Shown one piece after another: positions 1-64,000 of a stretch of DNA of 64,000 nucleotides. The notes beneath the pieces were generated by a model. That model worked only from the letters and a program-made list of their open reading frames with translations. It had not been told where the DNA came from and did not search any database. The DNA is from Dehalococcoidia bacterium. GTDB lineage: Bacteria > Chloroflexota > Dehalococcoidia > Lucifugimonadales > UBA3495. The stretch is from positions 75,576 to 139,575 of the forward strand of contig DAOUHZ010000147.1 in the NCBI GenBank assembly GCA_034428455.1. Reading direction: 5' to 3'. A program made the translations under genes and the position numbers. Every line of letters begins with the position of its first letter. Positions within the stretch are counted from its first letter, which is position 1.

Positions 1-2
1 GA

Positions 3-251
3 GCCGACGGATCGACCGCCTGGGAGACCCAGCTCGATGGCGAAATCATCGCGGATCCCGTCGTTGCTGGCGACACGTTGCTGCTTGGCACTGACGGTGG
101 TGCGCTCCACGGTGTGACTATCGACGCTGGTTCGCTAGAGTGGACGCACGACCTTGGAGACTATCCAATGTCCGCCGCGCCTTCCATATCCGGCCGCACC
201 CTGTTTGTGCCCACGGTTGACGGCAAGCTCATGGCGATACAGGGGAGATGA
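3..251 (+). CDS. PQQ/BamB-like beta-propeller repeat protein, C-terminal fragment (5' end outside window)
   Basis: Frame 3 is open from the window edge to TGA at 249-251. The translation (..AWETQLDGEIIADPVVAGDTLLLGTDGGALHGVTIDAGSLEWTHDLGD..TLFVPTVDGKLMAIQGR) shows the repeating blade pattern of PQQ-like propellers. It is absent from the ORF track because no start lies in the window. Confidence 0.45.
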   Translation, partial: ADGSTAWETQLDGEIIADPVVAGDTLLLGTDGGALHGVTIDAGSLEWTHDLGDYPMSAAPSISGRTLFVPTVDGKLMAIQGR

Positions 252-268
252 AGGCCCAGCCAGCGCGG

Positions 269-297
269 TTGACGCTCGATTCCAGCGTGCCTATACT
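269..297 (+). promoter_or_regulatory. sigma70-type promoter upstream of the tam-like gene
   Basis: TTGACG (269-274), a 17-nt spacer, then TATACT (292-297), about 40 nt upstream of ATG 339. Confidence 0.45.
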
Positions 298-338
298 CGC
301 CGCAAATCCCAAAAACGAACGAGAGCGCACCACCTGAA

Positions 339-1178
339 ATGACGCAAGCAACGCCGCACCAACGTGACTTGGCCGGTGAATCCTGGGATCCGGGCCAATA
401 CCTGAAATTCGCCGATCACCGGCTGCGCCCGGCCCTGGACCTGATGGGGCGCATTCCGTTGGAACGCCCGCAGGTCGTCTACGATTTGGGTTGCGGCAGC
501 GGCAACGTTACCCGCCTGCTGGCCGACCATTGGCCCCAGGCTGATATCATAGGCATGGATAATTCCCCAGAGATGCTCGCCCAAGCATCGACATCTGTCG
601 ATGGAGCTGCACCAGCCAATGTCCGTTGGGAGGAGGGCGACCTCTCCGGATGGCAACCATCCGAAACGCCGTCGGTGTTCTTCTCCAACGCGGTGATCCA
701 GTGGGTGCCCGACCACCACGAGCTGGTGCCGCGACTGTGGAGCATGCTGCCCTCCGGCGGCTGCCTGGCCGTCCAGGTGCCACTCTCGTGGGACATGCGG
801 TCGCACCAGATCATGCGCGAAACCCTGGACAACGGCGGCGCGAACGGAGGGTCTCTGGGGTCCGAGGACCTGCGCGCTGCGGTGGGCAATCGGTGGGTGC
901 AGGACCCCGACTTCTACTATGACCTGCTGGCACCCGAGGCTAACCATCTGGACGTCTGGACTACCGAATACCAGCACGTCCTGACTGGAGACGACGCGGT
1001 TCTCGAGTGGGTCACTGGCACTGGTCTGCGTCCCATCCTCAACGGCCTGGATGACGCTGAACGAGAAACCTATCTCGCCGAATATCGGCGCCGTTTGAAC
1101 GTGGAATACCCCAAGCGGCCAGATGGGTTCACCCTGTACCCGTTCCGGCGGTTGTTCTTCGTCGCCGTTCGCCGGTGA
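339..1178 (+). CDS. tam: trans-aconitate 2-methyltransferase-like class I SAM methyltransferase
   Basis: 279-aa ORF with N-terminal W-x-P-x-x-Y-L-K-F-x-D-x-R-x-R-P (WDPGQYLKFADHRLRPALDL), SAM motif I VYDLGCGSGN, and the conserved tail LYPFRRLFFVA typical of Tam. Confidence 0.7.
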   Translation: MTQATPHQRDLAGESWDPGQYLKFADHRLRPALDLMGRIPLERPQVVYDLGCGSGNVTRLLADHWPQADIIGMDNSPEMLAQASTSVDGAAPANVRWEEGDLSGWQPSETPSVFFSNAVIQWVPDHHELVPRLWSMLPSGGCLAVQVPLSWDMRSHQIMRETLDNGGANGGSLGSEDLRAAVGNRWVQDPDFYYDLLAPEANHLDVWTTEYQHVLTGDDAVLEWVTGTGLRPILNGLDDAERETYLAEYRRRLNVEYPKRPDGFTLYPFRRLFFVAVRR

Positions 1179-1271
1179 TTGGGCGGCAATGCCGGATCGC
1201 TCTGACTTTTGTGCCCGTCGGCGCGTAAATTACGTAAACCTATCGACACTCACGCATCTGGAGGTGCAAAC

Positions 1272-2210
1272 ATGACGGTTTTGGTCTTGGGAGCTTCCGG
1301 TTTTATCGGGCCCCGCGTGGTCCGCAAGTTGGTCGAACGCGGGGAGGACGTGTACGCCACCGACATCAACCCGCTGCCTGACATTCCCGGCGTGGGCGCA
1401 GGAGACGTGCGCAGTTCGCGGGTGGACATCACCGATTTCGAGCAGGTCACCCGCGCTATCGTCGATTCGCAACCCGACCGCATCATCAATCTGGCCTACC
1501 TGCTGGGCGGCGGTGAGGGCAATCCGCACCACCAGATGCGACTGAACATCCTGGGCATGGACAACTGCTTCGAGGCAGGCCGGCTGCTGGGCGTCAACCG
1601 CATCGTCTACGCCAGCTCCGTGGCTGTCAGCGGCCAGCAGTCCAATTTCGGCGACCGCGAGATCAACGAGGACGAGGCGACCTACGGCGACAGCCAATAC
1701 GCCACGCACAAGATTTTCAACGAGTTCCAGGCCAAAATGTTCAACGAGAACTACGGCATGTCCATCACCGGCATCCGGCCGGCCAACGTCACCGGCCCGG
1801 ACAAGGTGCGTGGTTCCGTGGACCACGTGCGCTGCGTCACCCTGCCGTCCCGCGGCGAGCCCGTGAGCTTCCCCTACCGCGAGATGATGCGCCTGCCCAT
1901 CCACGTGGAGGACATCGCCGAGGCCTTCGTCCGCGTGTCGCTGGTGGACAGCAGCGAGTATCCGGTTTACAACTCCGGCGGCACCGCCATCAGCTTGGGA
2001 GACCTGGCGGAAATGGTGCGCGGCTACCTGCCGGACGCGCAGATCTCCTTCGACAACGAAGGCGGCCGGGAACACTCCGGCAATTACCTCGTCGACAACA
2101 GCCGCCTGCTCACCGAGTTCGAGCTGTCCAACCCGCCCCTGCAGCAGCGGGTCCTGGAGATCATCAACGCCGTACGCGAGGACGAGGGACTGCCGCCCGT
2201 GCGGAGTTGA
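1272..2210 (+). CDS. NAD-dependent epimerase/dehydratase family protein (extended SDR)
   Basis: Rossmann motif VLVLGASGFIGPRVV at the N-terminus and YxxxK (YATHK). ATG 1272 is preceded by GGAGGTG. The track ORF starts earlier at TTG 1209. Confidence 0.8.
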   Translation: MTVLVLGASGFIGPRVVRKLVERGEDVYATDINPLPDIPGVGAGDVRSSRVDITDFEQVTRAIVDSQPDRIINLAYLLGGGEGNPHHQMRLNILGMDNCFEAGRLLGVNRIVYASSVAVSGQQSNFGDREINEDEATYGDSQYATHKIFNEFQAKMFNENYGMSITGIRPANVTGPDKVRGSVDHVRCVTLPSRGEPVSFPYREMMRLPIHVEDIAEAFVRVSLVDSSEYPVYNSGGTAISLGDLAEMVRGYLPDAQISFDNEGGREHSGNYLVDNSRLLTEFELSNPPLQQRVLEIINAVREDEGLPPVRS

Positions 2211-2312
2211 TGTGCCGGAAATCCTTGCGACCACCGTCGTACGGTTGCTCTCCAAGACAACCGACCCCACTTCGAGTCCAAGCAAACTAAGCCGGCAGGG
2301 CAGAGCAACGGG

Positions 2313-3641
2313 CTATTCGGACGGGCACGGCTTGCCACTCCAGACCAGTTGCTCGCCGGTGTCGGCGTCGAACACGCCGTCCAGTTTGGGCGGGTTGTCG
2401 GGGTCGACGCAAGCTTCATCCAACTGCGCATGAGTTAGGCAATTTGCCGGATCCAAGCCATTGCGGCGAGACAACCTTGTGCCGGATAGATTTGCATCAG
2501 CTAACCTTGCGTCGGATAAATTCGCGCGATCTAGCCTTGTGCTGGACAGATTTGTGCGGTCTAGCCATGCGTTGGATAGATTCGTGCGGTCTAGCCATGT
2601 GCCGGATAGATTTGCATCCGAAAACCGTACGTCGGATAGCGTTGCACGAGATAGCCTCGCGTCGGATGCCATTGCTCGATTTAACTTTGCGCCGGGTAGT
2701 TTCGCGCGATCTAACCTTGCACCGCATAGGTTTGCATCAGCTAACCCTGTACCAGATAGATCTGCACGAACCAGCCACGCACCGGATAAGTTCGCACGCT
2801 CTAACCTTGCGCCAGATAGATTTGCACGAGATAACCTGGCACCGGATAGGTTTACATTAGATAACCTGGCACCGGATAGATTTACACGATCTAGCCACGC
2901 GTCGGATAAGATTGCACCAACTAACCGCGCTCCACGGAGGTCTGCCCTTCCCAAATTCGGTTTATCATTAGGCCGTTCTTCTAGGGCAATACTGTCTCGT
3001 CGGCAGGCGATGATGGCATCCATAGCAGCCTGAGTGTCCTCTCTAATCCTGTACCTGCGGCTGGCAGCCACGTAGCCCTCAGTCTGCCTTTTTCCCGCGG
3101 TTGAGTCTGGTGTAGGGTAGCGAACAAACGCGCAGAGCAGACGCATAATGTGCAAGTAGTACTGCTTTGGCTGTTCCATGGCAAGACTTTGCAACGCATA
3201 TATTCCGCCTAGGCGGACCGATAGAATCGGACTGCCCAGCATCTCCGCACCTTTTTGGTAACGCTCGTTGAATAAGCCACGTCGGTCGGTATCGGCTTGA
3301 CGCTCGGCGACATGGCTGCGCCAGAAAGCGAATATCAGCGCGATAATTCCGGCGATGCCCAGGCCAACGTTCCGCACCGTGGTGCTGTTGGGTTCCCTGC
3401 GCAGCGTTGTGACATCAGTTCCCGAACCTGGCGTCGCGCCCTTGAATTCTATGCTCACGCCGCCAGCGCGCAGCCAATCCCATTGCCAAATTGCCACAGC
3501 GACAGCAGCGGCTATCAGTAGCAGCCCCACTACCATGGCGTGCCAAACGTTATTACCGCCGGAAATGCTCTCGCGCCAACGGAGGACTGCTTGACGAACG
3601 GTTTCCAAATGGCGCCTCATTTCTCCCTCGCTGCGTTTCAC
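2313..3641 (-). CDS. membrane-anchored pentapeptide-repeat protein
   Basis: 442-aa ORF with two hydrophobic segments (VVGLLLIAAAVAVAIW, GLGIAGIIALIFAFW) and a GGIYALQSLA motif. Residues ~229-393 are uninterrupted A(D/N)LSGARL-type pentapeptide repeats. The gene is visibly lower in GC than its neighbours. Confidence 0.85.
   Translation of the reverse strand: MKRSEGEMRRHLETVRQAVLRWRESISGGNNVWHAMVVGLLLIAAAVAVAIWQWDWLRAGGVSIEFKGATPGSGTDVTTLRREPNSTTVRNVGLGIAGIIALIFAFWRSHVAERQADTDRRGLFNERYQKGAEMLGSPILSVRLGGIYALQSLAMEQPKQYYLHIMRLLCAFVRYPTPDSTAGKRQTEGYVAASRRYRIREDTQAAMDAIIACRRDSIALEERPNDKPNLGRADLRGARLVGAILSDAWLDRVNLSGARLSNVNLSGARLSRANLSGARLERANLSGAWLVRADLSGTGLADANLCGARLDRAKLPGAKLNRAMASDARLSRATLSDVRFSDANLSGTWLDRTNLSNAWLDRTNLSSTRLDRANLSDARLADANLSGTRLSRRNGLDPANCLTHAQLDEACVDPDNPPKLDGVFDADTGEQLVWSGKPCPSE
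2463..2957 (-). repeat. tandem 15-nt (5-codon) coding repeat array, about 33 units, with a 30-nt super-period
   Basis: The plus strand reads as reiterated ..gccggatagatttgca(c/t)..ctaaccttgc.. units. These translate to (A/S)(N/D)LSGA(R/W)L(S/D/E)R repeats on the minus strand. Confidence 0.85.
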
Positions 3642-3766
3642 GGTTGCGTGTAATTGGCTTGACGCTTACAGCCTATTGTAGCGGCGCGATAGAGGCAAAG
3701 GACGGTGTGACGCTAAGCATACCGGATGCCGACCTTGGCACCGTACCCTCTCAGCCGTCCCTGTGC

Positions 3767-3795
3767 TTGCCGCCGCCGGCCGCCGCCCATATAAT
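3767..3795 (+). promoter_or_regulatory. sigma70-type promoter upstream of the LLM oxidoreductase gene
   Basis: TTGCCG (3767-3772), a 17-nt spacer, then a perfect TATAAT (3790-3795). This implies a leader of about 115 nt before ATG 3919. Confidence 0.4.
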
Positions 3796-3918
3796 GCGGC
3801 CAACATTCTCAATCCCAGCGATACAGCGAAGCGCTCATCGCCCGGCGACGGATATCGCCCCTGAGCGTCGGTCCTTCGCTACGCATCCGCCGGACGCGGA
3901 CCAGGAGGAGGCTCCCCA

Positions 3919-5091
3919 ATGGCATTACCCGATCGCTTGAAGTTTGGCATCTTTATGGGTCCGTTCCACCGCGCCGGCGAGAATCCGACCCTGGCTTTGG
4001 AACGGGACATGGAACTGGTGCAGTGGCTGGATTACCTGGGCTTCGACGAGGCTTGGATAGGCGAGCACCACAGCGCGGGATGGGAGATCATCTCCTCGCC
4101 GGAGATCTTCATCGGCGTGGCAGCCGACCGCACCAAGCACATCAAGCTGGGCACGGGCGTCGTCAGCCTTCCGTATCACCACCCATTCATGGTGGCCAAC
4201 TGGATGACCCAGCTGGACCACATGACCCGCGGTCGCGTGATGCTGGGCGTCGGCCCCGGCGCGCTGCCGGGCGACGCCTACATGATGGGCATCGATCCCA
4301 CCAAGCAGCGCCTGCGCATGGACGAAGCCCTCGGCGTCATCATGCGGCTGTTCACCGAGAAGGAGCCCATTACGCACAAGAGCGACTGGTTCGAGCTGAA
4401 CGAGGCGATGCTCCAGCTGCGCCCCTACCAGACCCCGCACATGCCCATCTCTGTGGCCTCGGTACAGACCCCGTCGGGCGTCGCCCTGGCCGGCAAGCAC
4501 GGCGCGTCGGTGCTGACCATCACCACTCCCCGCGACCCCAAAGCGCCCCAGGGGCTCGAGCTGAGTGAACTGTGGGACATCTGCGAGGAATCGGCCGCGG
4601 AGCACGATCAGACGGTCGATCGCTTCGAGTGGCGCATGGTTCTACCGGTGCACTTGGCCGACACGCGCAAAGAGGCGTTTGAGCAGGCGCGCGTCGGCGC
4701 TGGCCGCTACCAGCGCGAGTACTTCGAGCACACCATGGGCCGGCCGCAGGTCGTGGACGGGCCGCCAGACAAGATCATCGATGTGATGGCCGAGCGCGGC
4801 GCATGGATCATCGGCACGCCGGACGACTGCATCGAGGGCATCAAGCGACTGGAGGAGCGCAGCGGCGGTTTCGGCGCGTTCATGGTGCAGACGGTGGACT
4901 GGGCGGCGCGGGAGCACATGCTGCACAGCTACGAGCTCATGGCTCGCCACGTCATGCCCCACTTCCAGGGCAGCGCGCAGGCGACCATCGCGTCCAACAC
5001 CTGGGCCTACGAACGTCACGAGACGCTACAGGCAGGGCGAGGCCGAGCCCTCGAGCGGGCGCGGGAAGACTACGCCAACCGGAACGCCTAA
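3919..5091 (+). CDS. LLM-class (luciferase-like) flavin/F420-dependent oxidoreductase
   Basis: 390-aa ORF. The N-terminus FGIFMGPFH...LDYLGFDEAWIGEHH and overall length are typical of bacterial luciferase-like monooxygenases. RBS AGGAGGAGG lies 8 nt upstream. Confidence 0.8.
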   Translation: MALPDRLKFGIFMGPFHRAGENPTLALERDMELVQWLDYLGFDEAWIGEHHSAGWEIISSPEIFIGVAADRTKHIKLGTGVVSLPYHHPFMVANWMTQLDHMTRGRVMLGVGPGALPGDAYMMGIDPTKQRLRMDEALGVIMRLFTEKEPITHKSDWFELNEAMLQLRPYQTPHMPISVASVQTPSGVALAGKHGASVLTITTPRDPKAPQGLELSELWDICEESAAEHDQTVDRFEWRMVLPVHLADTRKEAFEQARVGAGRYQREYFEHTMGRPQVVDGPPDKIIDVMAERGAWIIGTPDDCIEGIKRLEERSGGFGAFMVQTVDWAAREHMLHSYELMARHVMPHFQGSAQATIASNTWAYERHETLQAGRGRALERAREDYANRNA

Positions 5092-5172
5092 AGATAACGC
5101 GTTGGGGACACAGGCCGCGGGAAAGCCATGACGGCGTATTCCGGCGGCCTGTGCGTACCTGCGAGGCACACC

Positions 5173-5580
5173 ATGAGTTTCTGGGATGAAATCTACGAAC
5201 TGCGGAAGCAGGGGGAAATTCCACGGGTGTGGACGCGCGAGTGTCTGCGTCCCCATTTGATGGGGCCCTATACACCCAATTCCATAAACACTATGCCTTC
5301 GAACGGCAGCATGGCGAGAGACGGCAAACAGGTTGGCAACTATGTCAAGAATGGCCAAGAGGCCAAGGCTTGGCGAGTAGGCCCCGGACAGTTTCAACTC
5401 GTGGTTGACCCGGACGACGATACTGCAACCCAGGACGAGGAACGCCAGCGCGCGCGCGCGTATGCCCAGATTGCCCGCGCCAAAGCCTCCGGCAATCCTT
5501 ATCCCCTGCGGGGATTGCCGCTTAAATATGATCGTCCTTTCGACCCTGTTTATCCAGACGGTGAGGGGTCACCAACGTGA
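5173..5580 (+). CDS. hypothetical protein; candidate non-canonical antitoxin of the downstream PIN toxin
   Basis: ATG 5173 follows GAGG. The stop TGA overlaps the GTG start of the PIN gene (GTGA at 5577-5580). I recognise no RHH, AbrB, Phd or MerR-like motif in the translation. Confidence 0.5.
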   Translation: MSFWDEIYELRKQGEIPRVWTRECLRPHLMGPYTPNSINTMPSNGSMARDGKQVGNYVKNGQEAKAWRVGPGQFQLVVDPDDDTATQDEERQRARAYAQIARAKASGNPYPLRGLPLKYDRPFDPVYPDGEGSPT

Positions 5581-5999
5581 TCATACTGGACACCCATATT
5601 TGGGTATGGTGGGTAGAAAGTCTTGCGCAGCTTCGTTCGTCGCAAATTACCGCTATCTTGACGCAAGAGAGCGACGATGCCGGCGTGATCGGAATTTGTG
5701 CCACTACACTCTGGGAAGTCGCCATGCTCGTTCAGCGTGGCCGCATACAAATTAGTGCCGATTTGTCTGACTGGTTCGAAAACGCCCTCGCTTACCCCAA
5801 GGTGCGCGTCATTGACCTGTCTCCTGCTATCGCAATACAGTCAACCCGGTTGCCGGGCAACGGTCAGCTTCCTCCCCACGATCAGATCCGTGACCCATCC
5901 GATCAGATTATTGTTGCCACGGCGATGCATAACAACTGCCCATTGGTAACTTCCGATGGGAAGATAGTCGCATATACCGGCGTACAAACGATTTACTAG
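5577..5999 (+). CDS. vapC: PIN-domain ribonuclease, VapC-family type II toxin
   Basis: 140 aa with ILDTH (Asp5), LWEVAML (Glu), DPSDQIIVATA and LVTSDGKI (Asp), the four acidic PIN residues in canonical order. The module is lower in GC than its flanks. Confidence 0.8.
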   Translation: MIILDTHIWVWWVESLAQLRSSQITAILTQESDDAGVIGICATTLWEVAMLVQRGRIQISADLSDWFENALAYPKVRVIDLSPAIAIQSTRLPGNGQLPPHDQIRDPSDQIIVATAMHNNCPLVTSDGKIVAYTGVQTIY

Positions 6000-6068
6000 C
6001 GGGTGGGATTCGCTGGCAACGGCGTTAGTTTCCCACGTTCCAGCGCACGCCATAAACGGAGGCTCACC

Positions 6069-8033
6069 ATGCCACTGCATCCGCAAGCGCAAGAGGTAAT
6101 TGACGCAACCCGAGCCCTGGGTTTGCCGCCAGCCAACACCGTCACTCCGGCGGAAGCCCGAGCCAACGCGGCCCAGCGGCCCCGAGCGCCCGGACCCGAG
6201 GTCGGCAAAGTCCAGGACCGCAGCGTCCCGGGACCGGCCGGCGACGTGCCGGTGCGCATCTATACGCCCGAGGGGAACGGACCGTTCCCCATCCTTGCGT
6301 GGTACCACGGCGGCGGCTGGGTCGTCGGCAACCTGGACTCGGCGGACGGCACGGCGCGCCACCTGTGCGCCGGCTCCCGCTGCGTGGTGGTGTCCGTGGA
6401 CTACCGTCTGTCCCCGGAAGCCAAGTTCCCCGAGCCTTTCGACGACTGCTACTACGCCACCATCTGGGCCAGTGACCACGCCGCGGAACTGGGCGGCGTG
6501 CCTGGCGTCGTGGCGGTGGGCGGCGACAGCGCTGGCGGCAACCTGGCGGCGGCGGTTGCCATCAAGGCCGCCGAAACCGGCGACTTCCGCGTCAGCCAGC
6601 AGCTCCTGGTCTACCCGGTGACCGACGTCAAGTTCGACACCGGCTCGTATATCGACAACGGGACGGGATACAACCTCGACCGGGACGTTATGATCTGGTA
6701 TTGGGACCAGTACCTCGCTGACCCTTCCCAGGCCGGCGATCCGCTGGCGGCTCCGTTACAGTTGTCCGCCGATTTCGACGCCATCGACGAACTGGCGCCC
6801 GCGCTGATCATTACCGCGGAATACGACCCTCTATGCGACGAAGGCGAAGCCTACGGACGCTTGCTCAACGAGCTGGGCGTGCCGGCGGAAAGCAACCGCT
6901 ACGACGGGATGATCCACGGTTTCTTCGGCATGGCCAGCATCATGGACACCGCGCGCGAGGCGATGGGCGATGCCTGCCGGTTCCTGCGCGGCGCGGTGGA
7001 CGACATGACCGAGGAGTACCACCGCCGCCACGAGGGTGACCCTGCGGCGATGCGCAAGCTGTTGGATCCCCAGGCCGCCCACGTCCTGGAGTTGTTCGAT
7101 TCGATGGGCATCAAACCCTTCCAGGAAATGGACGTTAACGAGTGCCGTGAGATCATGAACAATCGTCCCCGGCCGGAGGGCCCAGAAGTGGGCAAGGTCG
7201 AGGATCTCATCATCCGCAACGAGCACGGCAAGGAACCGGGCGACGTGCCGATTCGCATCTATACGCCCGCGACTCAAGGTCCGTGGGGCACGTTGGTCTG
7301 GTACCACGGCGGCGGTTGGGTGATCGGCAACGTTGAGACCGCCGATGTCACGGCGCGCGAGCTTTGCGTTGGCGGCAACTGCGTCGTCATCTCCGTCGAC
7401 TATCGCCTTGCCCCCGAGCACAAGTTCCCCACGCCTTTCGAGGACTGTCTCACGGCGACCATGTGGGCGATGCACAACGCCGACGCCCTGGGCAGCCGCG
7501 CCGACCTGATCGCGGTGGGCGGAGACAGCGCCGGTGGCAACCTCGCTGCGGCGGTGTGCCTGGCCCAGGATGACTTCCCACAGACTTTGGCGTTCCAGTT
7601 GCTGGTCTATCCGGCCACCGATTACGCCTACGATACGCGATCCTACAACGTCAACGGACAGGGTATGTTCCTTGAAACCGCCAGCATGCGCTGGTTCTGG
7701 GACCACTACATCGACAACACCGACCTCTCCGGCTACAACATCTTCGCTTCGCCCGGAAGGGCGCGCCTGTCGGCGGACCTACCGCCCGCCCTGGTGATTA
7801 CGGCGGAGTTTGATCCGCTCCGAGACGAAGGCGAAGCCTTCGCAAGCGCCCTGGAAGACGCGGGCGTGGAAACCACCCTCGTCCGCTACGACGGCGTCAT
7901 CCACGGTTTCTTCGGTCTCCCCCATGTCATCGACAAGGGCCGCCAGGCCGTCGACGCCGCCAGCGCTCAGCTTGCCGAGGTGTTCGGCGCGGCGCTGCGT
8001 GAACCCGAGGCTCTCGTTGCCGCCGACAACTGA
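6069..8033 (+). CDS. tandem double alpha/beta-hydrolase: two fused HSL/Aes-family esterase domains
   Basis: HGGGW, GDSAGGNLAAAV, DPL(C/R)DEGEA and (M/V)IHGFFG each occur twice, about 330 aa apart. ATG 6069 is preceded by GGAGG. The track ORF starts at 6003. Confidence 0.85.
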   Translation: MPLHPQAQEVIDATRALGLPPANTVTPAEARANAAQRPRAPGPEVGKVQDRSVPGPAGDVPVRIYTPEGNGPFPILAWYHGGGWVVGNLDSADGTARHLCAGSRCVVVSVDYRLSPEAKFPEPFDDCYYATIWASDHAAELGGVPGVVAVGGDSAGGNLAAAVAIKAAETGDFRVSQQLLVYPVTDVKFDTGSYIDNGTGYNLDRDVMIWYWDQYLADPSQAGDPLAAPLQLSADFDAIDELAPALIITAEYDPLCDEGEAYGRLLNELGVPAESNRYDGMIHGFFGMASIMDTAREAMGDACRFLRGAVDDMTEEYHRRHEGDPAAMRKLLDPQAAHVLELFDSMGIKPFQEMDVNECREIMNNRPRPEGPEVGKVEDLIIRNEHGKEPGDVPIRIYTPATQGPWGTLVWYHGGGWVIGNVETADVTARELCVGGNCVVISVDYRLAPEHKFPTPFEDCLTATMWAMHNADALGSRADLIAVGGDSAGGNLAAAVCLAQDDFPQTLAFQLLVYPATDYAYDTRSYNVNGQGMFLETASMRWFWDHYIDNTDLSGYNIFASPGRARLSADLPPALVITAEFDPLRDEGEAFASALEDAGVETTLVRYDGVIHGFFGLPHVIDKGRQAVDAASAQLAEVFGAALREPEALVAADN

Positions 8034-8062
8034 CCCGCGACACCACCACAGGAGTTACTACC

Positions 8063-9403
8063 ATGGCTGAAACCATCCAGGAACAGTACATCCGCATGAA
8101 CCCCCGTTCGCGGGAACTCCAGCCGAGTTATCAGGCCCGGTTCCCCTCCGGCAGCCCGGGTCACGACGGCTACACCTCCGACCCGTTCCCCGTGGTCATC
8201 GCCCGCGGCAGCGGCCCGCGCAAGTGGGACATCGACGGCAACGAGTACGTCGACTATGGGATGGGGTCCGCGTCGCTGCTGCTGGGCCACGCGCACCCCG
8301 AGGTGGTCGCCGCGCTGTCCGGTGTCCTGGCTGACGGGTCACACTACGGCGCACCCACGGAATCGATGCTGGAATGGGGCGAGCGGGTCTGCACCCTCAT
8401 GCCCTGCGTCGACAAGGTGCGCTTCGTCGGGTCGGGCGCCGAGGCAACCATGCTGGCAATGCGAGTCGCCCGCGCCTACACCGGCAAGGAGAAGATCATC
8501 CGCTGGGAGTCCCACTACCACGGCTGGCACGATTATGTAATGCCCGGCAACCTGCCTCCATTCGACGTGCCGGCGTCCATCGGCATTCCCCAGGGCACCA
8601 TCGACTCCATCGTTGTGCTCCCCACCGACCTCACCGCGCTGGAGAACGCGCTGAACAGCGACGACAACATCGCCGGCGTCATTACCGAGGCATCCGGCGC
8701 GTCCTACGGGACGGTGCCCCTGCCCGACGGTTTCCTGGACGGCGTCCGTCGACTGACCCGTGAACACGGCGTCGTCATGATCCTGGATGAAGTCATCACC
8801 GGCTTCCGCTGGGCGCCCGGCGGCGCGCAGGAGAGGCTCGGCGTAGACACCGACCTGTGCACCATGGCCAAGATCATCACCGGCGGCCTGCCCGGCGGCG
8901 CAGTCGGTGGGCGCGACGAGATCATGGCCGTAATGCACCAGACTGGCGACAGCCACCACGACCGCTACGAGCGCGTCCTCCACGGCGGTACATTCAACGC
9001 CAACCCTTACGCCGCTGCCTCGGGCAACGCCGCATTGCGACTGGTCGCCACCGGCGACTACAACGCCCAGGCCGACCTCATGGCCGAACGCCTCCGCGTC
9101 GGACTGCGTGAAGTCGTAGACCGGCGCGAGGTCAACGCCACCGTATACGGCGAGGCGTCCACATTCCACCTGTTCTTCGGCGAGCGCAGCATCGATGGGC
9201 TGGACGCGTCAAGGTTGAAGAATCAACCCGCCGACATTCAGCGCACGCTGCGCCAGGCGTTGCAGGTGCGCGGAGTGGACCTGATGTCTCGCACCAGCGG
9301 CGTCCTCTCCGGCACGCACACCGAGGCCGACATCGACTTCACCATCGAGGCGTTCGACGGAGCCATCGCCGCCATGATGGAAGAAGGGCTGGTGCAGCAC
9401 TGA
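8063..9403 (+). CDS. class III PLP-dependent aminotransferase (glutamate-1-semialdehyde aminomutase-like)
   Basis: 446 aa with ..DIDGNEYVDYGMG.., GSGAEATMLAMRVARAYTG, MILDEVITGFR and the Lys-containing CTMAKIITGGLP motif of the GSA-AT/class III family. Confidence 0.8.
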   Translation: MAETIQEQYIRMNPRSRELQPSYQARFPSGSPGHDGYTSDPFPVVIARGSGPRKWDIDGNEYVDYGMGSASLLLGHAHPEVVAALSGVLADGSHYGAPTESMLEWGERVCTLMPCVDKVRFVGSGAEATMLAMRVARAYTGKEKIIRWESHYHGWHDYVMPGNLPPFDVPASIGIPQGTIDSIVVLPTDLTALENALNSDDNIAGVITEASGASYGTVPLPDGFLDGVRRLTREHGVVMILDEVITGFRWAPGGAQERLGVDTDLCTMAKIITGGLPGGAVGGRDEIMAVMHQTGDSHHDRYERVLHGGTFNANPYAAASGNAALRLVATGDYNAQADLMAERLRVGLREVVDRREVNATVYGEASTFHLFFGERSIDGLDASRLKNQPADIQRTLRQALQVRGVDLMSRTSGVLSGTHTEADIDFTIEAFDGAIAAMMEEGLVQH

Positions 9404-9439
9404 TCCGTTGCATTGCGCCCGTAACTTCCCGTTATCAAA

Positions 9440-9469
9440 GAAGGGCGCCGCTCAATGGCGGTGCCCTTC
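9440..9469. terminator. GC-rich hairpin between convergent genes (aminotransferase and hicA)
   Basis: GAAGGGCGCCGC (9440-9451) pairs with GCGGTGCCCTTC (9458-9469) with one G-U position and a 6-nt loop. The minus-strand side is followed by CUUUGAUAA. The U-tract is weak. Confidence 0.35.
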
Positions 9470-9490
9470 TCCGTCGGCATGGTTGGCCCT

Positions 9491-9706
9491 TTACTCGGCA
9501 TCAATCAATCCTTTCAAAGCCACGCGACCGATGCCGGTTTGCTTCACGCTGAGGATGGCTTCCAGCGTGGTATCTGGTAAAGGAGTTGATTTGTCCGGAA
9601 TGACGGTAGAACGCCTGAGGTTCTCCCCCGGGAATCTCTTGTAGTAAAGGATCCCATGAGTGCGCCGACCGCCGCTTGTCCAACCGTCGCGCTCAAGCAG
9701 GCGCAT
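9491..9706 (-). CDS. hicA: HicA-family mRNA interferase toxin
   Basis: MRLLERDGW..RRTHGILYYKR..TVIPDKSTPLPDTTLEAIL matches the HicA/YcfA pattern (LEKxGW..GSH...P.H..K.L..GTL..IL). Its ATG shares one nucleotide with the hicB stop (TGATG). Confidence 0.65.
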   Translation of the reverse strand: MRLLERDGWTSGGRRTHGILYYKRFPGENLRRSTVIPDKSTPLPDTTLEAILSVKQTGIGRVALKGLIDAE

Positions 9707-10041
9707 CAGTTCGCGCCCTGAAATGTTCCTACGACGGCAAACCCAGACTGCCGGGGCAAAACGACCGGGGTTATCGTCACATGATATAGCGCCAGGTATT
9801 CGCGGATGTCCGAGAGCCGTTCCATCCCGTTCAGCTGCAACTCTACCGCTTCCCGCAACTCGATTTTCATCTGACCAAAAGTGTCAGCGTAAGCAGATGT
9901 TCCCAACTCTTCGCAGACGCCGACCCACTGCCCGGATTCCTGGCAATAGTACAAAGTCAGGTTGATGGTGTAATCGGGCGCGCCCGACTCATCCCGGTGA
10001 ATGACTTGACCTGTTTCCGTCGTCGATATCGTGTCAGACAT
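9706..10041 (-). CDS. hicB: HicB-like antitoxin
   Basis: ATG 10041 lies 7 nt after GGAGG. YTINLTLYYCQESGQWVGVCEELGTSAYADTFGQMKIELREAVELQL fits the HicB/UPF0150 N-terminal fold pattern. The gene is directly coupled to hicA. Confidence 0.55.
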   Translation of the reverse strand: MSDTISTTETGQVIHRDESGAPDYTINLTLYYCQESGQWVGVCEELGTSAYADTFGQMKIELREAVELQLNGMERLSDIREYLALYHVTITPVVLPRQSGFAVVGTFQGAN

Positions 10042-10083
10042 TGCACTGCCTCCAATCTGTGGCGCGGCTATACTCCAACGCAA

Positions 10084-10857
10084 TCAGGTCACTTTTACTA
10101 TATCTCCAACTCGAACCACGCCGGGCTTCTCCACGATGCCGTAGACACCAAAGTACGCTGCCAGCGCGTTTGGCCGGTAGCTGAGGATCGATCGCACCGC
10201 CTCGGCATCGGTTTCGCCGGTGACTGGGTCCTGGTCAACGATGGCGCAGCGCGGGTCCGGCGCCAGTATGCGCACCACGGCGTCGCCGATTGAGATGGTG
10301 CGATTCATCCAGCCGTCTTCCTCGTGCGCTTCGCATCCGTCCAGCAGCAACGTTGGACGGAACCGGTCGGTGGCAAGGCATTCGTCATCCGTGAGTCCCA
10401 TCCGGCCCGAAAGGTGTTCGACCGACGCTCGGGAAAGAACCGAGACCGGAAACTCGTCGAAAACCTGGCACGGGAGATCGGACATCATCAGCAGGGCCGG
10501 CTGGCCGCAGAACTCGCTGATGGCCGGCATCCAGCCGCCCTTCAACGGATGTGCTCTAACCCGCCGGCCCCAGATGATCGTCCATACCGGATTGTCCAGC
10601 TGAGGCTGGCCTTCCAGGGTTCGTCCGTCGGGAAAGGTGATCCTCAATTGCCCGGTGTCACCGTCCCACGACGTGACCAGTTGCGCCAGCCTTCCCACCT
10701 GGCGACGGCTCAGTAGCCTCCCTTGGCTGTTGACCAGGTAGAACCGACGGTCGTCGACGATGCCGCCCAGATCCAATCTGGCCTCGGTCAACGGCACCAG
10801 GGCCATGGACTTGACCGGCGCGATATTGATTTCAGCAACGGTAATCACGGCCCTCAC
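10084..10857 (-). CDS. MOSC domain-containing protein (YcbX-like, with N-terminal beta-barrel)
   Basis: INIAPVKSMALVPL..DDRRFYLV matches the MOSC_N pattern, and the C-terminal ..RCAIVDQDPVTGE.. carries the conserved MOSC cysteine. Its GTG start overlaps the upstream gene's stop (GTGA). Confidence 0.8.
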   Translation of the reverse strand: MRAVITVAEINIAPVKSMALVPLTEARLDLGGIVDDRRFYLVNSQGRLLSRRQVGRLAQLVTSWDGDTGQLRITFPDGRTLEGQPQLDNPVWTIIWGRRVRAHPLKGGWMPAISEFCGQPALLMMSDLPCQVFDEFPVSVLSRASVEHLSGRMGLTDDECLATDRFRPTLLLDGCEAHEEDGWMNRTISIGDAVVRILAPDPRCAIVDQDPVTGETDAEAVRSILSYRPNALAAYFGVYGIVEKPGVVRVGDIVKVT

Positions 10858-12311
10858 TCCAAAGATAGAAACTCGTCGACCATGTTCCGCGCGTCGGTGC
10901 GGTCATAAATCTGGTAGAGCAGCGCGGCGTTGCGGGCCGAATCACCGCCGAAATAACGCTCGTACAGCGTCTGCCGCCCGCCGAAAGCGCTGCACGACAC
11001 GTCCCACGCCAGCCGGAACAGGCGGATGCGCTCCTCGGCGGTGGCCGTATCGGTGTCCAGATAACGGTGGATGTCCTCGGCCAGCGGCCCGTTCAGGTCC
11101 GCCTCGGCGGGCAGGGCCATGAGGCTGCTGGAGCCCAGCAGGTGCAGGATTTCCGCCATGCGAGGATACATGGTAATCATCTGCTTCCGCGCCACCAGCA
11201 GCGGCCGGTAGTCAGGGCAGAATATTCCCCACTCGTCGGTGGATGCCTGGGCTTCGGAGGCCGCCAACAACGCCTTGGTGATCTCCAGGTTCTCGATCAG
11301 CTCGGCAACCAGGTGCTGGGTTTGCGGCAGGTCACCCGACCCCAGCGTTTCCACCATCAGCGACGCCAGCCCCAGCATGAACTCGCACTTGACCACGTTC
11401 TTGGTGACCACCTGGTGCCCGGTATGCGCGTTGCGGTTGGTGCGCTCGCCCCACTGGTTGCAAAGAGCGACGTCGTTGTAAAGGAACACCCGCTCCCAGG
11501 GAACCAGCACGTCATCAAAGAATACGATGGCATCCATCTCCTCGAACCGGCTGCCGGCCGGGTGATCGAAGTGCGACCGGCCCAAGTCCACGGTGTCGCG
11601 GCATTGGAATTTCAGGCCCGGGGTCTCACAGGGGATGGCGAACCCAAAAGCGTACTTCCCCTCTTCGCCCACCGGCACCCGGCGCGTGCGGGCCGGATAC
11701 ACCGCAATCTCGTCCGACAGCGGCCCTAGCGTCGCCAGCACCCTTGCGCCGCGAACGACGATGCCAGCGTCGGTCTCCTTGACCACCGACAGGGCCACCT
11801 CGGTTCGGTCGTCAAATGGTGTCTGCCCCACGGAGCGGCTGCGCTGGAGGTTGACCAGCGTATGGGTCATGACAATATCGTTTTCGCGGATGTACTCGTA
11901 GTAGTCGAGGATGTTCTGCTTGAACTCCGGGCGGTTCTGACCGCAGTAATCGGCCGCGGCCGCCATGGACATCACCGCCACGTTCAGGAAGTCGGGCGTG
12001 CGCCCCATCATCCCGCACGAAGCCAGGGCCCAGTTGGACATCATCTTCCTGCGTTTGGCCAGATCGTCCGCGTTGCGCGGCATGATGAAGGACAGCCCGA
12101 CCGGATCGCCGGTGGAGGGCGATTGGTAAACCATGTCGCCGCGCACGGCCGGATCGTGCTGCATGTCCAGCAGCCCGGCCACGGTGCGCAGTCCGCCGGC
12201 GAAAGCGGGATGGGCCGTCACGTCCTTCACCCGTTGTCCGCCGATATACACCTCCGCGGCGCGTTCACGTATTCCGTCGATGTATTGGGCTCCGGTGCGC
12301 GCCGGCATCAC
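10854..12311 (-). CDS. 4-hydroxyphenylacetate 3-monooxygenase oxygenase-component family protein (HpaB-like)
   Basis: 485 aa. N-terminal ARTGAQYIDGIRE..VYIGGQRVKDVTAHPAF and the overall length match the HpaB / 4-hydroxybutyryl-CoA dehydratase superfamily. Confidence 0.8.
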   Translation of the reverse strand: MMPARTGAQYIDGIRERAAEVYIGGQRVKDVTAHPAFAGGLRTVAGLLDMQHDPAVRGDMVYQSPSTGDPVGLSFIMPRNADDLAKRRKMMSNWALASCGMMGRTPDFLNVAVMSMAAAADYCGQNRPEFKQNILDYYEYIRENDIVMTHTLVNLQRSRSVGQTPFDDRTEVALSVVKETDAGIVVRGARVLATLGPLSDEIAVYPARTRRVPVGEEGKYAFGFAIPCETPGLKFQCRDTVDLGRSHFDHPAGSRFEEMDAIVFFDDVLVPWERVFLYNDVALCNQWGERTNRNAHTGHQVVTKNVVKCEFMLGLASLMVETLGSGDLPQTQHLVAELIENLEITKALLAASEAQASTDEWGIFCPDYRPLLVARKQMITMYPRMAEILHLLGSSSLMALPAEADLNGPLAEDIHRYLDTDTATAEERIRLFRLAWDVSCSAFGGRQTLYERYFGGDSARNAALLYQIYDRTDARNMVDEFLSLE

Positions 12312-12381
12312 CTGCCTCCGTTCCGCCTCTCATGCGCACCCAGTTTCCTCAAACCTGTGATGGCGGGGAGCGAAGCGACGC

Positions 12382-12428
12382 GGCAATCCCGTTGGTGTAG
12401 CGACGATCCTGGCCCCAACGAGATTGCC
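12382..12428. promoter_or_regulatory. 14-nt inverted repeat (candidate operator) in a divergent intergenic region
   Basis: GGCAATCCCGTTGG (12382-12395) and CCAACGAGATTGCC (12415-12428) are reverse complements with one mismatch, separated by 19 nt. They lie between the HpaB-like gene (minus) and the hydrolase gene (plus). Confidence 0.3.
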
Positions 12429-12478
12429 ACGCTACGCTCGCAATGACGAACTGGGTACGCGTGAGCGTTCCGCCTGTG

Positions 12479-12507
12479 TTGCTAGTGCCGCAAGGGTATG
12501 GTATACG
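12479..12507 (+). promoter_or_regulatory. sigma70-type promoter for the alpha/beta hydrolase gene
   Basis: TTGCTA (12479-12484), a 17-nt spacer, then TATACG (12502-12507). RBS GGGAGA and GTG 12536 follow. Confidence 0.4.
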
Positions 12508-12535
12508 AGCGAAAACCGCAATTGGGAGACGCATC

Positions 12536-13351
12536 GTGCCCACTATCCAGCGTGGAGACGCTCGACTGCACTATTATCTGGACGACTTCACCGACCCCTG
12601 GCGGTCGGCTCCCGAAGCTATCGTGCTGCAGCACGGCTTCTCCCGCAGCGGCAAGTTCTGGTACAACTGGCCTCCCCTGCTGAGCCGCGAGTATCGTGTC
12701 ATCCGACCCGACATGCGGGGCATGGGCCAGTCGACCATTGACCCGTCCCGCTACCAGCCCACCCTGGACACCCTCATGGGCGACCTGCTGGCCATCCTCG
12801 ACGACGCCGGCGTGGATCGAGCAGTGTACGTCGGCGAGTCCTTCGGCGGCATAATGGGCATGCAGTTCGCCCACGACTACCCGGACCGCTGCCGCGCGCT
12901 GGTGTTGTGCAACTCACCGTGCCGTCTGACCCGCCGTGAGAACCAGACCCCGGGCGGAAGCTGGCTGGCGACCATGGAGCAGGGTGGCATCGGCGCGTGG
13001 AGCGCAGCAACCATCAACTTCCGTCTGGACATGCGCCATGCTGCGGAGGGCCTCAAGGACTGGTACATCGCCGAGATGGACAAGACGCCGGGGGACATCG
13101 GCCAGGCCCTCCACACCTATCTGGACAGCCTCGACTTCGGGCCGCATCTGAAGGACATCACCGTGCCCACGCTGCTGCTCACCGGCGACGAATCCCTGAC
13201 CACCAGCATGGAGCAGCAGGAATTCATGGCCTCCGAAATCCCCAACAGTCGCCTGGACGTGTGGCCCGGCCTGGGCCACGGCGTCAACGTCATCTATCCC
13301 GAATGGTGCGTGCAGCACGTGCGGAATTTCCTCGGCGAGCGCGGAGCCTGA
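12536..13351 (+). CDS. alpha/beta hydrolase fold protein
   Basis: Nucleophile elbow VGESFGG, with HGF.. upstream and a GLGHGVN His region near the C-terminus. GTG 12536 is chosen because of the upstream promoter and RBS. The track ORF starts at 12443. Confidence 0.8.
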   Translation: MPTIQRGDARLHYYLDDFTDPWRSAPEAIVLQHGFSRSGKFWYNWPPLLSREYRVIRPDMRGMGQSTIDPSRYQPTLDTLMGDLLAILDDAGVDRAVYVGESFGGIMGMQFAHDYPDRCRALVLCNSPCRLTRRENQTPGGSWLATMEQGGIGAWSAATINFRLDMRHAAEGLKDWYIAEMDKTPGDIGQALHTYLDSLDFGPHLKDITVPTLLLTGDESLTTSMEQQEFMASEIPNSRLDVWPGLGHGVNVIYPEWCVQHVRNFLGERGA

Positions 13352-13434
13352 GCACTCTTGCACAACAGTTCACGTGCGGTTACCAATCGCGGGTGATATG
13401 CTGAGCTTATCAGAACTGCGATCAGCACGATGCG

Positions 13435-14055
13435 ATGAATTCCGTCATCAATTCAGACATTACCGCCGTAATCCTTGCCGGTGGGCAGAGCCGTCGGCTG
13501 GGACGCGACAAGGCGGTTGAGCCCTTCGCCGGTGAACCGCTCATCCGCCGCGTAATCCGGCGGGCATCGGAGGCGGTGGACACCCACCACGTCGTAGTGG
13601 TGGTCGCGGATGTGGGACGCGCCGCGGCGCTGCCACTGGACGACCACCACCTCACCGCAATCGACGTGTTTCCCGATTGCGGTTCGCTGGGAGGCATCTA
13701 CACCGGGCTGTACGCCTCATCTACCGAGTGGTCACTGGTGACGGCCTGCGACATGCCCTTTCTGTCGGCAGACCTCCTGGCGCACTTGGCAGGGCTGCGC
13801 GACGGCGCCGACGCGGTGGTGCCGATAGTGGACGGCCGGCCGGAACCCACCCACGCGCTGTACGCTCGGCGATGCCTGCCAGCCATCGAGAAGCGTCTCC
13901 GGGCCGGGCAGCTGAAGATCTCCGGTTTTTTCGACGACGTTTCCGTCCGCTACGTCCCGGAAAGCGACGTCAAGCACTTCGACCCTGACCTGCTCAGCTT
14001 CTTCAACATCAACCGGCCCGAGGACCTGGCGCGGGCGTTGGAATTGGCGCAATGA
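13435..14055 (+). CDS. mobA: molybdenum cofactor guanylyltransferase
   Basis: The N-terminal signature AVILAGGQSRRLGRDKA plus ..ACDMPFL.. are the MobA signatures. Confidence 0.8.
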   Translation: MNSVINSDITAVILAGGQSRRLGRDKAVEPFAGEPLIRRVIRRASEAVDTHHVVVVVADVGRAAALPLDDHHLTAIDVFPDCGSLGGIYTGLYASSTEWSLVTACDMPFLSADLLAHLAGLRDGADAVVPIVDGRPEPTHALYARRCLPAIEKRLRAGQLKISGFFDDVSVRYVPESDVKHFDPDLLSFFNINRPEDLARALELAQ

Positions 14056-14378
14056 ATTCCCCGGCCACAGCCGCAGATTCCGTGGTCGTCACGGTCGAGC
14101 TATTCGGCATGGCGCGCATTAGCGCCGGCGCCAGCAGTATCTCCCTCGTGGTGGGATCTCAGTCTCCCGTGGCCACGCTGCTGGACGATCTCGGGCATGC
14201 GTGCCCAGAGCTGGTGGGCAACGCGTTGTGCGTATCCGATGACGGGACTATAAGCATCGCCGACGGGTATGCGCTGAACCGAAATGGCCTGGTTTTTCTG
14301 CCGCCGGAATTAGACACGCGTTCGGATTGGGTAGCCGGCGACTCACTCCTCCTTTTGTCAAATCAGGCCGGCGGATAA
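14052..14378 (+). CDS. MoaD/ThiS-family small sulfur-carrier-like protein
   Basis: 108 aa ending in Gly-Gly (..LLLLSNQAGG). There is an ATGA overlap with the mobA stop, and the gene lies 4 nt before aor. Confidence 0.65.
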   Translation: MNSPATAADSVVVTVELFGMARISAGASSISLVVGSQSPVATLLDDLGHACPELVGNALCVSDDGTISIADGYALNRNGLVFLPPELDTRSDWVAGDSLLLLSNQAGG

Positions 14379-14382
14379 CGCC

Positions 14383-16305
14383 ATGTCTGCGCTTTATGGC
14401 TACCGTGGATACGCCACGGTGGTTGATCTGACCACCGGGGAATATCGCCGCGACGCAATCCCCCGGTCAGTGCTCCGGTCAACCATCGGAGGCATCGGAT
14501 TGGGCACGTGGCTGCTGCATCGTTATGGCGGGCCCCCGGCAGACCTGGACGGCGAACTGATTTCTCACGCTGAAAGGACGCGATTGCTCGACTCCGCGCT
14601 GGAACCCGACAACCCGCTGATTTTCGTAACCAGTCCCCTGGTCGGCACTCGGCTTACCACCTCCAGCAAGTTTGCCGTTATGACGCGGTCTCCGCTGACC
14701 GGCTTCATCGCCGATGGGCTATCCTCCAGTCACCTGGCCGTTGAACTCAAACGTGCCTGCGGCGACGCGCTGGTGCTCACCGGCAGGTCTGACCGTCCCG
14801 CTTTGCTCCACATCGATACCGACGGTGTTCCCCGCGCCAGACCGGCCGGCCATCTGATGGGCCTTTCCACAATGGACACCGAGTCGGCGGTCAAACGGGA
14901 GTTGGATGACGGCGGCCGTCGCCCCGTGCGCGTGGCCTGCATCGGGCCAGCCGGGGAGAACCTGGTCCGCTTTGCCAGCATCGCCAACGACGGGGGTAGA
15001 CAGGCGGGGCGCTGCGGCCCCGGCGCCGTCATGGGCAGCAAGAACCTCAAGGCAATCGCCCTTCGCGGATATCGCGATGCGGATCCGCCCGTTGCACATC
15101 CCGACGCCTTGCGGGAATACGCCCGAGATCTCAGCCGCCGCAGCCTGGGCGCCGCTACCGCCAAGTACCGCGAGCTCGGAACCATCGCCAACGTGTCCGT
15201 GTTCAACCGACTGGGCACTCTGCCCACGCGCAACTTCCAGCAGTCCACCTTCGAGGATGCGGAATCGGTCAGCGGCGAGGCCCTTCACCAGACCAAATCC
15301 ACCCGTTCCGCCCACTGCGCAAACTGCACCATCGGTTGCGAAAAGATCGTCACGGTGGGCACGAAAGACCAAGGGGCAAAGCGCGCCGGCGAAGTCAGCG
15401 CCCGCCTGGAATACGAAAGCCTCTTCGCCCTGGGTCCGCTGGTAGGGGTCGGCGACCCCGATGCGGTCATCCGAGCGGTGAAGCGGTGCGACGAACTGGG
15501 GCTGGACACCATTTCCGCCGGCGGGGTCATCGCCTGGGCCATGGAAACGGCGGAGCGAGGGCTGTTGCCATCCCTGCACTTTGGCAATTCGAACGGCGTT
15601 TCCGATGCCGCACCGGACTTCGGCGACGGATTCGCCGTAATCGACCTGTTGGATGACATCGGCCATCGCCGCGGGCGTTTGGGCAATCTGCTGGCGGAGG
15701 GCAGCCGGCTTGCAGCCGAGCGGGTGGGCGGTGGATCGGAGGCGTGGGCCATGCAGGTTAAGGGTCTTGAGATGCCCGGTTATGAGCCTCGCAGCCTGAA
15801 AACCCTGGCGCTGGGGCTGGCGACGACCCCGCGCGGAGCCTGCCACAACCGCACCTCCGCCTACGACGCCGACTTCTCGCCTGAGGTGGACCGCCTGACC
15901 GTGGACCATCGGCGTGGTCAAATCGCCGCCGACAGCGAGGATTTTGCGGCCGCGCTGGATTCGCTCATCTGGTGCAAGTTCCTCCGCCGCGCTTTCGACG
16001 ATTTCTGGGAGGAATCGGCTGCGGTGTACCGCATGGTCACCGGTTGGGATGACTTCGACGCCGACGAGTTGCGCCGCGCCGCCGCCCACGTCGCCGACCT
16101 CAAGAAGGCTTACAACCAGCGGTGGGGATGGCGACGATCCGACGACACTCTCCCAGGCCGCACTCTGACAGAACCTCTTCCCGATGGTGCCGCCGCCGGC
16201 GTAGGGCTCACGCAGGACGAGTTGGGCGGGATGATCGCCGACTACTATCGCGCCCGGGGTTGGAGCGAAGACGGCCGCGTCGATCCGGCCGCTATCGAAC
16301 TATAA
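14383..16305 (+). CDS. aor: aldehyde:ferredoxin oxidoreductase family (tungsto/molybdopterin) enzyme
   Basis: 640 aa with the N-terminal GGIGLGTWLL pattern, the 4Fe-4S ligand motif C-x2-C-x3-C (AHCANCTIGCEK) and a later GACHNR cysteine, as in the AOR family. Confidence 0.85.
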   Translation: MSALYGYRGYATVVDLTTGEYRRDAIPRSVLRSTIGGIGLGTWLLHRYGGPPADLDGELISHAERTRLLDSALEPDNPLIFVTSPLVGTRLTTSSKFAVMTRSPLTGFIADGLSSSHLAVELKRACGDALVLTGRSDRPALLHIDTDGVPRARPAGHLMGLSTMDTESAVKRELDDGGRRPVRVACIGPAGENLVRFASIANDGGRQAGRCGPGAVMGSKNLKAIALRGYRDADPPVAHPDALREYARDLSRRSLGAATAKYRELGTIANVSVFNRLGTLPTRNFQQSTFEDAESVSGEALHQTKSTRSAHCANCTIGCEKIVTVGTKDQGAKRAGEVSARLEYESLFALGPLVGVGDPDAVIRAVKRCDELGLDTISAGGVIAWAMETAERGLLPSLHFGNSNGVSDAAPDFGDGFAVIDLLDDIGHRRGRLGNLLAEGSRLAAERVGGGSEAWAMQVKGLEMPGYEPRSLKTLALGLATTPRGACHNRTSAYDADFSPEVDRLTVDHRRGQIAADSEDFAAALDSLIWCKFLRRAFDDFWEESAAVYRMVTGWDDFDADELRRAAAHVADLKKAYNQRWGWRRSDDTLPGRTLTEPLPDGAAAGVGLTQDELGGMIADYYRARGWSEDGRVDPAAIEL

Positions 16306-17040
16306 CGGCTGCTTGGCGGGCACTCCAACCCGGCGCGGATACTTGCCCGGCGTTCGGCGCACCTTCTCCACCGATATGAGCCAACGGTCCGGCGGCAACG
16401 GAGGAGACAGTTCGTTCATGGAAAGCGCACCGACGACTTTCCCACCCAACTCCGACAGCGCATTGTTGGCCGCTTGCGTCTCCAGCGGCCCGTCCTTTCC
16501 CTTCCACGCCACCAGCGTCCCGTGGCCTTTGCATAGGGGCAGCGCGTACTCCACCAGCACCGACATCGGCGCCACTCCGCGAGCCAGCGCCAGGTCGAAC
16601 TGTCCCCGGTAGCCTTCCGTGCGCGCCAATTCCTCGGCCCGCGTAGTAACCACGTCCACATCACCCAGATCCAGACGATCAACGAGCGTATCGAGAAACG
16701 CCGTCTTCTTGGTCACCGATTCCACCAGCGTCAAACGGATGCCGGGAAAGACTATCTTGAGGGGTACACCCGGAAACCCGGCGCCGGATCCAAGGTCTAC
16801 CACCCGCAAGCTATCCCGCCAATCATCGAATGCGAGTACGGCAGTTAAGGAGTCGAAGAAATGCCGCACCTGGATCCCCTCGGGATCGGTGATAGCGGTG
16901 AGGTTTGCCCGCTGGTTCCCGTCAGCCAGCAGCCGTTGGTACGCCGCGAACCGGGCCAACTGCTCGTCCGACAACTCCAGGCCCAGGCGTGATGCGTGCT
17001 CGCTGAGGATCGCCATCCCCAGCCCAGAGGCGGTTGTCAT
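16300..17040 (-). CDS. rsmG: 16S rRNA (guanine527-N7)-methyltransferase
   Basis: RVVDLGSGAGFPGVPLKI SAM motif, length and layout typical of RsmG/GidB. Confidence 0.85.
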   Translation of the reverse strand: MTTASGLGMAILSEHASRLGLELSDEQLARFAAYQRLLADGNQRANLTAITDPEGIQVRHFFDSLTAVLAFDDWRDSLRVVDLGSGAGFPGVPLKIVFPGIRLTLVESVTKKTAFLDTLVDRLDLGDVDVVTTRAEELARTEGYRGQFDLALARGVAPMSVLVEYALPLCKGHGTLVAWKGKDGPLETQAANNALSELGGKVVGALSMNELSPPLPPDRWLISVEKVRRTPGKYPRRVGVPAKQPL

Positions 17041-18350
17041 GACGGAAGGAACCGCGCAAACACGTCTCGACCGGCGAAGCGGGCCCGGTCTCCCAGCTCT
17101 TCCTCGATTCTCAGCAGCCGGTTGTACTTGGCCAGCCTTTCGGAGCGGGTGATCGAACCGATTTTGATCTGGCCGGCTCCGGTGGCAACCGCCAAGTCCG
17201 CAATGGTCGTGTCCTCAGTCTCGCCGGAGCGCGCCGAGATCACCGGCAGATATCCCCGCTCCTGGGCCAACCGCACGGTGTCCAGCGTTTCGGTCAACGT
17301 CCCGATCTGGTTGGGCTTCACCAGCACCGCATTGGCGATGCCATTATCCGCGCCGCGCGACAGGCGTTCCGGGTTGGTCGTGAACAGGTCGTCGCCGATC
17401 AACTGGGTCGAACCACCCAGCTTTTCGGTCAGGTAGTCCCAGCCGTCCCAATCGTCTTCGGCCAGCCCGTCTTCAATCGATATGATCGGGTAGGTCCTAC
17501 CCCAATGCACAAAAAGATCCACTAACTCCAGGGCAGAGAATGTGCGACCCTCGGCGTGCAGTGCGTAGTTCCCATCACCGGCAACGAACTCGGTCGCCGC
17601 CACGTCCAACCCAATTGCGATATCGCCGTCCCGCGCACACCGGTATCCCGCCAACCGGGTAGCGTCGTAGAGCAGGCCCAACGCGTCCTCGTGGCAGGGC
17701 AACAGCGGCCCATAACCGCCTTCATCCGCAACGCCATATGCGTAGGAACCGGTCTGCGACAATACCCGACCCACGGCCCGGTATACGGCAACCACCATCC
17801 GCAGTGCCTCGGCGAAGCTCTCGGCGCCGACGGGGATGACTAGGAAGTCCTGCATGTCCAGGCCAGCGGCCGCGTGCCGACCGCCACTGATTATGTTAAC
17901 CATGGGCATCGGGACCAAGCACGCGTCCGCTCCGCCCAAGTATCGGTAAAGCGGCTGTCCAGCTGCGTTAGCGGCGGCATGGGCAGCAGCCAGGGACAGT
18001 CCCAGGATGGCGTTGGCCCCCAGGTTGGCCTTGTTGCCGGTTCCATCCAGATCCCGCAGGCGGGCGTCCAACCCCGGCTGATCGGCCGCGTTGCATTCCC
18101 CGCATACGGCGGGGCCAATCACGTCGTTCACCGCTGAAACCGCGCGCAGGACGCCAAGCCCTTCGTAGCGAGTGGGGTCGCCGTCCCGCAGCTCCACCGC
18201 TTCGTGCCGTCCAGTGGAAGCTCCCGACGGAACGATGGCGCGACCGAAAGCGCCGCCGCGGAGCGTTACGTCAACTTCAACTGTGGGGTTACCGCGAGAG
18301 TCCAGAACCTCGCGCCCGCGCACTGATTGAATGATCGTGGAATCCGCCAT
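17037..18350 (-). CDS. eno: enolase (phosphopyruvate hydratase), with atypical active-site positions
   Basis: REVLDSRGNPTVEVDV, SGASTG, DEGG, SIEDGL, IGDDLF, LVKPNQIGTLTET, RSGETEDTTIADLAVA and QIKIGS are all enolase signatures. It reads QDF instead of QEF and SARSGETED instead of SHRSGETED. Confidence 0.85.
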   Translation of the reverse strand: MADSTIIQSVRGREVLDSRGNPTVEVDVTLRGGAFGRAIVPSGASTGRHEAVELRDGDPTRYEGLGVLRAVSAVNDVIGPAVCGECNAADQPGLDARLRDLDGTGNKANLGANAILGLSLAAAHAAANAAGQPLYRYLGGADACLVPMPMVNIISGGRHAAAGLDMQDFLVIPVGAESFAEALRMVVAVYRAVGRVLSQTGSYAYGVADEGGYGPLLPCHEDALGLLYDATRLAGYRCARDGDIAIGLDVAATEFVAGDGNYALHAEGRTFSALELVDLFVHWGRTYPIISIEDGLAEDDWDGWDYLTEKLGGSTQLIGDDLFTTNPERLSRGADNGIANAVLVKPNQIGTLTETLDTVRLAQERGYLPVISARSGETEDTTIADLAVATGAGQIKIGSITRSERLAKYNRLLRIEEELGDRARFAGRDVFARFLPS

Positions 18351-18446
18351 GTGAAAACCAATCTCGCCGGTCTGAAATGCAAACGAGGCAACCGCGCTTT
18401 ACAATGCCGCGATTGCCTCATTTCTGCTACTGCTGATCGACCTGAT

Positions 18447-19154
18447 TCAGCCGTGACCTTCCGACACAATGTCGTTGAACGTGACCCGCAGCATGGGGGC
18501 GTCGGTCTCGTTCTTCCACTGATGATGCTCACCCGGCGGCACCCGCACCGCGTCTCCGGCGGTCACGGTGTACTCCGTGCCGGATACCACCAGCGTGCCC
18601 GTGCCTTCTAGGATAAACACAGTGTGGTCCCATTCGTGGTTGTGCCCGCCCGTTTCGGGATGGCTCACCGCGCCGGGCTGCATGGCGCCGTTGTACAGCA
18701 TCAGGTAGTTGGGGCAGCCGTCCCGTCCACCGAGCATGGTGTGTCCGGTTTCCGCGTTCAGATCGGCGTGGTTGCGGATCACCGGAGGCGTTCCGGCGCC
18801 CGGCTCTGACCCGCCAGGACGAGCGTTGCCGCTGGCCGCGGAGAGCGGGTTGATCTCGATCCGGCGGATGTTGCCGTCGCCGCCATCATTGCGGGTGACG
18901 TGGTCCACCATGGGCGGAATGAACATGGCGTCGCCGGCTTTCACCGGGTATTCCTTGCCGTCGGCCACCAGCGTGCCGCTGCCTTCAATGATGTAGACCT
19001 CATGCTCCCACTCGTGGATGTGATGGGAACTGGTTCCCCCGGGTTCGATGACCGAATAGGCCAGGGTGACCAGGGCCGGATTGTCGTCGGCGCTGATGAG
19101 ACGCGCCGGCGTTCCGGCGGGGAAGTCTTTGATGTTGCGAATCAGGGGTTCCAT
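18447..19154 (-). CDS. bicupin (two cupin_2 domains) protein
   Basis: Two copies of the cupin metal motif are present: HHIHEWEHEVYIIEGSG and GHNHEWDHTVFILEGTG. Confidence 0.7.
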   Translation of the reverse strand: MEPLIRNIKDFPAGTPARLISADDNPALVTLAYSVIEPGGTSSHHIHEWEHEVYIIEGSGTLVADGKEYPVKAGDAMFIPPMVDHVTRNDGGDGNIRRIEINPLSAASGNARPGGSEPGAGTPPVIRNHADLNAETGHTMLGGRDGCPNYLMLYNGAMQPGAVSHPETGGHNHEWDHTVFILEGTGTLVVSGTEYTVTAGDAVRVPPGEHHQWKNETDAPMLRVTFNDIVSEGHG

Positions 19155-19223
19155 AGTCGGTTCTCCTTGGGACGGGCGTGGTTTGATGCTATCGGGCGCC
19201 GTGACTGCGCCGTCCGACGGCGG

Positions 19224-19769
19224 CTAGGTGATCTCCGGTTGCACACCCTCGGGAAGCTCGACCTCGAAGGCGGAAAGGATCTGCCCTACCAGGAGGTAGT
19301 GCCCCATGAGCGCCGTGATCTCCACCGTCTTCTGCATCCCGAAATGACCGGACACCTCGCCGAAGGTCTCGTCGCTCACCTTGTGGTTGCGGAACAACTC
19401 CTGCACGTACTTCACGAGCGATGCCTCGATGCCGCTCATGCCCTCTGGAGCCTTGCCGGTGGCGATGGCGTTGACCACGTCCTCCGGCACTCCGGCTTGG
19501 CGCGCCAGGCGGGCATGGGCGGAAAATTCGTACTGCTGACGGATCTCCCGGGCCGTGGCGCAGATGACGATTTCTTTTTGGGCCTCGGATATGTCCAGGT
19601 CGAACCGCACGTAGGCGCCGGTGTGGGCTACGCGCGCCGCAAGGTCCGGGCTGTTGAGTAGCACGCCGTATGGACCGCGAACACTGCCGCGGCTGCTGGC
19701 GATGGAGTCGAAAAATTCCTGGTGCTCAGGGGCAAGTTGATCACGGGTTACGTCACTCAAACGGGCCAT
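19224..19769 (-). CDS. carboxymuconolactone decarboxylase (AhpD-like) family protein
   Basis: 181-aa all-helical ORF. Its repeated ..LNSPDLAARVAH.. and ..REIRQQYEFSAHARLA.. segments resemble the CMD/AhpD-like family. Confidence 0.6.
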   Translation of the reverse strand: MARLSDVTRDQLAPEHQEFFDSIASSRGSVRGPYGVLLNSPDLAARVAHTGAYVRFDLDISEAQKEIVICATAREIRQQYEFSAHARLARQAGVPEDVVNAIATGKAPEGMSGIEASLVKYVQELFRNHKVSDETFGEVSGHFGMQKTVEITALMGHYLLVGQILSAFEVELPEGVQPEIT

Positions 19770-19868
19770 TGGGGAATGCTCCTTGCGCTTGGTGTGTGTA
19801 ATCTGGCATGGGCAATATACCGCCGCGCGCTGCCCGCGTTCAAGGGAAGCGTCCGAACGGCGTCACGG

Positions 19869-20729
19869 TCAGTCAGGAAACTCCAGGTCCAGTGAGATGT
19901 CCAGGGCGTCGGTGGAGTGGGTCAGTCCGCCTATGCTGATGAGGTCCACTCCGGTTTCGGCCACCTCACGCACCGTTGCCAAAGTGATGCCGCCTGAAGC
20001 CTCTATGGATGCCCGGCCGGCGATGATGCCCACGGCCTCACGCATCAGGTCCACCGGCATGTTGTCCAGCATGATAATGTGCGCGCCGGCTTCCACCGCC
20101 TCCCGGACCTGCTCCAGGGACTCCACCTCCACCTCCACGCGGATGGTATGCGACGCCTGAGCTATGGCGTGGCGCACCACGGCCCCCAACGGTTCTTCCA
20201 GGGACGCCCGCGCGGCCAGGTGGTTGTCCTTGATCAGTATGCCGTCTGCCAGGTTGATGCGATGGTTGTACCCACCGCCCATACGCACGCTGTATTTGTC
20301 CAGGTACCGATGACCCGGGGCGGTCTTGCGGGTGTCGACGATTCGCGCCGCCGTTCCCTCCACCGCGCGGACGTACCGGTTGGTTGCGGTGGCAATCCCG
20401 CTCATCCGCTGCATGAAGTTCAGGGCCGTGCGCTCTGCCCGCAGAATCGCGGCGGCGGATCCCACCACGCTGGCAATATTCATACCGGGTTCGAGACCGG
20501 CCCCGTCGTCCAGCAGCAATGCTACCTCGAGATCCGGGTCGATCCGCCGGAACACGGTCTCCGCAACTAACCCTCCGGCCAGAACGCCGTCGGCTTTGGC
20601 CCGCAACATGCCATTTCCCATCACGCCATCGGGAATCAGCGTTTGGGTGGTCGGATCGTTGAACGCCTGGTCTTCAGTCAGTGCGGCGTCTATTAGATTA
20701 AGGACTTCGGGCGGGAGTTGCTGACTCAT
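19869..20729 (-). CDS. nadC: nicotinate-nucleotide pyrophosphorylase (carboxylating)
   Basis: ALTEDQ..DPTT at the N-terminus, RKTAPGHRYLDKY.V..GGG.NHR and ASGGITL match NadC. ATG 20729 is preceded by GAGG. The track ORF starts at 20774. Confidence 0.85.
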   Translation of the reverse strand: MSQQLPPEVLNLIDAALTEDQAFNDPTTQTLIPDGVMGNGMLRAKADGVLAGGLVAETVFRRIDPDLEVALLLDDGAGLEPGMNIASVVGSAAAILRAERTALNFMQRMSGIATATNRYVRAVEGTAARIVDTRKTAPGHRYLDKYSVRMGGGYNHRINLADGILIKDNHLAARASLEEPLGAVVRHAIAQASHTIRVEVEVESLEQVREAVEAGAHIIMLDNMPVDLMREAVGIIAGRASIEASGGITLATVREVAETGVDLISIGGLTHSTDALDISLDLEFPD

Positions 20730-20848
20730 AAGCGCCTCGTGTTTTTTGGTCGCTGGATGCGAAGAGTTTGCCACGTCTGGTGCCTGCCGGCAAATCCATG
20801 ACTCACCTGTTTGTGCATACTCGCAAACATAGCGCAGAGAACCCGCTG

Positions 20849-20857
20849 TGCTATACT
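20849..20857 (+). promoter_or_regulatory. extended -10 element (TGcTATACT) upstream of yloV
   Basis: TG-c-TATACT lies about 35 nt before ATG 20893. A similar TGTGCATACTCGC copy lies about 36 nt upstream. The same CTATACTCGC string forms the -10 of the promoter at 292-297. Confidence 0.3.
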
Positions 20858-20892
20858 CGCGACGACTTTACTATGTGAATACTGCGGGCGTT

Positions 20893-22569
20893 ATGACATC
20901 GCTTTCCACAACTTTGCGGGGCACCGATTTGCGCCAGGCCATGCTCGGCGCGGTCACGTACATGGAACTTTACCGGGATGCGGCAAATGCACTCAACGTG
21001 TTTCCGGTGCCCGACGGCGACACCGGCACGAACATGCTGCTCACGCTGCGTGCCGGCATCGACCGGATGAACCAGGACGCTCATGCAGAAACCGCGGGCG
21101 ACGTTGCCGAATCCATCGCCACCGGCGCTTTCTGGGGAGCCCGTGGCAACAGCGGCGTCATCCTGTCCCAACTGCTGCGCGGCTTTGCCGATGGGGTCGC
21201 CGGCGCGGTGGAAATCGACTCATCCGACGCCGTGGCCGCGTTTCGTTCGGCAACCGACTCCGCCTATGGGGCCGTCAGCCAACCCCGCGAGGGCACGATG
21301 CTGTCGGTGATTCGAGGGGCTTCAGACGCTGCCGTGCGAGCCAACGACGCCGGCGAGCGCGACGTGGTCGCACTGTGGCAGGTGGCTTACGCCGGAGCCG
21401 TCGAAGCCCTGGCCCTGACTCCAGAACAGCTCCCGGTGCTCAAGGAAGCGGGGGTGGTGGATTCGGGCGGCCTGGGCGTAGTCGCTATTATCGGCGGCGC
21501 CTTGCAGCACCTGATCGGCGAGACCGGACCGCCTATCGACCTTGGCCTCCGCAGCGTCGGGGGAGTCATCAACCCGCAGCAGACCGCTTCAGTGGCTATT
21601 GATTCGGACTTCCTGGAAGCGCACGAGGCGGAGGAATTTGGGTACTGCACACAGTTTGTCATCCACGGCCAGGAATTGGATGCTGACGCGCTGCGAATGG
21701 GTTTCTCCGGCATCTGTGATTCCACGGTGGTCATCGGCGGCGGCCAGGCGGTTCGCGTCCATGTCCACACAACCGACCCCGGTTCGGCCCTGAGCTACGG
21801 GATCGGTTTCGGGGAACTGGATGAGCTCAAAATCGACAACATGAGCCTCCAGAATCGCGACTGGACGGCCGGTCACCGGGAACGCGCGCGGCCTGCCGAA
21901 ATCCGGCCGGGCATTTCGGTGATCGCTGTGGCGTCGGGGAAGGGTCTGGCGGACCTGTTTCAGGACGCCGGCTGCGCCGCTATCATCCCCGGCGGGCAAA
22001 CCCTCAACCCCAGCGCCAGCGAGATCATTGACGCCGCGATGTCCGCCGGAACCACTGACGTTATCGTGCTTCCCAACAATCACAACGTCATTCTCACCGC
22101 CAACCAGGCCGCGGAAGCCGACACCGGCGAAATCTCGTTGCACGTGTTAGCCACTCGCACCATGCCCCAGGGTACGGGGGCATTGCTAGGGTTCAATCCC
22201 GAACTCCCAGTGGACGACAACCTGGGCAACATGGAGGCGGCGCGTATTGCCGTGGAAACCCTGGAGGTGACCCAGGCGGTACGCGACTCGGTGGTCGACG
22301 GCCGCGACGTGCGCGAGGGCGAATATATGGCAATCCTGGACGGTAAACTGGCCGCCTTGGCGGACACCGCCGATGATGCCGCGCGCGCGGGATTGCAACA
22401 CTCCGCTGCTGACGAAAATAGCGTGATAACCCTCTATTGGGGGGAGGGCGCTTCGGCCGAATCAGCCGCCGCCCTGCAAAACGAATTGGAAGAGTCCTAC
22501 GATGGGGCGGAGGTGGACGTATACGAGGGTGGCCAGCCCCATTATCCGTATCTTGTGTCCGTCGAATAA
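20893..22569 (+). CDS. yloV: DAK2 domain fusion protein YloV
   Basis: N-terminal DAK2 pattern (LNVFPVPDGDTGTNM..RGNSGVILSQ) plus the C-terminal DhaL-associated domain. It is followed by degV and recG, as in the conserved yloV-degV-recG arrangement. Confidence 0.85.
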   Translation: MTSLSTTLRGTDLRQAMLGAVTYMELYRDAANALNVFPVPDGDTGTNMLLTLRAGIDRMNQDAHAETAGDVAESIATGAFWGARGNSGVILSQLLRGFADGVAGAVEIDSSDAVAAFRSATDSAYGAVSQPREGTMLSVIRGASDAAVRANDAGERDVVALWQVAYAGAVEALALTPEQLPVLKEAGVVDSGGLGVVAIIGGALQHLIGETGPPIDLGLRSVGGVINPQQTASVAIDSDFLEAHEAEEFGYCTQFVIHGQELDADALRMGFSGICDSTVVIGGGQAVRVHVHTTDPGSALSYGIGFGELDELKIDNMSLQNRDWTAGHRERARPAEIRPGISVIAVASGKGLADLFQDAGCAAIIPGGQTLNPSASEIIDAAMSAGTTDVIVLPNNHNVILTANQAAEADTGEISLHVLATRTMPQGTGALLGFNPELPVDDNLGNMEAARIAVETLEVTQAVRDSVVDGRDVREGEYMAILDGKLAALADTADDAARAGLQHSAADENSVITLYWGEGASAESAAALQNELEESYDGAEVDVYEGGQPHYPYLVSVE

Positions 22570-22606
22570 CTCAGCCCAGGCGCGAGCCGGCCAAGGAGCG
22601 TCCCGC

Positions 22607-23440
22607 ATGGCCATAAAGATCATCACCGACAGTACCTGCGATATTGCCCGGGAAACCGTCGAACAGTTCGGAATCTCCATCGTCCCCGCCTATGTCCTGT
22701 TCGGAGAGGAGTCATTTCGCCAAGGGATCGACATCAATCCCACACAGTTCTACGCTCGCCTCCAGTCCTCGCCTCAACTGCCCGGCACGTCACAACCCAC
22801 GCCCGGCGACTTCACCAGCGCGATGGAACCGCTCGTCTCTGCGGGCGACCAGGTGGTTTGCATCACCGTGGCCAGACAACTCAGCGGCACCTACAACTCC
22901 GCGGCACAGGCTGCGTCCCAATTCGACGACGGCGCAGTGACCGTCATCGACTCCACCACTGCTTCCGTCGGGCACATGCTCCAGGTCATCTCCGCGGCCG
23001 AGGACGCCGCCGCGCCGGATGCGACGTTGGATTCGGTTGTTTCCGCCGCGCAAGCCCGCGCGGGTCGAAGCTACGGGTTTGCCATGGTGGACACGCTGGA
23101 ATATCTGCAAAAGGGCGGCCGGATCGGCAAAGCCCAGGCGTTCATGGGTTCGCTGCTCAAGGTGAAGCCCATCCTCAAGGTGGCCAACGGTGAGGTTCTC
23201 CCAGTCGACCGTCCCCGCAACCTTCGGCGCGGGTTGCAACGCCTGGAGGAGTTGGTGCGCGAACAAGGCCCGGCCTCCAAGCTCGCCGTCGCATATACCA
23301 CGGACGCCGGCCCGGCCGAAGAAATACGCAACCGCCTGTCCGACCTGGTAAATCCCGAAAACACCTACACCCTACAGGTCGGTTCCGCCATCGGAACCCA
23401 CATCGGGCCGGGCGCGGTTGCGGTGTCTACCCTCCCTTGA
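22607..23440 (+). CDS. degV: DegV family fatty-acid-binding protein
   Basis: MAIKIITDSTCD..TSQPTPGDF..SGTYNSA are DegV hallmarks. RBS AAGGAG lies 9 nt upstream of ATG 22607. Confidence 0.85.
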   Translation: MAIKIITDSTCDIARETVEQFGISIVPAYVLFGEESFRQGIDINPTQFYARLQSSPQLPGTSQPTPGDFTSAMEPLVSAGDQVVCITVARQLSGTYNSAAQAASQFDDGAVTVIDSTTASVGHMLQVISAAEDAAAPDATLDSVVSAAQARAGRSYGFAMVDTLEYLQKGGRIGKAQAFMGSLLKVKPILKVANGEVLPVDRPRNLRRGLQRLEELVREQGPASKLAVAYTTDAGPAEEIRNRLSDLVNPENTYTLQVGSAIGTHIGPGAVAVSTLP

Positions 23441-23490
23441 CGGCCGCCGGCCGCTCCGAACACGAACGAGCTCGGCATGGAGTCGAGTGA

Positions 23491-26055
23491 ATGGACACGC
23501 ATCGCGGCGAAACCGTTCCCGTTTGGCGCGACGCATTCGCAAAAATCCTTGCCCTCGAGGAGCACAAGGGTTTCGGCGACAACGCCGTAAGCGGCGGCAT
23601 CCGCCGTTTCATCGAGCGCTGGGAACCTGAGCTCCGCGCGTTCCTCGATGATGACCCGAATCGCGTTGCGACGCTGATATCGGCGCCGTACCGGGAATTT
23701 CCGCAGGAACGGCGCCGCCAATGGGTTTCGGCCTGGCGCAGAGCCCTCGCCGGTGAGACCGAGACTCCCAGCCGGGAGCCGGACGGTCCGCCGCGGGCTA
23801 ACTCAGGGGAACCGGCGGAGATCGACCCTGCGCCGGCAACCCCTCTCTTCGACGGTGGCGATGCCTTCCGGCATGTGCCCGTGCGCCGGCGGTCACACGC
23901 CGGTCCCAAGCTTACCACCCCGTCGGGCGACCCGGAGGAATCGGTCTCGGCAATCCGGCGCATGGATGCCCGAACCGTGCAACGGCTGGAGACCCTGGGC
24001 GCCGGCACGGTTCGGGAACTGCTCTACATGTTGCCGCGCCGGTACGACGACCGAGCCGACGTCACCAGCATCGCCGACATTTACGCCGGTGGAACCTTCA
24101 CCCTGGAGGGCAAGCTGCTCGACATACGTTCCGCCAACATTGGCCAGCGCAAGTTGCAGTTGGTAGAGGGAACGTTGCGAGACAACACCGGCAGCATCGA
24201 CCTCCAGTGGTTCGGACAAGGATTTCTTGCGCGCAGCCTTCGAGCCGGCAGCAACATGGTGGTGCACGGCAAAGCGGAACTCAACCGTGGCCGTCTGACC
24301 GTTCAATCCCCTGAATATGACGTCGTCACTGAATCCGCTCCACCCCTCAACGCTGGACGCGTCACCCCGGTATATCGTCTCACCCAGGGCATGACCGCAC
24401 GGAATCTGCGGAGCCTCACCTGGAGCGCGCTGGAGCGGTTCCTGGGCGGCGTTGAAGAAACCATGCCCGAGGACACCCTGGCGCGAACTCAGATGGTCGG
24501 GCTCCGGCAGGCCATTTGCGAAGCTCACTACCCGCCGGACTTGCTCCAAGCCGACAGGGCGCGCCGCCGCCTGGCCTTCGACGAAATCCTGGCCTTCCAA
24601 ATGTCGATCCTGGGCCGCCGACGCCATCGCGAGCGCGACGCCACCGGGATCCCGGTGCAGTACAGTGGCCCGGCGGTGGACGGGTTCCTGTCCGAACTGC
24701 CCTTCACTCCCACCAAGGCGCAGGTGCGCTGCATCGGCGAAATCCTCGCCGACATGGCCCGCGGCACGCCGCCCATGAGCCGCTTGTTGCAGGGCGAAGT
24801 CGGCAGCGGAAAGACACTGGTCGCGTTGACTGCCATTCTGGCGGCCGCGTCCGACCATCGCCAGTCGTCCCTGATGGCGCCCACTGAGGTGTTGTCCGAA
24901 CAGCACTTCGCCACGGTCGGGCGTCTCCTCTCGAGTTTCGAGCACCCGTTGCAACAGCCCAACGTCTTCTCCGCGTACCTGCCGAGCCTGCGTCGTCCTT
25001 TCACCGTGGGACTGCTGACAGGCAGCACCCGCGCCGCGCCGCGGCGGGAGGTGCTGCGCCTGGCGTCCGAAGGCCACCTGGACCTGCTGATTGGCACTCA
25101 CGCTCTGATTCAGGACGGAGTAGAACTGCCCAAACTGGCCTTGGCCATCACCGACGAGCAGCACCGTTTCGGTGTGGCTCAACGCACTGCGCTCCGGGGC
25201 GCCGGCCCGGAGCAGCCCCACGCCCTGATGATGTCCGCCACGCCGATACCCCGCACGCTGCAACTGACCCTGTACGGCGACCTTGACGTGTCAACCATCG
25301 ATGAGCTCCCACCCGGCCGCCAGGACATCCTCACCCGGCTGGTGCCTGAAGACAAGCGCGCCGCCGCCTACGGTTTCGTCCGTCAGCAGGTCGAGGCCGG
25401 CCGCCAGGCGTTCATCATTTGCCCGCTGGTGGAGGAGTCAGAAAACCTGGACGTGCGCGCCGCAACCGAGGAGCACAAACGCCTGTCCAACGAGGTGTTC
25501 CCGGATCTCCGCCTGGGACTGCTCCATGGGCGGCTGTCGTCCCGGGAGAAAGATAAGGTGATGCGCCAGTTCCGAGACGGCGAGCTGGACATCCTGGTAG
25601 CTACTGCCGTGGTCGAAGTGGGTATCGACGTGCCCAACGCGACGGTGATGATGATCGACGGCGCAGACCGCTTCGGTCTGGCCCAACTCCACCAGTTCCG
25701 CGGCCGGGTAGGCCGGGGCGAACATCGCAGCTACTGCCTGCTCATGTCGGAATCGGAGTCGGAGCGGGCGCGAGAACGGCTGTCAGCCCTGGAAAACAAC
25801 CGGGACGGGTTCAAGCTGGCCGAAATCGACTTGCAGATGCGCCACGAAGGCGACATCTTCGGCACCAGCCAGAGCGGCGACCAGACCATGCTCCGCATTG
25901 CCAACGTGTTCGATCAAGACCTGATGGCGCTGGCCCGCCAGGAAGCCGCAGTCATCCTGGACGCCGACCCGGAGTTAACTGATCCCAAGCACGCCGGCAT
26001 CGCCGCCGAAAGGGACCGGTTCCTGGCCCGGGTTCAGGACAACATCAGCGACTGA
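23491..26055 (+). CDS. recG: ATP-dependent DNA helicase RecG (with an N-terminal extension of about 150 aa)
   Basis: Walker A GEVGSGKT, DEQHRFGV, MSATPIPRTL, and the QLHQFRGRVGRG motif VI. The wedge-domain segment TFTLEGKLLD is also present. Confidence 0.9.
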   Translation: MDTHRGETVPVWRDAFAKILALEEHKGFGDNAVSGGIRRFIERWEPELRAFLDDDPNRVATLISAPYREFPQERRRQWVSAWRRALAGETETPSREPDGPPRANSGEPAEIDPAPATPLFDGGDAFRHVPVRRRSHAGPKLTTPSGDPEESVSAIRRMDARTVQRLETLGAGTVRELLYMLPRRYDDRADVTSIADIYAGGTFTLEGKLLDIRSANIGQRKLQLVEGTLRDNTGSIDLQWFGQGFLARSLRAGSNMVVHGKAELNRGRLTVQSPEYDVVTESAPPLNAGRVTPVYRLTQGMTARNLRSLTWSALERFLGGVEETMPEDTLARTQMVGLRQAICEAHYPPDLLQADRARRRLAFDEILAFQMSILGRRRHRERDATGIPVQYSGPAVDGFLSELPFTPTKAQVRCIGEILADMARGTPPMSRLLQGEVGSGKTLVALTAILAAASDHRQSSLMAPTEVLSEQHFATVGRLLSSFEHPLQQPNVFSAYLPSLRRPFTVGLLTGSTRAAPRREVLRLASEGHLDLLIGTHALIQDGVELPKLALAITDEQHRFGVAQRTALRGAGPEQPHALMMSATPIPRTLQLTLYGDLDVSTIDELPPGRQDILTRLVPEDKRAAAYGFVRQQVEAGRQAFIICPLVEESENLDVRAATEEHKRLSNEVFPDLRLGLLHGRLSSREKDKVMRQFRDGELDILVATAVVEVGIDVPNATVMMIDGADRFGLAQLHQFRGRVGRGEHRSYCLLMSESESERARERLSALENNRDGFKLAEIDLQMRHEGDIFGTSQSGDQTMLRIANVFDQDLMALARQEAAVILDADPELTDPKHAGIAAERDRFLARVQDNISD

Positions 26056-26100
26056 TCCGATGAGCGGATCGCCGGCAAGACGCTGCGGACTGCGGCGTCG

Positions 26101-26814
26101 TCAATCGGACGCAACATCCCGGAAACGATACCCGACGTTCCAGATAGTCTCCACGAACAGGTGGTCCGGATCCTCCAACTTGGACCGCAGCCGCCGGATG
26201 TGCACGTCCACCGTGCGCGTTCCGCCCAGGTAGTCGTACCCCCAAACCTGGTTCAGCAGCGCCTCTCGCGTGTAGACCCGACCCGGATTGGACGCCAGCA
26301 GGGTTAGCAGTTGGAACTCTTTGTAGGTCAGCGATATGCGCCGGCCGGCCATCGTTACCTCGTAGCTTTGCAGGTCGATGGTCAGTTCCCCTACCCGGAT
26401 CTGTTGCTCGCCCCCTTGCCCGTCACGCCGGTAAACGATCTGGCCGACGCGGGCTACCAGTTCGGCGGGAGCCAGGGGAGCCACAATAAAATCGTCAGGA
26501 TTGATCGCCGGGTCGTACTGGCTGATGGCCGTCTCATCCATCACCAACAGTGTCGGCAGAGACAGCTGACTCACTCGCTCGATTACCGACTGCGCGCCGA
26601 TGCCGACCGCTGACATATCCAGCAGCACCACGTCCAGCTTGTCGGTGTGCGCCACATCTTCGAGTTCCAAGACGTCGCTGCCCGCCCGGCACGACAATCC
26701 GGCGCGGTCGATCTGGCCCGCGAGAGATGTCATCGCATCGCCGGGGCGAGTGAGCAAAAACACGCTGTACAAACCGGCTTCCTGACTGCTGGAGTGATCC
26801 GCCGGTGACCCCAA
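26101..26814 (-). CDS. OmpR/PhoB-family winged-helix regulator with a degenerate receiver domain
   Basis: The C-terminal LTYKEFQLLTLLASNPGRVYTREALLNQVWGYDY..RTVDVHIRRLRSKL..VGYRF is canonical OmpR-type. The N-terminal domain keeps DVVLLDMS but lacks the DD pocket and the conserved Lys (DDFIVAPL). Confidence 0.75.
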   Translation of the reverse strand: MGSPADHSSSQEAGLYSVFLLTRPGDAMTSLAGQIDRAGLSCRAGSDVLELEDVAHTDKLDVVLLDMSAVGIGAQSVIERVSQLSLPTLLVMDETAISQYDPAINPDDFIVAPLAPAELVARVGQIVYRRDGQGGEQQIRVGELTIDLQSYEVTMAGRRISLTYKEFQLLTLLASNPGRVYTREALLNQVWGYDYLGGTRTVDVHIRRLRSKLEDPDHLFVETIWNVGYRFRDVASD

Positions 26815-26821
26815 GGCGAAA

Positions 26822-26850
26822 TTGACGCTGGCCGGTCACCTGTCTATCAT
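26822..26850 (+). promoter_or_regulatory. sigma70-type promoter for the DUF1445/DUF4392 gene pair
   Basis: TTGACG (26822-26827), a 17-nt spacer, then TATCAT (26845-26850), about 70 nt upstream of ATG 26921. Confidence 0.45.
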
Positions 26851-26920
26851 TGCAATGAACGGCGCAATTCTAGCATAAGAAAGGGTCGACTAAACCCGCC
26901 GCCCCCACTGGAGACCAACC

Positions 26921-27718
26921 ATGACCACCGCAACAATGCTCCCCACGCAACCCGCCGAACTGCGCCGGATGATCCGCGCCGGAGAGTACGGCGGCGTAAC
27001 CTCCGGACTAGCCAATGGGCACGTGCAGGCGAACCTGGCGGTGCTGCCCCGGGATCTGGCGTTCGATTTCCTGCTTTTCTGCCAGCGCAATCCGCAGCCG
27101 TGCCCCTTGCTCGAAGTTATCGAGCCGGGCTCTGTCGAGCCTTCGTTCACCGCTCCGGGCGCGAACATCAGCACCGACGTGCCCGCTTACCGCATCTACG
27201 AGAACGGGGAGATGACCGCCGAATTGGCATCAGTGGCCGACGTGTGGCGGGAAGATCTGGTGTCTTTTCTTCTAGGTTGCAGTTTCTCCTTTGAAGCCGC
27301 CTTGGCTGACTGTGGCATACCCCTGCGGCACCAGGAAGCCGGCAGCAACGTGCCGATGTACATCACGAACATTCCCACCCGGCCGGCCGGCATGTTCTCC
27401 GGTCCGATGGTGGTCAGCATGCGCCCCATCCCGCAAGAACAGATCGTGCGGGCCGTGCAGGTGACCTCCCGGTTCCCTGACACTCACGGCGCTCCGATCC
27501 ACATCGGCGACCCCTACGCCATCGGCATCCGTAATATCGACGCCCCCGAGTTCGGCGACGCGGTAGAAATCAAACCTGGCGAAACGCCGGTCTTCTGGGC
27601 ATGTGGGGTAACTCCCCAAGCCGTGGCTCTAAACTGCAAGCCGCCGCTGATGATCACCCACGCTCCGGGCAAGATGTTTATCACCGACCGCCGCGACTCC
27701 GACTACGCCGTAATCTGA
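26921..27718 (+). CDS. DUF1445 / UPF0317 putative hydro-lyase (D-glutamate cyclase-like)
   Basis: [48 protein letters not shown] is the characteristic DUF1445 N-terminus. Confidence 0.75.
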
Positions 27719-27729
27719 CCGGGGGCACC

Positions 27730-28599
27730 ATGACGCGCACCATCGAAGACATCATTCTCGACCACGACCGGCGCGGCATCAACGCGCTGCGCCCCCACGT
27801 GCCAGCGGATTTCTGCACTCAGGCCGCCCGTTACGCGCTGGTCCATTCGGGCCCAGTGATCATTGCCACCGGCTTCTACATCCTGATGAGCGACGCGCCG
27901 GAAACCGACGGGCCGCCGGGGGCTTTCGCCATCGGCAACGCTTTGCAGGAATTGGGCAACCGGGTCATGTACGCGGCGGACGAACCCATGGCCTACATGA
28001 TGGCGTCCTGGCGCGCCAAGCATCGGGACCCATCCCCGGTCATCCGGTTCCCCATCATTGATGATCCTCGAATCAACGAGCATTTCGTGCAGGAAACCAT
28101 CACCGAGCGTGACCCCGCGTTGCTGATCTCCATCGAGCGGTGTTCCCGGGACGCCGACGGCATCTATCGCAATATGCGCGGGCGGGACATAACGCCGCAG
28201 ACCGCTCGCGTGGACCGGCTGTTCGAGTGTGGGTTGCCGTCCATCGGCATCGGGGATGGCGGCAACGAGATCGGCATGGGCAACCTGGCCGATGTGGTCG
28301 CCCAGGCGGATCAGCTGCCCGACCACCCCGCCGTGGTGGGCTGCGACCGGCTCATCATATCCAGCACGTCAAACTGGGGTGGATACGGGTTGGTCGCCGC
28401 CCTGTCGCTGGAGGTTGGCCGCAACCTGCTCCCCGACGTGGACACCGACGCCGATTGCATCCGGTTCCTGGTCGACTCCGGCGCGGTCAGCGGCGTAAGC
28501 GGTGAGCACGACTACCTGGTGGACGAATTCACGCTGGAAGAAAACGCCGCCGTGCTACAAGAACTGCACGACTATGTGAACAGCCGTTTGACTGCATGA
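27730..28599 (+). CDS. DUF4392 domain protein (partner domain of D-glutamate cyclase)
   Basis: ATG 27730 lies 9 nt after the upstream stop. ..ATGFYI...ETDGPPGA..L and IGIGDGGNEIGMGN match my recollection of DUF4392. The track ORF starts at 27601, inside the upstream gene. Confidence 0.6.
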   Translation: MTRTIEDIILDHDRRGINALRPHVPADFCTQAARYALVHSGPVIIATGFYILMSDAPETDGPPGAFAIGNALQELGNRVMYAADEPMAYMMASWRAKHRDPSPVIRFPIIDDPRINEHFVQETITERDPALLISIERCSRDADGIYRNMRGRDITPQTARVDRLFECGLPSIGIGDGGNEIGMGNLADVVAQADQLPDHPAVVGCDRLIISSTSNWGGYGLVAALSLEVGRNLLPDVDTDADCIRFLVDSGAVSGVSGEHDYLVDEFTLEENAAVLQELHDYVNSRLTA

Positions 28600-28760
28600 G
28601 ACAGGTAGAGGGTATCTCCTCGCACATAGTACCCTTCAACCATTACGGACATGGTATCGGGGTGATGCGGGATGCCCAGACCGCCAAGCCCCAGACCTTC
28701 CTCCCTGACGACGGCTGGTTCGTCTACAACCTTGTCGCCAACTTGGCCCGACGCTGGTAG
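28596..28760 (+). CDS. 54-codon small ORF translationally coupled to the DUF4392 gene
   Basis: Its ATG overlaps the upstream TGA (ATGA at 28596-28599). It translates as MRQVEGISSHIVPFNHYGHGIGVMRDAQTAKPQTFLPDDGWFVYNLVANLARRW, and the second half has GC-rich third positions. It is below the ORF-track size cut-off. Confidence 0.3.
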   Translation: MRQVEGISSHIVPFNHYGHGIGVMRDAQTAKPQTFLPDDGWFVYNLVANLARRW

Positions 28761-28762
28761 AA

Positions 28763-30769
<2,007 letters not shown>

Positions 30770-30781
30770 GGTTCCTCCGTA

Positions 30782-31531
30782 TCATCTTTCGCCCCGCAGT
30801 CGGTGCAACTCCGCTTCCATCTCAGCCATCCGCGCCTCCGCGGCCCGTCGGGCAGCCCGCTCCTCGGCGAGGCGTTCCTCCGCCGTTTCGCGCGCCTCCC
30901 TCAGATCGTAGTAGTCCGGGACCCATACACCCCTGATCGTATCGTAAAACCGCAGCCGGCCGTCGTCCCAGCACAAGTCCATTCCCAGGGCCGGGCTGTG
31001 GCCCCGCACCATGCCGTCGGTTCCCGGCGCGACATCCACGCGGACGTACCGCCCGTTTTCCAGCCGTTCGCCCACGAGCGGCTCGCCATAGTGCCGGCTG
31101 TCCGGCGAGGGATCGTAACGCCAGTATTCGCCGATGCCCAGGGAGGCGTACAAATCCCGCTTCCGGCCCAAGTCCGCCCGCGCCGTACTCCGTGATCCGA
31201 TCTCCAGCACGAAGTCGGGAACCCGGCCCAAGTGCCAGGTGAAATAGGAATTATGCGGGAGGATATCATCCCGGTTGACGCCAAAGGTGACGTGGCAGTC
31301 CGGCGCCACCACAGCCCGCCGGTTGCCCCGCTCATAGTACAGGAAGGTGTCGCCGGTCACGATTACGTCGTAGTACTGTTCTAGATAAGCCCGCAAAACC
31401 GGCGTAACCCGGTCGAAGTGGATTTCCTGTTCCGGTCCGTCAGGCAAGGGAACGCCATCCTCATCCGGGTAGTAAATGCCGTCGAACACATTGCGTTCCG
31501 TGGACAACGCTTGCGGCTTTGCTGTGGTCAT
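30782..31531 (-). CDS. Uma2-family (DUF820) PD-(D/E)xK endonuclease with a C-terminal coiled-coil tail
   Basis: VPDFVLEIGSRSTARADLGRKRDLYASLGIGEYWRYDP is the Uma2 core (PD..VEI.S.S....D...K...Y...G..EYW). The tail ERLAEERAARRAAEARMAEMEAELHRL is Ala/Arg/Glu-rich. Confidence 0.75.
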   Translation of the reverse strand: MTTAKPQALSTERNVFDGIYYPDEDGVPLPDGPEQEIHFDRVTPVLRAYLEQYYDVIVTGDTFLYYERGNRRAVVAPDCHVTFGVNRDDILPHNSYFTWHLGRVPDFVLEIGSRSTARADLGRKRDLYASLGIGEYWRYDPSPDSRHYGEPLVGERLENGRYVRVDVAPGTDGMVRGHSPALGMDLCWDDGRLRFYDTIRGVWVPDYYDLREARETAEERLAEERAARRAAEARMAEMEAELHRLRGER

Positions 31532-31606
31532 GTCAATACCCCACTCTGGCGCGTACCGAACCAAACCGAAGCCGGCAAACCGGCAGGCACATTATAAGCC
31601 ATCACC

Positions 31607-32194
31607 CTAGCCGCCACCGATGGCAATGAGCGCCTGACGCACCTTGTCTTCCACCGAAGCGTCGGGTGATAGATCCAATCCGGCAACCGCCTGCCTCGCG
31701 TCGGCCAGCGTCATACCCAGGGCCGTCAGCGCTTCCACAGCCTCGGCATCTGTCCCGGCCGCGGCCACCAGAACCGGCGATCCGGCATCTGCATCGGGCA
31801 GCTTGCCGCGCAATTCCAGCACGACCCGCTGCGCGGTACGCCGTCCCACTCCCTGGGCGCGGGCCAGCGCCGCAACGTCCTCTGACGCCACCGCCTGCCG
31901 GAAACCGTCCTCGCCCAACTCAGACAGGATGGCCATCGCCGAGCGTGGACCGATGCCTGAGACCCCTGTCAGCGCGCCGAAAAGCTCCACCGACCCTGCT
32001 TCGGCAAACCCGTACAACACCGGCTGCTCGTTCTGGATTCTGAGGATGGTGTGCAGCCGGACCTGCTCGCCCACGCTGCCCAAAGCCGCCACCGATGACG
32101 CTGGCACGGACACCTGCAAGGTGACCCCGCCGACCTGCACGTTGACCCAGTCCAACCCGACGGCTTCCAGCGCGCCCCGCACGCCGACCAACAC
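31607..32194 (-). CDS. ruvA: Holliday junction branch migration complex subunit RuvA
   Basis: The N-terminal OB pattern (..VNVQVGGVTLQVSVP), HhH motifs (LTGVSGIGPRSAMAIL; ARAQGVGRRTAQRVVLEL) and domain III are present. Confidence 0.9.
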   Translation of the reverse strand: MLVGVRGALEAVGLDWVNVQVGGVTLQVSVPASSVAALGSVGEQVRLHTILRIQNEQPVLYGFAEAGSVELFGALTGVSGIGPRSAMAILSELGEDGFRQAVASEDVAALARAQGVGRRTAQRVVLELRGKLPDADAGSPVLVAAAGTDAEAVEALTALGMTLADARQAVAGLDLSPDASVEDKVRQALIAIGGG

Positions 32195-32197
32195 TGC

Positions 32198-32719
32198 TTA
32201 AAGTTCCTTACCCGGCGTTATCTCGCGGGACCGCAAGTCGTCAGCCTGCATTCGTTGCAGGTGGCACAAACCCACGGCCAGCGCGTCGGCGGCGTCCGAT
32301 TCCGGCTGGTGGTCCAAACCCAACCGCGAAGCGGCGATCTGCTGCACCTGTTCCTTGCTGGCCCGGCCGTAGTCGGTCACCGCCATCTTCACGTCGGCCG
32401 GCGAATACCGGTGCACCGGGATCCCCTGACTCGCCGCGCCGATGAGCACCACCGCCTGCGCCTGCCCGATGGCCAAGGCCGATTTGGCGAACGACCGCTC
32501 GCCCCGGCCCACAAACGGGTCCTCTACCGCGATGGCGTCCGGCTGGAACACGTGGATCATGTTGAGGATGTGCGTGTGCAACTGGTACAGGCGCTGCTCG
32601 ATGGGCATATCGCGGCGCATGGGCACCACGCCGTAATCGTCCGCTTCCAGAGCCGGCTCGGCATCGAGGACGGCATACCCCATCCGCATGGTTCCGGGGT
32701 CGATGGCCAGGACACGCAT
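32198..32719 (-). CDS. ruvC: crossover junction endodeoxyribonuclease RuvC
   Basis: MRVLAIDPGT..GYAV at the N-terminus, ..AVEDPF.. and ..DAADALAVGLCH.. are the catalytic acidic motifs. Confidence 0.9.
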   Translation of the reverse strand: MRVLAIDPGTMRMGYAVLDAEPALEADDYGVVPMRRDMPIEQRLYQLHTHILNMIHVFQPDAIAVEDPFVGRGERSFAKSALAIGQAQAVVLIGAASQGIPVHRYSPADVKMAVTDYGRASKEQVQQIAASRLGLDHQPESDAADALAVGLCHLQRMQADDLRSREITPGKEL

Positions 32720-33486
32720 CAGGCGGCGGACCCGTAGCGTTCCAACACGTCCGCCGGGAAGTCCGCGTTGGTGTACGCCTTTTGCACGTCAGCCAGTTCT
32801 TCCAGGCTGTCCAGCAACCTCAGAGTCTGCTCGGCGGCTCTGTCTTCTAATGGCACCACCGTCTTCGGCACCATCGACACGTCCGCCGACGAAGGCTGCG
32901 CTCCCTCGCCCTCCAGGGCAGTCTTTACGGACAGCAGGTTTTCCGGAGCAGTATAGACCTCCAGGATGCCATCCTCGAAATTGACGTCCTCAGCTTCGGC
33001 GTCGATGGCGGTCAGGATCAACTCTTCCGCCACCGTCTCGTCGTCAATCTCCAGGGTGATCAACCCGCGGCTGTCGAAGTTCCAGGCAACGCAGCCCGCA
33101 TCACCCAGGTTGCCGCCGCCCTTGTTGAACGCGGACCTCACTTCGGATGCGGTCCGGTTACGATTGGTGGTCAGAGCCTTCACCAAGATCGCGCCGCCGC
33201 TGGGCCCGTACCCCTCGTAGGTAACCTCAGCCAGGTCCTCCATCCCCTCTCCGCCTTCGCCAGTGGCCCGGCGTATGGCGCGGGTGATGCTGTCCTGCGG
33301 CATGTTGTTGGACTTGGCCTGATCGATGGCGATGCGCAGGCGGAAGTTCATATCCGGGTCCCCGCCACCACCCTCCTTAACTGCCAAGCTGATGTTGCGC
33401 GCCAGCTTGGTGAACAGCGCGCCGCGCTTGGCATCGGCCGCGCCCTTGGCGCGCTTGATTGTCGACCACTTGGAATGTCCGGACAT
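32719..33486 (-). CDS. yebC: YebC/PmpR family DNA-binding transcriptional regulator
   Basis: MSGHSKWSTIKRAKGAADAKRGALFTKL is the invariant YebC N-terminus. The track ORF starts earlier at 33561. Confidence 0.9.
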   Translation of the reverse strand: MSGHSKWSTIKRAKGAADAKRGALFTKLARNISLAVKEGGGGDPDMNFRLRIAIDQAKSNNMPQDSITRAIRRATGEGGEGMEDLAEVTYEGYGPSGGAILVKALTTNRNRTASEVRSAFNKGGGNLGDAGCVAWNFDSRGLITLEIDDETVAEELILTAIDAEAEDVNFEDGILEVYTAPENLLSVKTALEGEGAQPSSADVSMVPKTVVPLEDRAAEQTLRLLDSLEELADVQKAYTNADFPADVLERYGSAA

Positions 33487-33641
33487 TTGACACCTCCTTG
33501 ACGTACCCCGTCCCATCTCGCTTCTACGGAGATTGGTGTCCAGGCGAATGCTCGCTGGCATCCTGATCTTTTTATAATGCGTGGTCGTTGAATTTTAGCA
33601 TCACGGCGTTAAACGGGTCAAAACGGCAATTTAGCAGGTTC

Positions 33642-35042
33642 ATGACAACTTCAGAACGATCCACGCGGCAGGCTGACGCCATGGGCACCGCGCCCATGTG
33701 GCGACTGCTGCTGCAGATGGCCTTCCCGCCCACGTTCGCCATCATCGTGATGGCCCTGTACAGCATCGTGGACCGCGCGTTTATCGGGAACGTGGTGGGC
33801 GTGAATGCGTTGAGCGGTCTGTCGGCGGCATTCCCGGTCCAAATTGCGGCTGTGGCCATCGGGCTGTTGCCCGGACTGGGTGCGATGTCAGTAGTCTCCC
33901 GTGCCCTGGGTGCCCGCGACCCGCGCCGGGCGTCACGGGCCATCGGCTCGTCGCTGGCGATCCTCGTCCCGGTCTACCTGGCTGTCACCATCACCGGATT
34001 GACCCACCTGGACCAGATGGCGATCTGGATGGGCGCATCGGAGCACACCGTTGAGTACGCCCACCAGTACCTGGTGATCATCCTGCCCGGCAGCCTGTTC
34101 ACCATGATTGCCATAGCGGTCAACAACCTGATGATGGCCGAGGGCCGGCCCGGCACAGCGACCGTCGTGCTGGCCGGCGGCGCGGTCCTGAACGTTATCC
34201 TGGACGCACTGTTCATCCTGGCGCTGGGATGGGGCGTAACCGGCGCCGCGGCCGCCACCGTGACCGCCCAGGGCGGGGCCGTTCTTTTCGCCGTTTGGTT
34301 CTACCTGTCCGGGCACAGCGCTCTGCGGATCAGCGGGGATGCGTTGATCCCTCGATTGGAGTTGACCCGGGAGATTGCGGCGCTGGGCACTCCGATCTTC
34401 ATCATCGAGAGCGCTCGGTCCATCGTCGTTGTGGTCATCAACAACATCCTGAGCCAATATTCGGGCGGCGACGCCTACATCGCGCTCTTCGGCGTCATAA
34501 ACGCGGTTCTGGAGTTCGCGTTGGCCCCATTCATCGGGGCGGCGATGGCCTATTTGCCGTTGGCGGCCTACAACTACGGCGCGGGATACTACGACCGAGT
34601 GCGCCAGGCAATCTGGCAGAGTTGCCTTGGCGCCACGGTGGGCGGGGCGATCATGGTAGCCCTACTTATACCCACGGCGGGCTACATCGTCACCCTCTTC
34701 TCAACCCGTGAGGCGTTGCCCGCCGAGTCTGGTGACGCGCTCCGTATCGCTCTGCTCGCCCTGCCCATCGTCGGCATCGAGTTCGTCAGTTCCATCGCCT
34801 TCCAGGCCCTGGGCATGGCGTGGCCCTCCGTGGTGCTGACAATGACCCAACGCGTAGTGCTGCTGTTGGCCTGGGTTTTCGGCCTGTCTCACGTCTTCGG
34901 CACCTGGGGCGTCTGGTGGTCCTTCCCGGCAACGGACCTGGGAGCCATGCTACTCGGCCTGGGCGCCCTGATTCTAGTGTGGAAACGCGTGGACGATTGG
35001 GGACGGCACGCCACCCGCCGCCGTTTTGACATCCCCGGGTAG
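33642..35042 (+). CDS. MATE family efflux transporter
   Basis: About 12 hydrophobic segments are present, with an N-terminal ..LLLQMAFPP....ALYSIVDRAFIG pattern typical of MATE/NorM. The start is uncertain among 33588, 33642 and 33681. Confidence 0.8.
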   Translation: MTTSERSTRQADAMGTAPMWRLLLQMAFPPTFAIIVMALYSIVDRAFIGNVVGVNALSGLSAAFPVQIAAVAIGLLPGLGAMSVVSRALGARDPRRASRAIGSSLAILVPVYLAVTITGLTHLDQMAIWMGASEHTVEYAHQYLVIILPGSLFTMIAIAVNNLMMAEGRPGTATVVLAGGAVLNVILDALFILALGWGVTGAAAATVTAQGGAVLFAVWFYLSGHSALRISGDALIPRLELTREIAALGTPIFIIESARSIVVVVINNILSQYSGGDAYIALFGVINAVLEFALAPFIGAAMAYLPLAAYNYGAGYYDRVRQAIWQSCLGATVGGAIMVALLIPTAGYIVTLFSTREALPAESGDALRIALLALPIVGIEFVSSIAFQALGMAWPSVVLTMTQRVVLLLAWVFGLSHVFGTWGVWWSFPATDLGAMLLGLGALILVWKRVDDWGRHATRRRFDIPG

Positions 35043-35107
35043 CGGCAGTACCATTTCGACCGATTGCTGATACTTGCCTCACCCGCCCTACTTGAGGAGG
35101 CCATGCC

Positions 35108-35566
35108 ATGGCTATGAATTCCAGTGGCGTTTCCCACATCGCCGTTTGCGTCCGCGATCTGGACGAATCCCTCAAATTCTACCGTGACATCCTGGGAATG
35201 ACCGTAACCGTAGACCGGGTTCAGGACACTTCCACCGGCGGCCTGCCCCACGTCTACGCCCACGACCGTTCCACCCGCCGCCAGGCCATCCTGTCCTACG
35301 GCGACGGGGCCGTTCCCACGCTGGTGATGACCAGTCACCCGGGTGATGACTCCGATGGCTCGGCCATCAAGCTTGACCAGGTGGGCATCAGCCACATCTC
35401 CTTTTCCGTGTCCGATGTCAAAGCTCTCGCCGACGAATTGATCGCTGCCGGCGTGGATCTGGCCGGCCCCATGGACGGCTTCACCAACGCCAACGGAGAG
35501 GTCTCCAGCATCTTCGTGTACGACCCGGACGGCATCCTGGTGCAGTTCGACAGCGGCGGAGGCTGA
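35108..35566 (+). CDS. VOC (glyoxalase/bleomycin-resistance/dioxygenase) family protein
   Basis: GVSHIAVCVRDLDESLKFYRDILGM.. and ..GISHISFSV..VYDPDGILVQF are the paired beta-alpha-beta-beta-beta VOC modules. Confidence 0.75.
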   Translation: MAMNSSGVSHIAVCVRDLDESLKFYRDILGMTVTVDRVQDTSTGGLPHVYAHDRSTRRQAILSYGDGAVPTLVMTSHPGDDSDGSAIKLDQVGISHISFSVSDVKALADELIAAGVDLAGPMDGFTNANGEVSSIFVYDPDGILVQFDSGGG

Positions 35567-35617
35567 TCCTCCTTCGGCCAACGTCAACCGCAACACCACA
35601 ACCCAGGAGGTTACGCC

Positions 35618-36070
35618 ATGCCGATGCACGCCACCGGGGTATCCCACATCGCCATCTGTGTCAGGGACCTCGACGAGTCCTTGAAGTTCTATTGTGAGGC
35701 CCTGGGCATGTCCATCGTCAGCGACGTCATCCAGGACACCACCACGGGCGGGCTGCCCCATGTCTACGCCCACAGCCGGGCCACCCGACGCCAGGTTCGC
35801 CTCGCCTACGCCGATGGAGCCAAACCAACCCTGACCATGACCAGCCATCCCGGCGAAGATCCCGACGGCACGCCCATCAAGTTGGACCAGGTCGGCATCA
35901 GCCATATCTCGTTCTCGGTGCCAGATCCCAAAGCCCTCGCCGAAAACCTGGCGGGCCAGGGTGTCCCCCTGGCCGCTCCGATGGACGTGTGGACCAACGC
36001 TGAAGGCCGGGTGAGCAGCTTCTACGTCTACGACCCGGACGGCATCCTGGTGCAGTTCGACGCCGGCTGA
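35618..36070 (+). CDS. VOC family protein (tandem paralogue of 35108-35566)
   Basis: It is collinear with the preceding ORF and highly similar to it (GVSHIAICVRDLDESLKFYCEALGM.., VYDPDGILVQFD). Confidence 0.75.
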   Translation: MPMHATGVSHIAICVRDLDESLKFYCEALGMSIVSDVIQDTTTGGLPHVYAHSRATRRQVRLAYADGAKPTLTMTSHPGEDPDGTPIKLDQVGISHISFSVPDPKALAENLAGQGVPLAAPMDVWTNAEGRVSSFYVYDPDGILVQFDAG

Positions 36071-36142
36071 TCGTGGCATAATGGTCCGCAATCCTCCGTA
36101 TCTAGTCGGACCCGGCAGACTGGGCCCGACATGAGGTTTGCC

Positions 36143-36613
36143 ATGACCTACGATGCCCCTCAGATTACTCCATTCTTGTGGACGGACGGTTGCGCCCGCG
36201 AGGCCGCGGAGTTCTATGTCTCGGTGTTCCGGGACTCGCGCATTGTTGACGATACCGCCCTGCCCGATGGGCCGGGAGCGGGCAGTCACGTCGTGTCCTT
36301 TGTTATCAAAGGCCAGCGCTTCACCACCTTCGACGGGATTCCCGCCTACGAATTCACGCCGGCTATTTCGTTCGTCGTCAACTGCGACTCCCAGGAAGAG
36401 ATCGACGACTACTGGGACCGGCTGACTGAGGACGGTTCGCCCATCCAATGCGGCTGGATCCAGGACAAGTTCGGCGTCCACTGGCAGATCGTGCCCACCG
36501 ATCTATCCGAGATGATGCAGGACGGCTCCCGGGCCACCGCCGTGCTCAACGAACTCATCAGCATGGTGAAGATCGATGCCAGCCGGCTTCGACAGGCATA
36601 CAACGGCGATTAG
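36143..36613 (+). CDS. VOC-superfamily PhnB/YjdN-like (3-demethylubiquinone methyltransferase-like domain) protein
   Basis: ITPFLWTDG.A.EAAEFYVSVF....I and ..CGWIQDKFGV.WQIVP.. are typical of this family. Confidence 0.65.
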   Translation: MTYDAPQITPFLWTDGCAREAAEFYVSVFRDSRIVDDTALPDGPGAGSHVVSFVIKGQRFTTFDGIPAYEFTPAISFVVNCDSQEEIDDYWDRLTEDGSPIQCGWIQDKFGVHWQIVPTDLSEMMQDGSRATAVLNELISMVKIDASRLRQAYNGD

Positions 36614-36622
36614 AGGGTGACC

Positions 36623-37171
36623 ATGTCCCACCATTACGACCAACACGACCACGAAAAGCTCCTACGCTGGAAGAACGATCTCGCCGCCGCGCCCATCGAG
36701 TCCAATGGCTTCCCGGCCATGGCCTTGTTCCTGGTCAAGCCGAACGCCACCGGTTCCCACGACATCTTCCGCAGGTACCGCGCCGAGTTCGAAAAGCGGG
36801 ACGCCAGCTTTGCCCACCTGGTGGTCTTCGGCATGCATGGCGTCTCCGCCACGGTGCGCGGCCTGCTGGACCAGGCTGGGCTTTCCGAGGACGACCTGCC
36901 AGTGATGATGCTTGCTCCCGCTGACGATCCCTGCGCCGTTACGGCGGTCCGGCTCCCGCCCGGCGAGAGCATCGAGGGCGCGGACGACCCCAACGGCGGC
37001 GGGACCTGCGACTATCTTGCCGCCTGGCAGGATGTCCTGGACCGCATCAGCATCACCAGGCCCGGCCGACCCCTCCGGCTCATGGGCGTCCAGGGCCAGA
37101 AACTGAACGGCGTGGACCTGCGCGAGTTGGCGGGCGCAGCGCTGGAGGCTGCGACAGGCACTTACAGCTAG
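36623..37171 (+). CDS. hypothetical protein
   Basis: ATG 36623 follows AGAGGG. The ORF begins about 10 nt after the upstream stop. No motif recognised. Confidence 0.45.
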   Translation: MSHHYDQHDHEKLLRWKNDLAAAPIESNGFPAMALFLVKPNATGSHDIFRRYRAEFEKRDASFAHLVVFGMHGVSATVRGLLDQAGLSEDDLPVMMLAPADDPCAVTAVRLPPGESIEGADDPNGGGTCDYLAAWQDVLDRISITRPGRPLRLMGVQGQKLNGVDLRELAGAALEAATGTYS

Positions 37172-37254
37172 CGCGTTCGATAATAGTCCTGCTAACCCCT
37201 CTCACCAGGCGGCAATGCGGCTGTTGCATTGGCGCCTCCGGAGACCTGTCCATC

Positions 37255-37761
37255 ATGTCCCTTGCGCAAGCCAATCGCCACACCGACCTCAGCCGTCGCC
37301 TGATGGAGCAGGCCAATTACGAACTGCATACCATGGGCGACCGGGTGCAGGCTTCGGACAAAGCTTCCGGCGCCGTGGCCCAGGCGGTGAAAGCAATCGC
37401 CGAGGACCGCAACTGGCGGCACCGCTCGCACAACTTGCGCCGGGATATTGTCGGCCTGCTGGCCGATGAGTTCCAGCAACCGCAAATCAGGCATTTGCAG
37501 GCCATCGCCGACCAGTTGCACGACAACTACTATGAGGACTGGTTAGGCGAAGCGCTGGTAACGGATCTGGTTGCCGACGTCAATTCGCTGATACCCCTCT
37601 TGTGGGAAGCGCGGGAACGGGGAGCGAACCAGGATTTCATCCCGACTCCCTTGCAGCAGAGGACCATCGACCGCCTCCTCATACCGGAAGAAGAAGCCCT
37701 TGCCGACGAAAGCATAGACTTGCCCCCGCCCATGCCTCCATTCAGGCCCCCGGCGGGCTGA
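37255..37761 (+). CDS. PaREP1-like (HEPN-like helical) small protein, copy A
   Basis: QASDKASGAVAQAVKAIAEDRNWRHRSH....LHDNYYED resembles the PaREP1 family pattern (QASEK.(W/Y).A....KA.A......W....H ... LH..FYE). It is paralogous over its full length to 42347-42883. Confidence 0.5.
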   Translation: MSLAQANRHTDLSRRLMEQANYELHTMGDRVQASDKASGAVAQAVKAIAEDRNWRHRSHNLRRDIVGLLADEFQQPQIRHLQAIADQLHDNYYEDWLGEALVTDLVADVNSLIPLLWEARERGANQDFIPTPLQQRTIDRLLIPEEEALADESIDLPPPMPPFRPPAG

Positions 37762-37809
37762 ACGGCTATCAGGGTTGGTCAGATTGAACGGAAGCCCGAC
37801 GGCGCCAGT

Positions 37810-40533
37810 TTGACTACGATGACCCTTATGATGCCGCTGTTGCCGACAATAACGCCGCGTGATTTCATCGCCAAATGGGATGGCGCAGATTTTGGCGAAA
37901 AGCAGGCCGCGCAGGAGATGTTCCTCGACATCTGCGGGATGGTAGGACACCCTACCCCGGTCGCCCACGGCGATTCGGAAGTCTTCACCTTCGAAAAGCG
38001 CGTGCCAGGCGGGTTCGCCGATGCTTATCTGGAAGGCCATTTCGTCTGGGAATTCAAAGGACGGGACCGTCAGCTGAGCGAGGCCGTGGTCCAGGCGGTG
38101 GGTTACGCCCGCCACCTCAAAAATCCACCGCTCATCGTGGCCTCGTCCTTCGAAACCGTACGCATTGAAACCAACTTCCCGGGAATGGAACTGGTACAGC
38201 ACAATATCGCGCTGTCCGAACTGGCCGAACCGGCTAACCTGGAATTGCTGCACAACGTTTTCCACAATCCGGACGCATTGCGACCCCAACGCAGTGTCGC
38301 CGCCGTCACGCAAGACACCGCTCACTTGTTCAGCCAAATCGTCGCCGATATGGAAGGATATACGGCCGACCCGGAACTGCTGGCCCGTTACCTGAATCGA
38401 ATCGTTTTCTGCCTTTACGCGGAGGATGCGGGCTTGTTGCCCGAGGACATACTTTCCGACATCCTGCATGTCAACCGGCGGCGTCCCGATTTGTCCAACC
38501 GGGCTTTGGCTAACCTCTTTGACCAGATGGCCGCGGGCGGGTTATTCGGCACGTACGAAATCACCCCCTTCAACGGCGACCTGTTCCGGGGCGACACGCC
38601 GGTAGAACTCAGCAGCGGTGCGATGCAGCGTCTCGGCGAGGCGGTCGTCGCCAACTGGCGCAGCATCGAGCCGTCCATATTTGGGACGCTGTTCGAGCGG
38701 GCGCTGGACGCATCCAAGCGGGCGCAGACGGGCGCGCATTACACCGGCGCGGAGGACATCGAGCTGGTGGTGGAGCCGGTGGTGATGACTCCGCTGCGCC
38801 GGGAGTGGGACGCCGCCCGGCAGGAAATCGACCTCCTGCTGGAGGAAGACAATGCCGACGCGGCGCGGGAACGGCTGAAGGCGTTTCGCCGGCGGCTGGA
38901 CTCGGTCACGGTGCTGGACCCGGCCTGCGGCAGCGGCAACTTCCTGTACATCGCCCTGCGGTCGCTGCTGGACCTGGAGCTGGCGGTCATTGACTTTGCC
39001 GCCGCCCGGGGTTGGCCTGGGCTGACGCCCAAGGTGCAGCCCAACCAAATGCTGGGATTGGAAATCAACCACTACGCGGCGGAACTGGCGCGCACCGCCC
39101 TGTGGATCGGCTACATCCAGTGGCACGAGGCCAACGGGTTTCCCTATACTCAGCGTCCCATCCTGACGCCGCTGGACACGATACGGCAGACCGACGCCAT
39201 CCTGGACCTGAGCGACCCCGACAACCCGGCGGAACCGGAATGGCCGGCGGCGGAGTTTATCGTGGGAAACCCGCCGTTTTTGGGCGGCAAACTGCTCCGC
39301 ACCGGCTTGAGCGACGAGTACGTGGACGCGCTGTTTCGGCAATACGACGGCAGGGTGCCGGCCGAGGCGGACCTGGTGTGCTACTGGTTCGATAAAGCGC
39401 AGCAAGCGGTTGAGGCTGGGGCGGTCAAACGGGCGGGCCTGCTGGCGACGCAGGGGATAAGGGGCGGCGCAAACCGGCGCGTGTTGCAGCGCATCAAGGA
39501 AACCGGCGACATCTTCATGGCGTGGTCGGATCACCCATGGGTGCTGGAAGGCGCGGCGGTGCACATCTCCATTGTCGGTTTCGACGACGGTTCCGAGACC
39601 GAGCGCGAACTGGACGGGCAGCCGGCTCCAGCTATCAACGCCAACCTGACGGCCGGGGTTGACCTGACGGCGGCGAAACGCCTGGGAGAAAACCTTGGCA
39701 TCGCGTTCATGGGCGACACCAAGGGCGGCCCGTTCGACATTTCCGGCGGACTGGCGCAAGAAATGCTCGCCAGTCCCAACCCGCATGGCAAAAGCAATGA
39801 GGGGGTGCTCAGGCCGTGGGTCAATGGGCGCGACATTACGGACCGTTCCCGAGGCATGTGGATCATCGACTTTGTTGATTTGTCCTTAGACCAAGCGGTC
39901 CTGTACGAAACACCTTTTGAGTACGTGGATGCTCATGTAAGGCCGCAACGAGAGCGCTCTCGATCAACGATTTCAAGCTGGTGGTTGCACGAACGTCCCC
40001 GACCTGATATGAGGCAGGCTCTGGAAAGCATTGACAGGTATATCGTGACTCCAAGAGTGTCCAAGCACAGATTGTTTGCCTGGATAGCGGGCAAAGTATT
40101 GGCGGACAGCGCCACGATTGCGCTTGCAAGAGACGACGACTACACTTTCGGCGTGTTGCACTCGCGCTTTCACGAGCTTTGGGCTTTGGCGATGGGAACG
40201 CAGTTGGAAACGCGGCCACGCTACACACCGACAACGTGCTTTGAGACGTTTCCGTTTCCGCGTCCGACGGAGGAGCAGCGGGAGGCCATCGGCGCGGCCG
40301 CGGCGGAGTTGAACCGGCTGCGGGAGGGCTGGCTGAATCCGGATGGGATCAGCGCGACGGAGCTGCGGAGGCGGACGCTGACGAACCTGTACAACCAGCG
40401 GCCGACGTGGCTGGACAACATCCACGCCCGTCTCGACGCGGCGGTGGCCGACGCCTACGGGTGGCCGGCGGACCTGGCGGAGGGGGAGATCCTGGAGCGT
40501 CTGCTGGCGCTGAACTTGGAGAGGGCGGGGTAA
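37810..40533 (+). CDS. MmeI-family Type IIL/IIG single-chain restriction endonuclease / N6-adenine DNA methyltransferase
   Basis: 907 aa. The N-terminal region is collinear with MmeI (FIAKW..EKQAAQEMFLDICGMVG..FADAYLEGHFVWEFKGRD, a D-x12-E-x-K nuclease motif). SAM motif I VLDPACGSGNFLY and motif IV FIVGNPPFLGG are present. The long C-terminal region carries WW.HERPR, KHRLF and FETFPFP, typical of this family. Confidence 0.8.
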   Translation: MTTMTLMMPLLPTITPRDFIAKWDGADFGEKQAAQEMFLDICGMVGHPTPVAHGDSEVFTFEKRVPGGFADAYLEGHFVWEFKGRDRQLSEAVVQAVGYARHLKNPPLIVASSFETVRIETNFPGMELVQHNIALSELAEPANLELLHNVFHNPDALRPQRSVAAVTQDTAHLFSQIVADMEGYTADPELLARYLNRIVFCLYAEDAGLLPEDILSDILHVNRRRPDLSNRALANLFDQMAAGGLFGTYEITPFNGDLFRGDTPVELSSGAMQRLGEAVVANWRSIEPSIFGTLFERALDASKRAQTGAHYTGAEDIELVVEPVVMTPLRREWDAARQEIDLLLEEDNADAARERLKAFRRRLDSVTVLDPACGSGNFLYIALRSLLDLELAVIDFAAARGWPGLTPKVQPNQMLGLEINHYAAELARTALWIGYIQWHEANGFPYTQRPILTPLDTIRQTDAILDLSDPDNPAEPEWPAAEFIVGNPPFLGGKLLRTGLSDEYVDALFRQYDGRVPAEADLVCYWFDKAQQAVEAGAVKRAGLLATQGIRGGANRRVLQRIKETGDIFMAWSDHPWVLEGAAVHISIVGFDDGSETERELDGQPAPAINANLTAGVDLTAAKRLGENLGIAFMGDTKGGPFDISGGLAQEMLASPNPHGKSNEGVLRPWVNGRDITDRSRGMWIIDFVDLSLDQAVLYETPFEYVDAHVRPQRERSRSTISSWWLHERPRPDMRQALESIDRYIVTPRVSKHRLFAWIAGKVLADSATIALARDDDYTFGVLHSRFHELWALAMGTQLETRPRYTPTTCFETFPFPRPTEEQREAIGAAAAELNRLREGWLNPDGISATELRRRTLTNLYNQRPTWLDNIHARLDAAVADAYGWPADLAEGEILERLLALNLERAG

Positions 40534-40560
40534 GGGCTTTCACCCTCATTATTGCGCTCA

Positions 40561-41193
40561 TCAAACCCCGGTAAGCCGCAGCGTCTCCTGCAACACCGAT
40601 TCCACATCCTCAGGCCCGGCGACCAGCAGGTGCGGGCGCGGCACCGGTTGGTCGGCGACGGCCATGCGCGAGTACACGTCCCAGGTAGCATCGCTCTGCG
40701 CGGCCTCTCCGACGCCCTTGGCCCGGTCCGTCAGGCGACGGCGCACCAGCTCCGAAGGGGCGGTGAACCGGATTATCGACGGCTCGACACCCACCGCATC
40801 CGCAGATTCATAAAGCGGACGCCGCACTTTCTCGTTCAGATTGGTGGCGTCGAACACCACCGAGTACCCGTCCCGCAGGTAGCCCCGGGTCAGCACGTGC
40901 ATCGCGGAAAACACCCGACGGTGCTCTCTGCGGCTGTAGCTCGGTCGGTCGACCAGCAGCTTGCGGGTCCGGTCGCTGTTTAGCCACACAAACGGCGCGC
41001 GGCGGACCAACTCGCGGGCGAAATGGGACTTGCCGGTACCAGGCAAGCCACAGAGGATCACCAGGCTTGGCGACGCGTGGGTGGTTTTAGGCAACCCTTC
41101 TGCGTACGCTGATCGCAGCCGCTCCAAGTCCGGCGGACGAAGACCCCCCGCCGTCCAGGACTTGCGCGGCGACGGAGACGTTGATCCGGACAC
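40561..41193 (-). CDS. P-loop kinase-like ATPase (AAA_33 / zeta-toxin-like fold)
   Basis: Walker A VILCGLPGTGKSHFAREL and a Walker B-like VVFDATN. The protein is 210 aa. Confidence 0.6.
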   Translation of the reverse strand: MSGSTSPSPRKSWTAGGLRPPDLERLRSAYAEGLPKTTHASPSLVILCGLPGTGKSHFARELVRRAPFVWLNSDRTRKLLVDRPSYSRREHRRVFSAMHVLTRGYLRDGYSVVFDATNLNEKVRRPLYESADAVGVEPSIIRFTAPSELVRRRLTDRAKGVGEAAQSDATWDVYSRMAVADQPVPRPHLLVAGPEDVESVLQETLRLTGV

Positions 41194-41235
41194 CAGCGCT
41201 CTCCTTTGCGCCCCATAGTGGGACCGCGTCAGACG

Positions 41236-41511
41236 CTAGGCTAACAAAGCTCGAAGAGCGTATTGAACCACCACCAGCACAATCATCACCACCAACGGGC
41301 TGAAATCGATCATTCCGGTCTGCGGCAGCATCCGCCGGATGGGCCCCAGCACCGGCTCGGTCAGCGAAAACACCACATCGTAGAGGCGAACCAGAATATC
41401 CGGCGCCCCGTTCCCCTGCATCGTCATGTACTGCACCACGAAGCCCAGGATGATGCGGGCCAGCAGCAGCAGATAGCACAGCGTGATGAATAGGGTGATT
41501 AGCTCAAGCAT
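41236..41511 (-). CDS. yggT: YggT family membrane protein
   Basis: 91 aa with two TM segments flanking ..LTEPVLGPIRRMLP..G.IDFSPLV.., the YggT signature. Confidence 0.8.
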   Translation of the reverse strand: MLELITLFITLCYLLLLARIILGFVVQYMTMQGNGAPDILVRLYDVVFSLTEPVLGPIRRMLPQTGMIDFSPLVVMIVLVVVQYALRALLA

Positions 41512-41538
41512 GACGGGTTGCCGGGTAAATGCGGGGGC

Positions 41539-42342
41539 TTAGTTCTGGCCCAGGCGCACGGATTTCAGGTACGCGGCATTGACCGCGTCGACCAGGGCCG
41601 CCGGCACGCCGGCGCGTTCGAGAGCCTGCAAGCCCTCCGCCGTGGTGCCGCCCGGCGAGGTGACCATGTCCTTGAGCTCGCCGGGGTGCCGGCCGGTTTC
41701 GGAAACCAACTGCACGCTTCCCTTCACTGTCTGCAACGCCAGCCGTCGAGACACGTCGCGCGGCAATCCGACGTACACGCCGGCGTCGATCAGGGCCTCA
41801 ACGATGAGGAACACGTATGCCGGGCCGCTGGCGCTGAGCGCGGTCGCCATGTCCAGGTATTTTTCGTCATCGACGTAGATCGCATCGCCGATGGTGGAGA
41901 GCATGGCGTCGGTGGCTTCCCGATGCGCCTCGCTCACGGAGGACGCACAGGTCCACATCGTCATGCCTTCGCCGATCTGCGCTGGCGTGTTGGGCATGAC
42001 TCGGATGATGCCATCGTGTTTCATTCCATTGGCAAGCGAAGTCATCGTGGCGCCGGCCACTATGGACATAAGCGACTTCCCGCCGCCGAACGAACCGCCG
42101 ATGTCCGCGTAAACCTTCGGGAGATCCTGCGGCTTCACCGCCAGCGCAACCAGTTCGGATGCGTTGACCACGGCGCCGTTTTCGCCCGAGACCTCTACCC
42201 CATACCGCTCGGCAAGGTAGTCTCGCCGCGCCGGCACCGGCTCTCCCACCATAACGTCGCCAGCTTCGGCGACGCCGGCGTTGAGCATCCCGCCCAGGAT
42301 AGCCTCGGCCATCGTTCCACCGCCGATGAACCCGATATTCAT
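41539..42342 (-). CDS. proC: pyrroline-5-carboxylate reductase
   Basis: MNIGFIGGGTMAEAI Rossmann start, ..RVMPNTPA.. and ..SPGGTTAEGL.. are ProC signatures. The track ORF starts at 42393. Confidence 0.9.
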   Translation of the reverse strand: MNIGFIGGGTMAEAILGGMLNAGVAEAGDVMVGEPVPARRDYLAERYGVEVSGENGAVVNASELVALAVKPQDLPKVYADIGGSFGGGKSLMSIVAGATMTSLANGMKHDGIIRVMPNTPAQIGEGMTMWTCASSVSEAHREATDAMLSTIGDAIYVDDEKYLDMATALSASGPAYVFLIVEALIDAGVYVGLPRDVSRRLALQTVKGSVQLVSETGRHPGELKDMVTSPGGTTAEGLQALERAGVPAALVDAVNAAYLKSVRLGQN

Positions 42343-42349
42343 TGCGCTA
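42339..42349. repeat. 11-bp direct repeat copy 1 (TCATTGCGCTA) at the copy B stop / proC start junction
   Basis: It is identical to 42880-42890. On the minus strand it reads TAG-CGCA-ATG, that is, the stop of the PaREP1-like ORF, 4 nt, then the proC start. Confidence 0.85.
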
Positions 42350-42883
42350 GTCCTCGTTGCCCGCCAAGCCGTGCTTGCGGGAGAATCCCACATCGGAGGT
42401 ATCGCCCATTGCCAATTGTTCGTTCCCGGTGAGGCGGCGCAGCCGTCGCAACTGTGTGTTGCTGCTGATCGTGAACGGACGGGGAGGCATGGCCGTCAGG
42501 TCGATCAATGCCTCCATCACCCGCTCAACTCCGTCGATCATTTCGGACAACTCTTCCGGGCTGCGGTGATTTTCGTAAAAGTTCTCGTGGCCGACGAAGT
42601 ATGCCAACGAAAGAGCATATGCCTGATCAGTGTCGAAGCCGTATTCCAGCACGAGCTGGCTAAGTACTGCGTGAACGTCCTGATGGGACTTATGCCGCCA
42701 GCCGCGTTGTTCGGCGATGGCTTTCACCGGGTGCACCACGGCGCCCCAAGCTTTCTCACCCGCCTGCAAGCGGCTGCCATTAGACAGTTCTTCGCGAGCC
42801 TGGATGATCATACGCAAGCTGATCCGGAGACGGTCTTCGGTACTTTGAACGCCGTGCGCCGGCAAATCCGGTGCGGTGGTCAT
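42347..42883 (-). CDS. PaREP1-like (HEPN-like helical) small protein, copy B
   Basis: QAGEKAWGAVVHPVKAIAEQRGWRHKSH....GHENFYEN has the same motifs as copy A. ATG 42883 lies 4 nt after the pdxA stop, and the ORF's own stop lies 4 nt before the proC ATG. GC is somewhat lower than in the flanking genes. Confidence 0.5.
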   Translation of the reverse strand: MTTAPDLPAHGVQSTEDRLRISLRMIIQAREELSNGSRLQAGEKAWGAVVHPVKAIAEQRGWRHKSHQDVHAVLSQLVLEYGFDTDQAYALSLAYFVGHENFYENHRSPEELSEMIDGVERVMEALIDLTAMPPRPFTISSNTQLRRLRRLTGNEQLAMGDTSDVGFSRKHGLAGNED

Positions 42884-42890
42884 TGCGCTA
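42880..42890. repeat. 11-bp direct repeat copy 2 (TCATTGCGCTA) at the pdxA stop / copy B start junction
   Basis: It is identical to 42339-42349. On the minus strand it reads TAG-CGCA-ATG, that is, the pdxA stop, 4 nt, then the start of the PaREP1-like ORF. Confidence 0.85.
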
Positions 42891-43931
42891 ACCCTCGCCC
42901 CAGCCGTCCGTGAGGCCGTCGCCCCGGGCGAAAGCCACTGCCATACGGATCGATTCCACCATTGACGTGTGGTCGGCCAGGTTCTTGCCGGCGATGTCGA
43001 ACGCCGTTCCGTGGTCAACCGACGTCCGAATGAACGGCAGCCCGAGGTTGGCGGTGATGCTCTCTTCGAAGCCGTACACCTTGACCGGGATGTGCCCCTG
43101 GTCGTGGTACATGCAAAGGGTCACGTCGTACCGGTCTTGGATCGCCTGGTGGAAGATGATATCTGCCGGCACCGGCCCGATGGCGTTGATGCCTTCGCTC
43201 TGCGCCTGCTGCACCGCCGGCGCGATCTCTTCCGCTTCCTCGCTCCCCAGCAGCCCGCCGTCGCTGCCGTGCGGGTTCAACGCGGCGACGCCGATGCGAG
43301 GATTCGCAAATCCCCACTTGCGGAAGTTGTCGTCGGTGAGCCTCAGGTAGTCGAGGATCCGGTCCTTCTTCACGTAATCGCAGGCTACGCGCAGTGACCG
43401 GTGCGTTGTCAGGTGCACCACCCGCAGGTTCTTGGCCATCAGCATGGTGGCGACGGTCTTCGCGCCCGAAAGTTCCTGGAGCAACTCCATGTGCCCGATG
43501 GCTTCGTATCCGGCCAGCGCGGCGGCTTCCTTGTTCAGCGGAGCCGTCGCCAGGCCGTCGACCACACCGGCCATTGCCAACTGTCCGGCCTTGCTGACCC
43601 ACTCCATGGCCGCCCTGCCACACGGTACGCTCAGCTGTCCGACGGTGATGTCCTCGGGATTAAGGTTCCCGATGTCCACCACGTCCACCACCGCAGGATT
43701 GTCGCCGGCCGAAGTGGGGTCGTCGGTGTGGTTGATCCCCATCGGAAGTCCGGTCAACCGGGCCGCCTCTTCCATCGCATGGACATTGCCCACCACCACG
43801 GGTCGACACGCAGCGTACACCCGCGGATCGGCCAGCGCCTTGACCACCACCTCCGGCCCGATGCCGCAGGGGTCGCCCATAGTGATCGCAATGGCCGGTC
43901 GCATCGTTTCGTTTTCCGTCCCTGATACCAT
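42888..43931 (-). CDS. pdxA: 4-hydroxythreonine-4-phosphate dehydrogenase
   Basis: IAITMGDPCGIGPE, ..TAPLNKEA.., ..GH.E.L.. and HGTAFDIAG are PdxA signatures. The start is 43931 (GAGG RBS) or 43904. Confidence 0.85.
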   Translation of the reverse strand: MVSGTENETMRPAIAITMGDPCGIGPEVVVKALADPRVYAACRPVVVGNVHAMEEAARLTGLPMGINHTDDPTSAGDNPAVVDVVDIGNLNPEDITVGQLSVPCGRAAMEWVSKAGQLAMAGVVDGLATAPLNKEAAALAGYEAIGHMELLQELSGAKTVATMLMAKNLRVVHLTTHRSLRVACDYVKKDRILDYLRLTDDNFRKWGFANPRIGVAALNPHGSDGGLLGSEEAEEIAPAVQQAQSEGINAIGPVPADIIFHQAIQDRYDVTLCMYHDQGHIPVKVYGFEESITANLGLPFIRTSVDHGTAFDIAGKNLADHTSMVESIRMAVAFARGDGLTDGWGEG

Positions 43932-44102
43932 TTCACGCCTCATCCGTCAGTGCGATTTGCGCCCGGCCGATTGGCGGCAAATTATAGCACGCGGGCCGCG
44001 CTGAAAAGCCGCTGCTTTTCCGAGGTGGGTTGCCCAGATAAGGCGAACCTCTTAAACTTGCGGCACAAATCCGCTTTTGACTTGGCACTGTCAGGAGGCG
44101 CC

Positions 44103-44639
44103 ATGGCCTCACCAGAAAATTTCGAGCAGGACCGCGGCAAATTGATTGAGGCCGTGATTTACCTGAGCGAGCTGTCCATTGACGACCCCGAGTTTGGCCT
44201 GCCCAAATTGACCAAGATGCTCTATTACGCTGATTGCGAGTCCTATATGGAGTACGGTCAGCCTATCACCGGAACCACTTACCTCCATTTTCCCCACGGC
44301 CCCTATCCGGAGAACTGGTACCAGATAAGGGAACGGATGGAGCAGGATGGCGACGTGGAGGTACTCCACGATACCGCCGCTGGAGGGTATCACAACTACT
44401 GGTTGCTGCCTCTCCGCCCGCCTGACTTGGAACGGCTCACCCTCGAAGACCGCAAGGCGTTGGAGGCGCAAGTGAAGCGTTTTGCCGGCTTCAACGCCGC
44501 GGGCATCGAGCAATACTCCCGCCAGGACATCGGCTGGCGGGCCACTGAAGATGGGCAACCAATCTCATACGAATTGGCTGGCGTCTTCGCTCCAACGCCG
44601 AGCGTGCGCGAATTCCGAGAATCCCGAGTCGCTAGCTAA
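44103..44639 (+). CDS. Panacea-domain (DUF4065, SocA/PanA-like) antitoxin-type protein
   Basis: PKLTKMLYYADCESYMEYGQPITGTTYLHFPHGPYP matches the DUF4065 core (KL.KLLYYA......G.P......A...GPV). ATG 44103 is preceded by AGGAGG. The track ORF starts at 43950. Confidence 0.7.
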   Translation: MASPENFEQDRGKLIEAVIYLSELSIDDPEFGLPKLTKMLYYADCESYMEYGQPITGTTYLHFPHGPYPENWYQIRERMEQDGDVEVLHDTAAGGYHNYWLLPLRPPDLERLTLEDRKALEAQVKRFAGFNAAGIEQYSRQDIGWRATEDGQPISYELAGVFAPTPSVREFRESRVAS

Positions 44640-45027
44640 CTTTCCTCGCTCCCAGCAGCCAAACGGTGACGTCATCTTCTATGATTTCGTAGCGGATTTC
44701 TATCCTACCGTGGCGATTAGCAGCAGAACGGGGAAACCCGATGCGTCTGACGTTATCAGGCTCTCCTGGGATAAGTGCTCCGGTCATGGGATACTCCGAC
44801 AATCGCCTTTTTATGCCTTCAAGCGTAGCAGGATCCGCCATCTGATTAATCCAACCTTCAATGATACCGCTCCGCCAATCCGACTGAAAGGATTCCCGCT
44901 CCGCGACCGAATACCGACCTCGCTGGTGTGGAATCACTACCCCGCATCTCCATTTCGCATCGTTTGACCATCGCCGAAATCCAACAAGCCAGAGCGGATT
45001 ATCATCCGCCCCGGCCCGGTCGGTCAT
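44632..45027 (-). CDS. RelE/ParE-superfamily-like toxin candidate with an N-terminal extension of about 37 aa
   Basis: The C-terminal ..GEPDNVRRIGFP....HGRIEIRYEIIEDDVTVWLLGARK resembles the RelE/ParE core (R.R.G.YRI.Y.I.....V.I..I.HR). ATG 45027 overlaps the nrdJ stop (ATGA). An alternative GTG start is at 44937. This stretch has clearly lower GC. Confidence 0.45.
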   Translation of the reverse strand: MTDRAGADDNPLWLVGFRRWSNDAKWRCGVVIPHQRGRYSVAERESFQSDWRSGIIEGWINQMADPATLEGIKRRLSEYPMTGALIPGEPDNVRRIGFPRSAANRHGRIEIRYEIIEDDVTVWLLGARKVS

Positions 45028-48000
45028 TCGCACTTGTTCCACCCGCACGAATAGCAGCTCAGGCAGCCCTCCTGGTTAACCACGCCTCCATTGCACTCCG
45101 GGCATCGCTGGGAAAAGCCCGTCGGATACATTGGCGCTGGCGTATGACCGTTGATACCGTTCTCCGTGGGCCCCCCGGCCAGGCTCAATTGCACGCCGGC
45201 AGGCGCGCTGTTCAGCGCATCGCCGCCATTGGCGATCTTGTCCAGCACCAGGGCCACCGCGTCGGGGCCGGATCCCACCAGCACGCCATCGTCCCACGCC
45301 GGGCAGCACGTTATCCCACGCAATTGCCGGGTGACTTCGCTGGGATCGATGCCCCCACGCAGCGCCAGCGATACCAGCCGTGAAACTGCCTCCAGCAGCG
45401 CAGCATCGCATCCGCCGGCCTTGCCCATGGCGCCGAACACTTCAAAGGGCATCCCGTTGGAATCCATGTTCACGGTGACGTACATGTTGCCGTGTCCGGT
45501 CCGCACCCGTTCCGTGATGCCGTGGATCTGACGGGGTCGGCGCCGGGGCGCCCGGTGGCCGAGCCCGATGATCTTCACGGCGTCCGGGTCGTCAGCGTCA
45601 GCCGGATTATCGGCTTCGGATGTTTCTCCGCTAGTGCCGGTGCTCAACACCTGCTCAGACTTGCTGCCGTCGCGGTAAACGGTGATCCCTTTGCATCCCA
45701 GGGTGTAGGCGGACCGGTAGGCCTCCGCCACGTCTTCCACTGTCGCCTCGCTGGGGAAGTTGATGGTCTTGGACACCGCGTTGTCCGTGTATTCCTGGAA
45801 GGCCGCCTGCATCCGCACGTGCCACCGGGGATCGATGTCGTGGGACACCCGGAACACGCTCTTGACCCATTCCGGCACGTCCAGGTCCTCCAGCGAGCCG
45901 ACGCTGGCCAACTGCTCCATGAGTTCCGGCGTGTAAAACCCTTCGTGGCGAGCCACCGCTTCCAGGAAGGCGTTCCCCTCCACCAGGCGAGTGTTGTCCA
46001 TCACGTTCCGCACGTAGGACAGGGCGAACAGCGGCTCAATCCCGCTGGATGCCCCGGCGATGATGCTGATCGTTCCCGTTGGCGCAATGGTCACCGGCGC
46101 CGAGTTGCGCATGGGCGAGGAATCCGGGCCCTTGTTGTACGCGCTGTTTTCCCATTCCGGGAAGGGGCCCCGGGACTCGGCAAGTTCGCACGAAGCCCGG
46201 TAAGTCTCTTCCCGGATGAACTTCATCACCTCGCGGGCCAGTTCCAGGGCTTCCTCGCTGTCGTAGGGCACGCCTATCTGGATCAGCAGGTCCGACCATC
46301 CCATGACGCCCAGGCCGATACGGCGCGTCCGCCGGCTCATGTCCGCGATTTCCTGGATCGGATAGTCGTTCATGTCGATCACGCAGTCGAGCATGTGCAC
46401 CGCCGTCGTGATCACTTCGCTCATCCGTTCCCAGTCGACTTCAACGTCGTCCGCCGTGTAGCGAACCATGCGCGTCAGGTTCAGCGAACCCAGGTTGCAG
46501 GATTCGTAGGGCAGCAGCGGCTGCTCTCCGCAGTTGTGGACGTAGAACCCGTTTGCGTCGAACGCGTTTACCCCGGGAACCGCCACGTCGAACACGTCCT
46601 CGTGATTGTCGGCTTCTATCTCGGTGACGCGGGCCATGAAAGACCTATCGTTGTCTGGAGTTTGCGAAAGTTCAAGCCACCGCTCAAAGCCCTCCGGCTT
46701 GACGACGGCGTTGAATCTGTCGAAATGCTCGTTGGCAACTAGTAGCTCCGGGTAACCTTCCCCATACCAAATGCTGGACTTTATAGCCAGTCGCAGCAAC
46801 ATCCGTTGCAAACCCTGCAAGATCGTTTCATCTGCCTCGCGGGGAGCAATGTTGATGCACTTCGGGTTTTTACCAGTGTGCTCCTTGTGGCGAAGGGACA
46901 GCCCCCTGAAAAATCCGATGTAGAACTCCCCGGATGTGCGCTCCAGATCAGGAGTCACATCTGGACACTTCGGGTCGATTTTCAAACACTGTCTGATTTC
47001 GCCGAGAAGCGCCTGCTCTTGAGATGTGGGTTCTTGCGGATCCTTTTTGGCGCGACGCGTGTGAGGGTCGACAATTATGCGATGTGGGTTCTTCATAAAG
47101 AACCTTCCCATCAAGATGCCTTCCTCCTCACCGTATTGACCATGCCATTGAGCAGAGTCGCAATGGGAGTTCAGCCTGACGACATCGCCCTTTTGCAATT
47201 CACCAGCCCTTTGCCATCCTCGGTCAGTCATCACCGGATGGTCGGCGGTGAGGCGAAGGGTGTAGCCTTCTCGGGTGGCAATCTTGATTAAGGCCCGGTG
47301 GCCTGTAGGGAAGAATCCCCGTCCGTCGGTGTTGTGGCCCCGGCCGTCAACCATCGCCTCGAACGGGACACCCACCAGTTCCCTGACTTGACGCGGCCCA
47401 TCCGAGGTTTGCACCCAGGTGTCGGCCGTCACGCAAGGATTGGTCGATTCGATATCCCCCAGCTGCGGGTTGGGATTGTCGCGGTTGATGCGATCCAGGA
47501 ACACGATGCCGGGGTCGCCGGTGCGCCAGGCCAGCTCGGTCATCTGCCGAAACACTTCCCCGGCGTTCAGCTGCCCGTCAACCTGCCCGGTGCGCGGATT
47601 TATAAGATCGTAATCCTCTCCCTTTTCCGCCTTGACCATGAAGTCTTCCGTGACCGCCACCGAGATGTTGAAGTTGCTCAGATGGGTTCCGTCTTCTTTG
47701 GACCTGATGAACCGGAGCACGTCGGGGTGCGTCACGTGCAGGATGCCCATGTTGGCGCCCCGGCGGGTGCCGCCCTGCTTGACCACGTCGGTCGCCGCAT
47801 CGAAAGCGTTGATGAAGCTCACCGGGCCCGACGCCACTCCTCCGGTGGAACCGACGACGTCGCCCTCCGGGCGCAGGCGCGAAAAGGCAAAGCCCGTGCC
47901 GCCGCCGCTCTTATGGATCAGGGCCGTTTCCTTCACCTTGGTGAAGATGGAATCGAGCGAATCCTCCACCGGCAGCACGAAGCACGCCGACAGTTGTTGC

Positions 48001-48359
48001 AGTTCACGCCCGGCGTTCATCAAAGTTGGTGAGTTGGGGAGGAACTCCAGCCGGCGCATCACCCGGTAGAACCGCTCCTCCACCGCGGCGCGCTCCGCTT
48101 CGGTCGCCCCGTATTCCAGCTCCGATTGGGACAGGTTGTGCGCCACCCGGCGGAACATCCCTTCGGGGTCTTCCAGCACGTTCCCTTCCCGGTCCTTGGA
48201 AAGATACCGACGCTGCAGCACGACCCTCGCGTTATCCGTCAGGGTCCCGTTGCGATCGTTGTACTCGCCGGCTATGCCGGCCTCGACCATTGCGTCGCGT
48301 ATGCGCCGCCTCACCGAATCAGCCCTGCCTGCCGGTTCAATTCCCGTAGCCGTTGCCAC
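45024..48359 (-). CDS. nrdJ: adenosylcobalamin-dependent (class II) ribonucleotide reductase, intein-containing
   Basis: NSPTLMNAG, CFVLPVEDS, GGGTGFAFSRLRP and STNP|..intein..|CGEQPL are present, plus a C-terminal Cys-rich zinc ribbon (CPECNGG..CLSCYSCGW). GTG 48359 lies 8 nt after GGGAGG. The track ORF starts at TTG 48383. Confidence 0.9.
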   Translation of the reverse strand: MATATGIEPAGRADSVRRRIRDAMVEAGIAGEYNDRNGTLTDNARVVLQRRYLSKDREGNVLEDPEGMFRRVAHNLSQSELEYGATEAERAAVEERFYRVMRRLEFLPNSPTLMNAGRELQQLSACFVLPVEDSLDSIFTKVKETALIHKSGGGTGFAFSRLRPEGDVVGSTGGVASGPVSFINAFDAATDVVKQGGTRRGANMGILHVTHPDVLRFIRSKEDGTHLSNFNISVAVTEDFMVKAEKGEDYDLINPRTGQVDGQLNAGEVFRQMTELAWRTGDPGIVFLDRINRDNPNPQLGDIESTNPCVTADTWVQTSDGPRQVRELVGVPFEAMVDGRGHNTDGRGFFPTGHRALIKIATREGYTLRLTADHPVMTDRGWQRAGELQKGDVVRLNSHCDSAQWHGQYGEEEGILMGRFFMKNPHRIIVDPHTRRAKKDPQEPTSQEQALLGEIRQCLKIDPKCPDVTPDLERTSGEFYIGFFRGLSLRHKEHTGKNPKCINIAPREADETILQGLQRMLLRLAIKSSIWYGEGYPELLVANEHFDRFNAVVKPEGFERWLELSQTPDNDRSFMARVTEIEADNHEDVFDVAVPGVNAFDANGFYVHNCGEQPLLPYESCNLGSLNLTRMVRYTADDVEVDWERMSEVITTAVHMLDCVIDMNDYPIQEIADMSRRTRRIGLGVMGWSDLLIQIGVPYDSEEALELAREVMKFIREETYRASCELAESRGPFPEWENSAYNKGPDSSPMRNSAPVTIAPTGTISIIAGASSGIEPLFALSYVRNVMDNTRLVEGNAFLEAVARHEGFYTPELMEQLASVGSLEDLDVPEWVKSVFRVSHDIDPRWHVRMQAAFQEYTDNAVSKTINFPSEATVEDVAEAYRSAYTLGCKGITVYRDGSKSEQVLSTGTSGETSEADNPADADDPDAVKIIGLGHRAPRRRPRQIHGITERVRTGHGNMYVTVNMDSNGMPFEVFGAMGKAGGCDAALLEAVSRLVSLALRGGIDPSEVTRQLRGITCCPAWDDGVLVGSGPDAVALVLDKIANGGDALNSAPAGVQLSLAGGPTENGINGHTPAPMYPTGFSQRCPECNGGVVNQEGCLSCYSCGWNKCE
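46533..47435 (-). mobile_element. intein (301 codons) inserted in the NPCGE active-site motif of nrdJ
   Basis: It begins with Cys (CVTADTWV, block A), has block B TLRLTADHP, and ends ..DANGFYVHN followed by the +1 Cys of CGEQPL. The central part (about 46740-47100) is visibly low in GC and carries only degenerate LAGLIDADG-like strings (GILMGRFFMKN, FYIGFFRGLSL). Confidence 0.85.
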
Positions 48360-48502
48360 CGCAAGTACCTCCCGTAAATTCAACTATATTGATCAAACTT
48401 ATGATTAACAGATAAAGAACGACGATTTGCATGGGCGTACCGTGCACCGCTGTAGTCTAAACGATCAACCTTCTCGCGCGCCGGGGTCTATCGAATTGAT
48501 AC

Positions 48503-48532
48503 GGCGGGACGCCGGCGCGCCAACGCCCCGCC
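48503..48532 (-). terminator. hairpin downstream of the 190-aa unknown ORF (weak terminator candidate)
   Basis: On the minus-strand RNA, GGCGGGGCG pairs with CGUCCCGCC (one G-U), with a 12-nt GC loop, followed by GUAUCAAUU. The U-tract is poor. Confidence 0.3.
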
Positions 48533-48539
48533 TCAACGA

Positions 48540-49112
48540 TCAGATTGTTACGACCTCGCTCTGCCTGCTCACATCCTTGAGTCGTGCGGACAAGTCCAGA
48601 TCGAACCGCAATCCTTTGTAGAAGTACAGCACCGGCGTCTCTCGCTCCGGCCGCAGGTCTAATCCGACCAGCGCAGCCGTTGCGTCCTGCACGCGATGCC
48701 AGACTCCTTCCTCACCCGGGGTTCCCCTGGTGACCAGGCGCACCACCCCGGAAGTCATGCTGATTCCCAACCGGGTCAGCGTGTCCGCTATCAGGTCTGC
48801 GAAATCCCGCAGGGCTCCGTAGGCGTACTGGTGTCCGGCGGTCACGCGCAGCGTCAGTCCGGTGGGCGTGTTCCGACAGTTGGTCACCGGAAACGCGGAT
48901 CGCAGCCGTTGGGTAATCTCGGCCCCGGCCCCTTCAGGGCACGGGCCGCAGTGGATCTCTACGTTGTAATGCACCGAATGTTGCATTTCTTCAGGCTCCC
49001 AAGCGACAGGCTCATACTGGAGTTGAGTAGTCGGCATCCGACGCGGCGGAACAACGCCCGCCGCCGTCGGCCGTCCCAAACGGTGGACGCTTTTACGCGA
49101 TGAGGTCATCAT
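48540..49112 (-). CDS. hypothetical protein (190 aa)
   Basis: It is a long ORF on the same strand as nrdR and nrdJ, with codon third positions mostly G/C. No motif recognised. GGGAGG abuts the ATG-ATG start, and an alternative ATG is at 49037. Confidence 0.5.
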   Translation of the reverse strand: MMTSSRKSVHRLGRPTAAGVVPPRRMPTTQLQYEPVAWEPEEMQHSVHYNVEIHCGPCPEGAGAEITQRLRSAFPVTNCRNTPTGLTLRVTAGHQYAYGALRDFADLIADTLTRLGISMTSGVVRLVTRGTPGEEGVWHRVQDATAALVGLDLRPERETPVLYFYKGLRFDLDLSARLKDVSRQSEVVTI

Positions 49113-49365
49113 CCTCCCGCTGCGCCGGCAATGCCGCCCAGCAACTCACCAGGCACGCCCGGGCCTCTCGGTCCAGGTCATCCTGAAGCTCGGCAAAGGG
49201 GTTCGGAATCCACGAGTCGCCATTGTCCGCGTCGGCGGTTTCCCAGTCCGACGGGACCCACATCTTCCGCAGCATCTCCTCCATGTCGTGGACCCGGTTG
49301 TTGTGGGTCAACAGCCTTGTGAAGGCGGAGTATTGTACGGTGCTGCTCATGATGGTGTTGAACAC
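49093..49365 (-). CDS. hypothetical acidic small protein (about 85-90 aa)
   Basis: The ORF overlaps the next ORF by 20 nt. GGGAGG abuts GTG 49365, and an in-frame ATG is at 49350. No motif recognised. Confidence 0.4.
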   Translation of the reverse strand: MFNTIMSSTVQYSAFTRLLTHNNRVHDMEEMLRKMWVPSDWETADADNGDSWIPNPFAELQDDLDREARACLVSCWAALPAQREDDDLIA

Positions 49366-49534
49366 CTCCCTTTGGGTTTGGTATGGCGAGCAGGTGGCAA
49401 TTGCCCTTTTGGTTTGACCGGGACGCCCGGCGATGGTGGCGATGCCGGAGCGTCCTTGAGTCCATAAGTTGATACGCCTTGATGCGATCCACAGATCACG
49501 TCCTCGTTAACGCAAGGTCTGGCCCGTGGTTCGC

Positions 49535-50062
49535 CTATTGGCTGTCGCGCCGGGTGGTGCGGCGAGCCCGGGTCCTCCGGGTGGTAACCGCCGCCAGGCT
49601 CAGCAACGGTTCCGGGTGCCCCTGTTTTAGAGAGCGGGCTTGTTCTTCGAAGTCATCCGCTTTCTGGAAATCGTAGTAAACCGATGCGTAACGCATGTAC
49701 GCGACCTCGTCCAGCGCCCGCAGCCGTTCCAGGACCATCAGTCCCAGGTCGCGAGACTTGACCACGCCGCTGCCCAGGCGCTGGAGTTCCGTTTCAATGT
49801 CGTCCGCCAAGCGGTCGATATCCCGCCGGGGGATCGGCCTGCGGGTACACGCCATGTCTATTCCCGACACCAGCTTGGCCCGGCTGAATTCCTGGCGCCG
49901 CCCGTCGCGCTTTTCCACTTGCAGCGCTGGCAATCTGACCTGTTCGTGGGTGGTGAACCGACGCCCGCAGGAAAGGCACTCCCGCCGCCGCCGGATGCCG
50001 TTTTCAGCATCCCGCGAGTCGGTCACCTTGCTTTGCACCGTTTCGCAGTAAGGGCATTTCAT
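49535..50062 (-). CDS. nrdR: transcriptional repressor NrdR
   Basis: MKCPYCE....V.DSR.......RRRRECL.CGRRFTT.E zinc ribbon plus an ATP-cone (..ASVYYDF). Confidence 0.9.
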   Translation of the reverse strand: MKCPYCETVQSKVTDSRDAENGIRRRRECLSCGRRFTTHEQVRLPALQVEKRDGRRQEFSRAKLVSGIDMACTRRPIPRRDIDRLADDIETELQRLGSGVVKSRDLGLMVLERLRALDEVAYMRYASVYYDFQKADDFEEQARSLKQGHPEPLLSLAAVTTRRTRARRTTRRDSQ

Positions 50063-50105
50063 GGGATTGGCCCCTTTTGGTCACTTTTTCAGACAGTTTT
50101 TGAAA

Positions 50106-50121
50106 TCGGAATATGTTGTGT
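50106..50121. promoter_or_regulatory. candidate NrdR box 1
   Basis: The minus strand ACACAACATATTCCGA matches 12 of 16 positions of the NrdR-box palindrome as I recall it (acaCwAtATaTwGtgt). Confidence 0.45.
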
Positions 50122-50136
50122 TCACGAACCCACGAA

Positions 50137-50152
50137 CCACAATTTGTAGTAG
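50137..50152. promoter_or_regulatory. candidate NrdR box 2
   Basis: The minus strand CTACTACAAATTGTGG matches 11 of 16 positions. It starts 31 bp from box 1 (about three helical turns, the usual tandem spacing) and lies 5 nt downstream of the TATAAT. Confidence 0.4.
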
Positions 50153-50157
50153 TCAGG

Positions 50158-50163
50158 ATTATA
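50158..50163 (-). promoter_or_regulatory. -10 hexamer (perfect TATAAT) of the nrdR promoter
   Basis: Reverse-complementing 50158-50163 gives TATAAT, about 95 nt upstream of the nrdR ATG. The -35 is poor. Confidence 0.4.
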
Positions 50164-50249
50164 CCGACCCTGATTCCGGTTCGCACGGTGAAAGGCGTCA
50201 GAATTTCAGCTGGATTTTCAAGATTTTCGGCCCACCAAACGTGGCGGCA

Positions 50250-50286
50250 CAAAAATTGGCCCCCTCTCCCGGAAGAAGAGGGGGCC
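50250..50286 (-). terminator. intrinsic terminator of ftsZ
   Basis: A perfect 10-bp stem (GGCCCCCTCT / AGAGGGGGCC, 50258-50286) with a 9-nt loop is followed on the minus strand by AAUUUUUG. It lies 23 nt after the ftsZ stop. Confidence 0.7.
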
Positions 50287-50308
50287 GCAGAGGTCGGCTA
50301 GGGCCGGT

Positions 50309-51451
50309 CTAGCGATAAAATCCCCGGCGATTCTGGCGGTTTTGCAAGAACGTCGGGAGTTCGTAATCCCTTCTTTCCGGCACGTCCATCTCGTTCAGCA
50401 GCTTGGCGATGTCGTCTTCCGGGGTGTCTATCGCCGCCGGGAAGTCCGCTGCCACCATCGTCATCTTGACTTCATCGTCCAGCCGGGCATCCCGGTTGGT
50501 CCCGAAGATGATGTTGGCGTTGGGATCGGCCAACTCCTCGACCACTGCCGCCGCTTCCTGGACTTCCAGCAACGACAGGTTGTTGCCGCCGGTAAGGACG
50601 AACAGGATCCGCCGCGACCCTTCCAGGGAAATGTCCAGAAGTGGGCTCGTGGTGCATTGTCGGGCCGCTTCCCTGGCCCTTCCTTCACCCCGACCCCGGC
50701 CGATGGACAACCAGGCCTGTCCGGCCCCGGTGAGAATCGTCTTTACGTCGGCAAAGTCCACGTTGATCTCACCCGGAACGGTGACCACCTCGGCGATGGC
50801 GCTGATGCCCTGGTGCAGCACTGAGTCCGCCAGCTTGAGCGCGTCTTCCCACGAGTACGAGTCAGACTGTTCCTCGTTCAACGCCAGCAGGCGGTCGTTG
50901 GGAATTACGATCATGGTGTCGACATGGTCCTGCAGTCGTTCCAGGCCCTCCTCAGCGTTCTTGCGCCGCATCTGCGCCTCAAACCCGAAGGGCCGGCTCA
51001 CCACCGCGATGGTAAGAGCTCCCGATTCTTTCGCGATCTGCGCCACCACCGGAGCGGCTCCGGTGCCAGTGCCTCCTCCCATGCCCACCGCCAGGAACAC
51101 CATGTCCGCGCCGGCCACTGCCTGCTCGATTTCGGCGCGCGATTCTGTTGCCGCCTGGCGACCCAGCTCCGGCTGTGCGCCGGCGCCCAGTCCGCGCGTC
51201 AGGTTGCGGCCCAGAGCGATCCGGTAGTGAACGTCGCACCGGGCAAGATGCTGGGCGTCAGTGTTCAGCGCGTAGTATTCGACAACGGGCAGCTTCTCCT
51301 TATACATGCGGCTCACCGCGTTGGAGCCGCCGCCACCCACGCCAAGCACTTTTATCAGCGGAACCCCCCGTCCAATTTCGGGTATCAGGCCGTCGGGATC
51401 ATCAAAGTGCTCGGCTGGCTCCCACGATGCGGAGTTATCGGGAAATATCAT
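50309..51451 (-). CDS. ftsZ: cell division protein FtsZ
   Basis: IKVLGVGGGGSNAV, GMGGGTGTGAAPV (tubulin signature) and NVDFADV are present. ATG 51451 lies 10 nt after AGGAGG. The longer track ORF (to 51703) would overlap ftsA. Confidence 0.9.
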   Translation of the reverse strand: MIFPDNSASWEPAEHFDDPDGLIPEIGRGVPLIKVLGVGGGGSNAVSRMYKEKLPVVEYYALNTDAQHLARCDVHYRIALGRNLTRGLGAGAQPELGRQAATESRAEIEQAVAGADMVFLAVGMGGGTGTGAAPVVAQIAKESGALTIAVVSRPFGFEAQMRRKNAEEGLERLQDHVDTMIVIPNDRLLALNEEQSDSYSWEDALKLADSVLHQGISAIAEVVTVPGEINVDFADVKTILTGAGQAWLSIGRGRGEGRAREAARQCTTSPLLDISLEGSRRILFVLTGGNNLSLLEVQEAAAVVEELADPNANIIFGTNRDARLDDEVKMTMVAADFPAAIDTPEDDIAKLLNEMDVPERRDYELPTFLQNRQNRRGFYR

Positions 51452-51552
51452 CGTTCTATCGCCTCCTGTTATTGTTGCTGAATTTGGGTTTGGCCGGTTG
51501 TCAAACTGTTCCGGCGCGCTCGCCATGTGGCGTGTGCCCGGCGATGATTGAT

Positions 51553-52845
51553 CTATTCGTCCTCGGATTCGGGCTCGGCCGCGGCTCGCCGGGATCCAGA
51601 GCGAGCGAACGGTCGCCGGAGCAGCGAAGCCGGAGACCAGTTCCGGTCGCCGGACCCACGCAGCCGTTCCTGATCCGGCCGGTTGCGATGTTTCACCGCC
51701 CACTGCAGGGCGCCCAACACGGCGGAGAATTCCGGTTGTCGCAGCGATTCCGGCAATCCCGCGTACCAGAGCGGAATCCCCACGCGCACTTCGGTTCTCA
51801 AGCCGCGCGCGGCCATTTCCGTCAGGCCGGGCATGCGGGAAACCCCGCCCGTAAACACGATCCCGCCCGGCGGCATCGAGCCGATCTCCGCCCGGTAGAG
51901 CTCCGCGCTGATCAGCTTGAGCATCTGCAATGAACGCAAATAGAGCGGCTCACACAATTCGCGTCGCAATACCATACGCCTCGGCTGCACCTGGGTCGCC
52001 GGGATCAGCACCTCTTCGCTCGCTGGGACAGCGTCCGGCAGCGCGTGGCCGAACTGGATCTTCAAGTCCTCAGCCATTTGATAAGGGATCCGCATCGCTA
52101 CGGCCATATCACGCGTGAGCTGGTTGCCACCCATGGGAACCACAGAAGAGAAGATCGGCGTCCCCTCACGATAAATCGCCGTCTTGATCGTCCCGGCTCC
52201 GATGTCCACCACCACAACGCCCATTTCCCGCTCGTCGGCGGTAAGCACCCCCTCGGCCGACGCCAACGGGTGGGCTATCATCCCCTCGACTTTGGCGCGG
52301 CACGACTGTAGCGCGCGCACCGTGTTTCCCAACGGCACCGACATGCCGCGCACGATGTGGGCCTCCAACTGCAATTCGTTAGTATCCAGCCCGGTGGGGT
52401 TGCGCACCCCGGTCATACCGTCCAGCCGGTATCGCATGGGGATCATGTGCAGTGTCTGCTCGCTGCGGCTGTCCAGTTGCTGTTCCAGGCTCCCGGAAGT
52501 GCTGCTCATCAGAGAGCGCAGCCGCTGCTCGGTGATCGTCACCACCTCCTCACCTTTTCCCAACATCTCGGTCGAGTTGACGCTGACCAGGTGATCACCG
52601 TTCACCACCACGTGAAACCTGTCCACCGGATTGCGTCCCACGTAGCGCAGGCACTCAGCCATGCTTTCCTGGAGGCTGTTCTTCACCTCGCCGAAATCGT
52701 CGATGACGCCCTGCTGCACTCCGTTGGAAGGGGCCACGCCGGTGCCCAGCGGCTTCAACTCCCCCTCCGTCCCGAGTCGCGCGACGATTGAAATGATTTT
52801 GCTGGTGCCGATGTCAACGGCGGCGTATATCGATTCCTGTGGCAT
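51553..52845 (-). CDS. ftsA: cell division protein FtsA
   Basis: AVDIGTSKI, VVVDIGAGT and FTGGVSRMPGL are the actin-fold phosphate and adenosine motifs. The gene is positioned directly upstream of ftsZ. Confidence 0.9.
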   Translation of the reverse strand: MPQESIYAAVDIGTSKIISIVARLGTEGELKPLGTGVAPSNGVQQGVIDDFGEVKNSLQESMAECLRYVGRNPVDRFHVVVNGDHLVSVNSTEMLGKGEEVVTITEQRLRSLMSSTSGSLEQQLDSRSEQTLHMIPMRYRLDGMTGVRNPTGLDTNELQLEAHIVRGMSVPLGNTVRALQSCRAKVEGMIAHPLASAEGVLTADEREMGVVVVDIGAGTIKTAIYREGTPIFSSVVPMGGNQLTRDMAVAMRIPYQMAEDLKIQFGHALPDAVPASEEVLIPATQVQPRRMVLRRELCEPLYLRSLQMLKLISAELYRAEIGSMPPGGIVFTGGVSRMPGLTEMAARGLRTEVRVGIPLWYAGLPESLRQPEFSAVLGALQWAVKHRNRPDQERLRGSGDRNWSPASLLRRPFARSGSRRAAAEPESEDE

Positions 52846-52909
52846 TTTGGCGTTACCTCAGACGAATGTGGTTATGAAAGAGAAGTTATGATCGTTTGCG
52901 GGCGGCGGA

Positions 52910-53839
52910 TCAGATGCGTTCCACCGCTCTGAGGCGCGCGCTTCTGCTGCGCGGGTTGTTATCCGTTTCCGTTGCCGATGGGCGCACCACGCGCCGCCGA
53001 ACGAACCGCACCGAGGGTTCATGGTCACACGCGCACATGGGCAACTCCGGCGGACAGATGCATTGCGCCGCCTCCCGGTCCATCCAGGCCTTGACCAGGC
53101 GGTCCTCCAGGCTATGGTAGCTGATGACCACCAACCGGCCGCCCGACTTCAGCATTCCCGGCACGGCGTCCAGGCCAGTTTGCAGGTGCATCAGCTCCTC
53201 GTTCACTGCGATCCGCAGCGCCTGGAAAGTTCTCGTGGCCGGGTGTCGGCTTCCCCGGCGTCCACCCAGCGCGCGGGCCACCACGGTAGCCAGGCGACCC
53301 GTCGTGGTTATTGGTCTAGCCTCAACGATAGCCCGGGCAACGGCGCGGCTGCGGCGTTCTTCGCCGTAACGGTATATGACGTCGGCCAACTCGCGCTCGT
53401 CGGTGTGGTTCAGCAAGTCGGCGGCCGTGGACCCTGCCGTGTCATATCGCATGTCCAGCGGTTCGTCCCGTTGGAACGAAAAGCCGTATCCTGAGGCGTC
53501 GACTTGGCGGGAGGAAAATCCCAAGTCAAGCAGCACGCCGTCGACGCGTTCGATGCCGGCCTGTCGCGCAAGGTCACTCATGTCGGCGTAATTGCCATGG
53601 ACGATTCGCGCGCGATCCCCGTAGACGGTCAGGCGGCGCCGAGCCGCATCGACGGAACGAGGGTCGCGATCTATCCCCAAAACAACCCCGTTGGGTCCCG
53701 ATGCGTCCAGGATCGCCTCCGAATGTCCGCCCTCTCCCACCGTGCCATCAAGATAGACCCTTCCGGGGCCTACCGAGAGCCATCCCACAGCCTCCGCAAC
53801 CAGCACCGGATTATGATGAACCGACGCTTCCCCATCCAT
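52910..53839 (-). CDS. rsmH: 16S rRNA (cytosine1402-N4)-methyltransferase
   Basis: H.PVL..E....L......YLDGT.G.GGHS, LLDLGFSS.Q.D and SYHSLEDR are present. The start is taken at ATG 53839 (MDGEASVHHNPVL). The track ORF starts at 53935. Confidence 0.85.
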   Translation of the reverse strand: MDGEASVHHNPVLVAEAVGWLSVGPGRVYLDGTVGEGGHSEAILDASGPNGVVLGIDRDPRSVDAARRRLTVYGDRARIVHGNYADMSDLARQAGIERVDGVLLDLGFSSRQVDASGYGFSFQRDEPLDMRYDTAGSTAADLLNHTDERELADVIYRYGEERRSRAVARAIVEARPITTTGRLATVVARALGGRRGSRHPATRTFQALRIAVNEELMHLQTGLDAVPGMLKSGGRLVVISYHSLEDRLVKAWMDREAAQCICPPELPMCACDHEPSVRFVRRRVVRPSATETDNNPRSRSARLRAVERI

Positions 53840-54271
53840 GCATGTGGAGAAGGCCAATGTTGACCATCCACGCATGAGCGCGCCGAACGAAATCGCAGGA
53901 AGCGCCTGCCTGTGCATTACCGCCGGTGTCATCACTTACCCATTATGAATCCGCTATCGGTAGAGACGTGCATAGCCCACGCTCGGTATGCCCGCCCTAA
54001 CGTGACTGGGAATTTAACAAATGGGTTGGTGCCGGTGCCTGCTTTCTGAATTGCGAATTAATCGAATTTTTTCAAAAAGTACAAATTTTTCCGGGCACCA
54101 CGGCAGGTGAGCACCTCTGAGGATCCTCATAGTCAAGTGGTCAGTATCACGCCCGCGCGAAGCTGAGATCTCGCTCCAGTCACTCGCCAGCTATTTGCCG
54201 CCCTTCATCCCAAAATTGCTTTGTTGCGCTGTGATACGATTCGATGCTGATGCTTTTCGCCGCGACCCGCC

Positions 54272-54877
54272 ATGAATAACGCCCCGTCATTCCTGTCCCA
54301 CGTCCGGGGAGTAGAACTGCTCCCGGAGGAGCACGTGGCCGCGTTCCTCGACGCGGAACAAGGGCTGACTCCCGAACCTACACCCTCCGGCCGGCTGCTG
54401 GTGGCGACGAACCGCCGGATCATCGCGGTAACAGAGGAAGGATCCACCCGGGTGGTGCAGATGTTCGCCGCCGACACCGTGACCGCGGTCAGCGTCCGCA
54501 ACGACGCGCGGCGCGGTCTCTCCTGGAAGCAGTGGGCAACCCTGATGGCCGGCGGCGTTGTTGCTTACTTCCTGCTGGCCTATTGGCTGGTCGACCGCCT
54601 GCCCGACGTGGTCATACCGGTCGTCAATCTGCACGCCATGGCGGCCGTGCTGATGGTCCTCATCGTGGTGCTCGGCTGGATCATCTGGCGCAGCCTGACC
54701 GACTCCGGCGGCAGCATGGTCCGCATCGACGGATACAACTGGAATGTCGAGATGCCTTGCACCGCCGGCATCACTGACCTAATGGCCTTCGCCGGCATTG
54801 TCCTCCGGTCACGACCAACATCCGCTCCAGGTCCTGAACAACCAACGGTCCGCGAGGTCAGCGCGGCGGAGTCCTGA
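54272..54877 (+). CDS. hypothetical membrane protein (N-terminal soluble domain plus two TM segments)
   Basis: 201-aa ORF with hydrophobic stretches LMAGGVVAYFLLAYWLV and AMAAVLMVLIVVLGWIIW. No catalytic motif recognised. Confidence 0.5.
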   Translation: MNNAPSFLSHVRGVELLPEEHVAAFLDAEQGLTPEPTPSGRLLVATNRRIIAVTEEGSTRVVQMFAADTVTAVSVRNDARRGLSWKQWATLMAGGVVAYFLLAYWLVDRLPDVVIPVVNLHAMAAVLMVLIVVLGWIIWRSLTDSGGSMVRIDGYNWNVEMPCTAGITDLMAFAGIVLRSRPTSAPGPEQPTVREVSAAES

Positions 54878-54892
54878 AGCGAGTACCTTGAG

Positions 54893-55966
54893 CTACGCCG
54901 GCACGCCAAAGGGCAGCGACGGGTCCACGTCAAGCGCCAGGTCCGCGACCTCGCCCCGCTGCATCTGGTAGTAAGCTCCGGCCGCAATCATCGCCCCGTT
55001 GTCGGTGCACAGCACCGGCGCCGGTATGATCGCTGGCACCGGCGACTCCGCCAACACCCTCTGCCTGAGGCGAGCATTTGCCGTCACGCCTCCACCCAAC
55101 ACCAGCCCCCGGGCCTGGTACCGGTCAGCCATTGCCAGCAGCTTGGCGATCATCACATCCACCAGCGACTCCTGAAACTGGTGCGCCAGATTCGCCACCA
55201 GCCGATCAACATCGGCGTCCGCCTCCTCCGGCTGCGGATACAAACCCACATCTTGGGCCCGGTGCAGCAAGGCTGTCTTCACGCCGCTGAAACTGAAGTC
55301 GAACGTATCGCGCATCCACGCCCGCGGCAGCGGCGCCGCAGCCGCTGCGAAGGGCTCACCATCCTCGGAGAAGTCCGCCAGCGACTCCGCCGCTTTTTGG
55401 ATTTCCGGGCCTCCGGGGAACCCCAGTCCGAGGACCCGCGCCGCCTTGTCGAAAGCCTCTCCGGCCGCGTCGTCTCGGGTTCGTCCGACCAGGCGATAAT
55501 CGCCGTGCCCCTCCATAAGGATCAGGTCCGTATGGCCACCCGACGCCACCAGGCACGCCAGCGGAAATCCCGGTTCCTCCGCCGGTGATGCGTCGCCGGG
55601 AACCAGCCAGGCCGCGTAGACATGACCCTCCAGGTGGTTGACCCCCACCAACGGAACGTCCAGCGTCAGCGCCAGCGATTTCGCGGTGTTGACCCCGCTG
55701 ATCAGCGCGCCGGCCAACCCGGGCCCGTGGGTAACCGACACCACGTCAATGTCTTCCAGTGTCACACCGGCATCGGCCAGCGCCCGGCGCAGGGTCGGTT
55801 CCATGTCTCGGATGTGCTGCCGCGACGCCAGCTCGGGCACGACGCCGCCGTGGGCAGCGTGCAGCGCCGCCTGGGATGCGATGGCGTTGGCCCGCAAGCT
55901 CCGGCCATCCTCAACAATCCCAACCGCAGTTTCGTCGCAAGACGTTTCTATGCCCAGAATCAACAT
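54893..55966 (-). CDS. tsaD: tRNA N6-adenosine threonylcarbamoyltransferase
   Basis: ILGIETSCDETA, ..HLEGH.. and ..GGV.AN..LR.. are TsaD/Kae1 signatures. The start is ATG 55966. Confidence 0.9.
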   Translation of the reverse strand: MLILGIETSCDETAVGIVEDGRSLRANAIASQAALHAAHGGVVPELASRQHIRDMEPTLRRALADAGVTLEDIDVVSVTHGPGLAGALISGVNTAKSLALTLDVPLVGVNHLEGHVYAAWLVPGDASPAEEPGFPLACLVASGGHTDLILMEGHGDYRLVGRTRDDAAGEAFDKAARVLGLGFPGGPEIQKAAESLADFSEDGEPFAAAAAPLPRAWMRDTFDFSFSGVKTALLHRAQDVGLYPQPEEADADVDRLVANLAHQFQESLVDVMIAKLLAMADRYQARGLVLGGGVTANARLRQRVLAESPVPAIIPAPVLCTDNGAMIAAGAYYQMQRGEVADLALDVDPSLPFGVPA

Positions 55967-56143
55967 GGCTCGTCCGTTCCTGAATGAATGCGCCACGGCA
56001 TTATATCAACCGGCAAATCGCCGACCGCCGGCTTTGCGCAGGATTTCGGGCGATGCTATCCTTCTTGATGATAATCAAAATCAGGCGAGGCCCGTGCGCT
56101 GGACGAAAGCTACGTCGGGATCGCCAGGAGGAATAGCATCCAG

Positions 56144-57514
56144 ATGATGGACATCGCGCCCGACGGTTTATCGATCGGCTCCGTCTTGTTGCAGGTGGGG
56201 GAAACCTCTGGCGGATTATCGATGCCCTGGAGTTTGCAGCTATCGCTGCTGGCCCTGAGTTTCCTGGGAGTAATGTTTTTCACCAGCGCCGAGGCGGCAT
56301 TGGTAGCGGTCAACAAGATCCGGATCCAGTACCTGGCCGGCCAGGGCAACGCTGCCGCCCGCGCGGTAAACCACGTTCTGTCGCAACACGAAAAGTTCTT
56401 TGCCACCATTCTCCTGAGCCAGAACGCCTTCACCATCTTCGCCACGGCTCTGGGCACCGCCCTGGCTGCTGACCTGCTCCAGGACGCCGGTTCAGCGGCG
56501 TTGCTGACCACCCTGATCCTTACGGTCACGATCTCCATCTTCGGTGAGATCACGCCCAAGACTTTGGCGGCAACCTACTCGGAGCGTTGGTCCCTGGCGG
56601 CAGCCTACCCCGTTCGCTGGATGATGCTGCTGAGCACTCCGTTCATTTATCTCTTCACCGTGGTCCCGCGCCTCATCTACAAGGCCCTGGGGACCTCATC
56701 CGACGGTTGGCAAACCACGTTCACCGAAGGCGAACTGCGGATGATGATCGACCTTTCCAGTCAGCAGGGAGCGGTGGAATCCGACGAAGCCGAGCGTCTC
56801 CATCGGGTGTTCAACTTCCGCGACCGCCGGCTCAGCGAAATCATGACGCCGCGCACAGAGATCATCTGGATCGAAAAAGACACCACCCTCGACGAATTCC
56901 TGGCCCTCTATGCGGAGCACAGCCACACCCGGTTCCCCGTTTTCGAGGGTAGCCAGGAGACCGTCCTGGGCGTATTGTCCAACAAAGAAGTGCTCATCGC
57001 TCAGGGTCGCGGTGAAATCGGTCCCCAGGACGCGGTCACCGAAAACATGCGCCCAGTCGATTTCATCCCCGAGACCGTCACCGTGTCCGACGCCTTTGAC
57101 GCGATGCAGGAAAAGCGGCTTTCCATGATGCTGGTGACCAACGAATACGGCGGAATCGCGGGCCTGGTCACGATGAAGCAACTCGTCGGCGTCATCGTCG
57201 GCACCGTCGTCGACGACGACCCGCCAGCCCTGACCGCCGACAGCCACATGGCTCAGCTACCCGACGGCGCTTACCTCCTGGGCGGCGGCATGACCATCAT
57301 CGAGATCAACGACCGCCTCCATTCCGCGGGCATCGAGGTTCCCGAGGGTGACTATCAGACCATCGCTGGCCTCGTGCTGCACGAACTGGGCGAAATTCCC
57401 AGAGAAAACGACACAGTCAAGACCGGCAACCTGGAAATCACCGTCACCGGCATGGCGGGAGTGCGCGTGAACCAGGTGCGCCTGACGGTGGTTGATCTCC
57501 CGGCCGAGGACTAA
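56144..57514 (+). CDS. CNNM/HlyC-CorC family transporter (DUF21-CBS pair-CorC_HlyC)
   Basis: An N-terminal DUF21 membrane domain (FFTSAEAALV, FGEITPK), a CBS pair (..IMTPR..I.) and a C-terminal CorC domain (TIAG.VL..LG.IP) are present. The start is uncertain (56144 or 56222). Confidence 0.8.
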   Translation: MMDIAPDGLSIGSVLLQVGETSGGLSMPWSLQLSLLALSFLGVMFFTSAEAALVAVNKIRIQYLAGQGNAAARAVNHVLSQHEKFFATILLSQNAFTIFATALGTALAADLLQDAGSAALLTTLILTVTISIFGEITPKTLAATYSERWSLAAAYPVRWMMLLSTPFIYLFTVVPRLIYKALGTSSDGWQTTFTEGELRMMIDLSSQQGAVESDEAERLHRVFNFRDRRLSEIMTPRTEIIWIEKDTTLDEFLALYAEHSHTRFPVFEGSQETVLGVLSNKEVLIAQGRGEIGPQDAVTENMRPVDFIPETVTVSDAFDAMQEKRLSMMLVTNEYGGIAGLVTMKQLVGVIVGTVVDDDPPALTADSHMAQLPDGAYLLGGGMTIIEINDRLHSAGIEVPEGDYQTIAGLVLHELGEIPRENDTVKTGNLEITVTGMAGVRVNQVRLTVVDLPAED

Positions 57515-57518
57515 CCGA

Positions 57519-58145
57519 ATGAAGCTGCACCTGGTCCGCCACGGCGAGACCGACATCAACGCGTCGGGTCGCCTGCAAGGCACCACCAACTCGACCCTCA
57601 CCTCCCGGGGAAGGGCCCAGGCCCGTGAATTGGCGGTGGCCAGTCTCACGTGGAATCCGGTGGCGGTGTACTCCAGTCCGCTGCAGCGGGCTCGGGGCGT
57701 CGCCGGCGCCATCGCCGACCTGTCCGGTCTACCCGTGACGGATGAGCCCCGCATAATCGAGATGGACATGGGAGATCTGGAGGGCGTGACCGTCCAGGAG
57801 ATGCGCGACGGCTGGCCCGATCTGTACCAGGGCTGGCGACAGGACGCCAGCAGCGTCACCATGCCCGGCGGCGAATCCCTGGGCGACGTTCAACTTCGCG
57901 CCATGGCGGCCATCGAGGAACTGGATCAGCGTTACGACGCCGAAGACACGATCATCGCCGTCACCCACAACTTCACCATTCGCTGCATCGTCGCCGCCGT
58001 CATCGACCTTCCCCTCGCCAACATCAATCACATGGACCTGTCCCTGGGGAGTCGCACTACCATCACCTCCGGACGACGCGGGCGACGCCTCGCTACCTTC
58101 AACGCCGTTGACCACCTCACTCCCGACAACCGCACGGCGTATTAG
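57519..58145 (+). CDS. histidine phosphatase (phosphoglycerate mutase-like) family protein
   Basis: MKLHLVRHGETD..N contains the RHG catalytic motif. A later ..VTHN.. His region is present. Confidence 0.8.
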   Translation: MKLHLVRHGETDINASGRLQGTTNSTLTSRGRAQARELAVASLTWNPVAVYSSPLQRARGVAGAIADLSGLPVTDEPRIIEMDMGDLEGVTVQEMRDGWPDLYQGWRQDASSVTMPGGESLGDVQLRAMAAIEELDQRYDAEDTIIAVTHNFTIRCIVAAVIDLPLANINHMDLSLGSRTTITSGRRGRRLATFNAVDHLTPDNRTAY

Positions 58146-58158
58146 GCAGCCTGGCGCA

Positions 58159-59703
58159 ATGGGTCGCAACAAACGACGGAACGATCGTGGATTCTGGCCG
58201 GCGATGCGGCTGTACACCACGGCATTGACTACAGCGCGGCGGGCCGGGCTGGGGCCGGAGGACGTCGTGGTGGCCGGCGTTTCCGGCGGCCCCGATTCCT
58301 GCGCTCTGATGCGAGTGCTCAGGATAGCCGCCAGGGACACACGCTTCGGCTTCAAGGTTCAGCCGGCCCACCTGATGCACGACTTCCGAGGTCAGGAAAC
58401 CTACGACGACGCTGACTTTGTCCGGCGTATGTGGCCGGACTGTGTCATCGCAAAAGTGGACGTGGCCGCTTATCAACGCGAGAACGGAGTCAGCTCCTTC
58501 GAACAGGCAGCCCGGGACGTTCGCTACGAGTTCCTGGGCCGGGTGGCTCGCCGGGTCGGAGCGAGGCTCGTGGCTGTGGGTCACACCGGCGACGACCTGG
58601 CCGAGACCGTGCTGCTCCACGTGGCGCGCGGCAGCGGCCTGCACGGTCTGCGCGGCATGAGCGAACTCGACCCGTGGCCGTACCCGACCTCCCGAACCGG
58701 CGACCGCTCGCTCGATGCCGATTTGCAGGTTTGGCGGCCGCTCATTGAGCTCACCAGGCGCCACACCATTTCGTACTGCAGGAACTACGGCATCGACTAC
58801 CGGGACGACAGCACCAACTACATGCGCGACTTCGCGCGCAATCGTGTCCGCCTGGACATCATGCCCGCCTTGAAAGAGCAGTTGAACCCGCGGATCGCTG
58901 ACGCTTTGGGCCGGATTTCCCGCACCGCGGCGGCGCAAGTCGACTACATGGAGGAGCAGGCCAACCTCCTTTGGCCCCAAGTGGTCCCAGAGCCCGCGCC
59001 CGATTCCGGCGCCCTGCGCCTGGACCGGAATGGACTCGCGGAAACACACCCGGCCCTCCGGCACATGATACTGCGCCGCGCCTGGATTGCCGTAACCGGA
59101 CACGAACACCGTCTCACCGAGCGGCACCTGGCGGCTATGTCCGATGCCGCCTCTGACCCTGGTTCGGGCAAGGTCATCCAACTACCCCGCGGTTTCCGGT
59201 TTGTCGCAGACGCCCGATGGGCCACCCTCAGCGGTCCCGATCAGAGCGACGACTGTCCGTACCCCGAGCCTGTACGTGAGTTTCGGCTCACCCTCCCTTG
59301 GGGACCCATCGCCGTCGCCATCACCCGGCGCGACGGTTGGGAAGTGTCGGCCGAGTCCGTGCGAGTTGGTCCCGCAACCTCCCTGGACACCGGAAACGCG
59401 CTGACGGCCTACCTTTCTTCGGGGGCGCTGGCGGAAGGCGCAACCGTGCGAACCTGGCAACCCGGCGACCGTATGCAACCGCTGGGAATGACCGGCACCC
59501 GCAAGCTTCAGGACATTTTCACCGATGCCCGGATCCCCCGGCATTGGCGCGAGCGGATGCCGCTGGTGGTCACTCCTCGAGGCATAGCGTGGATCGTCGG
59601 GAGCCGTATCGCCGATTGGGCCGCCGTGCGCCCGGAAACGGACGAGGTTGCCGCCACTTTCATCCGGTTCGATCCCCAACCTAGAAGCGCCGATTCCTCC
59701 TGA
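58159..59703 (+). CDS. tilS: tRNA(Ile)-lysidine synthetase
   Basis: The PP-loop VAGVSGGPDS, ..GHTGDDLAETVLL.. and the C-terminal ..RK.LQD.F.D..IP...R domain are present. Confidence 0.85.
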   Translation: MGRNKRRNDRGFWPAMRLYTTALTTARRAGLGPEDVVVAGVSGGPDSCALMRVLRIAARDTRFGFKVQPAHLMHDFRGQETYDDADFVRRMWPDCVIAKVDVAAYQRENGVSSFEQAARDVRYEFLGRVARRVGARLVAVGHTGDDLAETVLLHVARGSGLHGLRGMSELDPWPYPTSRTGDRSLDADLQVWRPLIELTRRHTISYCRNYGIDYRDDSTNYMRDFARNRVRLDIMPALKEQLNPRIADALGRISRTAAAQVDYMEEQANLLWPQVVPEPAPDSGALRLDRNGLAETHPALRHMILRRAWIAVTGHEHRLTERHLAAMSDAASDPGSGKVIQLPRGFRFVADARWATLSGPDQSDDCPYPEPVREFRLTLPWGPIAVAITRRDGWEVSAESVRVGPATSLDTGNALTAYLSSGALAEGATVRTWQPGDRMQPLGMTGTRKLQDIFTDARIPRHWRERMPLVVTPRGIAWIVGSRIADWAAVRPETDEVAATFIRFDPQPRSADSS

Positions 59704-59941
59704 GGCGCATCGGCAAACCAGCGCCGGCCTCGATTTTGACAAGGAGACCACGGCTGACGGGGTGTGTGTCCGTGTCGCGCGGCGCATGATCCCCCTGATT
59801 TAATCCCGCATTCCGCGGTTCGACGAAATTGCTATTGTGTAAAATAGAGATGTAACTGGAACGGCCTTAGGGTACGCAAAAACCTACTGAATTCGCCTCG
59901 CACAGCCATCAGATTTTTCGGCAACTAAAGGAGGGGTTTAG

Positions 59942-61786
59942 GTGCCGGTTCGCAACCTGACCAATTTCCTGGTGCACCTCTTCAGCGACGGGGACGAGCT
60001 GGAGGAGATGTACTTGTCTGCAGTGCATGACCATTGCCTGTACTGCCACGAACCGATCAGCGATTCAAAAGCCTACCTCGATTACCGGGTCTGCCCGTTC
60101 TGCCGTTTCCACTACACACTGTCGGCCCGTGAACGGATCGAGCTGCTGGCAGATCGCCGCACTTTTCGCGAGCACAACCGCTACGTGCGCTCCGTCGCGC
60201 CGTTGGCGTTCTCAAACCGCACCTCCTACGACGATCAGCTCACGCAGAGCCAGGACCGCACCGGCCTGACCGAAGCCGCAGTCACCGGAACCTGCAAAAT
60301 CGACGGCCGGAACGTGATGCTTGTCGTCCTGGACTACGGCTTCATGGGCGGCAGCATGAGCAGCGTGGTTGGCGAAAAGGTCGCCCTGGCTTTCGAACAC
60401 GCCGCCCGTCGGGACCTTCCCGTGGTCGCGTTGGTCACCGGCGGTGGAACCCGGACCCAGGAGGGCGTCCTGTCGCTGATGCAGATGGCCAAGACCGTCA
60501 CCGCCGCAAACAAACTCCGGGAAGCGTCCCTACCGTTTATCGCCGTGCTGGCCAATCCTTCCACGGGACAGGCCTACGGCAGCTTCGCAAACCTTGCTGA
60601 CGTAATCATCGCCGAACCCGGATCGGTGGTAGGTCTTTCCCCCATCCGCACCATGATTGAAGCCACCGAACGGCAGGTCCCGCCCGACGTCCACACGGCC
60701 GAATACCACCTTCGCCGGGGCCTTCTGGACAACGTGGTCGACCGCGAGCAACTGCAACCAAGGGTCAGCCAATTGCTGGCCCTGCTGGCAGAGCCGGAAG
60801 CGATCCGCCTGGGCCGCCGCGCCGTCTCCCGCCTGCAAGCTCAGGCCGCCGAGGACACCGAGACGTGGGAATCGGTGGAGGCTGCCACGCATGACGAGCG
60901 GCCCGATGCCCTCTATTACATGCGCCACATCCTTGACGACTTCTTCGAGATTTGCGGCGACCGGGTCAGCAGCGACGACCGCACCGTGGTAGGCGGCATC
61001 GGCCTGCTGCGCGGACATCCCGTCGCCGTCATCGGACAGCAGCGGATCCACTCCCACGATACCGACCGCAGCCGGTACCACGTCCACCCGGACGGGCTGC
61101 GCAAAGCGCAACGCATTATCAGCTTGGCTGCCAGGTTTAGCCTGCCCCTGATCACCTTGATCGATTCCCAGGGCGCTGATCCCCGGCTCGAATCCGAGGA
61201 ACACGGTGTGGGCAACGCAATCGCCCGCAGCCTGTCAATGATGATCGAGGCGGAAACCCCCGTCGTTTCCGTGATCATCGGCGAGGCCGGCAACGAGGCA
61301 GCCCTGGCGTTGAGCCTTTCCGACCGCATCCTGATGCAGCAGTACGCGATCTACTCGCCGATTTCGCTGCACCACGCGGTCGGCGGACCTCGGCGCGAAC
61401 GTTACCTCACTCGCGAGTCCGCTGAAGCGCTCATGCTCACGGCCCGAGACTGCCAGGAACTTGGCATCATCGACCAGGTAGTGCCCGAACCCCCGGGGGG
61501 CGCCCACCTCGACCCGCGTCAGGCCGTGGAAGGGCTGGAATATTCCATCTACAAGCATCTGGCCGAAGCCAGCCGCGTTTCCACCGGCAAGCTCGTCAAG
61601 CAACGGTACCGGAAGTTCCGCCAGATGGGCGAACTCAACCCCTTCGCTCAGGAAGCCATCCAACAGGAGGTTGCGTCGCTCCTCAGGATGCACGCCATCG
61701 ACGCCCCGCAGCCGATGGAATTAGTCGCGCCGGCATTCGGTTCCCCGCCGGCGCTGGATGAAGGGATCGAGCGACAGGCTTCCTAG
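59942..61786 (+). CDS. acetyl-CoA carboxylase carboxyltransferase, fused beta (AccD) and alpha (AccA) subunits
   Basis: An N-terminal AccD zinc finger (C-x2-C...C-x2-C: CLYCHE..CPFCRF) and GFMGGSMG-like FMGGSMSSVVGEK are present. The second half has AccA motifs (..DDFFEICGDR...DD..VVGGIG.L.G.PV..IGQQ; LITLIDS.GA). The GTG start follows AAAGGAGGGG. Confidence 0.8.
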   Translation: MPVRNLTNFLVHLFSDGDELEEMYLSAVHDHCLYCHEPISDSKAYLDYRVCPFCRFHYTLSARERIELLADRRTFREHNRYVRSVAPLAFSNRTSYDDQLTQSQDRTGLTEAAVTGTCKIDGRNVMLVVLDYGFMGGSMSSVVGEKVALAFEHAARRDLPVVALVTGGGTRTQEGVLSLMQMAKTVTAANKLREASLPFIAVLANPSTGQAYGSFANLADVIIAEPGSVVGLSPIRTMIEATERQVPPDVHTAEYHLRRGLLDNVVDREQLQPRVSQLLALLAEPEAIRLGRRAVSRLQAQAAEDTETWESVEAATHDERPDALYYMRHILDDFFEICGDRVSSDDRTVVGGIGLLRGHPVAVIGQQRIHSHDTDRSRYHVHPDGLRKAQRIISLAARFSLPLITLIDSQGADPRLESEEHGVGNAIARSLSMMIEAETPVVSVIIGEAGNEAALALSLSDRILMQQYAIYSPISLHHAVGGPRRERYLTRESAEALMLTARDCQELGIIDQVVPEPPGGAHLDPRQAVEGLEYSIYKHLAEASRVSTGKLVKQRYRKFRQMGELNPFAQEAIQQEVASLLRMHAIDAPQPMELVAPAFGSPPALDEGIERQAS

Positions 61787-61799
61787 CCGCTATTTCAGG

Positions 61800-62621
61800 T
61801 TACGCCTCGCGGCCGTGGGCCTTGAGGCTCCGTCGCAGTTCGTCGGCCACGGAGGCGTACTCGCCGCTGACCGAATCGTCCACCAGCACCGTCGGCCGGC
61901 TGGTGTCCCGGTATGACGAGTTGAGGGACATGCTGCCCAGGAACGGCGCGTCGATGTCTTCAGCCAACTGCCGTCCGGCGCCCTCTCCAAAGATGTCACC
62001 GGCGTAGTTCTCGACGATCCCCACCACGTTCAGGTTCAGCTTGCGGATCATGTTGATGCACCGCTTGGCGTCGATGATCGCCAGGTCCTGCGGCGTGCTC
62101 ACCACCACGAACCCGTCCATGGGAAGCGTCTGCATCACTGTCAACGGGGAGTCGGACGTGCCCGGCGGCAGGTCCACGATCAGGTAATCCAACTCTCCCC
62201 AATCCGTCGCCTGGAGAAACTGGTTAATGGCGTTGTGGATCATCGGCCCCCGCCAGATGATCGCCTCGTCCTCGTTCTCCTGGAAGAACGCCATGGAGAC
62301 CACCTTGACGCCGTGCCCTTCTGCCGGGCTGATCTGCCCGTCGCGATAATCGGGCTTGTCCGTGATGCCCATCACCCGGGTCACGTTGGGACAGTCGATG
62401 TCCACATCCAGCAGCCCCACGCGCTCGCCTTGCTTGGCTAGGATGGTCGCTAGGTTGCAGGCCACCGTGGTCTTGCCCACGCCGCCCTTGCCGCTGTACA
62501 CGCCGATCTTCGTTCGAACCGAGGCCAGGCGATCCGTGATCTGGCGCTTCTGTTCCCATTGCCTTCGGATCTGTTCCAGGCGGGCGTTCTGCTGGGCGTT
62601 GGGCTGCTGTGGGGTTGCCAT
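61800..62621 (-). CDS. mrp: Mrp/NBP35 (ApbC) family iron-sulfur cluster carrier ATPase
   Basis: The deviant Walker A is SGKGGVGKTTVACNLA, with ..DLPPGTSD.. and the CxxC-less Mrp layout. Confidence 0.85.
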   Translation of the reverse strand: MATPQQPNAQQNARLEQIRRQWEQKRQITDRLASVRTKIGVYSGKGGVGKTTVACNLATILAKQGERVGLLDVDIDCPNVTRVMGITDKPDYRDGQISPAEGHGVKVVSMAFFQENEDEAIIWRGPMIHNAINQFLQATDWGELDYLIVDLPPGTSDSPLTVMQTLPMDGFVVVSTPQDLAIIDAKRCINMIRKLNLNVVGIVENYAGDIFGEGAGRQLAEDIDAPFLGSMSLNSSYRDTSRPTVLVDDSVSGEYASVADELRRSLKAHGREA

Positions 62622-62669
62622 CGTAGGGCTGTTCTCCGTATCCGGGCGATCCCGGGCGTGCCAAAGGGG

Positions 62670-62978
62670 TTAGATGCCCAGCATGTTGCGGGCTTCCTCG
62701 CTGATAAGGTCAGGAGACCACGGCGGATCGAAAGTCAGCTCAATGTTGACCTCTTCAACCCCTTCCACGTCCTGCACCGCCCACTCGGCCTGTTGGGCGA
62801 TGTGCGGGCCCATGCCACAGCCGGGGAACGTCAGCGTCATCTGCACGAACACGTCGTTGGCGTCGCTGACCTGCACGTCGTAGATCAAGCCCAGGTCCAC
62901 CACGTTCACCGGTATTTCCGGGTCGTACACCGTGCGGAGCGCCTCGTAAACTTCATCGCGATTCACGGTTGCCGGCAT
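62670..62978 (-). CDS. DUF59 (SufT/PaaD-like) Fe-S assembly domain protein
   Basis: V.EAL..VYDPEIPVNVVDLGLIYDV and TLT.PGC.M are the DUF59 hallmarks. ATG 62978 follows GGAAGGAG. The track ORF starts at 63104. Confidence 0.75.
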   Translation of the reverse strand: MPATVNRDEVYEALRTVYDPEIPVNVVDLGLIYDVQVSDANDVFVQMTLTFPGCGMGPHIAQQAEWAVQDVEGVEEVNIELTFDPPWSPDLISEEARNMLGI

Positions 62979-63149
62979 GGCTATTCTCCTTCCAGGTGGG
63001 TATCTCATCGCCATTATAGCCCAAATCGGTTCCCGATGCGTTCCGGGCTCGTTGCCTGACGCATCTCCCGGTGTATGATGCGCGACAACACGGAACACTG
63101 CCACCGGACGTCGGCCCGGGTACGACGCCGGCCAGGAGGGAGCGCAAAA

Positions 63150-64000
63150 ATGGTTGATTTGCTATTTGCCAGCGGCACGGTGATCGACGGCACTGGATCT
63201 CCCGGCTATCGGGCCAGCGTTGGCGTCACCGGCGACACCATCCAGGTTATAGCCGGCGATACCTCGGCGGTGGACGCCGGCCGTACCATCGACGCCAGCG
63301 GCTACGTGATTTGCCCCGGCTTCATCGATATGCACTCTCATTCCGACCTGAAGCTGCTCACCGACCCCGACCATCAGCCCAAGATCCGCCAGGGCGTAAC
63401 CACGGAGGCCCTAGGCATGGACGGCCTGTCCTATGCGCCCACCACTCCGCGTGCCCTGGAACAGCTCCTGGTGTACCTGGCGGCGGTGAACGGCGCGCCC
63501 CCCGATGTACGCTGGAGCAGCGTAGCCGACTTCCTCGCGCTCTTCGACGGCAACTCCACCTGCAACGTTGTCCACATGGTCCCCCACGCCGCCATCCGCG
63601 TCGCCGCCATGGGCTGGTCGTCACGCCTGCCCACCGACGCCGAGATGGACACCATGCGCGATCTCACCCGGCAAGGGATGCGGGACGGCGCGTTCGGGTT
63701 CACCTCCGGGCTCACCTACGCGCCCGGCGCCTACAGCGACACTAGCGAACTCGCTGCCATCGCCGCCGTAGCCGCCGAAGAGGGCGGCTTCTACTGCACC
63801 CATGCCCGCTACACTCTGGGCGACCGCCTTCTCGATCCCTTTCGAGAATCTGTCGAGATCGGCCGGCGATCCGGCGCTCCCGTCCACATCTCCCATTACC
63901 ACAGCCCCGTGGCCGGCCTCGGCGCTCAGATGACCGCCCTGGTCGACGACGCCCACAACCGCGATCAGGACGTCACCTTCGACCAATATCCCTACCCGGC
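63150..64000 (+). CDS. N-acyl-D-amino-acid deacylase (D-aminoacylase) family amidohydrolase, N-terminal fragment (3' end outside window)
   Basis: ATG 63150 follows AGGAGGGAG. My translation is MVDLLFASGTVIDGTGSPGYRASVGVTGDTIQVIAGD...ASGYVICPGFIDMHSHSD.. with the H-x-H metal motif. The frame is open to the window end and is not in the ORF track. Confidence 0.7.
   Translation, partial: MVDLLFASGTVIDGTGSPGYRASVGVTGDTIQVIAGDTSAVDAGRTIDASGYVICPGFIDMHSHSDLKLLTDPDHQPKIRQGVTTEALGMDGLSYAPTTPRALEQLLVYLAAVNGAPPDVRWSSVADFLALFDGNSTCNVVHMVPHAAIRVAAMGWSSRLPTDAEMDTMRDLTRQGMRDGAFGFTSGLTYAPGAYSDTSELAAIAAVAAEEGGFYCTHARYTLGDRLLDPFRESVEIGRRSGAPVHISHYHSPVAGLGAQMTALVDDAHNRDQDVTFDQYPYP

Follow-up and report, generated by a model that had tools for sequence, protein, structure and literature searches.

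The locus analysed here, part of a 64,000-nucleotide stretch of Dehalococcoidia DNA (hereafter, the window), carries a restriction-modification (RM) enzyme of the MmeI family next to a small gene of the PaREP1 family, which we call PaREP_A. We consider it very probable that the enzyme is an autonomous RM enzyme residing in a variable defence hotspot, and that PaREP_A belongs to the conserved surroundings of the slot without being a dedicated partner of the enzyme. Comparison with related genomes shows that the predicted enzyme now fills a defence slot of variable content in a Dehalococcoidia/SAR202-type chromosome. The same comparison sets the conserved borders of the slot: PaREP_A on the left, normally together with a hicB-hicA toxin-antitoxin module, and, in flank context A, a kinase gene on the right. 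Between these borders, the cargo is exchanged among related genomes. The original prediction had placed the open reading frames (ORFs) correctly and recognised a defence locus; its interpretation of the two genes as a dedicated module is one of the alternatives weighed below.

The enzyme gene occupies positions 37810..40533 on the plus strand. It opens with a TTG codon 48 nt downstream of PaREP_A, or with an alternative ATG at 37819 that widens the gap to 57 nt. The 907-aa product matches all five Pfam MmeI domains in order: nuclease (MmeI_N, 26.6 bits), helical spacer (MmeI_hel, 38 bits), methyltransferase (MmeI_Mtase, 112 bits), TRD (MmeI_TRD, 41 bits), and C-terminal domain (MmeI_C, 15.9 bits), of which the first and the last fall below the Pfam cutoffs (27). 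The PADLOC profile REase_MTase_IIG scores 874 bits, and phmmer aligns the protein with MmeI (PDB 5HR4) from end to end (E=7e-52, 180 bits, residues 18-887 versus 14-884). Within this alignment, D71, E81, and K83 of a PD-(D/E)xK nuclease motif (38020..38058, plus strand) match the D...E.K of the MmeI segment GFVDLFWPGILLIEMK. The SAM-binding motif I, LDPACGSGNF (38914..38943, plus strand; residues 369-378), is aligned with MmeI FDPACGCGNF, and motif IV, NPPF (39268..39279, plus strand; residues 487-490), with MmeI GNPPF; the pair is that of gamma-class N6-adenine methyltransferases. The landmarks that the original prediction had listed for an intact MmeI-type enzyme are present, motif I and NPPF included, with one correction: the alignment gives the nuclease spacing as D-x9-E-x-K, not D-x12.

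The protein thus shares with MmeI, a Type IIG/IIL enzyme, a single chain of nuclease, helical spacer, gamma-class N6A methyltransferase, TRD, and C-terminal domain, and among the window ORFs there is no separate M or S gene near it. It differs from MmeI in its divergent sequence, and because of this divergence its recognition sequence is probably different. Judged by these sequence features, it is an intact, autonomous, single-chain MmeI-family Type IIG/IIL enzyme that is probably active. Enzymes of this family make their cut approximately 20/18 nt away from an asymmetric site, and they protect host DNA by methylation of a single strand. By analogy, the TRD would read a short asymmetric site, the gamma-class N6A methyltransferase bearing NPPF would methylate one adenine, and the N-terminal D-x9-ExK nuclease would cut, at a distance of about two helical turns, DNA that lacks the modification.

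The setting of the enzyme emerges from 19 related Dehalococcoidia/SAR202-type loci with a PaREP_A orthologue, found in two flank contexts, A and B. The orthologues are 84-95% identical at the amino acid level (L001-L015, L022, L083, and L085), and defence cargo adjoins them in 18/19 loci, across two sets of flanking genes. The cargo following PaREP_A is McrB/McrC in 10 loci (L001, L003, L004, L006, L007, L008, L010, L012, L013, and L022) and MmeI-like in 4 (L005, L009, L083, and L085). Single loci carry an HNH protein with a C5 methylase (L002), another IIG-like enzyme of 996 aa (L015), and a TIR effector that matches PADLOC PDC-S35 (L011). In L014, the slot is empty and PaREP_A is intact.

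The genes on either side stay constant. A P-loop kinase gene (AAA_33/polynucleotide-kinase-like; 40561..41193, minus strand; Pfam AAA_33, 89 bits) is kept in L001-L004 and L006-L009 (73-89% identity) irrespective of the cargo, and is also found in L083 and L085; the L005 sequence stops short of this position. On the left, a gene for a 184-aa protein (36617..37171, plus strand), which has no match in Pfam, PADLOC, or NCBIfam, is 85-94% identical in L002, L003, and L006-L009; relatives have an M17 aminopeptidase gene in the interval between it and PaREP_A. Both genes had been suggested to belong to the same island as the enzyme; they are conserved flanks. Conserved flanks around alternative cargo in relatives characterise a variable chromosomal defence hotspot, and the locus shows this pattern. 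The annotated context-A flanks contain no integrase gene, and neither a tRNA gene nor meaningful flanking repeats occur in the window; exchange of the cargo probably took place through the conserved flanks by homologous recombination. A well-known chromosomal defence hotspot is the Escherichia coli immigration control region (hsd-mrr-mcrBC). It too has conserved flanks around alternative restriction or defence cargo and lacks obvious mobile-element hallmarks, but it differs in phylum and flanks: here, the left border is a PaREP1-family gene with a decaying HicAB module.

Loss of that module accounts for the close spacing of PaREP_A and the enzyme. A hicB antitoxin gene, with or without hicA, lies between PaREP_A and the cargo in 18/19 loci and starts ~49 nt downstream of PaREP_A in A/B loci; it is present between PaREP_A and the MmeI-like gene in L009 and L085. 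In the window, neither hicB nor hicA finds a match. DNA alignment with L009, L005, and L003 reveals a junction at 37762..37809 (plus strand) that is a deletion scar: bases 37762-37795 match the hicB leader of the relatives, and from ~37795 onwards the window continues directly with the stretch that precedes MmeI. On this alignment, hicB(A) has been cleanly deleted from the window, and so the direct adjacency of PaREP_A and MmeI, which the original prediction had treated as an original feature, is secondary.

PaREP_A itself (37255..37761, plus strand; 168 aa) is a PaREP1-family protein of the HEPN-T clade, as had been proposed. It matches Pfam PF05942 (47.1 bits, E=2.7e-12; cutoff 24.4), and its AlphaFold2 model (pLDDT 91.8) is a HEPN-type helical bundle whose best PDB match in Foldseek is the nearest solved PaREP1 member (2q00_A; TM 0.77, rmsd 2.1 Å, 24% identity), followed by the HEPN structures 2hsb, 1o3u, and 1wol. 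The gene encodes a real protein, because it is under purifying selection (median dN/dS 0.13). We conclude that PaREP_A is a vertically inherited, purifying-selected protein of PaREP1-family HEPN fold.

Its putative active site is unusual. In the LHDNYYED block (37516..37539, plus strand; residues 88-95), the invariant H89 is the canonical HEPN histidine and sits at the end of core helix 3 (model helix 77-94); profile alignment to 2jpu/2q00 sets the archaeal LH.E.F.E (LHVEGFHE) opposite this block, with its histidine aligned to H89. There is no arginine 4-6 residues before H89 (QAIADQLH; residues 83-85 are A, I, and A), and in both alignment and model the end of core helix 3 lacks a canonical Rx4-6H, by the HEPN motif position rule taken from PMC3710099. 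PaREP_A hence retains the canonical histidine and lacks the arginine, as described for the PaREP1/8 family, which "lacks R but H is conserved" (Anantharaman 2013, PMC3710099). The original prediction had read a HEPN Rx6H motif in RNWRHRSH. This segment (residues 52-59) belongs to the block EDRNWRHRSH (37402..37431, plus strand; residues 50-59), which spans the end of helix 2 and an insert loop before helix 3; in the model, RNWRHRSH lies between helices 30-51 and 59-72, off the canonical motif position. The block includes family-invariant columns (E50, R52, W54, R55, H56, S58, and H59), and activity through alternative residues is possible. Beyond the HEPN core, a tail (residues 113-168; dN/dS 0.147) carries a conserved, C-terminal, proline-rich motif, PPPMPPF (37723..37743, plus strand), with near-invariant columns at P157-P162 and F163. 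Pfam finds no ATPase domain in the 168 residues. Most likely, PaREP_A is a dimeric RNA-binding protein or an RNase with a non-canonical site (H89 plus the R52/R55/H56/H59 insert and E50), and its function would be independent of MmeI.

A second paralogue in the window, PaREP_B (42347..42883, minus strand), is packed into the pdxA-proC interval, with all three genes on one strand, matches PF05942 (43.1 bits; cutoff 24.4) and, below threshold, HEPN PF05168 (20.8 bits), and is 33% identical to PaREP_A (E=6e-16). The paralogue had been taken to suggest a mobile unit; its existence is confirmed, but orthologues occupy the same pdxA-proC position in L001, L002, L004, L006-L009, L083, and L085, which is no evidence of mobility. 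In a survey of 80 PaREP loci, all from Dehalococcoidia or Chloroflexota metagenome-assembled genomes (MAGs) and several of these from sponges, the family is multicopy, with tandem arrays. Copies other than PaREP_A lie mostly amid housekeeping genes: priA-def, aminotransferase-NiSOD, luciferase-like-carboxyltransferase, and pdxA-proC. Those of context C, between priA and def, are 70-79% identical to PaREP_A and have no defence gene nearby. DNA-methylase-type genes are inserted alongside other-subfamily copies in L057, L061, L066, L070, L055, and L041.

Set against the described PaREP1/PaREP8 family (PF05942; HEPN-T clade; 2q00/2jpu, Sulfolobus), PaREP_A is alike in its above-cutoff profile match, its best fold match, its canonical histidine without arginine, and its multicopy, tandem occurrence. 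A minimal nucleotidyltransferase (MNT, NTP_transf_2) gene, which a HEPN-MNT toxin-antitoxin pair would have, is likewise missing beside PaREP_A and PaREP_B in the window and among the annotated recurrent neighbour clusters. The differences are of origin and sequence. The 80 surveyed loci depart from the archaeal, mostly thermophilic distribution of the family, which is a taxonomic description and not a structural requirement: PaREP_A comes from bacterial, Dehalococcoidia/SAR202-type MAGs, not from crenarchaea or thermophiles. The bacterial proteins have an invariant EDRxWRHxSH insert block, and subfamilies A-D a conserved 55-residue tail ending in PPPMPPF.

Could PaREP_A nevertheless serve defence? 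Several observations run counter to the favoured reading. Defence cargo beside PaREP_A in 18/19 loci might point to a functional link beyond mere common descent of the hotspot. A second PaREP copy lies immediately upstream of MmeI, at 36-81 nt, in L005 and L083, and methylase-type genes accompany copies of other subfamilies. In the source genome, PaREP_A and MmeI might be co-transcribed, since the two genes share a strand, 48 nt separate them, and no terminator is predicted in this gap.

One alternative that these data invite, and that we judge unlikely, is that PaREP_A acts as a generic second-line HEPN RNase held inactive by the resident restriction system: a phage that neutralises this system would release PaREP_A, which would cleave RNA and abort the infection. 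PrrC-EcoprrI and other HEPN genes in R-M loci provide the precedent, in that a HEPN-fold gene adjoins a restriction system on the same strand. Anantharaman et al. (2013, PMC3710099) put forward a multi-layer logic of this kind for numerous HEPN clades, at least 16 of them linked to R-M systems; as an idea, HEPN-RM linkage predates the original prediction and was described in that 2013 paper. The two flank contexts with defence cargo, the HEPN fold, the invariant histidine at the canonical position, the invariant R/H residues of the insert, and the possible co-transcription all agree with this scenario. PrrC-like logic, however, implies stable embedding in one RM operon and a regulatory NTPase domain. 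PaREP_A instead lacks the regulatory ABC-ATPase domain of PrrC/RloC and a canonical Rx4-6H; hicBA normally intervenes; and the neighbouring system swaps among five unrelated types, so mechanistically unrelated (McrBC, IIG, HNH+M.C5, TIR) that one specific inhibitory contact is improbable. PaREP_A persists beside the empty slot of L014, and the context C proteins do without defence genes altogether. Nor is there family-wide enrichment near defence genes, which the original prediction had suggested surveying: in a crude comparison at cluster level, which tallies families instead of genes and takes in generic ATPase matches, PADLOC reported 48 families for 138 gene clusters near PaREP genes versus 164 for 150 far clusters.

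To a bolder version we give little credence: PaREP_A-type proteins would be the first PaREP1 members with a definable role, as "anchor" HEPN nucleases at the edge of a defence slot and a backup independent of the system in it. Such a nuclease would, for instance, cleave RNA once the restriction or TIR system beside it has been overwhelmed, using H89 and the invariant RxWRHxSH insert as a non-canonical active site, and the PPPMPPF tail might act as a sensor or docking element.

The comparative sequence data largely refute the dedicated two-gene module of PaREP_A and the MmeI-like enzyme, which we regard as very improbable. Both genes adjoin on the same strand in the window, and the second PaREP copies upstream of MmeI in L005 and L083 would fit it. 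Most PaREP_A orthologues, however, pair with McrBC or other cargo, and the adjacency in the window was produced by the hicB deletion, hicB still separating the two genes in L009 and L085. MmeI occurs in 2/80 PaREP loci and stands beside PaREP in one syntenic context only (the window, L005, L009, L083, and L085); its relatives at 71-78% identity in six other contexts (L081, L082, L084, L086, L087, and L088) have no adjacent PaREP, and co-occurrence hence does not recur across independent contexts. MmeI, moreover, is an enzyme known to need no partner (PDB 5HR4 family).

Scarcely credible, finally, is a non-canonical toxin-antitoxin pair of PaREP_A with the downstream HicB-like protein, suggested by the regular place of hicB after PaREP_A and by the "unidentified antitoxin" gap that the literature leaves for PaREP1 (PMC3632139): a canonical 70-aa hicA, overlapping by 4 nt, comes directly after the close hicB paralogues (81% identical) in 10/10 places, and in 8 A/B loci hicB is succeeded by hicA, either full-length or as a remnant, which makes HicA the partner of HicB; hicB is absent from all other PaREP subfamilies, and the window and L014 retain an intact PaREP_A without hicB (trans-complementation by paralogues being conceivable).

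On the favoured reading, an autonomous enzyme beside a conserved slot neighbour, the locus reveals no new defence system. It adds an MmeI-family enzyme, probably active, to a group that is useful because its specificities can be engineered. It documents, for uncultured SAR202/Dehalococcoidia-type bacteria, a chromosomal defence hotspot at which McrBC, IIG enzymes, a TIR effector, and a Type II system interchange. And it shows a large expansion of the "archaeal" PaREP1 HEPN family, under purifying selection, in Dehalococcoidia/SAR202-type bacteria, whose copies are distinguished by an invariant insert and a tail rich in proline.

The window very probably holds an autonomous MmeI-type enzyme in a variable defence slot, with a conserved border gene that encodes a PaREP1-family HEPN protein whose function is independent of MmeI. 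ORF listing returned the predicted genes: PaREP_A, a 168-aa ORF at 37255-37761 (+), and, 48 nt downstream on the same strand, a 907-aa ORF at 37810-40533. The product of the latter matches all five MmeI-specific Pfam domains, scores 874 bits against the PADLOC Type IIG model, and aligns over residues 18-887 with crystallised MmeI (5HR4, E=7e-52), which bears out the MmeI-type identity first proposed for it. The alignment to MmeI keeps D71-x9-E81-x-K83, LDPACGSGNF, and NPPF; the "D-x12" nuclease spacing of the original prediction was a miscount. Every sequence-defined feature tested is present, and by these features the enzyme belongs to the MmeI family. Its relatives number in the thousands; many come from MAGs of this kind and are 70-81% identical to it, whereas an exact look-up of the window's own protein gave no contig.

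The small protein belongs to PaREP1/PaREP8, taxonomic distribution excepted. Both PaREP_A and its paralogue PaREP_B, at 42347-42883 (-), match PF05942 in Pfam (47.1 and 43.1 bits; cutoff 24.4), as the original prediction had proposed; they are 33% identical to each other, and neither matched any PADLOC or NCBIfam model. PaREP_B runs to 43018 with a TTG start and has a sub-threshold HEPN match. Homologues are numerous, all of them in Dehalococcoidia, SAR202, and Chloroflexota MAGs (several from sponges), and none bears a functional name. A confident AlphaFold2 model of PaREP_A, built on 17 homologues (pLDDT 91.8), best matches 2q00, the solved Sulfolobus PaREP1 member (TM 0.77, rmsd 2.1 A), followed by the HEPN-T structures 2hsb, 1o3u, and 1wol and then by HEPN toxins, in agreement with the HEPN-type fold that had been suspected. 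2jpu/2q00 also came first in a PDB-sequence profile search, with a weak match (E=0.065) that aligned GDxVQAxEK and LHxxxxxE.

Anantharaman et al. 2013 (PMC3710099) place the HEPN Rx4-6H motif at the end of core helix 3 and write of the PaREP1/8 family that it "lacks R but H is conserved". The model puts H89 (within LHDNYYED) at the end of helix 77-94 and has A, I, and A at residues 83-85; thus, H89 is the canonical HEPN histidine, and there is no canonical arginine. RNWRHRSH, previously read as an Rx6H motif, is invariant across the PaREP family together with E50, and it forms the loop between model helices 30-51 and 59-72, that is, the helix-2/helix-3 insert and not the end of core helix 3. 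In some HEPN-T proteins this insert gives rise to alternative catalytic residues (PMC3710099), and by analogy the model makes catalysis by PaREP_A possible, through residues that would be non-canonical. The median dN/dS among PaREP_A orthologues is 0.13 in core and tail alike, which argues that the protein is translated and functional. Its conserved tail spans residues 113-168 and ends with PPPMPPF. Subfamilies A-D share this C-terminal tail, QQRTIxRL ... IDxPPPMPPFxPP (window 37723-37743), under purifying selection; EF-P would be needed to translate its proline run.

We compared 80 loci from species-dereplicated genomes, with genes called by codon usage and all products clustered. PaREP_A orthologues are 84-95% identical and fall into 2 flank contexts. 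In context A (the window, L001-L009, L083, and L085), an M17 aminopeptidase gene lies left of PaREP_A and a kinase-yggT-proC-PaREP_B-pdxA block lies right; in context B (L010-L015 and L022), NAD synthase and an MFS transporter stand on either side. The aminopeptidase gene, which in relatives separates PaREP_A from a 184-aa ORF (36617-37171, +), is absent in the window, where PaREP_A directly follows that ORF. Both the 184-aa ORF and the convergent kinase, a 210-aa AAA_33/polynucleotide-kinase-like protein (40561-41193, -), are kept whatever the cargo, so their proposed membership of the island does not hold. The second PaREP paralogue exists as described, and the idea that it is a mobile unit is not supported: it is orthologous and fixed in position among context-A relatives.

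The window lacks tRNA genes, the repeats around the cassette are short chance ones, and the annotated context-A flanks contain no integrase or transposase. Scanning for promoters and terminators revealed no sigma-70-like promoter, and nothing exceeded shuffle expectation; such a scan is uninformative for this phylum. The simplest mechanism for cargo exchange, we infer, would be homologous recombination via the conserved flanks.

The window has several further features. Its conserved left flank has a tandem pair of glyoxalase-family paralogues at 35108-36070 (+), with about 72% identity by cross-hits; the A1-flank relatives examined have the pair too, with an extra ORF between the copies in L002 and L083. 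At 43950-44639 (+) lies a SocA/Panacea-domain antitoxin-like protein (PF13274, 50.8 bits), convergent, with an 8-nt overlap, with a 138-aa ORF (44632-45048, -) that has no family match; both are kept in L006, L007, and L009, and no obvious same-strand toxin partner was seen in the window. Neither the 138-aa nor the 184-aa ORF matched PADLOC or NCBIfam. A 1119-aa ribonucleotide reductase (45024-48383, -) with barrel, all-alpha, and TSCPD domains contains an intein (Pfam Intein_splicing, 45 bits over residues 362-617) that splits the barrel domain.

What follows PaREP_A varies. McrB and McrC occupy the slot in ten loci, HNH and a C5 methylase in L002, and a 996-aa IIG-like protein in L015; besides the window, MmeI-like genes occur in context A in L005, L009, L083, and L085. 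In L011 the cargo is a TIR-domain protein (PADLOC candidate PDC-S35, 222 bits), and thus the slot is not confined to restriction enzymes. Its TIR domain is of the CAP12/Pycsar type, and it adjoins a 667-aa ORF with no PADLOC match (L011 slot, 8316-11321, -). McrC is 67-85% identical between contexts A and B, so a PaREP_A-...-McrBC order looks ancestral, and MmeI would be one among several later replacements of McrBC. The whole locus resembles chromosomal defence hotspots. A PaREP_A that serves whichever system lies next to it, as a PrrC-like generic backup, would accord with a described theme of HEPN genes beside R-M systems, for which a PrrC-like model has been put forward in at least 16 clades (PMC3710099). 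Against it stands L014, which has no cargo in the slot and yet an intact PaREP_A. We consider such a role unlikely, and it would be an interesting outcome if true.

The MmeI gene itself can be mosaic: between L009 (10874-13593) and the window (37819-40530), the first ~213 residues are 96% identical and the remainder only 65%, and in L009 the reading frame changes at the junction. The pattern points to recombination inside MmeI genes, as in a specificity-module swap, or to a pseudogene.

A short ORF of 75-94 aa begins ~49 nt after PaREP_A in 18 of the 19 related loci of contexts A and B. All variants tested matched only HicB_lk_antitox, below cutoff (16-25 bits), and its more than 2,700 database homologues carry the NCBI name HicB family antitoxin; in all 10 places, a 70-aa HicA toxin gene overlaps the end of an 81%-identical paralogue by 4 nt. 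A HicA search of the loci found full-length hicA right after hicB in L001, L004, L007, L008, and L012 (module at about 10770-11250) and remnants in L002, L010, and L013. Ten loci, 9 of them from that search, keep hicB without hicA, and L014 and the window have neither. The survey points to an ancestral order PaREP_A-hicB-hicA-cargo in which, judged by sequence, the HicAB module is at various stages of decay. In the window, the hicB leader is kept for 34 nt past the PaREP_A stop and then directly joins sequence that precedes MmeI in L009; the adjacency of PaREP_A and MmeI there is a deletion product.

The MmeI relatives were surveyed in turn. PaREP_A and hicB lie upstream of MmeI in L083 and L085 (context A), and L083 and L005 have a second PaREP copy immediately in front of MmeI. 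Six relatives in other contexts (L081, L082, L084, and L086-L088) have no adjacent PaREP; L084 adjoins GmrSD and AbiEii, and L081 and L082 come from genomes with McrBC in the PaREP_A slot. As read from gene order, the enzyme and PaREP do not travel together. The dedicated PaREP1-MmeI module of the original prediction is thus most improbable: the cargo swaps, the window's adjacency arose by deletion, and these six relatives do without PaREP.

Makarova et al. list PaREP1 without an MNT partner, its antitoxin, if any, not being known (PMC3632139), a gap that a PaREP1-HicB toxin-antitoxin pair would fill. Such a pair is hardly credible, and we dropped it because the hicB product is a canonical HicB with HicA present or decaying right after it. 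The loss of hicB in the window does not prove that PaREP_A can dispense with it, since many 80-93% identical hicB paralogues could act in trans.

In L081, L087, and L088, a paralogous MmeI-like gene (about 9400-12700) has a conserved context near HK97-type capsid and S78 prohead protease genes, which may be the remains of a prophage or the like. L081 and L088 carry a short PaREP1 gene within a few kb of it; L088 also encodes an MNT-HEPN fusion. Two small ORFs recur as a pair flanking MmeI-like genes in several independent contexts (L009 13618-14417, L083 8848-9650, L085 7749-8551, and also L081, L082, and L088); the pair follows McrBC in L006 (14585-15387) and is absent from the window. One member (about 105-122 aa) weakly matches DUF5678, and the other (about 125-150 aa) is a retropepsin-like aspartyl protease (PF13650, 28.9 bits). 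Together they may form a TA-like or accessory module.

Other PaREP subfamilies have conserved housekeeping neighbours: they sit between priA and def, between a class-III aminotransferase and Ni-SOD, or, in 1-5 copies, between a luciferase-like monooxygenase and a carboxyltransferase; in the window, PaREP_B sits between pdxA and proC. DNA-methylase-type genes are inserted at some such sites (L041, L055, L057, L061, L066, and L070). Family-wide enrichment of defence genes beside PaREP was not seen in a crude comparison of one representative per gene cluster against PADLOC, in which 138 clusters within two genes of PaREP matched 48 families and 150 clusters found only at least 6 genes away matched 164. 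One genome carries at least 12 PaREP copies, and tandem arrays reach five: the MAG CBDBCU01 holds at least 12 loci (L040-L053), and L057 has five tandem copies at 10001-12486. This expansion of PaREP in these bacteria mirrors the "repetitive family" behaviour seen in Pyrobaculum.

Follow-up and report, generated by a model that had tools for sequence, protein, structure and literature searches.

A PaREP1/HEPN gene between pdxA and proC in Dehalococcoidia: a likely single ancient insertion with duplication of its target junction

Introduction

PaREP1 and PaREP8 (PF05942) form families of paralogues in Crenarchaeota, Pyrobaculum among them, and have been assigned to the HEPN-T clade (Anantharaman et al., 2013; PMC3710099). 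In this clade, the arginine of the Rx4-6H motif is absent and the histidine is conserved (PMC3710099). The distribution of these families has been described as archaeal (Pfam; PMC3710099), and PaREP1 family genes have been tied to variable genome regions and to RM genes (PMC3558965).

The genes described here, two of which (copy A and copy B) lie in a 64,000-nucleotide stretch of DNA analysed as a whole (the window), share several of these traits, including tandem paralogue arrays in relatives and an association with an RM gene (copy A and MmeI). They differ in that their host is bacterial (Dehalococcoidia, Chloroflexota, as judged from the nearest genomes) and in that they are co-directional members of housekeeping strings (pdxA–proC, rplA–rplJ, rpmB and argF–der) with 4–5-nt spacers. 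PaREP1/HEPN-T, described as archaeal, is thereby extended to a large Dehalococcoidia expansion with recurrent placement inside housekeeping and ribosomal-protein gene strings. A literature search for HEPN genes in ribosomal protein operons found no report.

Copy B, which lies between pdxA and proC and is bounded by a short direct repeat, is the subject of this analysis. It is considered likely that the locus arose by a single ancient PaREP1 insertion at the pdxA–proC junction, with duplication of ~40 nt of the target, and was later reshaped by homologous recombination.

Gene organization and the junction repeat

The locus comprises the following features (window coordinates):

42888–43931, minus strand: pdxA, 347 aa as called in relatives; alternative starts at 43907 or 43943
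42880–42899, minus strand: 20-nt junction module J1, GGCGAGGGTTAGCGCAATGA; GAGG at 42896–42893, putative Shine-Dalgarno for copy B
42880–42890, minus strand: junction repeat copy 1, TAG-CGCA-ATG-A (pdxA stop, 4-nt spacer, copy B start)
42347–42883 (stop included), minus strand: copy B, PaREP1/HEPN-T, 178 aa (Pfam, AF2/Foldseek)
42339–42358, minus strand: 20-nt junction module J2, AACGAGGACTAGCGCAATGA; GAGG at 42355–42352, putative Shine-Dalgarno for proC
42339–42349, minus strand: junction repeat copy 2, TAG-CGCA-ATG-A (copy B stop, 4-nt spacer, proC start)
41539–42342, minus strand: proC, pyrroline-5-carboxylate reductase, 267 aa (Pfam P5CR)
41236–41511, minus strand: yggT (Pfam YGGT), final conserved member of the pdxA–proC–yggT string
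37255–37761, plus strand: copy A, distant PaREP1 paralogue, 33% identical to copy B, without the junction repeat
37810–40533: MmeI-type RM gene, with copy A directly upstream

Pfam searches returned PdxA (E-value 5.7e-100), PaREP1 for copy B (2.7e-11), P5CR (1.4e-38) and YGGT (1e-15), and both copy B (43.8 bits) and copy A (47.1 bits) score above the PF05942 gathering cut-off of 24.4. From 37.2 to 48.4 kb of the window, the neighbours include RNR, a Panacea gene, pdxA, proC, yggT, a kinase and MmeI. An initial annotation had described the insert as poorer in GC than both neighbours and its paralogue as adjacent to an RM enzyme; the first point is borne out by the composition of copy B (GC 58.8% vs 64.7–64.9% for the flanking genes; GC3 0.715 vs 0.81–0.84) and the second by the position of copy A beside the MmeI-family gene.

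An exact search of the 64-kb window retrieved the 11-mer TCATTGCGCTA exactly twice, at 42339–42349 and 42880–42890, with a spacing of 541 bp, and 16 of 18 positions are identical when the comparison is lengthened. On the coding (minus) strand, both copies read TAG-CGCA-ATG-A, across the pdxA/copy B and the copy B/proC boundary, respectively. The repeat, its spacing and its reading at the two boundaries were thus recovered as initially reported. Within the 20-nt modules, GAGG lies inside the final pdxA codons in J1 and inside the final copy B codons in J2.

By itself, the repeat is weak evidence, since ~7% of shuffles of the 731-nt region contain an exact direct repeat of 11 nt or more. Its significance stems from three properties: 1) its two copies sit in register with the two stop/start boundaries, 2) its GAGG-N2-stop-N4-ATG geometry is rare at other gene junctions (a single other instance across the window, none within the flanks of relatives) and 3) the junction structure, a 4-nt spacer with an invariant GAGG, recurs at 20 of the 21 cassette boundaries of nine genomes. 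With only two occurrences in the window and a rare geometry, the 11-mer does not behave as the generic genome-wide stop–RBS–start junction that the initial annotation had envisaged as an alternative.

The copy B protein

Copy B consists of a HEPN core (residues ~15–130), a conserved basic segment (PPRPFTI..QLRRLRRLTG) which is additional relative to PaREP1/PaREP8, and a disordered C-terminal tail which derives from pdxA. The top Foldseek matches of its AF2 model (pLDDT 83, pTM 0.79) are 2hsb, 2q00, 1wol, 1ufb and 1o3u, all of them HEPN proteins, with 2hsb and 2q00 the best. Copy B is thus predicted to adopt the HEPN helical-bundle fold, apparently with no canonical Rx4-6H motif. At the position equivalent by alignment to the motif of 2hsb, a near-invariant G98-H99-E-N-F-Y-E-N105 is found instead, whose histidine may correspond to the one conserved in PaREP1/PaREP8.

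The dN/dS of the cassette gene (0.12–0.38) indicates that it is under purifying selection. No MNT gene adjoins copy B, copy A or any examined homologue, no REase partner was found, and PADLOC defence models gave no meaningful match for copy A, copy B and their neighbours. A role in conflict or defence, as an RNA-binding or RNase-like factor, is probable.

Occupied and empty sites among relatives

Homologues of copy B fall into more than 380 clusters at 90% identity (E <= 1e-3), of which the best 120 are 66–93% identical to it; a metagenome scan with the family alignment yielded two close loci (L085 and L086), the remainder being distant homologues (30–40%). Nine related genomes hold one or two PaREP1 genes at the pdxA–proC site, with two cassettes in L084, L106 and L109, and L110 is identical to the window over the whole locus. 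GAGG is present in all 20 junctions with a 4-nt spacer, the consensus across junctions is GGCGAGGGATAGCGCGATGA and that of the spacer is CGCR. The initial annotation had allowed for unrelated junctions in relatives bearing the ORF; those observed are related.

In the sister lineage L114–L118 (PdxA 87% identical), pdxA is followed by proC with no PaREP1 gene between them, and in the more distant Dehalococcoidia used as outgroups (L001, L002, L004, L006, L007 and L010) proC directly follows pdxA, likewise without a cassette. Occupied sites in nine genomes and empty ones in the sister and outgroup lineages agree with the initial proposal that the ORF was inserted into a conserved pdxA–proC–yggT string. 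Separately, a RelE/ParE-like gene occupies the same pdxA–proC gap in a distant relative.

Empty sites had been predicted to read pdxA-TAGCGCAATG-proC, and the nearest one comes close: in L114–L118, the site ends …GGTTAGCCTA-ATGAAC, with TAG-CCTA-ATGAAC directly upstream of proC, and its 20-mer CGGGACGGTTAGCCTAATGA equals J1 of the window at 15 of 20 positions. This end is homologous to the repeat, which argues that the repeat is duplicated target sequence. The site differs from a perfect pre-insertion state, as the pdxA stop (TGA) lies 36 nt earlier and the spacer measures 37 nt; in L114, the spacer contains a tandem duplication of ~16 nt as well as a TAG which lies in frame, 36 nt past the stop.

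Exact matches to the window ProC, searched for a strain-level empty site, were cassette-bearing contigs only. No zero-cassette genome was found among the examined members of the cassette clade, and excision by recombination between the repeats is therefore unobserved. Overall, these comparisons indicate that the insertion is real and old, fixed in a genus-level clade and identical in conspecific strains, and that it does not represent a recent event.

Length and source of the duplication

As judged from alignments of the relatives, the 11-mer appears to be the surviving core of a longer duplicated junction of ~40 nt. The duplicated unit comprises the final 8–9 codons of pdxA (…GLTDGWGEG, with the invariant GAGG inside), the stop, the 4-nt spacer and ATGA; in the window, pdxA itself ends …GDGLTDGWGEG-stop. 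In L084 and L107, the pdxA tail and the tail of the last cassette are identical at 37 of 46 positions with one 3-nt gap. When restricted to the 35 nt upstream of the stop, the comparison gives z = 4.5–6.4 in L084, L085, L107 and L108, which exceeds all 300 controls. The window's own tail homology is at background level past 18 nt (z = 0.6), and the 40-nt estimate therefore rests on the relatives.

The origin of the shared tail can be read from both sides. Outgroup PdxA tails are GNGL[AS]DF-stop, uniformly across ~90 clusters, and the motif GL[AST]D is thus native to PdxA, whereas PaREP1 relatives at other loci end in GFSKNH-stop, without a pdxA-like tail. A further tail variant, PPxxE, is found in PdxA tails as well as in PaREP1 tails. 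Regarding the duplicated junction initially described, its interpretation as a duplicated piece of the target is supported by the sister empty site; its length has to be revised to ~40 nt, with the C-terminal codons of pdxA included.

This tail homology bears on three other explanations. Both junctions might have been selected independently for the same stop/Shine-Dalgarno/start coupling signal, with no duplication at all. Each component (GAGG, stop, 4-nt spacing, ATG) is a functional element, and the frequency of chance 11-mer repeats in shuffles would favour such a view. Yet the homology in relatives reaches ~27 nt deeper into coding sequence, where it includes GLTD and a 3-nt indel (z up to 6.4), the spacer bases are common to junctions without obvious function, and the geometry is rare elsewhere. 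Independent selection is thus highly improbable, and appears already largely refuted by the extended tail homology.

It is also very unlikely that a PaREP1 gene between pdxA and proC is ancestral for the wider group and was deleted in the sister and outgroup lineages. Flanking direct repeats would promote such deletions and the signs of rearrangement in the L114 spacer would be in keeping with them, but the gene is absent from all seven lineages outside the clade, whose spacers are unrelated to one another, and the outgroup PdxA tail class is uniform. Moreover, codons native to pdxA are present in the cassette tail, and only a duplication of the target would place them there.

A classical target-site duplication left by a transposon or IS whose transposase has since been lost would account for a direct repeat of target sequence around an insert of lower GC. 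Target-site duplications usually measure 2–15 bp, far less than the ~40 nt seen in relatives. In addition, the insert has no terminal inverted repeats and no transposase remnant, and it corresponds to exactly one ORF body without non-coding ends near the start or the stop, which makes this origin barely credible.

Allele exchange at the pdxA–proC site

The cassette and its flanks have distinct histories. Among the window, L081 and L082, the dS of the cassette core is 0.08–0.12, vs 0.44–0.48 for the flanks (p <= 2e-5), while between L085 and L108 the core dS is 1.42 vs 0.56 for the flanks (p = 3e-5). Because of this opposite pattern, synonymous constraint was rejected as a cause of the low cassette dS. 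The cassette tree is incongruent with the ProC tree, and at least three cassette lineages are mixed among arrays. The 3′ third of the cassette follows a history of its own, and the breakpoints in divergence are located near codon 130, within the cassette, rather than at its junctions. Since synonymous divergence differs between cassette and flanks, the comparison shows that exchange of cassette alleles has been independent of the flanks. Within genomes, neither concerted evolution nor gene conversion was detectable between the first junction and the last (permutation p = 0.27 and 0.23), and junction similarity within genomes does not exceed the between-genome level (p = 0.23). Copy number (1–2) and allele content appear as the dynamic part of the locus, and both are explicable by homologous recombination.

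The mixture of at least three lineages, their decoupling from the flanks and the near-identical boundary module at every junction of 1–2-cassette arrays could also suggest an active site-specific mobile element, integron-like but without a linked integrase, in which a recombinase encoded at another locus would use the junction like an att site to insert, excise and shuffle PaREP1 cassettes. This explanation is quite unlikely. No transposase, integrase or recombinase was found among the neighbours within ~10 kb in the nine genomes, nor were terminal inverted repeats or attC-like structures at the cassette, whose non-coding DNA amounts to 4 nt. The exchange breakpoints fall within the cassette instead of at its junctions, which decay like neutral or weakly constrained sequence without concerted evolution. 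Finally, family members at other sites (after rplA, rpmB and argF, and copy A before the MmeI RM gene) lack the module: no junction duplication was found there, the best local matches being chance matches of 8–12 nt. After rpmB, L105 carries three PaREP1 copies in tandem. The initial annotation was therefore right that no recognisable transposase or integrase accompanies the gene, as checked with Pfam among the neighbours; its description as a mobile single-gene cassette is not supported, as nothing indicates autonomous mobility. The pdxA–proC cassette reveals no new mobility machine.

Proposed origin and significance

In the favoured scenario of a single insertion, one PaREP1 (HEPN-T) gene would have entered the pdxA–proC junction in the common ancestor of a genus-level Dehalococcoidia clade and duplicated ~40 nt of target, from the GLTDGWGEG codons through the stop and 4-nt spacer to ATGA. 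The inserted ORF would have lost its own stop and now terminate in the copy of the pdxA tail. The same putative initiation module (GAGG in the end of the upstream gene, stop, 4 nt, ATG) would thus precede both the cassette and proC, and the duplicated module may have kept proC expressed, which would have made the insertion tolerable. The cassette contains no convincing internal promoter or terminator and is presumably co-transcribed and translationally coupled with the operon. The direct repeats and conserved flanks would subsequently have provided substrates for ordinary homologous recombination, leading to 1–2-cassette arrays, exchange of tail variants between pdxA and cassettes, and allele replacements or sweeps independent of the flanks. 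As to the initial event, a recombinase-independent duplicative insertion is tentatively suggested by the anatomy, for instance replicative template switching at microhomologies such as ATGA at the start and …ACGGC at the joint between the PaREP1 body and the pdxA tail.

The locus thereby offers a clean, datable case of an accessory conflict-type gene entering an essential, probably translationally coupled operon without harming it, through duplication of the downstream initiation region and the final codons of the upstream gene. In the aftermath, the site would have become a small, variable slot that holds one or two cassettes, drawn from at least three allele lineages and subject to sweeps and replacements.

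A broader proposal, in our view rather doubtful, is that the ~40-nt module is a portable initiation and recombination junction and that the bacterial PaREP1 family settles systematically right after housekeeping genes that are highly expressed and hard to delete. If true, HEPN cassettes could enter, leave or replace one another within an essential operon, in frame and with no dedicated recombinase, and placement after rplA, rpmB, argF/der or pdxA/proC would guarantee expression and shield the gene from deletion. The placement might also reflect a ribosome-linked function, as three of the four other contexts relate to the 50S subunit.

Comparison with known systems

Like integron gene cassettes, the PaREP1 genes at pdxA–proC are promoterless single-gene units which share one orientation, occupy a fixed site between repeats and vary in number and content among relatives. 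In contrast to integrons, no IntI, attI or attC was found among the neighbours (37.2 to 48.4 kb) or those of relatives, the boundaries are duplicated stretches of the host's own coding and translation-initiation sequence, the ORF itself contains the exchange breakpoints and arrays comprise only 1–2 units.

A closer parallel in structure is provided by attL/attR-bounded integrative elements, such as islands targeting tRNA genes or gene 3′ ends, whose direct repeats also correspond to the 3′ end of the target gene, which therefore remains intact after insertion. Here, an integrase is lacking and the insert is a 0.54-kb unit with a single 178-aa HEPN ORF reading into the duplicated target tail. 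Template switching (MMBIR/FoSTeS-type) is reminiscent of this locus in that a duplication of tens of nucleotides flanks the insert, short homologies (ATGA and ACGGC) are present at the joints and element machinery is missing; most known cases of this process are eukaryotic or experimental bacterial rearrangements, and its involvement here is suggested from anatomy only.

Unlike HEPN-MNT toxin–antitoxin systems, the PaREP1 genes have no adjacent minimal nucleotidyltransferase. Compared with core-gene-flanked defence hotspots, the slot lies inside a predicted translationally coupled operon and holds a single small HEPN gene without a PADLOC match. What the locus shares with such hotspots and with polymorphic toxin/immunity arrays is a fixed slot between conserved genes, mosaic histories, and diverse, fast-evolving alleles which are swapped through homologous recombination.

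The pdxA–proC junction and its repeat

The host of the window is a Dehalococcoidia (Chloroflexota) bacterium in which a PaREP1 gene, copy B (hereafter the cassette), separates pdxA from proC.

Features of the locus in the window
43931/43907..42888, minus: pdxA (PF04166, 5.7e-100)
42883..42347, minus: copy B, 178 aa (PaREP1 PF05942, 2.7e-11; weak HEPN match)
42342..41539, minus: proC
41511..41236, minus: yggT
41193..40561, minus: AAA_33-type kinase
37255..37761, plus: copy A, a PaREP1 paralogue 33% identical to copy B
37810..40533: MmeI-family RM gene, directly downstream of copy A

The sequence TCATTGCGCTA occurs at 42339-42349 and 42880-42890, with no other exact copy in the 64-kb window. Both copies read TAG-CGCA-ATG-A across a stop/start boundary, with a spacing of 541 bp and 16 of 18 positions matching when the comparison is extended. 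The sequence check thus agrees with the initial annotation, as it does on the location of a paralogue beside an RM enzyme and on the lower GC of the insert (58.8% vs ~64.8% in the neighbours; GC3 0.715 vs 0.81-0.84). An antisense ORF of 210 aa (42281-42913, plus) spans the entire cassette and is probably a high-GC artefact.

By itself, the 11-mer is not strong evidence, since an exact repeat of 11 nt or more turns up in ~7% of shuffled versions of the 731-nt region. Its weight comes from being in register with both gene boundaries, from a rare geometry and, above all, from comparative data. The GAGG-N2-stop-N4-ATG arrangement recurs once in the 64 kb (57506-57521, plus, where the 56144-57514 ORF ends) and not at all in the flanks of the relatives; with only two exact copies in the window, the 11-mer is not the common junction that had been considered as an alternative.

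Relatives carrying the cassette

Homologues of copy B fall into 381 clusters at E <= 1e-3, the best 120 of the 381 being 66-93% identical. Nine of the genomes examined have a homologue between pdxA and proC (the window's genome, WIN, with L081, L082, L084, L085 and L106-L109); the conspecific contigs L110 and L111 share this arrangement and L083 repeats L082. Six of the nine sites hold one cassette and three hold two in tandem (L084, L106, L109). A 4-nt spacer is found at 20 of 21 boundaries, with the 20-nt consensus GGCGAGGGATAGCGCGATGA and an invariant GAGG, and the relatives bearing the ORF therefore do not have the unrelated junctions which would have spoken against an insertion.

PdxA ends in …GDGLTDGWGEG and the cassette proteins in …GLTDGGEG or variants. 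In the nucleotide alignments for L084 and L107, the pdxA tail and the last-cassette tail match at 37 of 46 positions, with one 3-nt gap. When the comparison is limited to the 35 nt preceding the stop, scores lie 4.5-6.4 SD over same-genome coding controls in L084, L085, L107 and L108, exceeding all 300 controls, and this portion has decayed to background in the window and L082 (z = 0.6 and -1.1). As tail homology in the relatives extends beyond 11/18 nt, the 11-mer is the residue of a ~40-nt duplication: the duplicated junction proposed initially stands, its length of 11 bp does not.

Empty sites and direction of copying

In about 90 PdxA clusters, 77-83% identical, the C-terminus is GNGL[AS]DF, and PaREP1 relatives at other loci end in GFSKNH, without a pdxA-like tail. 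The GL[AST]D segment is thus native to PdxA, and it was the 3' end of pdxA that was copied into the cassette, not the reverse.

In outgroup Dehalococcoidia (PdxA 48-79% identical), pdxA-proC-yggT is kept and the PaREP1 gene is absent; the pdxA-proC spacers are mutually unrelated and range from overlapping stop/start codons up to 207 nt. A sister lineage (L114-L118; identity to the window 87% in PdxA and 83% in ProC) has the same synteny as the window, RNR-pdxA-proC-yggT-kinase-pepA, and no cassette. Its junction reads …TDAWAIS-TGA-(37 nt)-ATGAAC, close to the predicted empty site, though pdxA stops 36 nt earlier than in cassette genomes. The 20 nt ending at its proC start, CGGGACGGTTAGCCTAATGA, match the window's first junction (pdxA/copy B) at 15 of 20 positions, including TAG-4 nt-ATGA; the repeat core is thus target sequence older than the insertion. 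The L114 spacer (4545-4581) has an internal ~16-nt tandem duplication (GGCGGACGGTTGAAC / GGCGGGACGGTTAGCC) and an in-frame TAG 36 nt past the pdxA TGA, 4 nt ahead of the proC ATG. Collectively, the empty sites and the target-like repeat support the proposed insertion with a duplicated junction. Seven lineages outside the genus-level cassette clade are without the cassette, which makes one gain at the origin of this clade the most parsimonious history.

Age and recombination

The insertion is old, as genomes sharing it diverge by up to 19% in ProC; in conspecific strains the locus is identical throughout. Synonymous divergence has been compared between the HEPN core (codons 1-130) and the flanks (pdxA+proC) by Fisher test. 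Among all three pairs of WIN, L081 and L082, core dS is 0.08-0.12 vs 0.44-0.48 in the flanks (p 2e-5 to 4e-8); between L085 and L108 it is 1.42 vs 0.56 (p 3e-5). The history of the cassette is thus decoupled from that of its flanks, and its 3' third has a separate history again. The cassette tree comprises at least three lineages whose distribution is incongruent with the ProC tree. For the unusually low core dS among WIN, L081 and L082, recent allele exchange is the better explanation. A distinctive 'PPxxE' variant is shared by PdxA tails (L109, protein cluster P0128) and PaREP1 tails (P0041, P0051, P0004), an indication of crossing-over between the junction repeats. The first and last junctions of a genome resemble each other no more than junctions of different genomes do (p = 0.23), so continuous gene conversion is unnecessary. 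These data are consistent with ordinary homologous recombination, for which conserved flanks, junction repeats and conserved stretches within the gene could serve as substrates, with duplication, replacement and allele sweeps as likely outcomes.

Mobility and other variable sites

No transposase, integrase or other recombinase has been found among the neighbours in the window and the relatives examined, nor terminal inverted repeats or an attC-like structure in the cassette. The cassette has essentially no non-coding DNA, and neither an internal promoter nor a terminator was found in it. The "mobile cassette" of the initial annotation is thus retained weakly, as recombinational exchange at a fixed site.

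PaREP1 genes at other sites
L112 3501-4025: rplA-PaREP1-rplJ, co-directional, right after rplA
L113 3501-4016; L105 2856-4516: after rpmB, co-directional, 1-3 copies
L086 3501-4028: argF-PaREP1-der, co-directional

Three of these four contexts are 50S-subunit-related, and this habit of lodging in housekeeping and ribosomal operons merits a census; the first of the three L105 copies has an in-frame stop. A duplicated upstream-gene end is absent from the rplA, rpmB and argF sites and from copy A; the duplication is therefore the trace of a single, particular event and not a mobility signature of the whole family.

Other nearby loci also vary. The RNR large-subunit gene (45024-48383, minus) contains an intein (Pfam Intein_splicing), present with a LAGLIDADG domain in L107 and L114 and absent from L081, L082, L084 and L108. 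Between RNR and pdxA, a Panacea/SocA-domain gene (44103-44639, plus) converges with a 138-aa ORF without Pfam match (44632-45048, minus), the two overlapping at their 3' ends; this module, possibly a PanA-type toxin-antitoxin pair, occurs in WIN, L081, L107, L108 and L110 but not in L082, L084 and L114. The slot downstream of the kinase (window 36617-40533; L081 6384-8543; L082 6378-8537) looks like a small defence hotspot: it holds an MmeI-type RM gene in WIN, L082 and L110 (in the window also copy A and a 184-aa ORF of no assigned identity) and McrBC in L081, and pepA comes next in L084, L106-L108 and L114.

Proposed mechanism and protein

The invariant GAGG, 9 nt before each ATG, would act as a Shine-Dalgarno element, and the stop-4 nt-start layout would allow translational coupling, such that the duplicated module may have let proC expression survive the insertion. 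The GAGG codons lie in the disordered, otherwise variable protein tail (pLDDT <50, residues 174-178). Speculatively, the cassette could have arisen by recombinase-independent duplicative insertion, e.g. replicative template switching, as hinted by short identities at both joints: ATGA, common to PaREP1 and proC starts, and ACGGC, where the PaREP1 body (…K-H-G; compare L086) joins pdxA (…D-G-L-T).

Copy B has a predicted HEPN fold and evolves under purifying selection (dN/dS 0.12-0.38 vs 0.02-0.08 in the neighbours). The HEPN-T/PaREP1 group is without the canonical Rx4-6H motif (PMC3710099). Where the 2hsb motif aligns, the copy B family carries a near-invariant GHENFYEN; it also has a conserved basic segment, PPRPFTI..QLRRLRRLTG. 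From family membership and evolutionary behaviour, we take it to be a putative RNA-directed conflict/defence-type factor; PADLOC has no model for it.

Comparison with known systems

In a distant Dehalococcoidia (L005 5142-6840), a 2.2-kb pdxA-proC gap holds a RelE/ParE-like 98-aa ORF and an opposite-strand 221-aa ORF, so genes have landed in this gap on more than one occasion. The example is instructive and reveals no new machinery. Integron cassettes are alike in layout only, every defining integron feature tested having failed here; integrase-type islands similarly duplicate the 3' end of their target gene, but no integrase is present here. With these two, the closest known kinds are microhomology-mediated duplicative insertions, core-gene-flanked variable hotspots and, from archaea, the tandem PaREP1/8 paralogues, which are likewise markers of variable regions in Pyrobaculum (PMC3558965).

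What the first reader, a model, noticed from the sequence alone, without database searches (positions are those of the whole stretch)
44103..45027. Panacea (DUF4065) antitoxin-type gene convergent with, and 3'-overlapping, a RelE/ParE-like ORF that is ATGA-coupled to nrdJ
The DUF4065/Panacea protein (44103-44639) has no co-directional toxin partner. Upstream of it is the divergent pdxA. Its only neighbour is a low-GC ORF on the opposite strand whose C-terminal half resembles RelE/ParE toxins (..RIEIRYEIIEDDVTVWLLGARK). That ORF's ATG overlaps the stop codon of the essential nrdJ gene (ATGA at 45024-45027), and its 3' end overlaps the Panacea gene by 8 bp (44632-44639). No conventional small antitoxin precedes the toxin-like ORF. 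Known PanA-toxin pairs are operonic. A convergent, antisense-overlapping arrangement, with the toxin-like gene riding on the nrdJ transcript, would be a new architecture. It may combine protein-level and antisense-level control.
Basis: partly seen in the sequence, partly recalled or inferred. Interest (0 to 1): 0.6.

Follow-up and report, generated by a model that had tools for sequence, protein, structure and literature searches.

The report
Tail-to-tail Panacea antitoxin / RelE-fold toxin pair
An uncultured Dehalococcoidia bacterium carries a two-gene toxin-antitoxin cassette (a Panacea antitoxin and an unnamed RelE/ParE-fold toxin) whose genes face each other instead of forming the usual operon; at least 24 related genomes keep this layout, but the toxin gene is not translationally coupled to nrdJ as first proposed.

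Summary
The gene at 44103-44639(+) encodes a Panacea/DUF4065 protein (Pfam E=2e-13). It faces a small gene whose stop codon overlaps its own by 8 nt.

The partner is 101 aa (44632-44937, GTG start with its own Shine-Dalgarno), not 131 aa. The ATGA overlap with nrdJ is a chance extension of the open frame. It runs across the nrdJ terminator hairpin, and in-frame stops interrupt it in orthologues.

With a 30-sequence alignment the partner folds confidently (pLDDT 89.5). Its top 46 PDB matches are all RelE/ParE-superfamily toxins. No Pfam, NCBIfam or PADLOC model recognises it.

The family is tiny: 58 clusters among 1.84 billion proteins. It is multi-copy within one Dehalococcoidia genus, and intact copies always sit beside a Panacea gene. 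Forty copies are canonical panA>tox operons, two of them in this genome. The tail-to-tail form is a single derived clade, always inserted between nrdJ and pdxA. It occurs in at least 24 species genomes, with both genes under purifying selection (dN/dS about 0.15-0.2).

PanA plus RelE/ParE-like toxins is already a catalogued (untested) pairing. The conserved convergent layout is a new variant. The toxin appears to have no promoter of its own and probably depends on read-through of the nrdJ terminator. No RNA data could be obtained.

The parts
43981..43989 (-). Extended -10 (TGCTATAAT) of the pdxA promoter. It marks the pdxA-side edge of the inserted cassette.
   Evidence: The same element lies directly between nrdJ and pdxA in genomes with the empty site (L076, L078, L080, L081). 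Window sequence.
44030..44058 (+). Putative panA promoter: TTGCCC, 17 nt, TAAACT.
   Evidence: Position and spacing are conserved across orthologous loci, with variants such as TTGCGC/TTGCCG-17-TAAACT/TACAAT/TAAAAT. It falls below the threshold of the generic promoter scan, so it rests on conservation only.
44103..44639 (+). panA: Panacea/DUF4065-domain antitoxin gene, 178 aa, with AGGAGG 5 nt upstream.
   Evidence: Pfam PF13274 E=2e-13. 140 homologues were found and all 120 listed carry PF13274. dN/dS about 0.15.
44632..44639 (.). Overlap of the two stop codons (CTAGCTAA): tox TAG and panA TAA separated by 2 nt.
   Evidence: The same 8-nt geometry occurs in 15 of 25 convergent loci. The others overlap by 11-20 nt, and one by 60 nt after a junction deletion.
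44632..44937 (-). tox: 101-aa RelE/ParE-fold toxin-like gene with a GTG start.
   Evidence: Homologues are called at 101-106 aa. AF2 gives pLDDT 89.5 and pTM 0.81 with beta-alpha-alpha-beta-beta-beta topology. The Foldseek top 46 PDB hits are all RelE/ParE-superfamily toxins. dN/dS about 0.19.
44948..44951 (-). Shine-Dalgarno GGAG, 10 nt before the tox GTG.
   Evidence: Read. Orthologues have GGAG, GGAGG or AAGGAG 7-10 nt before the aligned start.
44985..45018 (-). GC-rich stem-loop directly after the nrdJ stop, most likely the nrdJ intrinsic terminator. It lies inside the spurious 30-codon N-terminal extension.
   Evidence: Terminator scan hit with 15 pairs. Folding gives -44.2 kcal/mol, z=-2.9. 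A hairpin is present after the nrdJ stop in all 26 orthologous loci (a different stem in L056/L075), with compensatory stem changes. In L057, L061 and L065 a T-rich tract follows.
45024..48383 (-). nrdJ (class II ribonucleotide reductase, contains an intein): upstream co-directional neighbour of tox.
   Evidence: ORF and translation. The C-terminal CPECNGG...CGWNKCE motif is conserved in all loci.

Best explanation
This is a cognate type II toxin-antitoxin cassette of the PanAT kind. It pairs a Panacea-domain antitoxin (PanA, 178 aa) with a 101-aa toxin that has the RelE/ParE fold and belongs to a small unnamed family restricted to one Dehalococcoidia genus.

The ancestral and prevailing form of this pair is an ordinary panA>tox operon. 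In one lineage the toxin gene came to lie inverted relative to panA. That tail-to-tail cassette sits in the nrdJ-pdxA intergenic slot and has been kept there under purifying selection.

Inferred steps, not shown:
- PanA is made from its own conserved promoter.
- tox has a ribosome-binding site but no visible promoter. It lies directly behind the nrdJ terminator, so it is transcribed mainly by read-through from nrdJ, or from an unrecognised weak promoter. This would keep toxin synthesis well below antitoxin synthesis without operon coupling.
- The two stop codons overlap and no terminator lies between the genes. Each transcript must therefore run antisense into the other gene, which allows transcriptional interference or RNA pairing as a second layer of control.
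- PanA is expected to neutralise the toxin by direct binding, as validated PanA proteins do.
- Whether the toxin cuts mRNA on the ribosome or poisons gyrase cannot be decided from sequence.
For: Domain and fold:
- The Panacea domain is confirmed.
- The toxin fold comes from a high-confidence AF2 model whose 46 best PDB matches are HigB2, RelE, ParE2, YoeB, YafQ, PfiT and similar toxins, each at Foldseek probability 0.38-1.00, 44 of them at 0.89 or above. An earlier shallow model gave the same top hits.
- Three of 30 family members give weak sub-threshold hits to Pfam ParE_toxin.

Partnership:
- Of 53 family hits in 25 genus genomes plus 2 metagenome contigs, 51 lie beside a Panacea gene. Forty are co-directional with panA first and 11 are convergent.
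- The two exceptions are a contig too short for the ORF filter, where tblastn does find pan, and a decayed copy.
- This genome has two operonic paralogous pairs, at C132:42758-43656 and C1:74154-75138.

Single origin:
- The convergent copies fall on one side of a branch in both the toxin tree (SH-aLRT 79) and the PanA tree (85).
- All of them lie in the arrangement nrdJ> tox> <panA pdxA>.

Breadth and insertion:
- 22 further species genomes were found in genome contigs.
- Related genomes have the empty site, with nrdJ directly followed by pdxA. One has a CBASS system in the slot.

Selection:
- dN/dS is 0.19 for tox and 0.15 for panA, against 0.04 for pdxA.
- All family-invariant residues are kept in the convergent clade.

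Decay pattern:
- In the one genome where panA is lost from the locus (G001), tox is truncated at codon 70.

Regulation:
- The panA promoter is conserved.
- No promoter-like site was found between the hairpin and tox. Only about 22-30 nt separate the hairpin or T-tract from the start codon in L055, L071, L072, L057 and L061.
- No terminator lies between the genes.

Literature:
- PanA partners include ParE and HHpred HigB-2/YoeB/RelE-like clusters T14 and T28, all marked untested (PMC8832971).
Against: - There is no experimental evidence for toxicity, neutralisation or complex formation.
The organism is known only from metagenome-assembled genomes.
- No sequence model recognises the toxin.
- The catalytic residues of E. 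coli RelE do not appear to be kept. Only one basic residue (R64) is invariant, the most conserved motif is acidic (Y-x-I-V-E-D-D), and the protein ends right after the last strand. It could therefore be a non-enzymatic or even non-toxic member of the fold.
- Support for the single-origin branch is moderate (79 and 85, quick trees).
- Promoters of Dehalococcoidia are poorly defined, so a weak tox promoter could have been missed.
- In one genome (L068) an IS fragment separates nrdJ from an intact tox. If that copy is functional, it argues against strict dependence on nrdJ read-through.
Confidence: 0.72

Rival explanations
1. One reading: a 131-aa toxin-like ORF whose ATG overlaps the nrdJ stop codon (ATGA), so the toxin is translationally coupled to the essential nrdJ gene.
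For: The letters ATGA are present at 45024-45027, and the frame is open from there to 44632 in the window.
Against: - In-frame stops lie between the nrdJ stop and the conserved start in L001, L004/L050, L008/L064, L061, L065 and L067.
- All called homologues are 101-106 aa.
- A Shine-Dalgarno sequence precedes the internal start in every orthologue.
- The extension would be translated through a conserved terminator hairpin.
- The distance from the nrdJ stop to the tox start varies between 50 and 100 nt.
Confidence: 0.03
2. The pair is genuine, but the tail-to-tail layout is a neutral rearrangement with no regulatory meaning. Each gene has its own ordinary promoter and the transcripts end soon after the stop codons, for example through Rho. 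Control would be purely protein-protein, as in any type II system.
For: - PanA-type antitoxins neutralise by direct binding (PMC8832971).
- The CDS overlap is only 8-20 nt.
- In L068 tox remains intact although an IS fragment cuts it off from nrdJ.
- Promoter consensus scans are weak evidence in this phylum.
Against: - No promoter-like element lies in the 22-50 nt between the hairpin and the tox start in any orthologue.
- No intrinsic terminator lies between or just inside the genes.
- The stop-codon overlap geometry is retained in all 25 loci despite 46-74% toxin identity, which suggests constraint on the junction.
Confidence: 0.2
3. The small protein is not a toxin. It would be a RelE/ParE-fold protein that has lost toxic activity, or has another role, and PanA would be a binding partner or regulator rather than an antidote. 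In that case the layout says nothing about toxin control.
For: - No Pfam, NCBIfam or PADLOC hit.
- The RelE catalytic set is not conserved, and the invariant motif is acidic EDD.
- Kurata's RelE/ParE-like PanT clusters are untested.
Against: - The features are typical of toxin-antitoxin modules: a multi-copy family with up to 6 copies per genome, always next to PanA.
- The genes have low GC and occupy insertion slots shared with CBASS.
- The cassette evolves faster than its flanks yet stays under purifying selection.
- tox is truncated where panA is lost.
- ParE-type toxins do not need the RelE catalytic residues (established knowledge, cited in PMC10440598).
Confidence: 0.1

Closest known systems
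PanAT systems (Panacea/DUF4065 antitoxin plus varied toxins; Kurata et al. 2022, PMC8832971; Ernits et al. 2023, PMC10440598), especially the predicted, untested PanT clusters with HHpred matches to HigB-2/YoeB/ParE/RelE (T14, T28)
   Same: A Panacea-domain antitoxin of about 180 aa without an extra N-terminal domain sits tightly next to a small RelE/ParE-fold toxin. The pair is conserved across species. Paralogues in the same genome have the canonical order, with the antitoxin first and overlapping stop and start.
   Different: At this locus the genes are convergent with overlapping stop codons, so they cannot be one operon. The toxin family has no sequence-level link to any named family. Chloroflexi entries in Kurata's stored table belong to other clusters (T1, T2) and no Dehalococcoidia entry was found, although that file is truncated.
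RelE/ParE-superfamily toxins with solved structures (V. cholerae HigB2 8A0X/5JA8, E. coli RelE 4FXE/4FXH, ParE2 5CW7, M. tuberculosis RelE1/2)
   Same: Same beta-alpha-alpha-beta-beta-beta fold, with TM-scores of 0.55-0.70 over 88-105 alignment columns, and a similar size.
   Different: Identity is 11-20%. The RelE catalytic Lys/Arg/Tyr set is not evident, there is no C-terminal helix, and the family has its own invariant Y-x-I-V-E-D-D motif. The partner is Panacea rather than RelB, HigA or ParD.
Type I toxin-antitoxin systems with convergent, 3'-overlapping antisense RNA (B. subtilis txpA/RatA, yonT/SR6; PMC5848175 listed)
   Same: The toxin gene is faced by a convergently transcribed unit whose transcript must overlap the 3' end of the toxin mRNA.
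   Different: Here the facing transcript encodes a protein antitoxin. RNA-level control is only inferred from the geometry.
Restriction-modification gene pairs arranged tail-to-tail (from general knowledge of R-M gene organisation, not tested here)
   Same: A toxic and a protective gene are kept as a mobile two-gene unit in convergent orientation with separate promoters. They insert into intergenic slots that related genomes fill with other defence cargo.
   Different: The proteins and chemistry are unrelated.

Membership tests
PanAT (Panacea-antitoxin TA systems) | The antitoxin carries the Panacea/DUF4065 domain | tested here: met
   PF13274 E=2e-13, 51.6 bits against a cut-off of 25.7, residues 36-145. 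The GPY motif corresponds to the conserved GPV strand described in PMC8832971.
PanAT (Panacea-antitoxin TA systems) | Conserved two-gene neighbourhood, at most 100 nt between the genes, in two or more species (Kurata criteria) | tested here: met
   The genes overlap by 8-20 nt in 24 of 25 convergent loci and by 60 nt in one. At least 24 species genomes have the arrangement.
PanAT (Panacea-antitoxin TA systems) | [quoted passage not shown] | tested here: not met
   The genes are convergent at this locus. The feature is met by the 40 paralogous operonic copies, including two in this genome.
PanAT (Panacea-antitoxin TA systems) | The toxin arrests growth and the cognate PanA neutralises it by direct binding | not testable with these tools
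   Needs expression assays and pull-down.
RelE/ParE toxin superfamily | Small alpha/beta fold with strand-helix-helix-three-strand sheet topology, superposable on solved members | tested here: met
   AF2 pLDDT 89.5, elements E10-13, H15-27, H35-48, E63-69, E78-86, E91-100. The top 46 Foldseek PDB hits are all superfamily members.
RelE/ParE toxin superfamily | Match to a curated sequence model (Pfam ParE_toxin PF05016 or related, or NCBIfam) | tested here: not met
   The window protein hits no family. Three of 30 members hit PF05016 only at E>=0.023. A family profile against PDB sequences gave 0 hits.
RelE-type ribosome-dependent mRNases | Conserved basic and Tyr catalytic residues (E. coli RelE K52, K54, R61, R81, Y87; from established knowledge) | tested here: inconclusive
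   Family-invariant residues are F17, W21, R64, Y83, E87, D88 and D89. Only R64 is an invariant basic residue, and the protein ends after beta-4. No residue-level structural superposition was done.
Type I TA (antisense-RNA antitoxin) | An antisense transcript overlapping the toxin mRNA controls its translation or stability | not testable with these tools
   The geometry allows it: the stops overlap and no terminator lies between the genes.

The most novel reading that the evidence does not exclude
The inverted toxin gene has been rewired so that it has no promoter of its own. It would be expressed only by read-through of the terminator of nrdJ, the NrdR-controlled ribonucleotide reductase gene. 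At the same time it is opposed by the antitoxin gene's convergent transcript.

The cassette would then be a hybrid protein-plus-antisense toxin-antitoxin system, with toxin dosage tracking the cell's dNTP or replication-stress state, for example during phage infection. Its position in a slot that relatives fill with CBASS would fit a defence role.
Probability: 0.2. Interest if true: 0.75.

Novelty: new variant of a known kind. Interest (0 to 1): 0.55.

Why it matters
Type II toxin-antitoxin systems are defined and searched for as two-gene operons. Their control is explained by co-transcription, translational coupling and autoregulation.

Here the same two protein families occur in closely related genomes, and within one genome, both as ordinary operons and as a long-lived tail-to-tail pair. 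This is a natural experiment showing that operon coupling is dispensable. It also offers a defined case for asking how the toxin:antitoxin ratio is set without it, whether by terminator read-through, convergent transcription or antisense pairing.

There is a practical consequence. Same-strand rules in toxin-antitoxin finders would label such Panacea genes as 'orphan' antitoxins and miss their toxins. The work also adds an unnamed RelE/ParE-fold family to the Panacea partner list and corrects the gene model from 131 to 101 aa.

Tried and rejected
- The 131-aa, ATGA-coupled gene model was rejected.
- Sequence-model searches for the toxin found nothing useful. Pfam, NCBIfam and PADLOC gave no hits, and PHROGs gave only one non-significant hit (E=0.35). 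phmmer against PDB gave only chance PapG hits at E>=0.2. The family profile against PDB gave none.
- The first AF2 run used a 3-sequence alignment and was weak (pLDDT 69.5, N-terminus unmodelled). The 30-sequence model replaced it.
- The search for related loci with the 30-sequence alignment failed because no conserved stretch was available. It was rerun with the 9-sequence convergent-clade alignment.
- I considered that the hairpin after nrdJ came in with the cassette as its own terminator. Operonic cassettes show no such hairpin after tox, and some empty sites also have a hairpin after nrdJ, so I dropped the idea.
- I considered a conserved operator palindrome over the panA -35. It is seen in several convergent loci but not generally upstream of operonic panA genes, so I make no claim.
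- A search for a tox promoter between the hairpin and the start codon found nothing convincing.
- A literature search for convergently transcribed type II systems returned only type I and R-M examples. This is a text-match search of open-access papers, so it is not proof of absence.

Full report
**1. The observation**

ORF listing and sequence show the following layout:
- pdxA at 42888-43943 (-);
- a 178-aa ORF at 44103-44639 (+);
- an opposite-strand ORF ending at 44632;
- nrdJ at 45024-48383 (-).

The 178-aa protein matches Pfam SocA_Panacea (PF13274, E=2e-13, 51.6 bits against a cut-off of 25.7). It has no co-directional small partner. The two coding sequences overlap by 8 nt (44632-44639, CTAGCTAA). 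Both genes have 53-61% GC, against 63-68% in the flanks. An ATG does overlap the nrdJ stop, giving ATGA at 45024-45027.

**2. The gene model is 101 aa, not 131 aa**

- Database homologues are called at 101-106 aa and start at the position of the window's GTG 44937.
- A GGAG lies 10 nt upstream of that GTG. Orthologues have GGAG, GGAGG or AAGGAG 7-10 nt before the aligned start.
- In L001, L004/L050, L008/L064, L061, L065 and L067 an in-frame stop lies just upstream of that start.
- The spacer between the nrdJ stop and the tox start is 50-100 nt and is mostly taken up by a strong GC-rich stem-loop. In the window this is 44985-45018, with 15 pairs; the 111-nt region folds at -44.2 kcal/mol, z=-2.9.
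- A hairpin directly after the nrdJ stop is present in all 26 orthologous loci examined; L056 and L075 carry a different stem. It shows compensatory stem changes, for example GGCGGAT/ATCCGCC, GGCGAAT/ATTCGCC and GGCAGAT/ATCTGCC. In L057, L061 and L065 a T-rich tract follows, as in an intrinsic terminator.

The 30 extra codons are therefore a chance open frame across the nrdJ terminator. Translational coupling to nrdJ is refuted.

**3. What the small protein is**

No Pfam, NCBIfam or PADLOC model matches it, and PHROGs gives only one non-significant hit (E=0.35). Sequence search against PDB gives only chance hits.

A first AF2 model from three sequences was mediocre (pLDDT 69.5), yet already hit HigB2. 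With a 30-member family alignment (A2) the model is confident: pLDDT 89.5 and pTM 0.81, with strand-helix-helix-strand-strand-strand topology. Its 46 best Foldseek matches in the PDB are all RelE/ParE-superfamily toxins, at probability 0.38-1.00 (44 of them at 0.89 or above) and TM 0.39-0.70. They include HigB2, RelE, ParE2, YoeB, YafQ, PfiT, HP0892/0894 and M. tuberculosis RelE1/2 and ParE2.

Three of 30 members give sub-threshold hits to Pfam ParE_toxin (best E=0.023).

Family-invariant residues are F17, W21, R64, Y83, E87, D88 and D89. Y9, G28, L39, L46, P50, V86 and V92 are nearly invariant. The RelE catalytic set is not evident and the protein ends right after the last strand. Whether it acts as an mRNase or as a gyrase poison therefore stays open.

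The family is very small. A profile search of 1.84 billion representative proteins found 58 at E<=0.001. A word-indexed search of 5.8 billion clusters found 48, none with a name or a Pfam domain.

**4. The two genes are partners**

A six-frame search of 41 genomes found the toxin family in 20 of 25 genomes of one genus, G000 included, with up to six copies per genome. It was found in none of 16 other families of the same order. Record titles identify the organisms as uncultured Dehalococcoidia MAGs.

I fetched every hit with its flanks and classified the neighbours with jackhmmer:
- 51 of 53 hits lie beside a Panacea gene;
- 40 of these are co-directional with panA first, mostly with overlapping ends;
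- 11 are convergent.

The two exceptions are a 598-bp contig, where tblastn does find the pan fragment, and a decayed copy in G001.

The window's own genome has two canonical operonic paralogue pairs, at C132:43656..42758 and C1:75138..74154.

**5. The tail-to-tail form is derived, single-origin and locus-specific**

In the toxin tree the convergent copies are one side of a branch nested among operonic ones (one change, SH-aLRT 79). The PanA tree gives the same split (85). This is moderate support from quick trees.

Every convergent copy lies in the arrangement nrdJ> hairpin tox> <panA | pdxA>. A scan of 185,579 species genomes added 22 genomes with this arrangement, three operonic loci and one decayed locus. 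With G000 and G016 this makes at least 24 genomes, plus two metagenome contigs, one of them from a TARA sample.

The stop-codon overlap is kept everywhere:
- 8 nt in 15 of 25 loci;
- 11-20 nt in nine;
- 60 nt in G022, where a junction deletion removed the tox stop and the PanA tail.

**6. It is an insertion into a cargo slot**

Genus genomes without the cassette have nrdJ followed after 90-300 nt by pdxA and its TGCTATAAT promoter (G003, G004, G011, G013, G015, G024). In the window the same promoter element lies at 43981-43989, just beyond panA.

G012 carries a CBASS system in the slot instead. It consists of a CD-NTase (PADLOC cyclase, E=5e-106) with an E2-like C-terminus and a Cap17-like effector. 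In L068 an IS4/5-family fragment sits between the nrdJ terminator and tox.

**7. Selection**

Within the convergent clade, median dN/dS over pairs with 0.05<dS<2 is 0.19 for tox (36 pairs), 0.15 for panA (54 pairs) and 0.044 for pdxA (189 pairs). Both cassette genes are thus maintained by selection.

For several pairs cassette dS is saturated while pdxA dS is only 0.3-0.8. This suggests that divergent cassette alleles are exchanged by recombination through the conserved flanks.

Decay fits a toxin-antitoxin relationship. In G001, where panA is gone, tox is truncated at codon 70. In G016, a low-quality MAG, tox is frameshifted.

**8. How it probably works (inferred)**

panA has a promoter conserved in position and spacing across orthologues: TTGCCC-17-TAAACT at 44030-44058, with variants TACAAT and TAAAAT. 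It also has a strong ribosome-binding site.

For tox I found no promoter-like element. The generic scan's single hit on that strand (first hexamer at the nrdJ stop, -10 inside the hairpin loop) I took as chance. Only about 22-30 nt separate the hairpin or T-tract from the start codon in L055, L071, L072, L057 and L061. The simplest reading is that tox is transcribed by read-through of the nrdJ terminator, or from an unrecognised promoter in the nrdJ 3' end. This would keep toxin output low relative to PanA.

The stops overlap and no terminator lies between or just inside the genes. Each transcript must therefore extend antisense into the other gene, which permits interference or RNA pairing.

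**9. Comparison with what is known**

Kurata et al. [quoted passage not shown] They list ParE among partner domains. Their Dataset S1 holds clusters T14 and T28 with HHpred matches to HigB-2/YoeB/ParE/RelE, marked 'notest', and records gene order only as A|T or T|A.

Ernits et al. 2023 state that type II systems are bicistronic operons. A full-text search for convergently transcribed type II systems returned only type I and R-M cases.

So the protein pairing is a new member of a catalogued kind. The conserved convergent architecture is a new variant.

The scan's own notes report a tail-to-tail Panacea/ParE-like pair in an unrelated genome (e1-2191079). I could not check that note. If it holds, the layout recurs independently.

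**10. Verdict**

- Novelty: new variant of a known kind.
- Interest is moderate (0.55).

Noticed in passing
L082:394-3134 (G012, between nrdJ and pdxA): In one genus genome the same nrdJ-pdxA slot holds a two-gene CBASS system. It has a CD-NTase (PADLOC cyclase E=5e-106, Pfam SMODS) with an E2-like and SEC-C C-terminus, plus a Cap17-like nucleosidase effector. The slot is therefore a defence-cargo hotspot.
   Followed up: partly
window 42347-43018 (-), between pdxA and proC: A low-GC ORF with a PaREP1/HEPN-like sequence lies just downstream of pdxA. Small cassettes therefore flank pdxA on both sides.
   Followed up: no
window about 46500-47450 (-), inside nrdJ: nrdJ carries an intein-like insert (Cys...His-Asn-Cys boundaries visible in the translation). 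The scan already noted this as e1-3109193.
   Followed up: no
L068:2169-2953: An IS4/5-family transposase fragment (Pfam DUF4096, E=2e-20; the frame looks broken) is inserted between the nrdJ terminator and an intact tox gene in one genome (CBDCPE010000004.1).
   Followed up: partly
G000:C132:42758-43656 and loci L015, L017, L019, L021, L022, L024: Operonic panA>tox cassettes recur directly upstream of a hydantoinase-B-like gene (MPVDAISLEVFKNMF...) in at least seven genomes, which marks a second insertion hotspot. Tandem duplicated cassettes occur in L014, L022, L029 and L043.
   Followed up: partly
L016/L072 (G001), L023 (G016), L006/L060 (G022): Three decayed versions of the convergent locus were seen. 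In G001 tox is truncated at codon 70 and panA and pdxA are absent. In G016, a low-quality MAG, tox is frameshifted. In G022 a junction deletion extends tox by 40 aa and shortens PanA by about 25 aa.
   Followed up: partly
L077:331-1005 (G023): A 670-nt spacer between nrdJ and pdxA holds a 73-aa very basic ORF (MKPPVLCQRCCRRVKRG...) of unknown nature. It may be a remnant or another small cargo.
   Followed up: no
convergent loci L050-L075 compared with the window: Synonymous divergence of tox and panA is saturated between genomes whose pdxA dS is only 0.3-0.8. The cassette alleles therefore seem older than their flanks, which suggests allele swapping by homologous recombination.
   Followed up: partly
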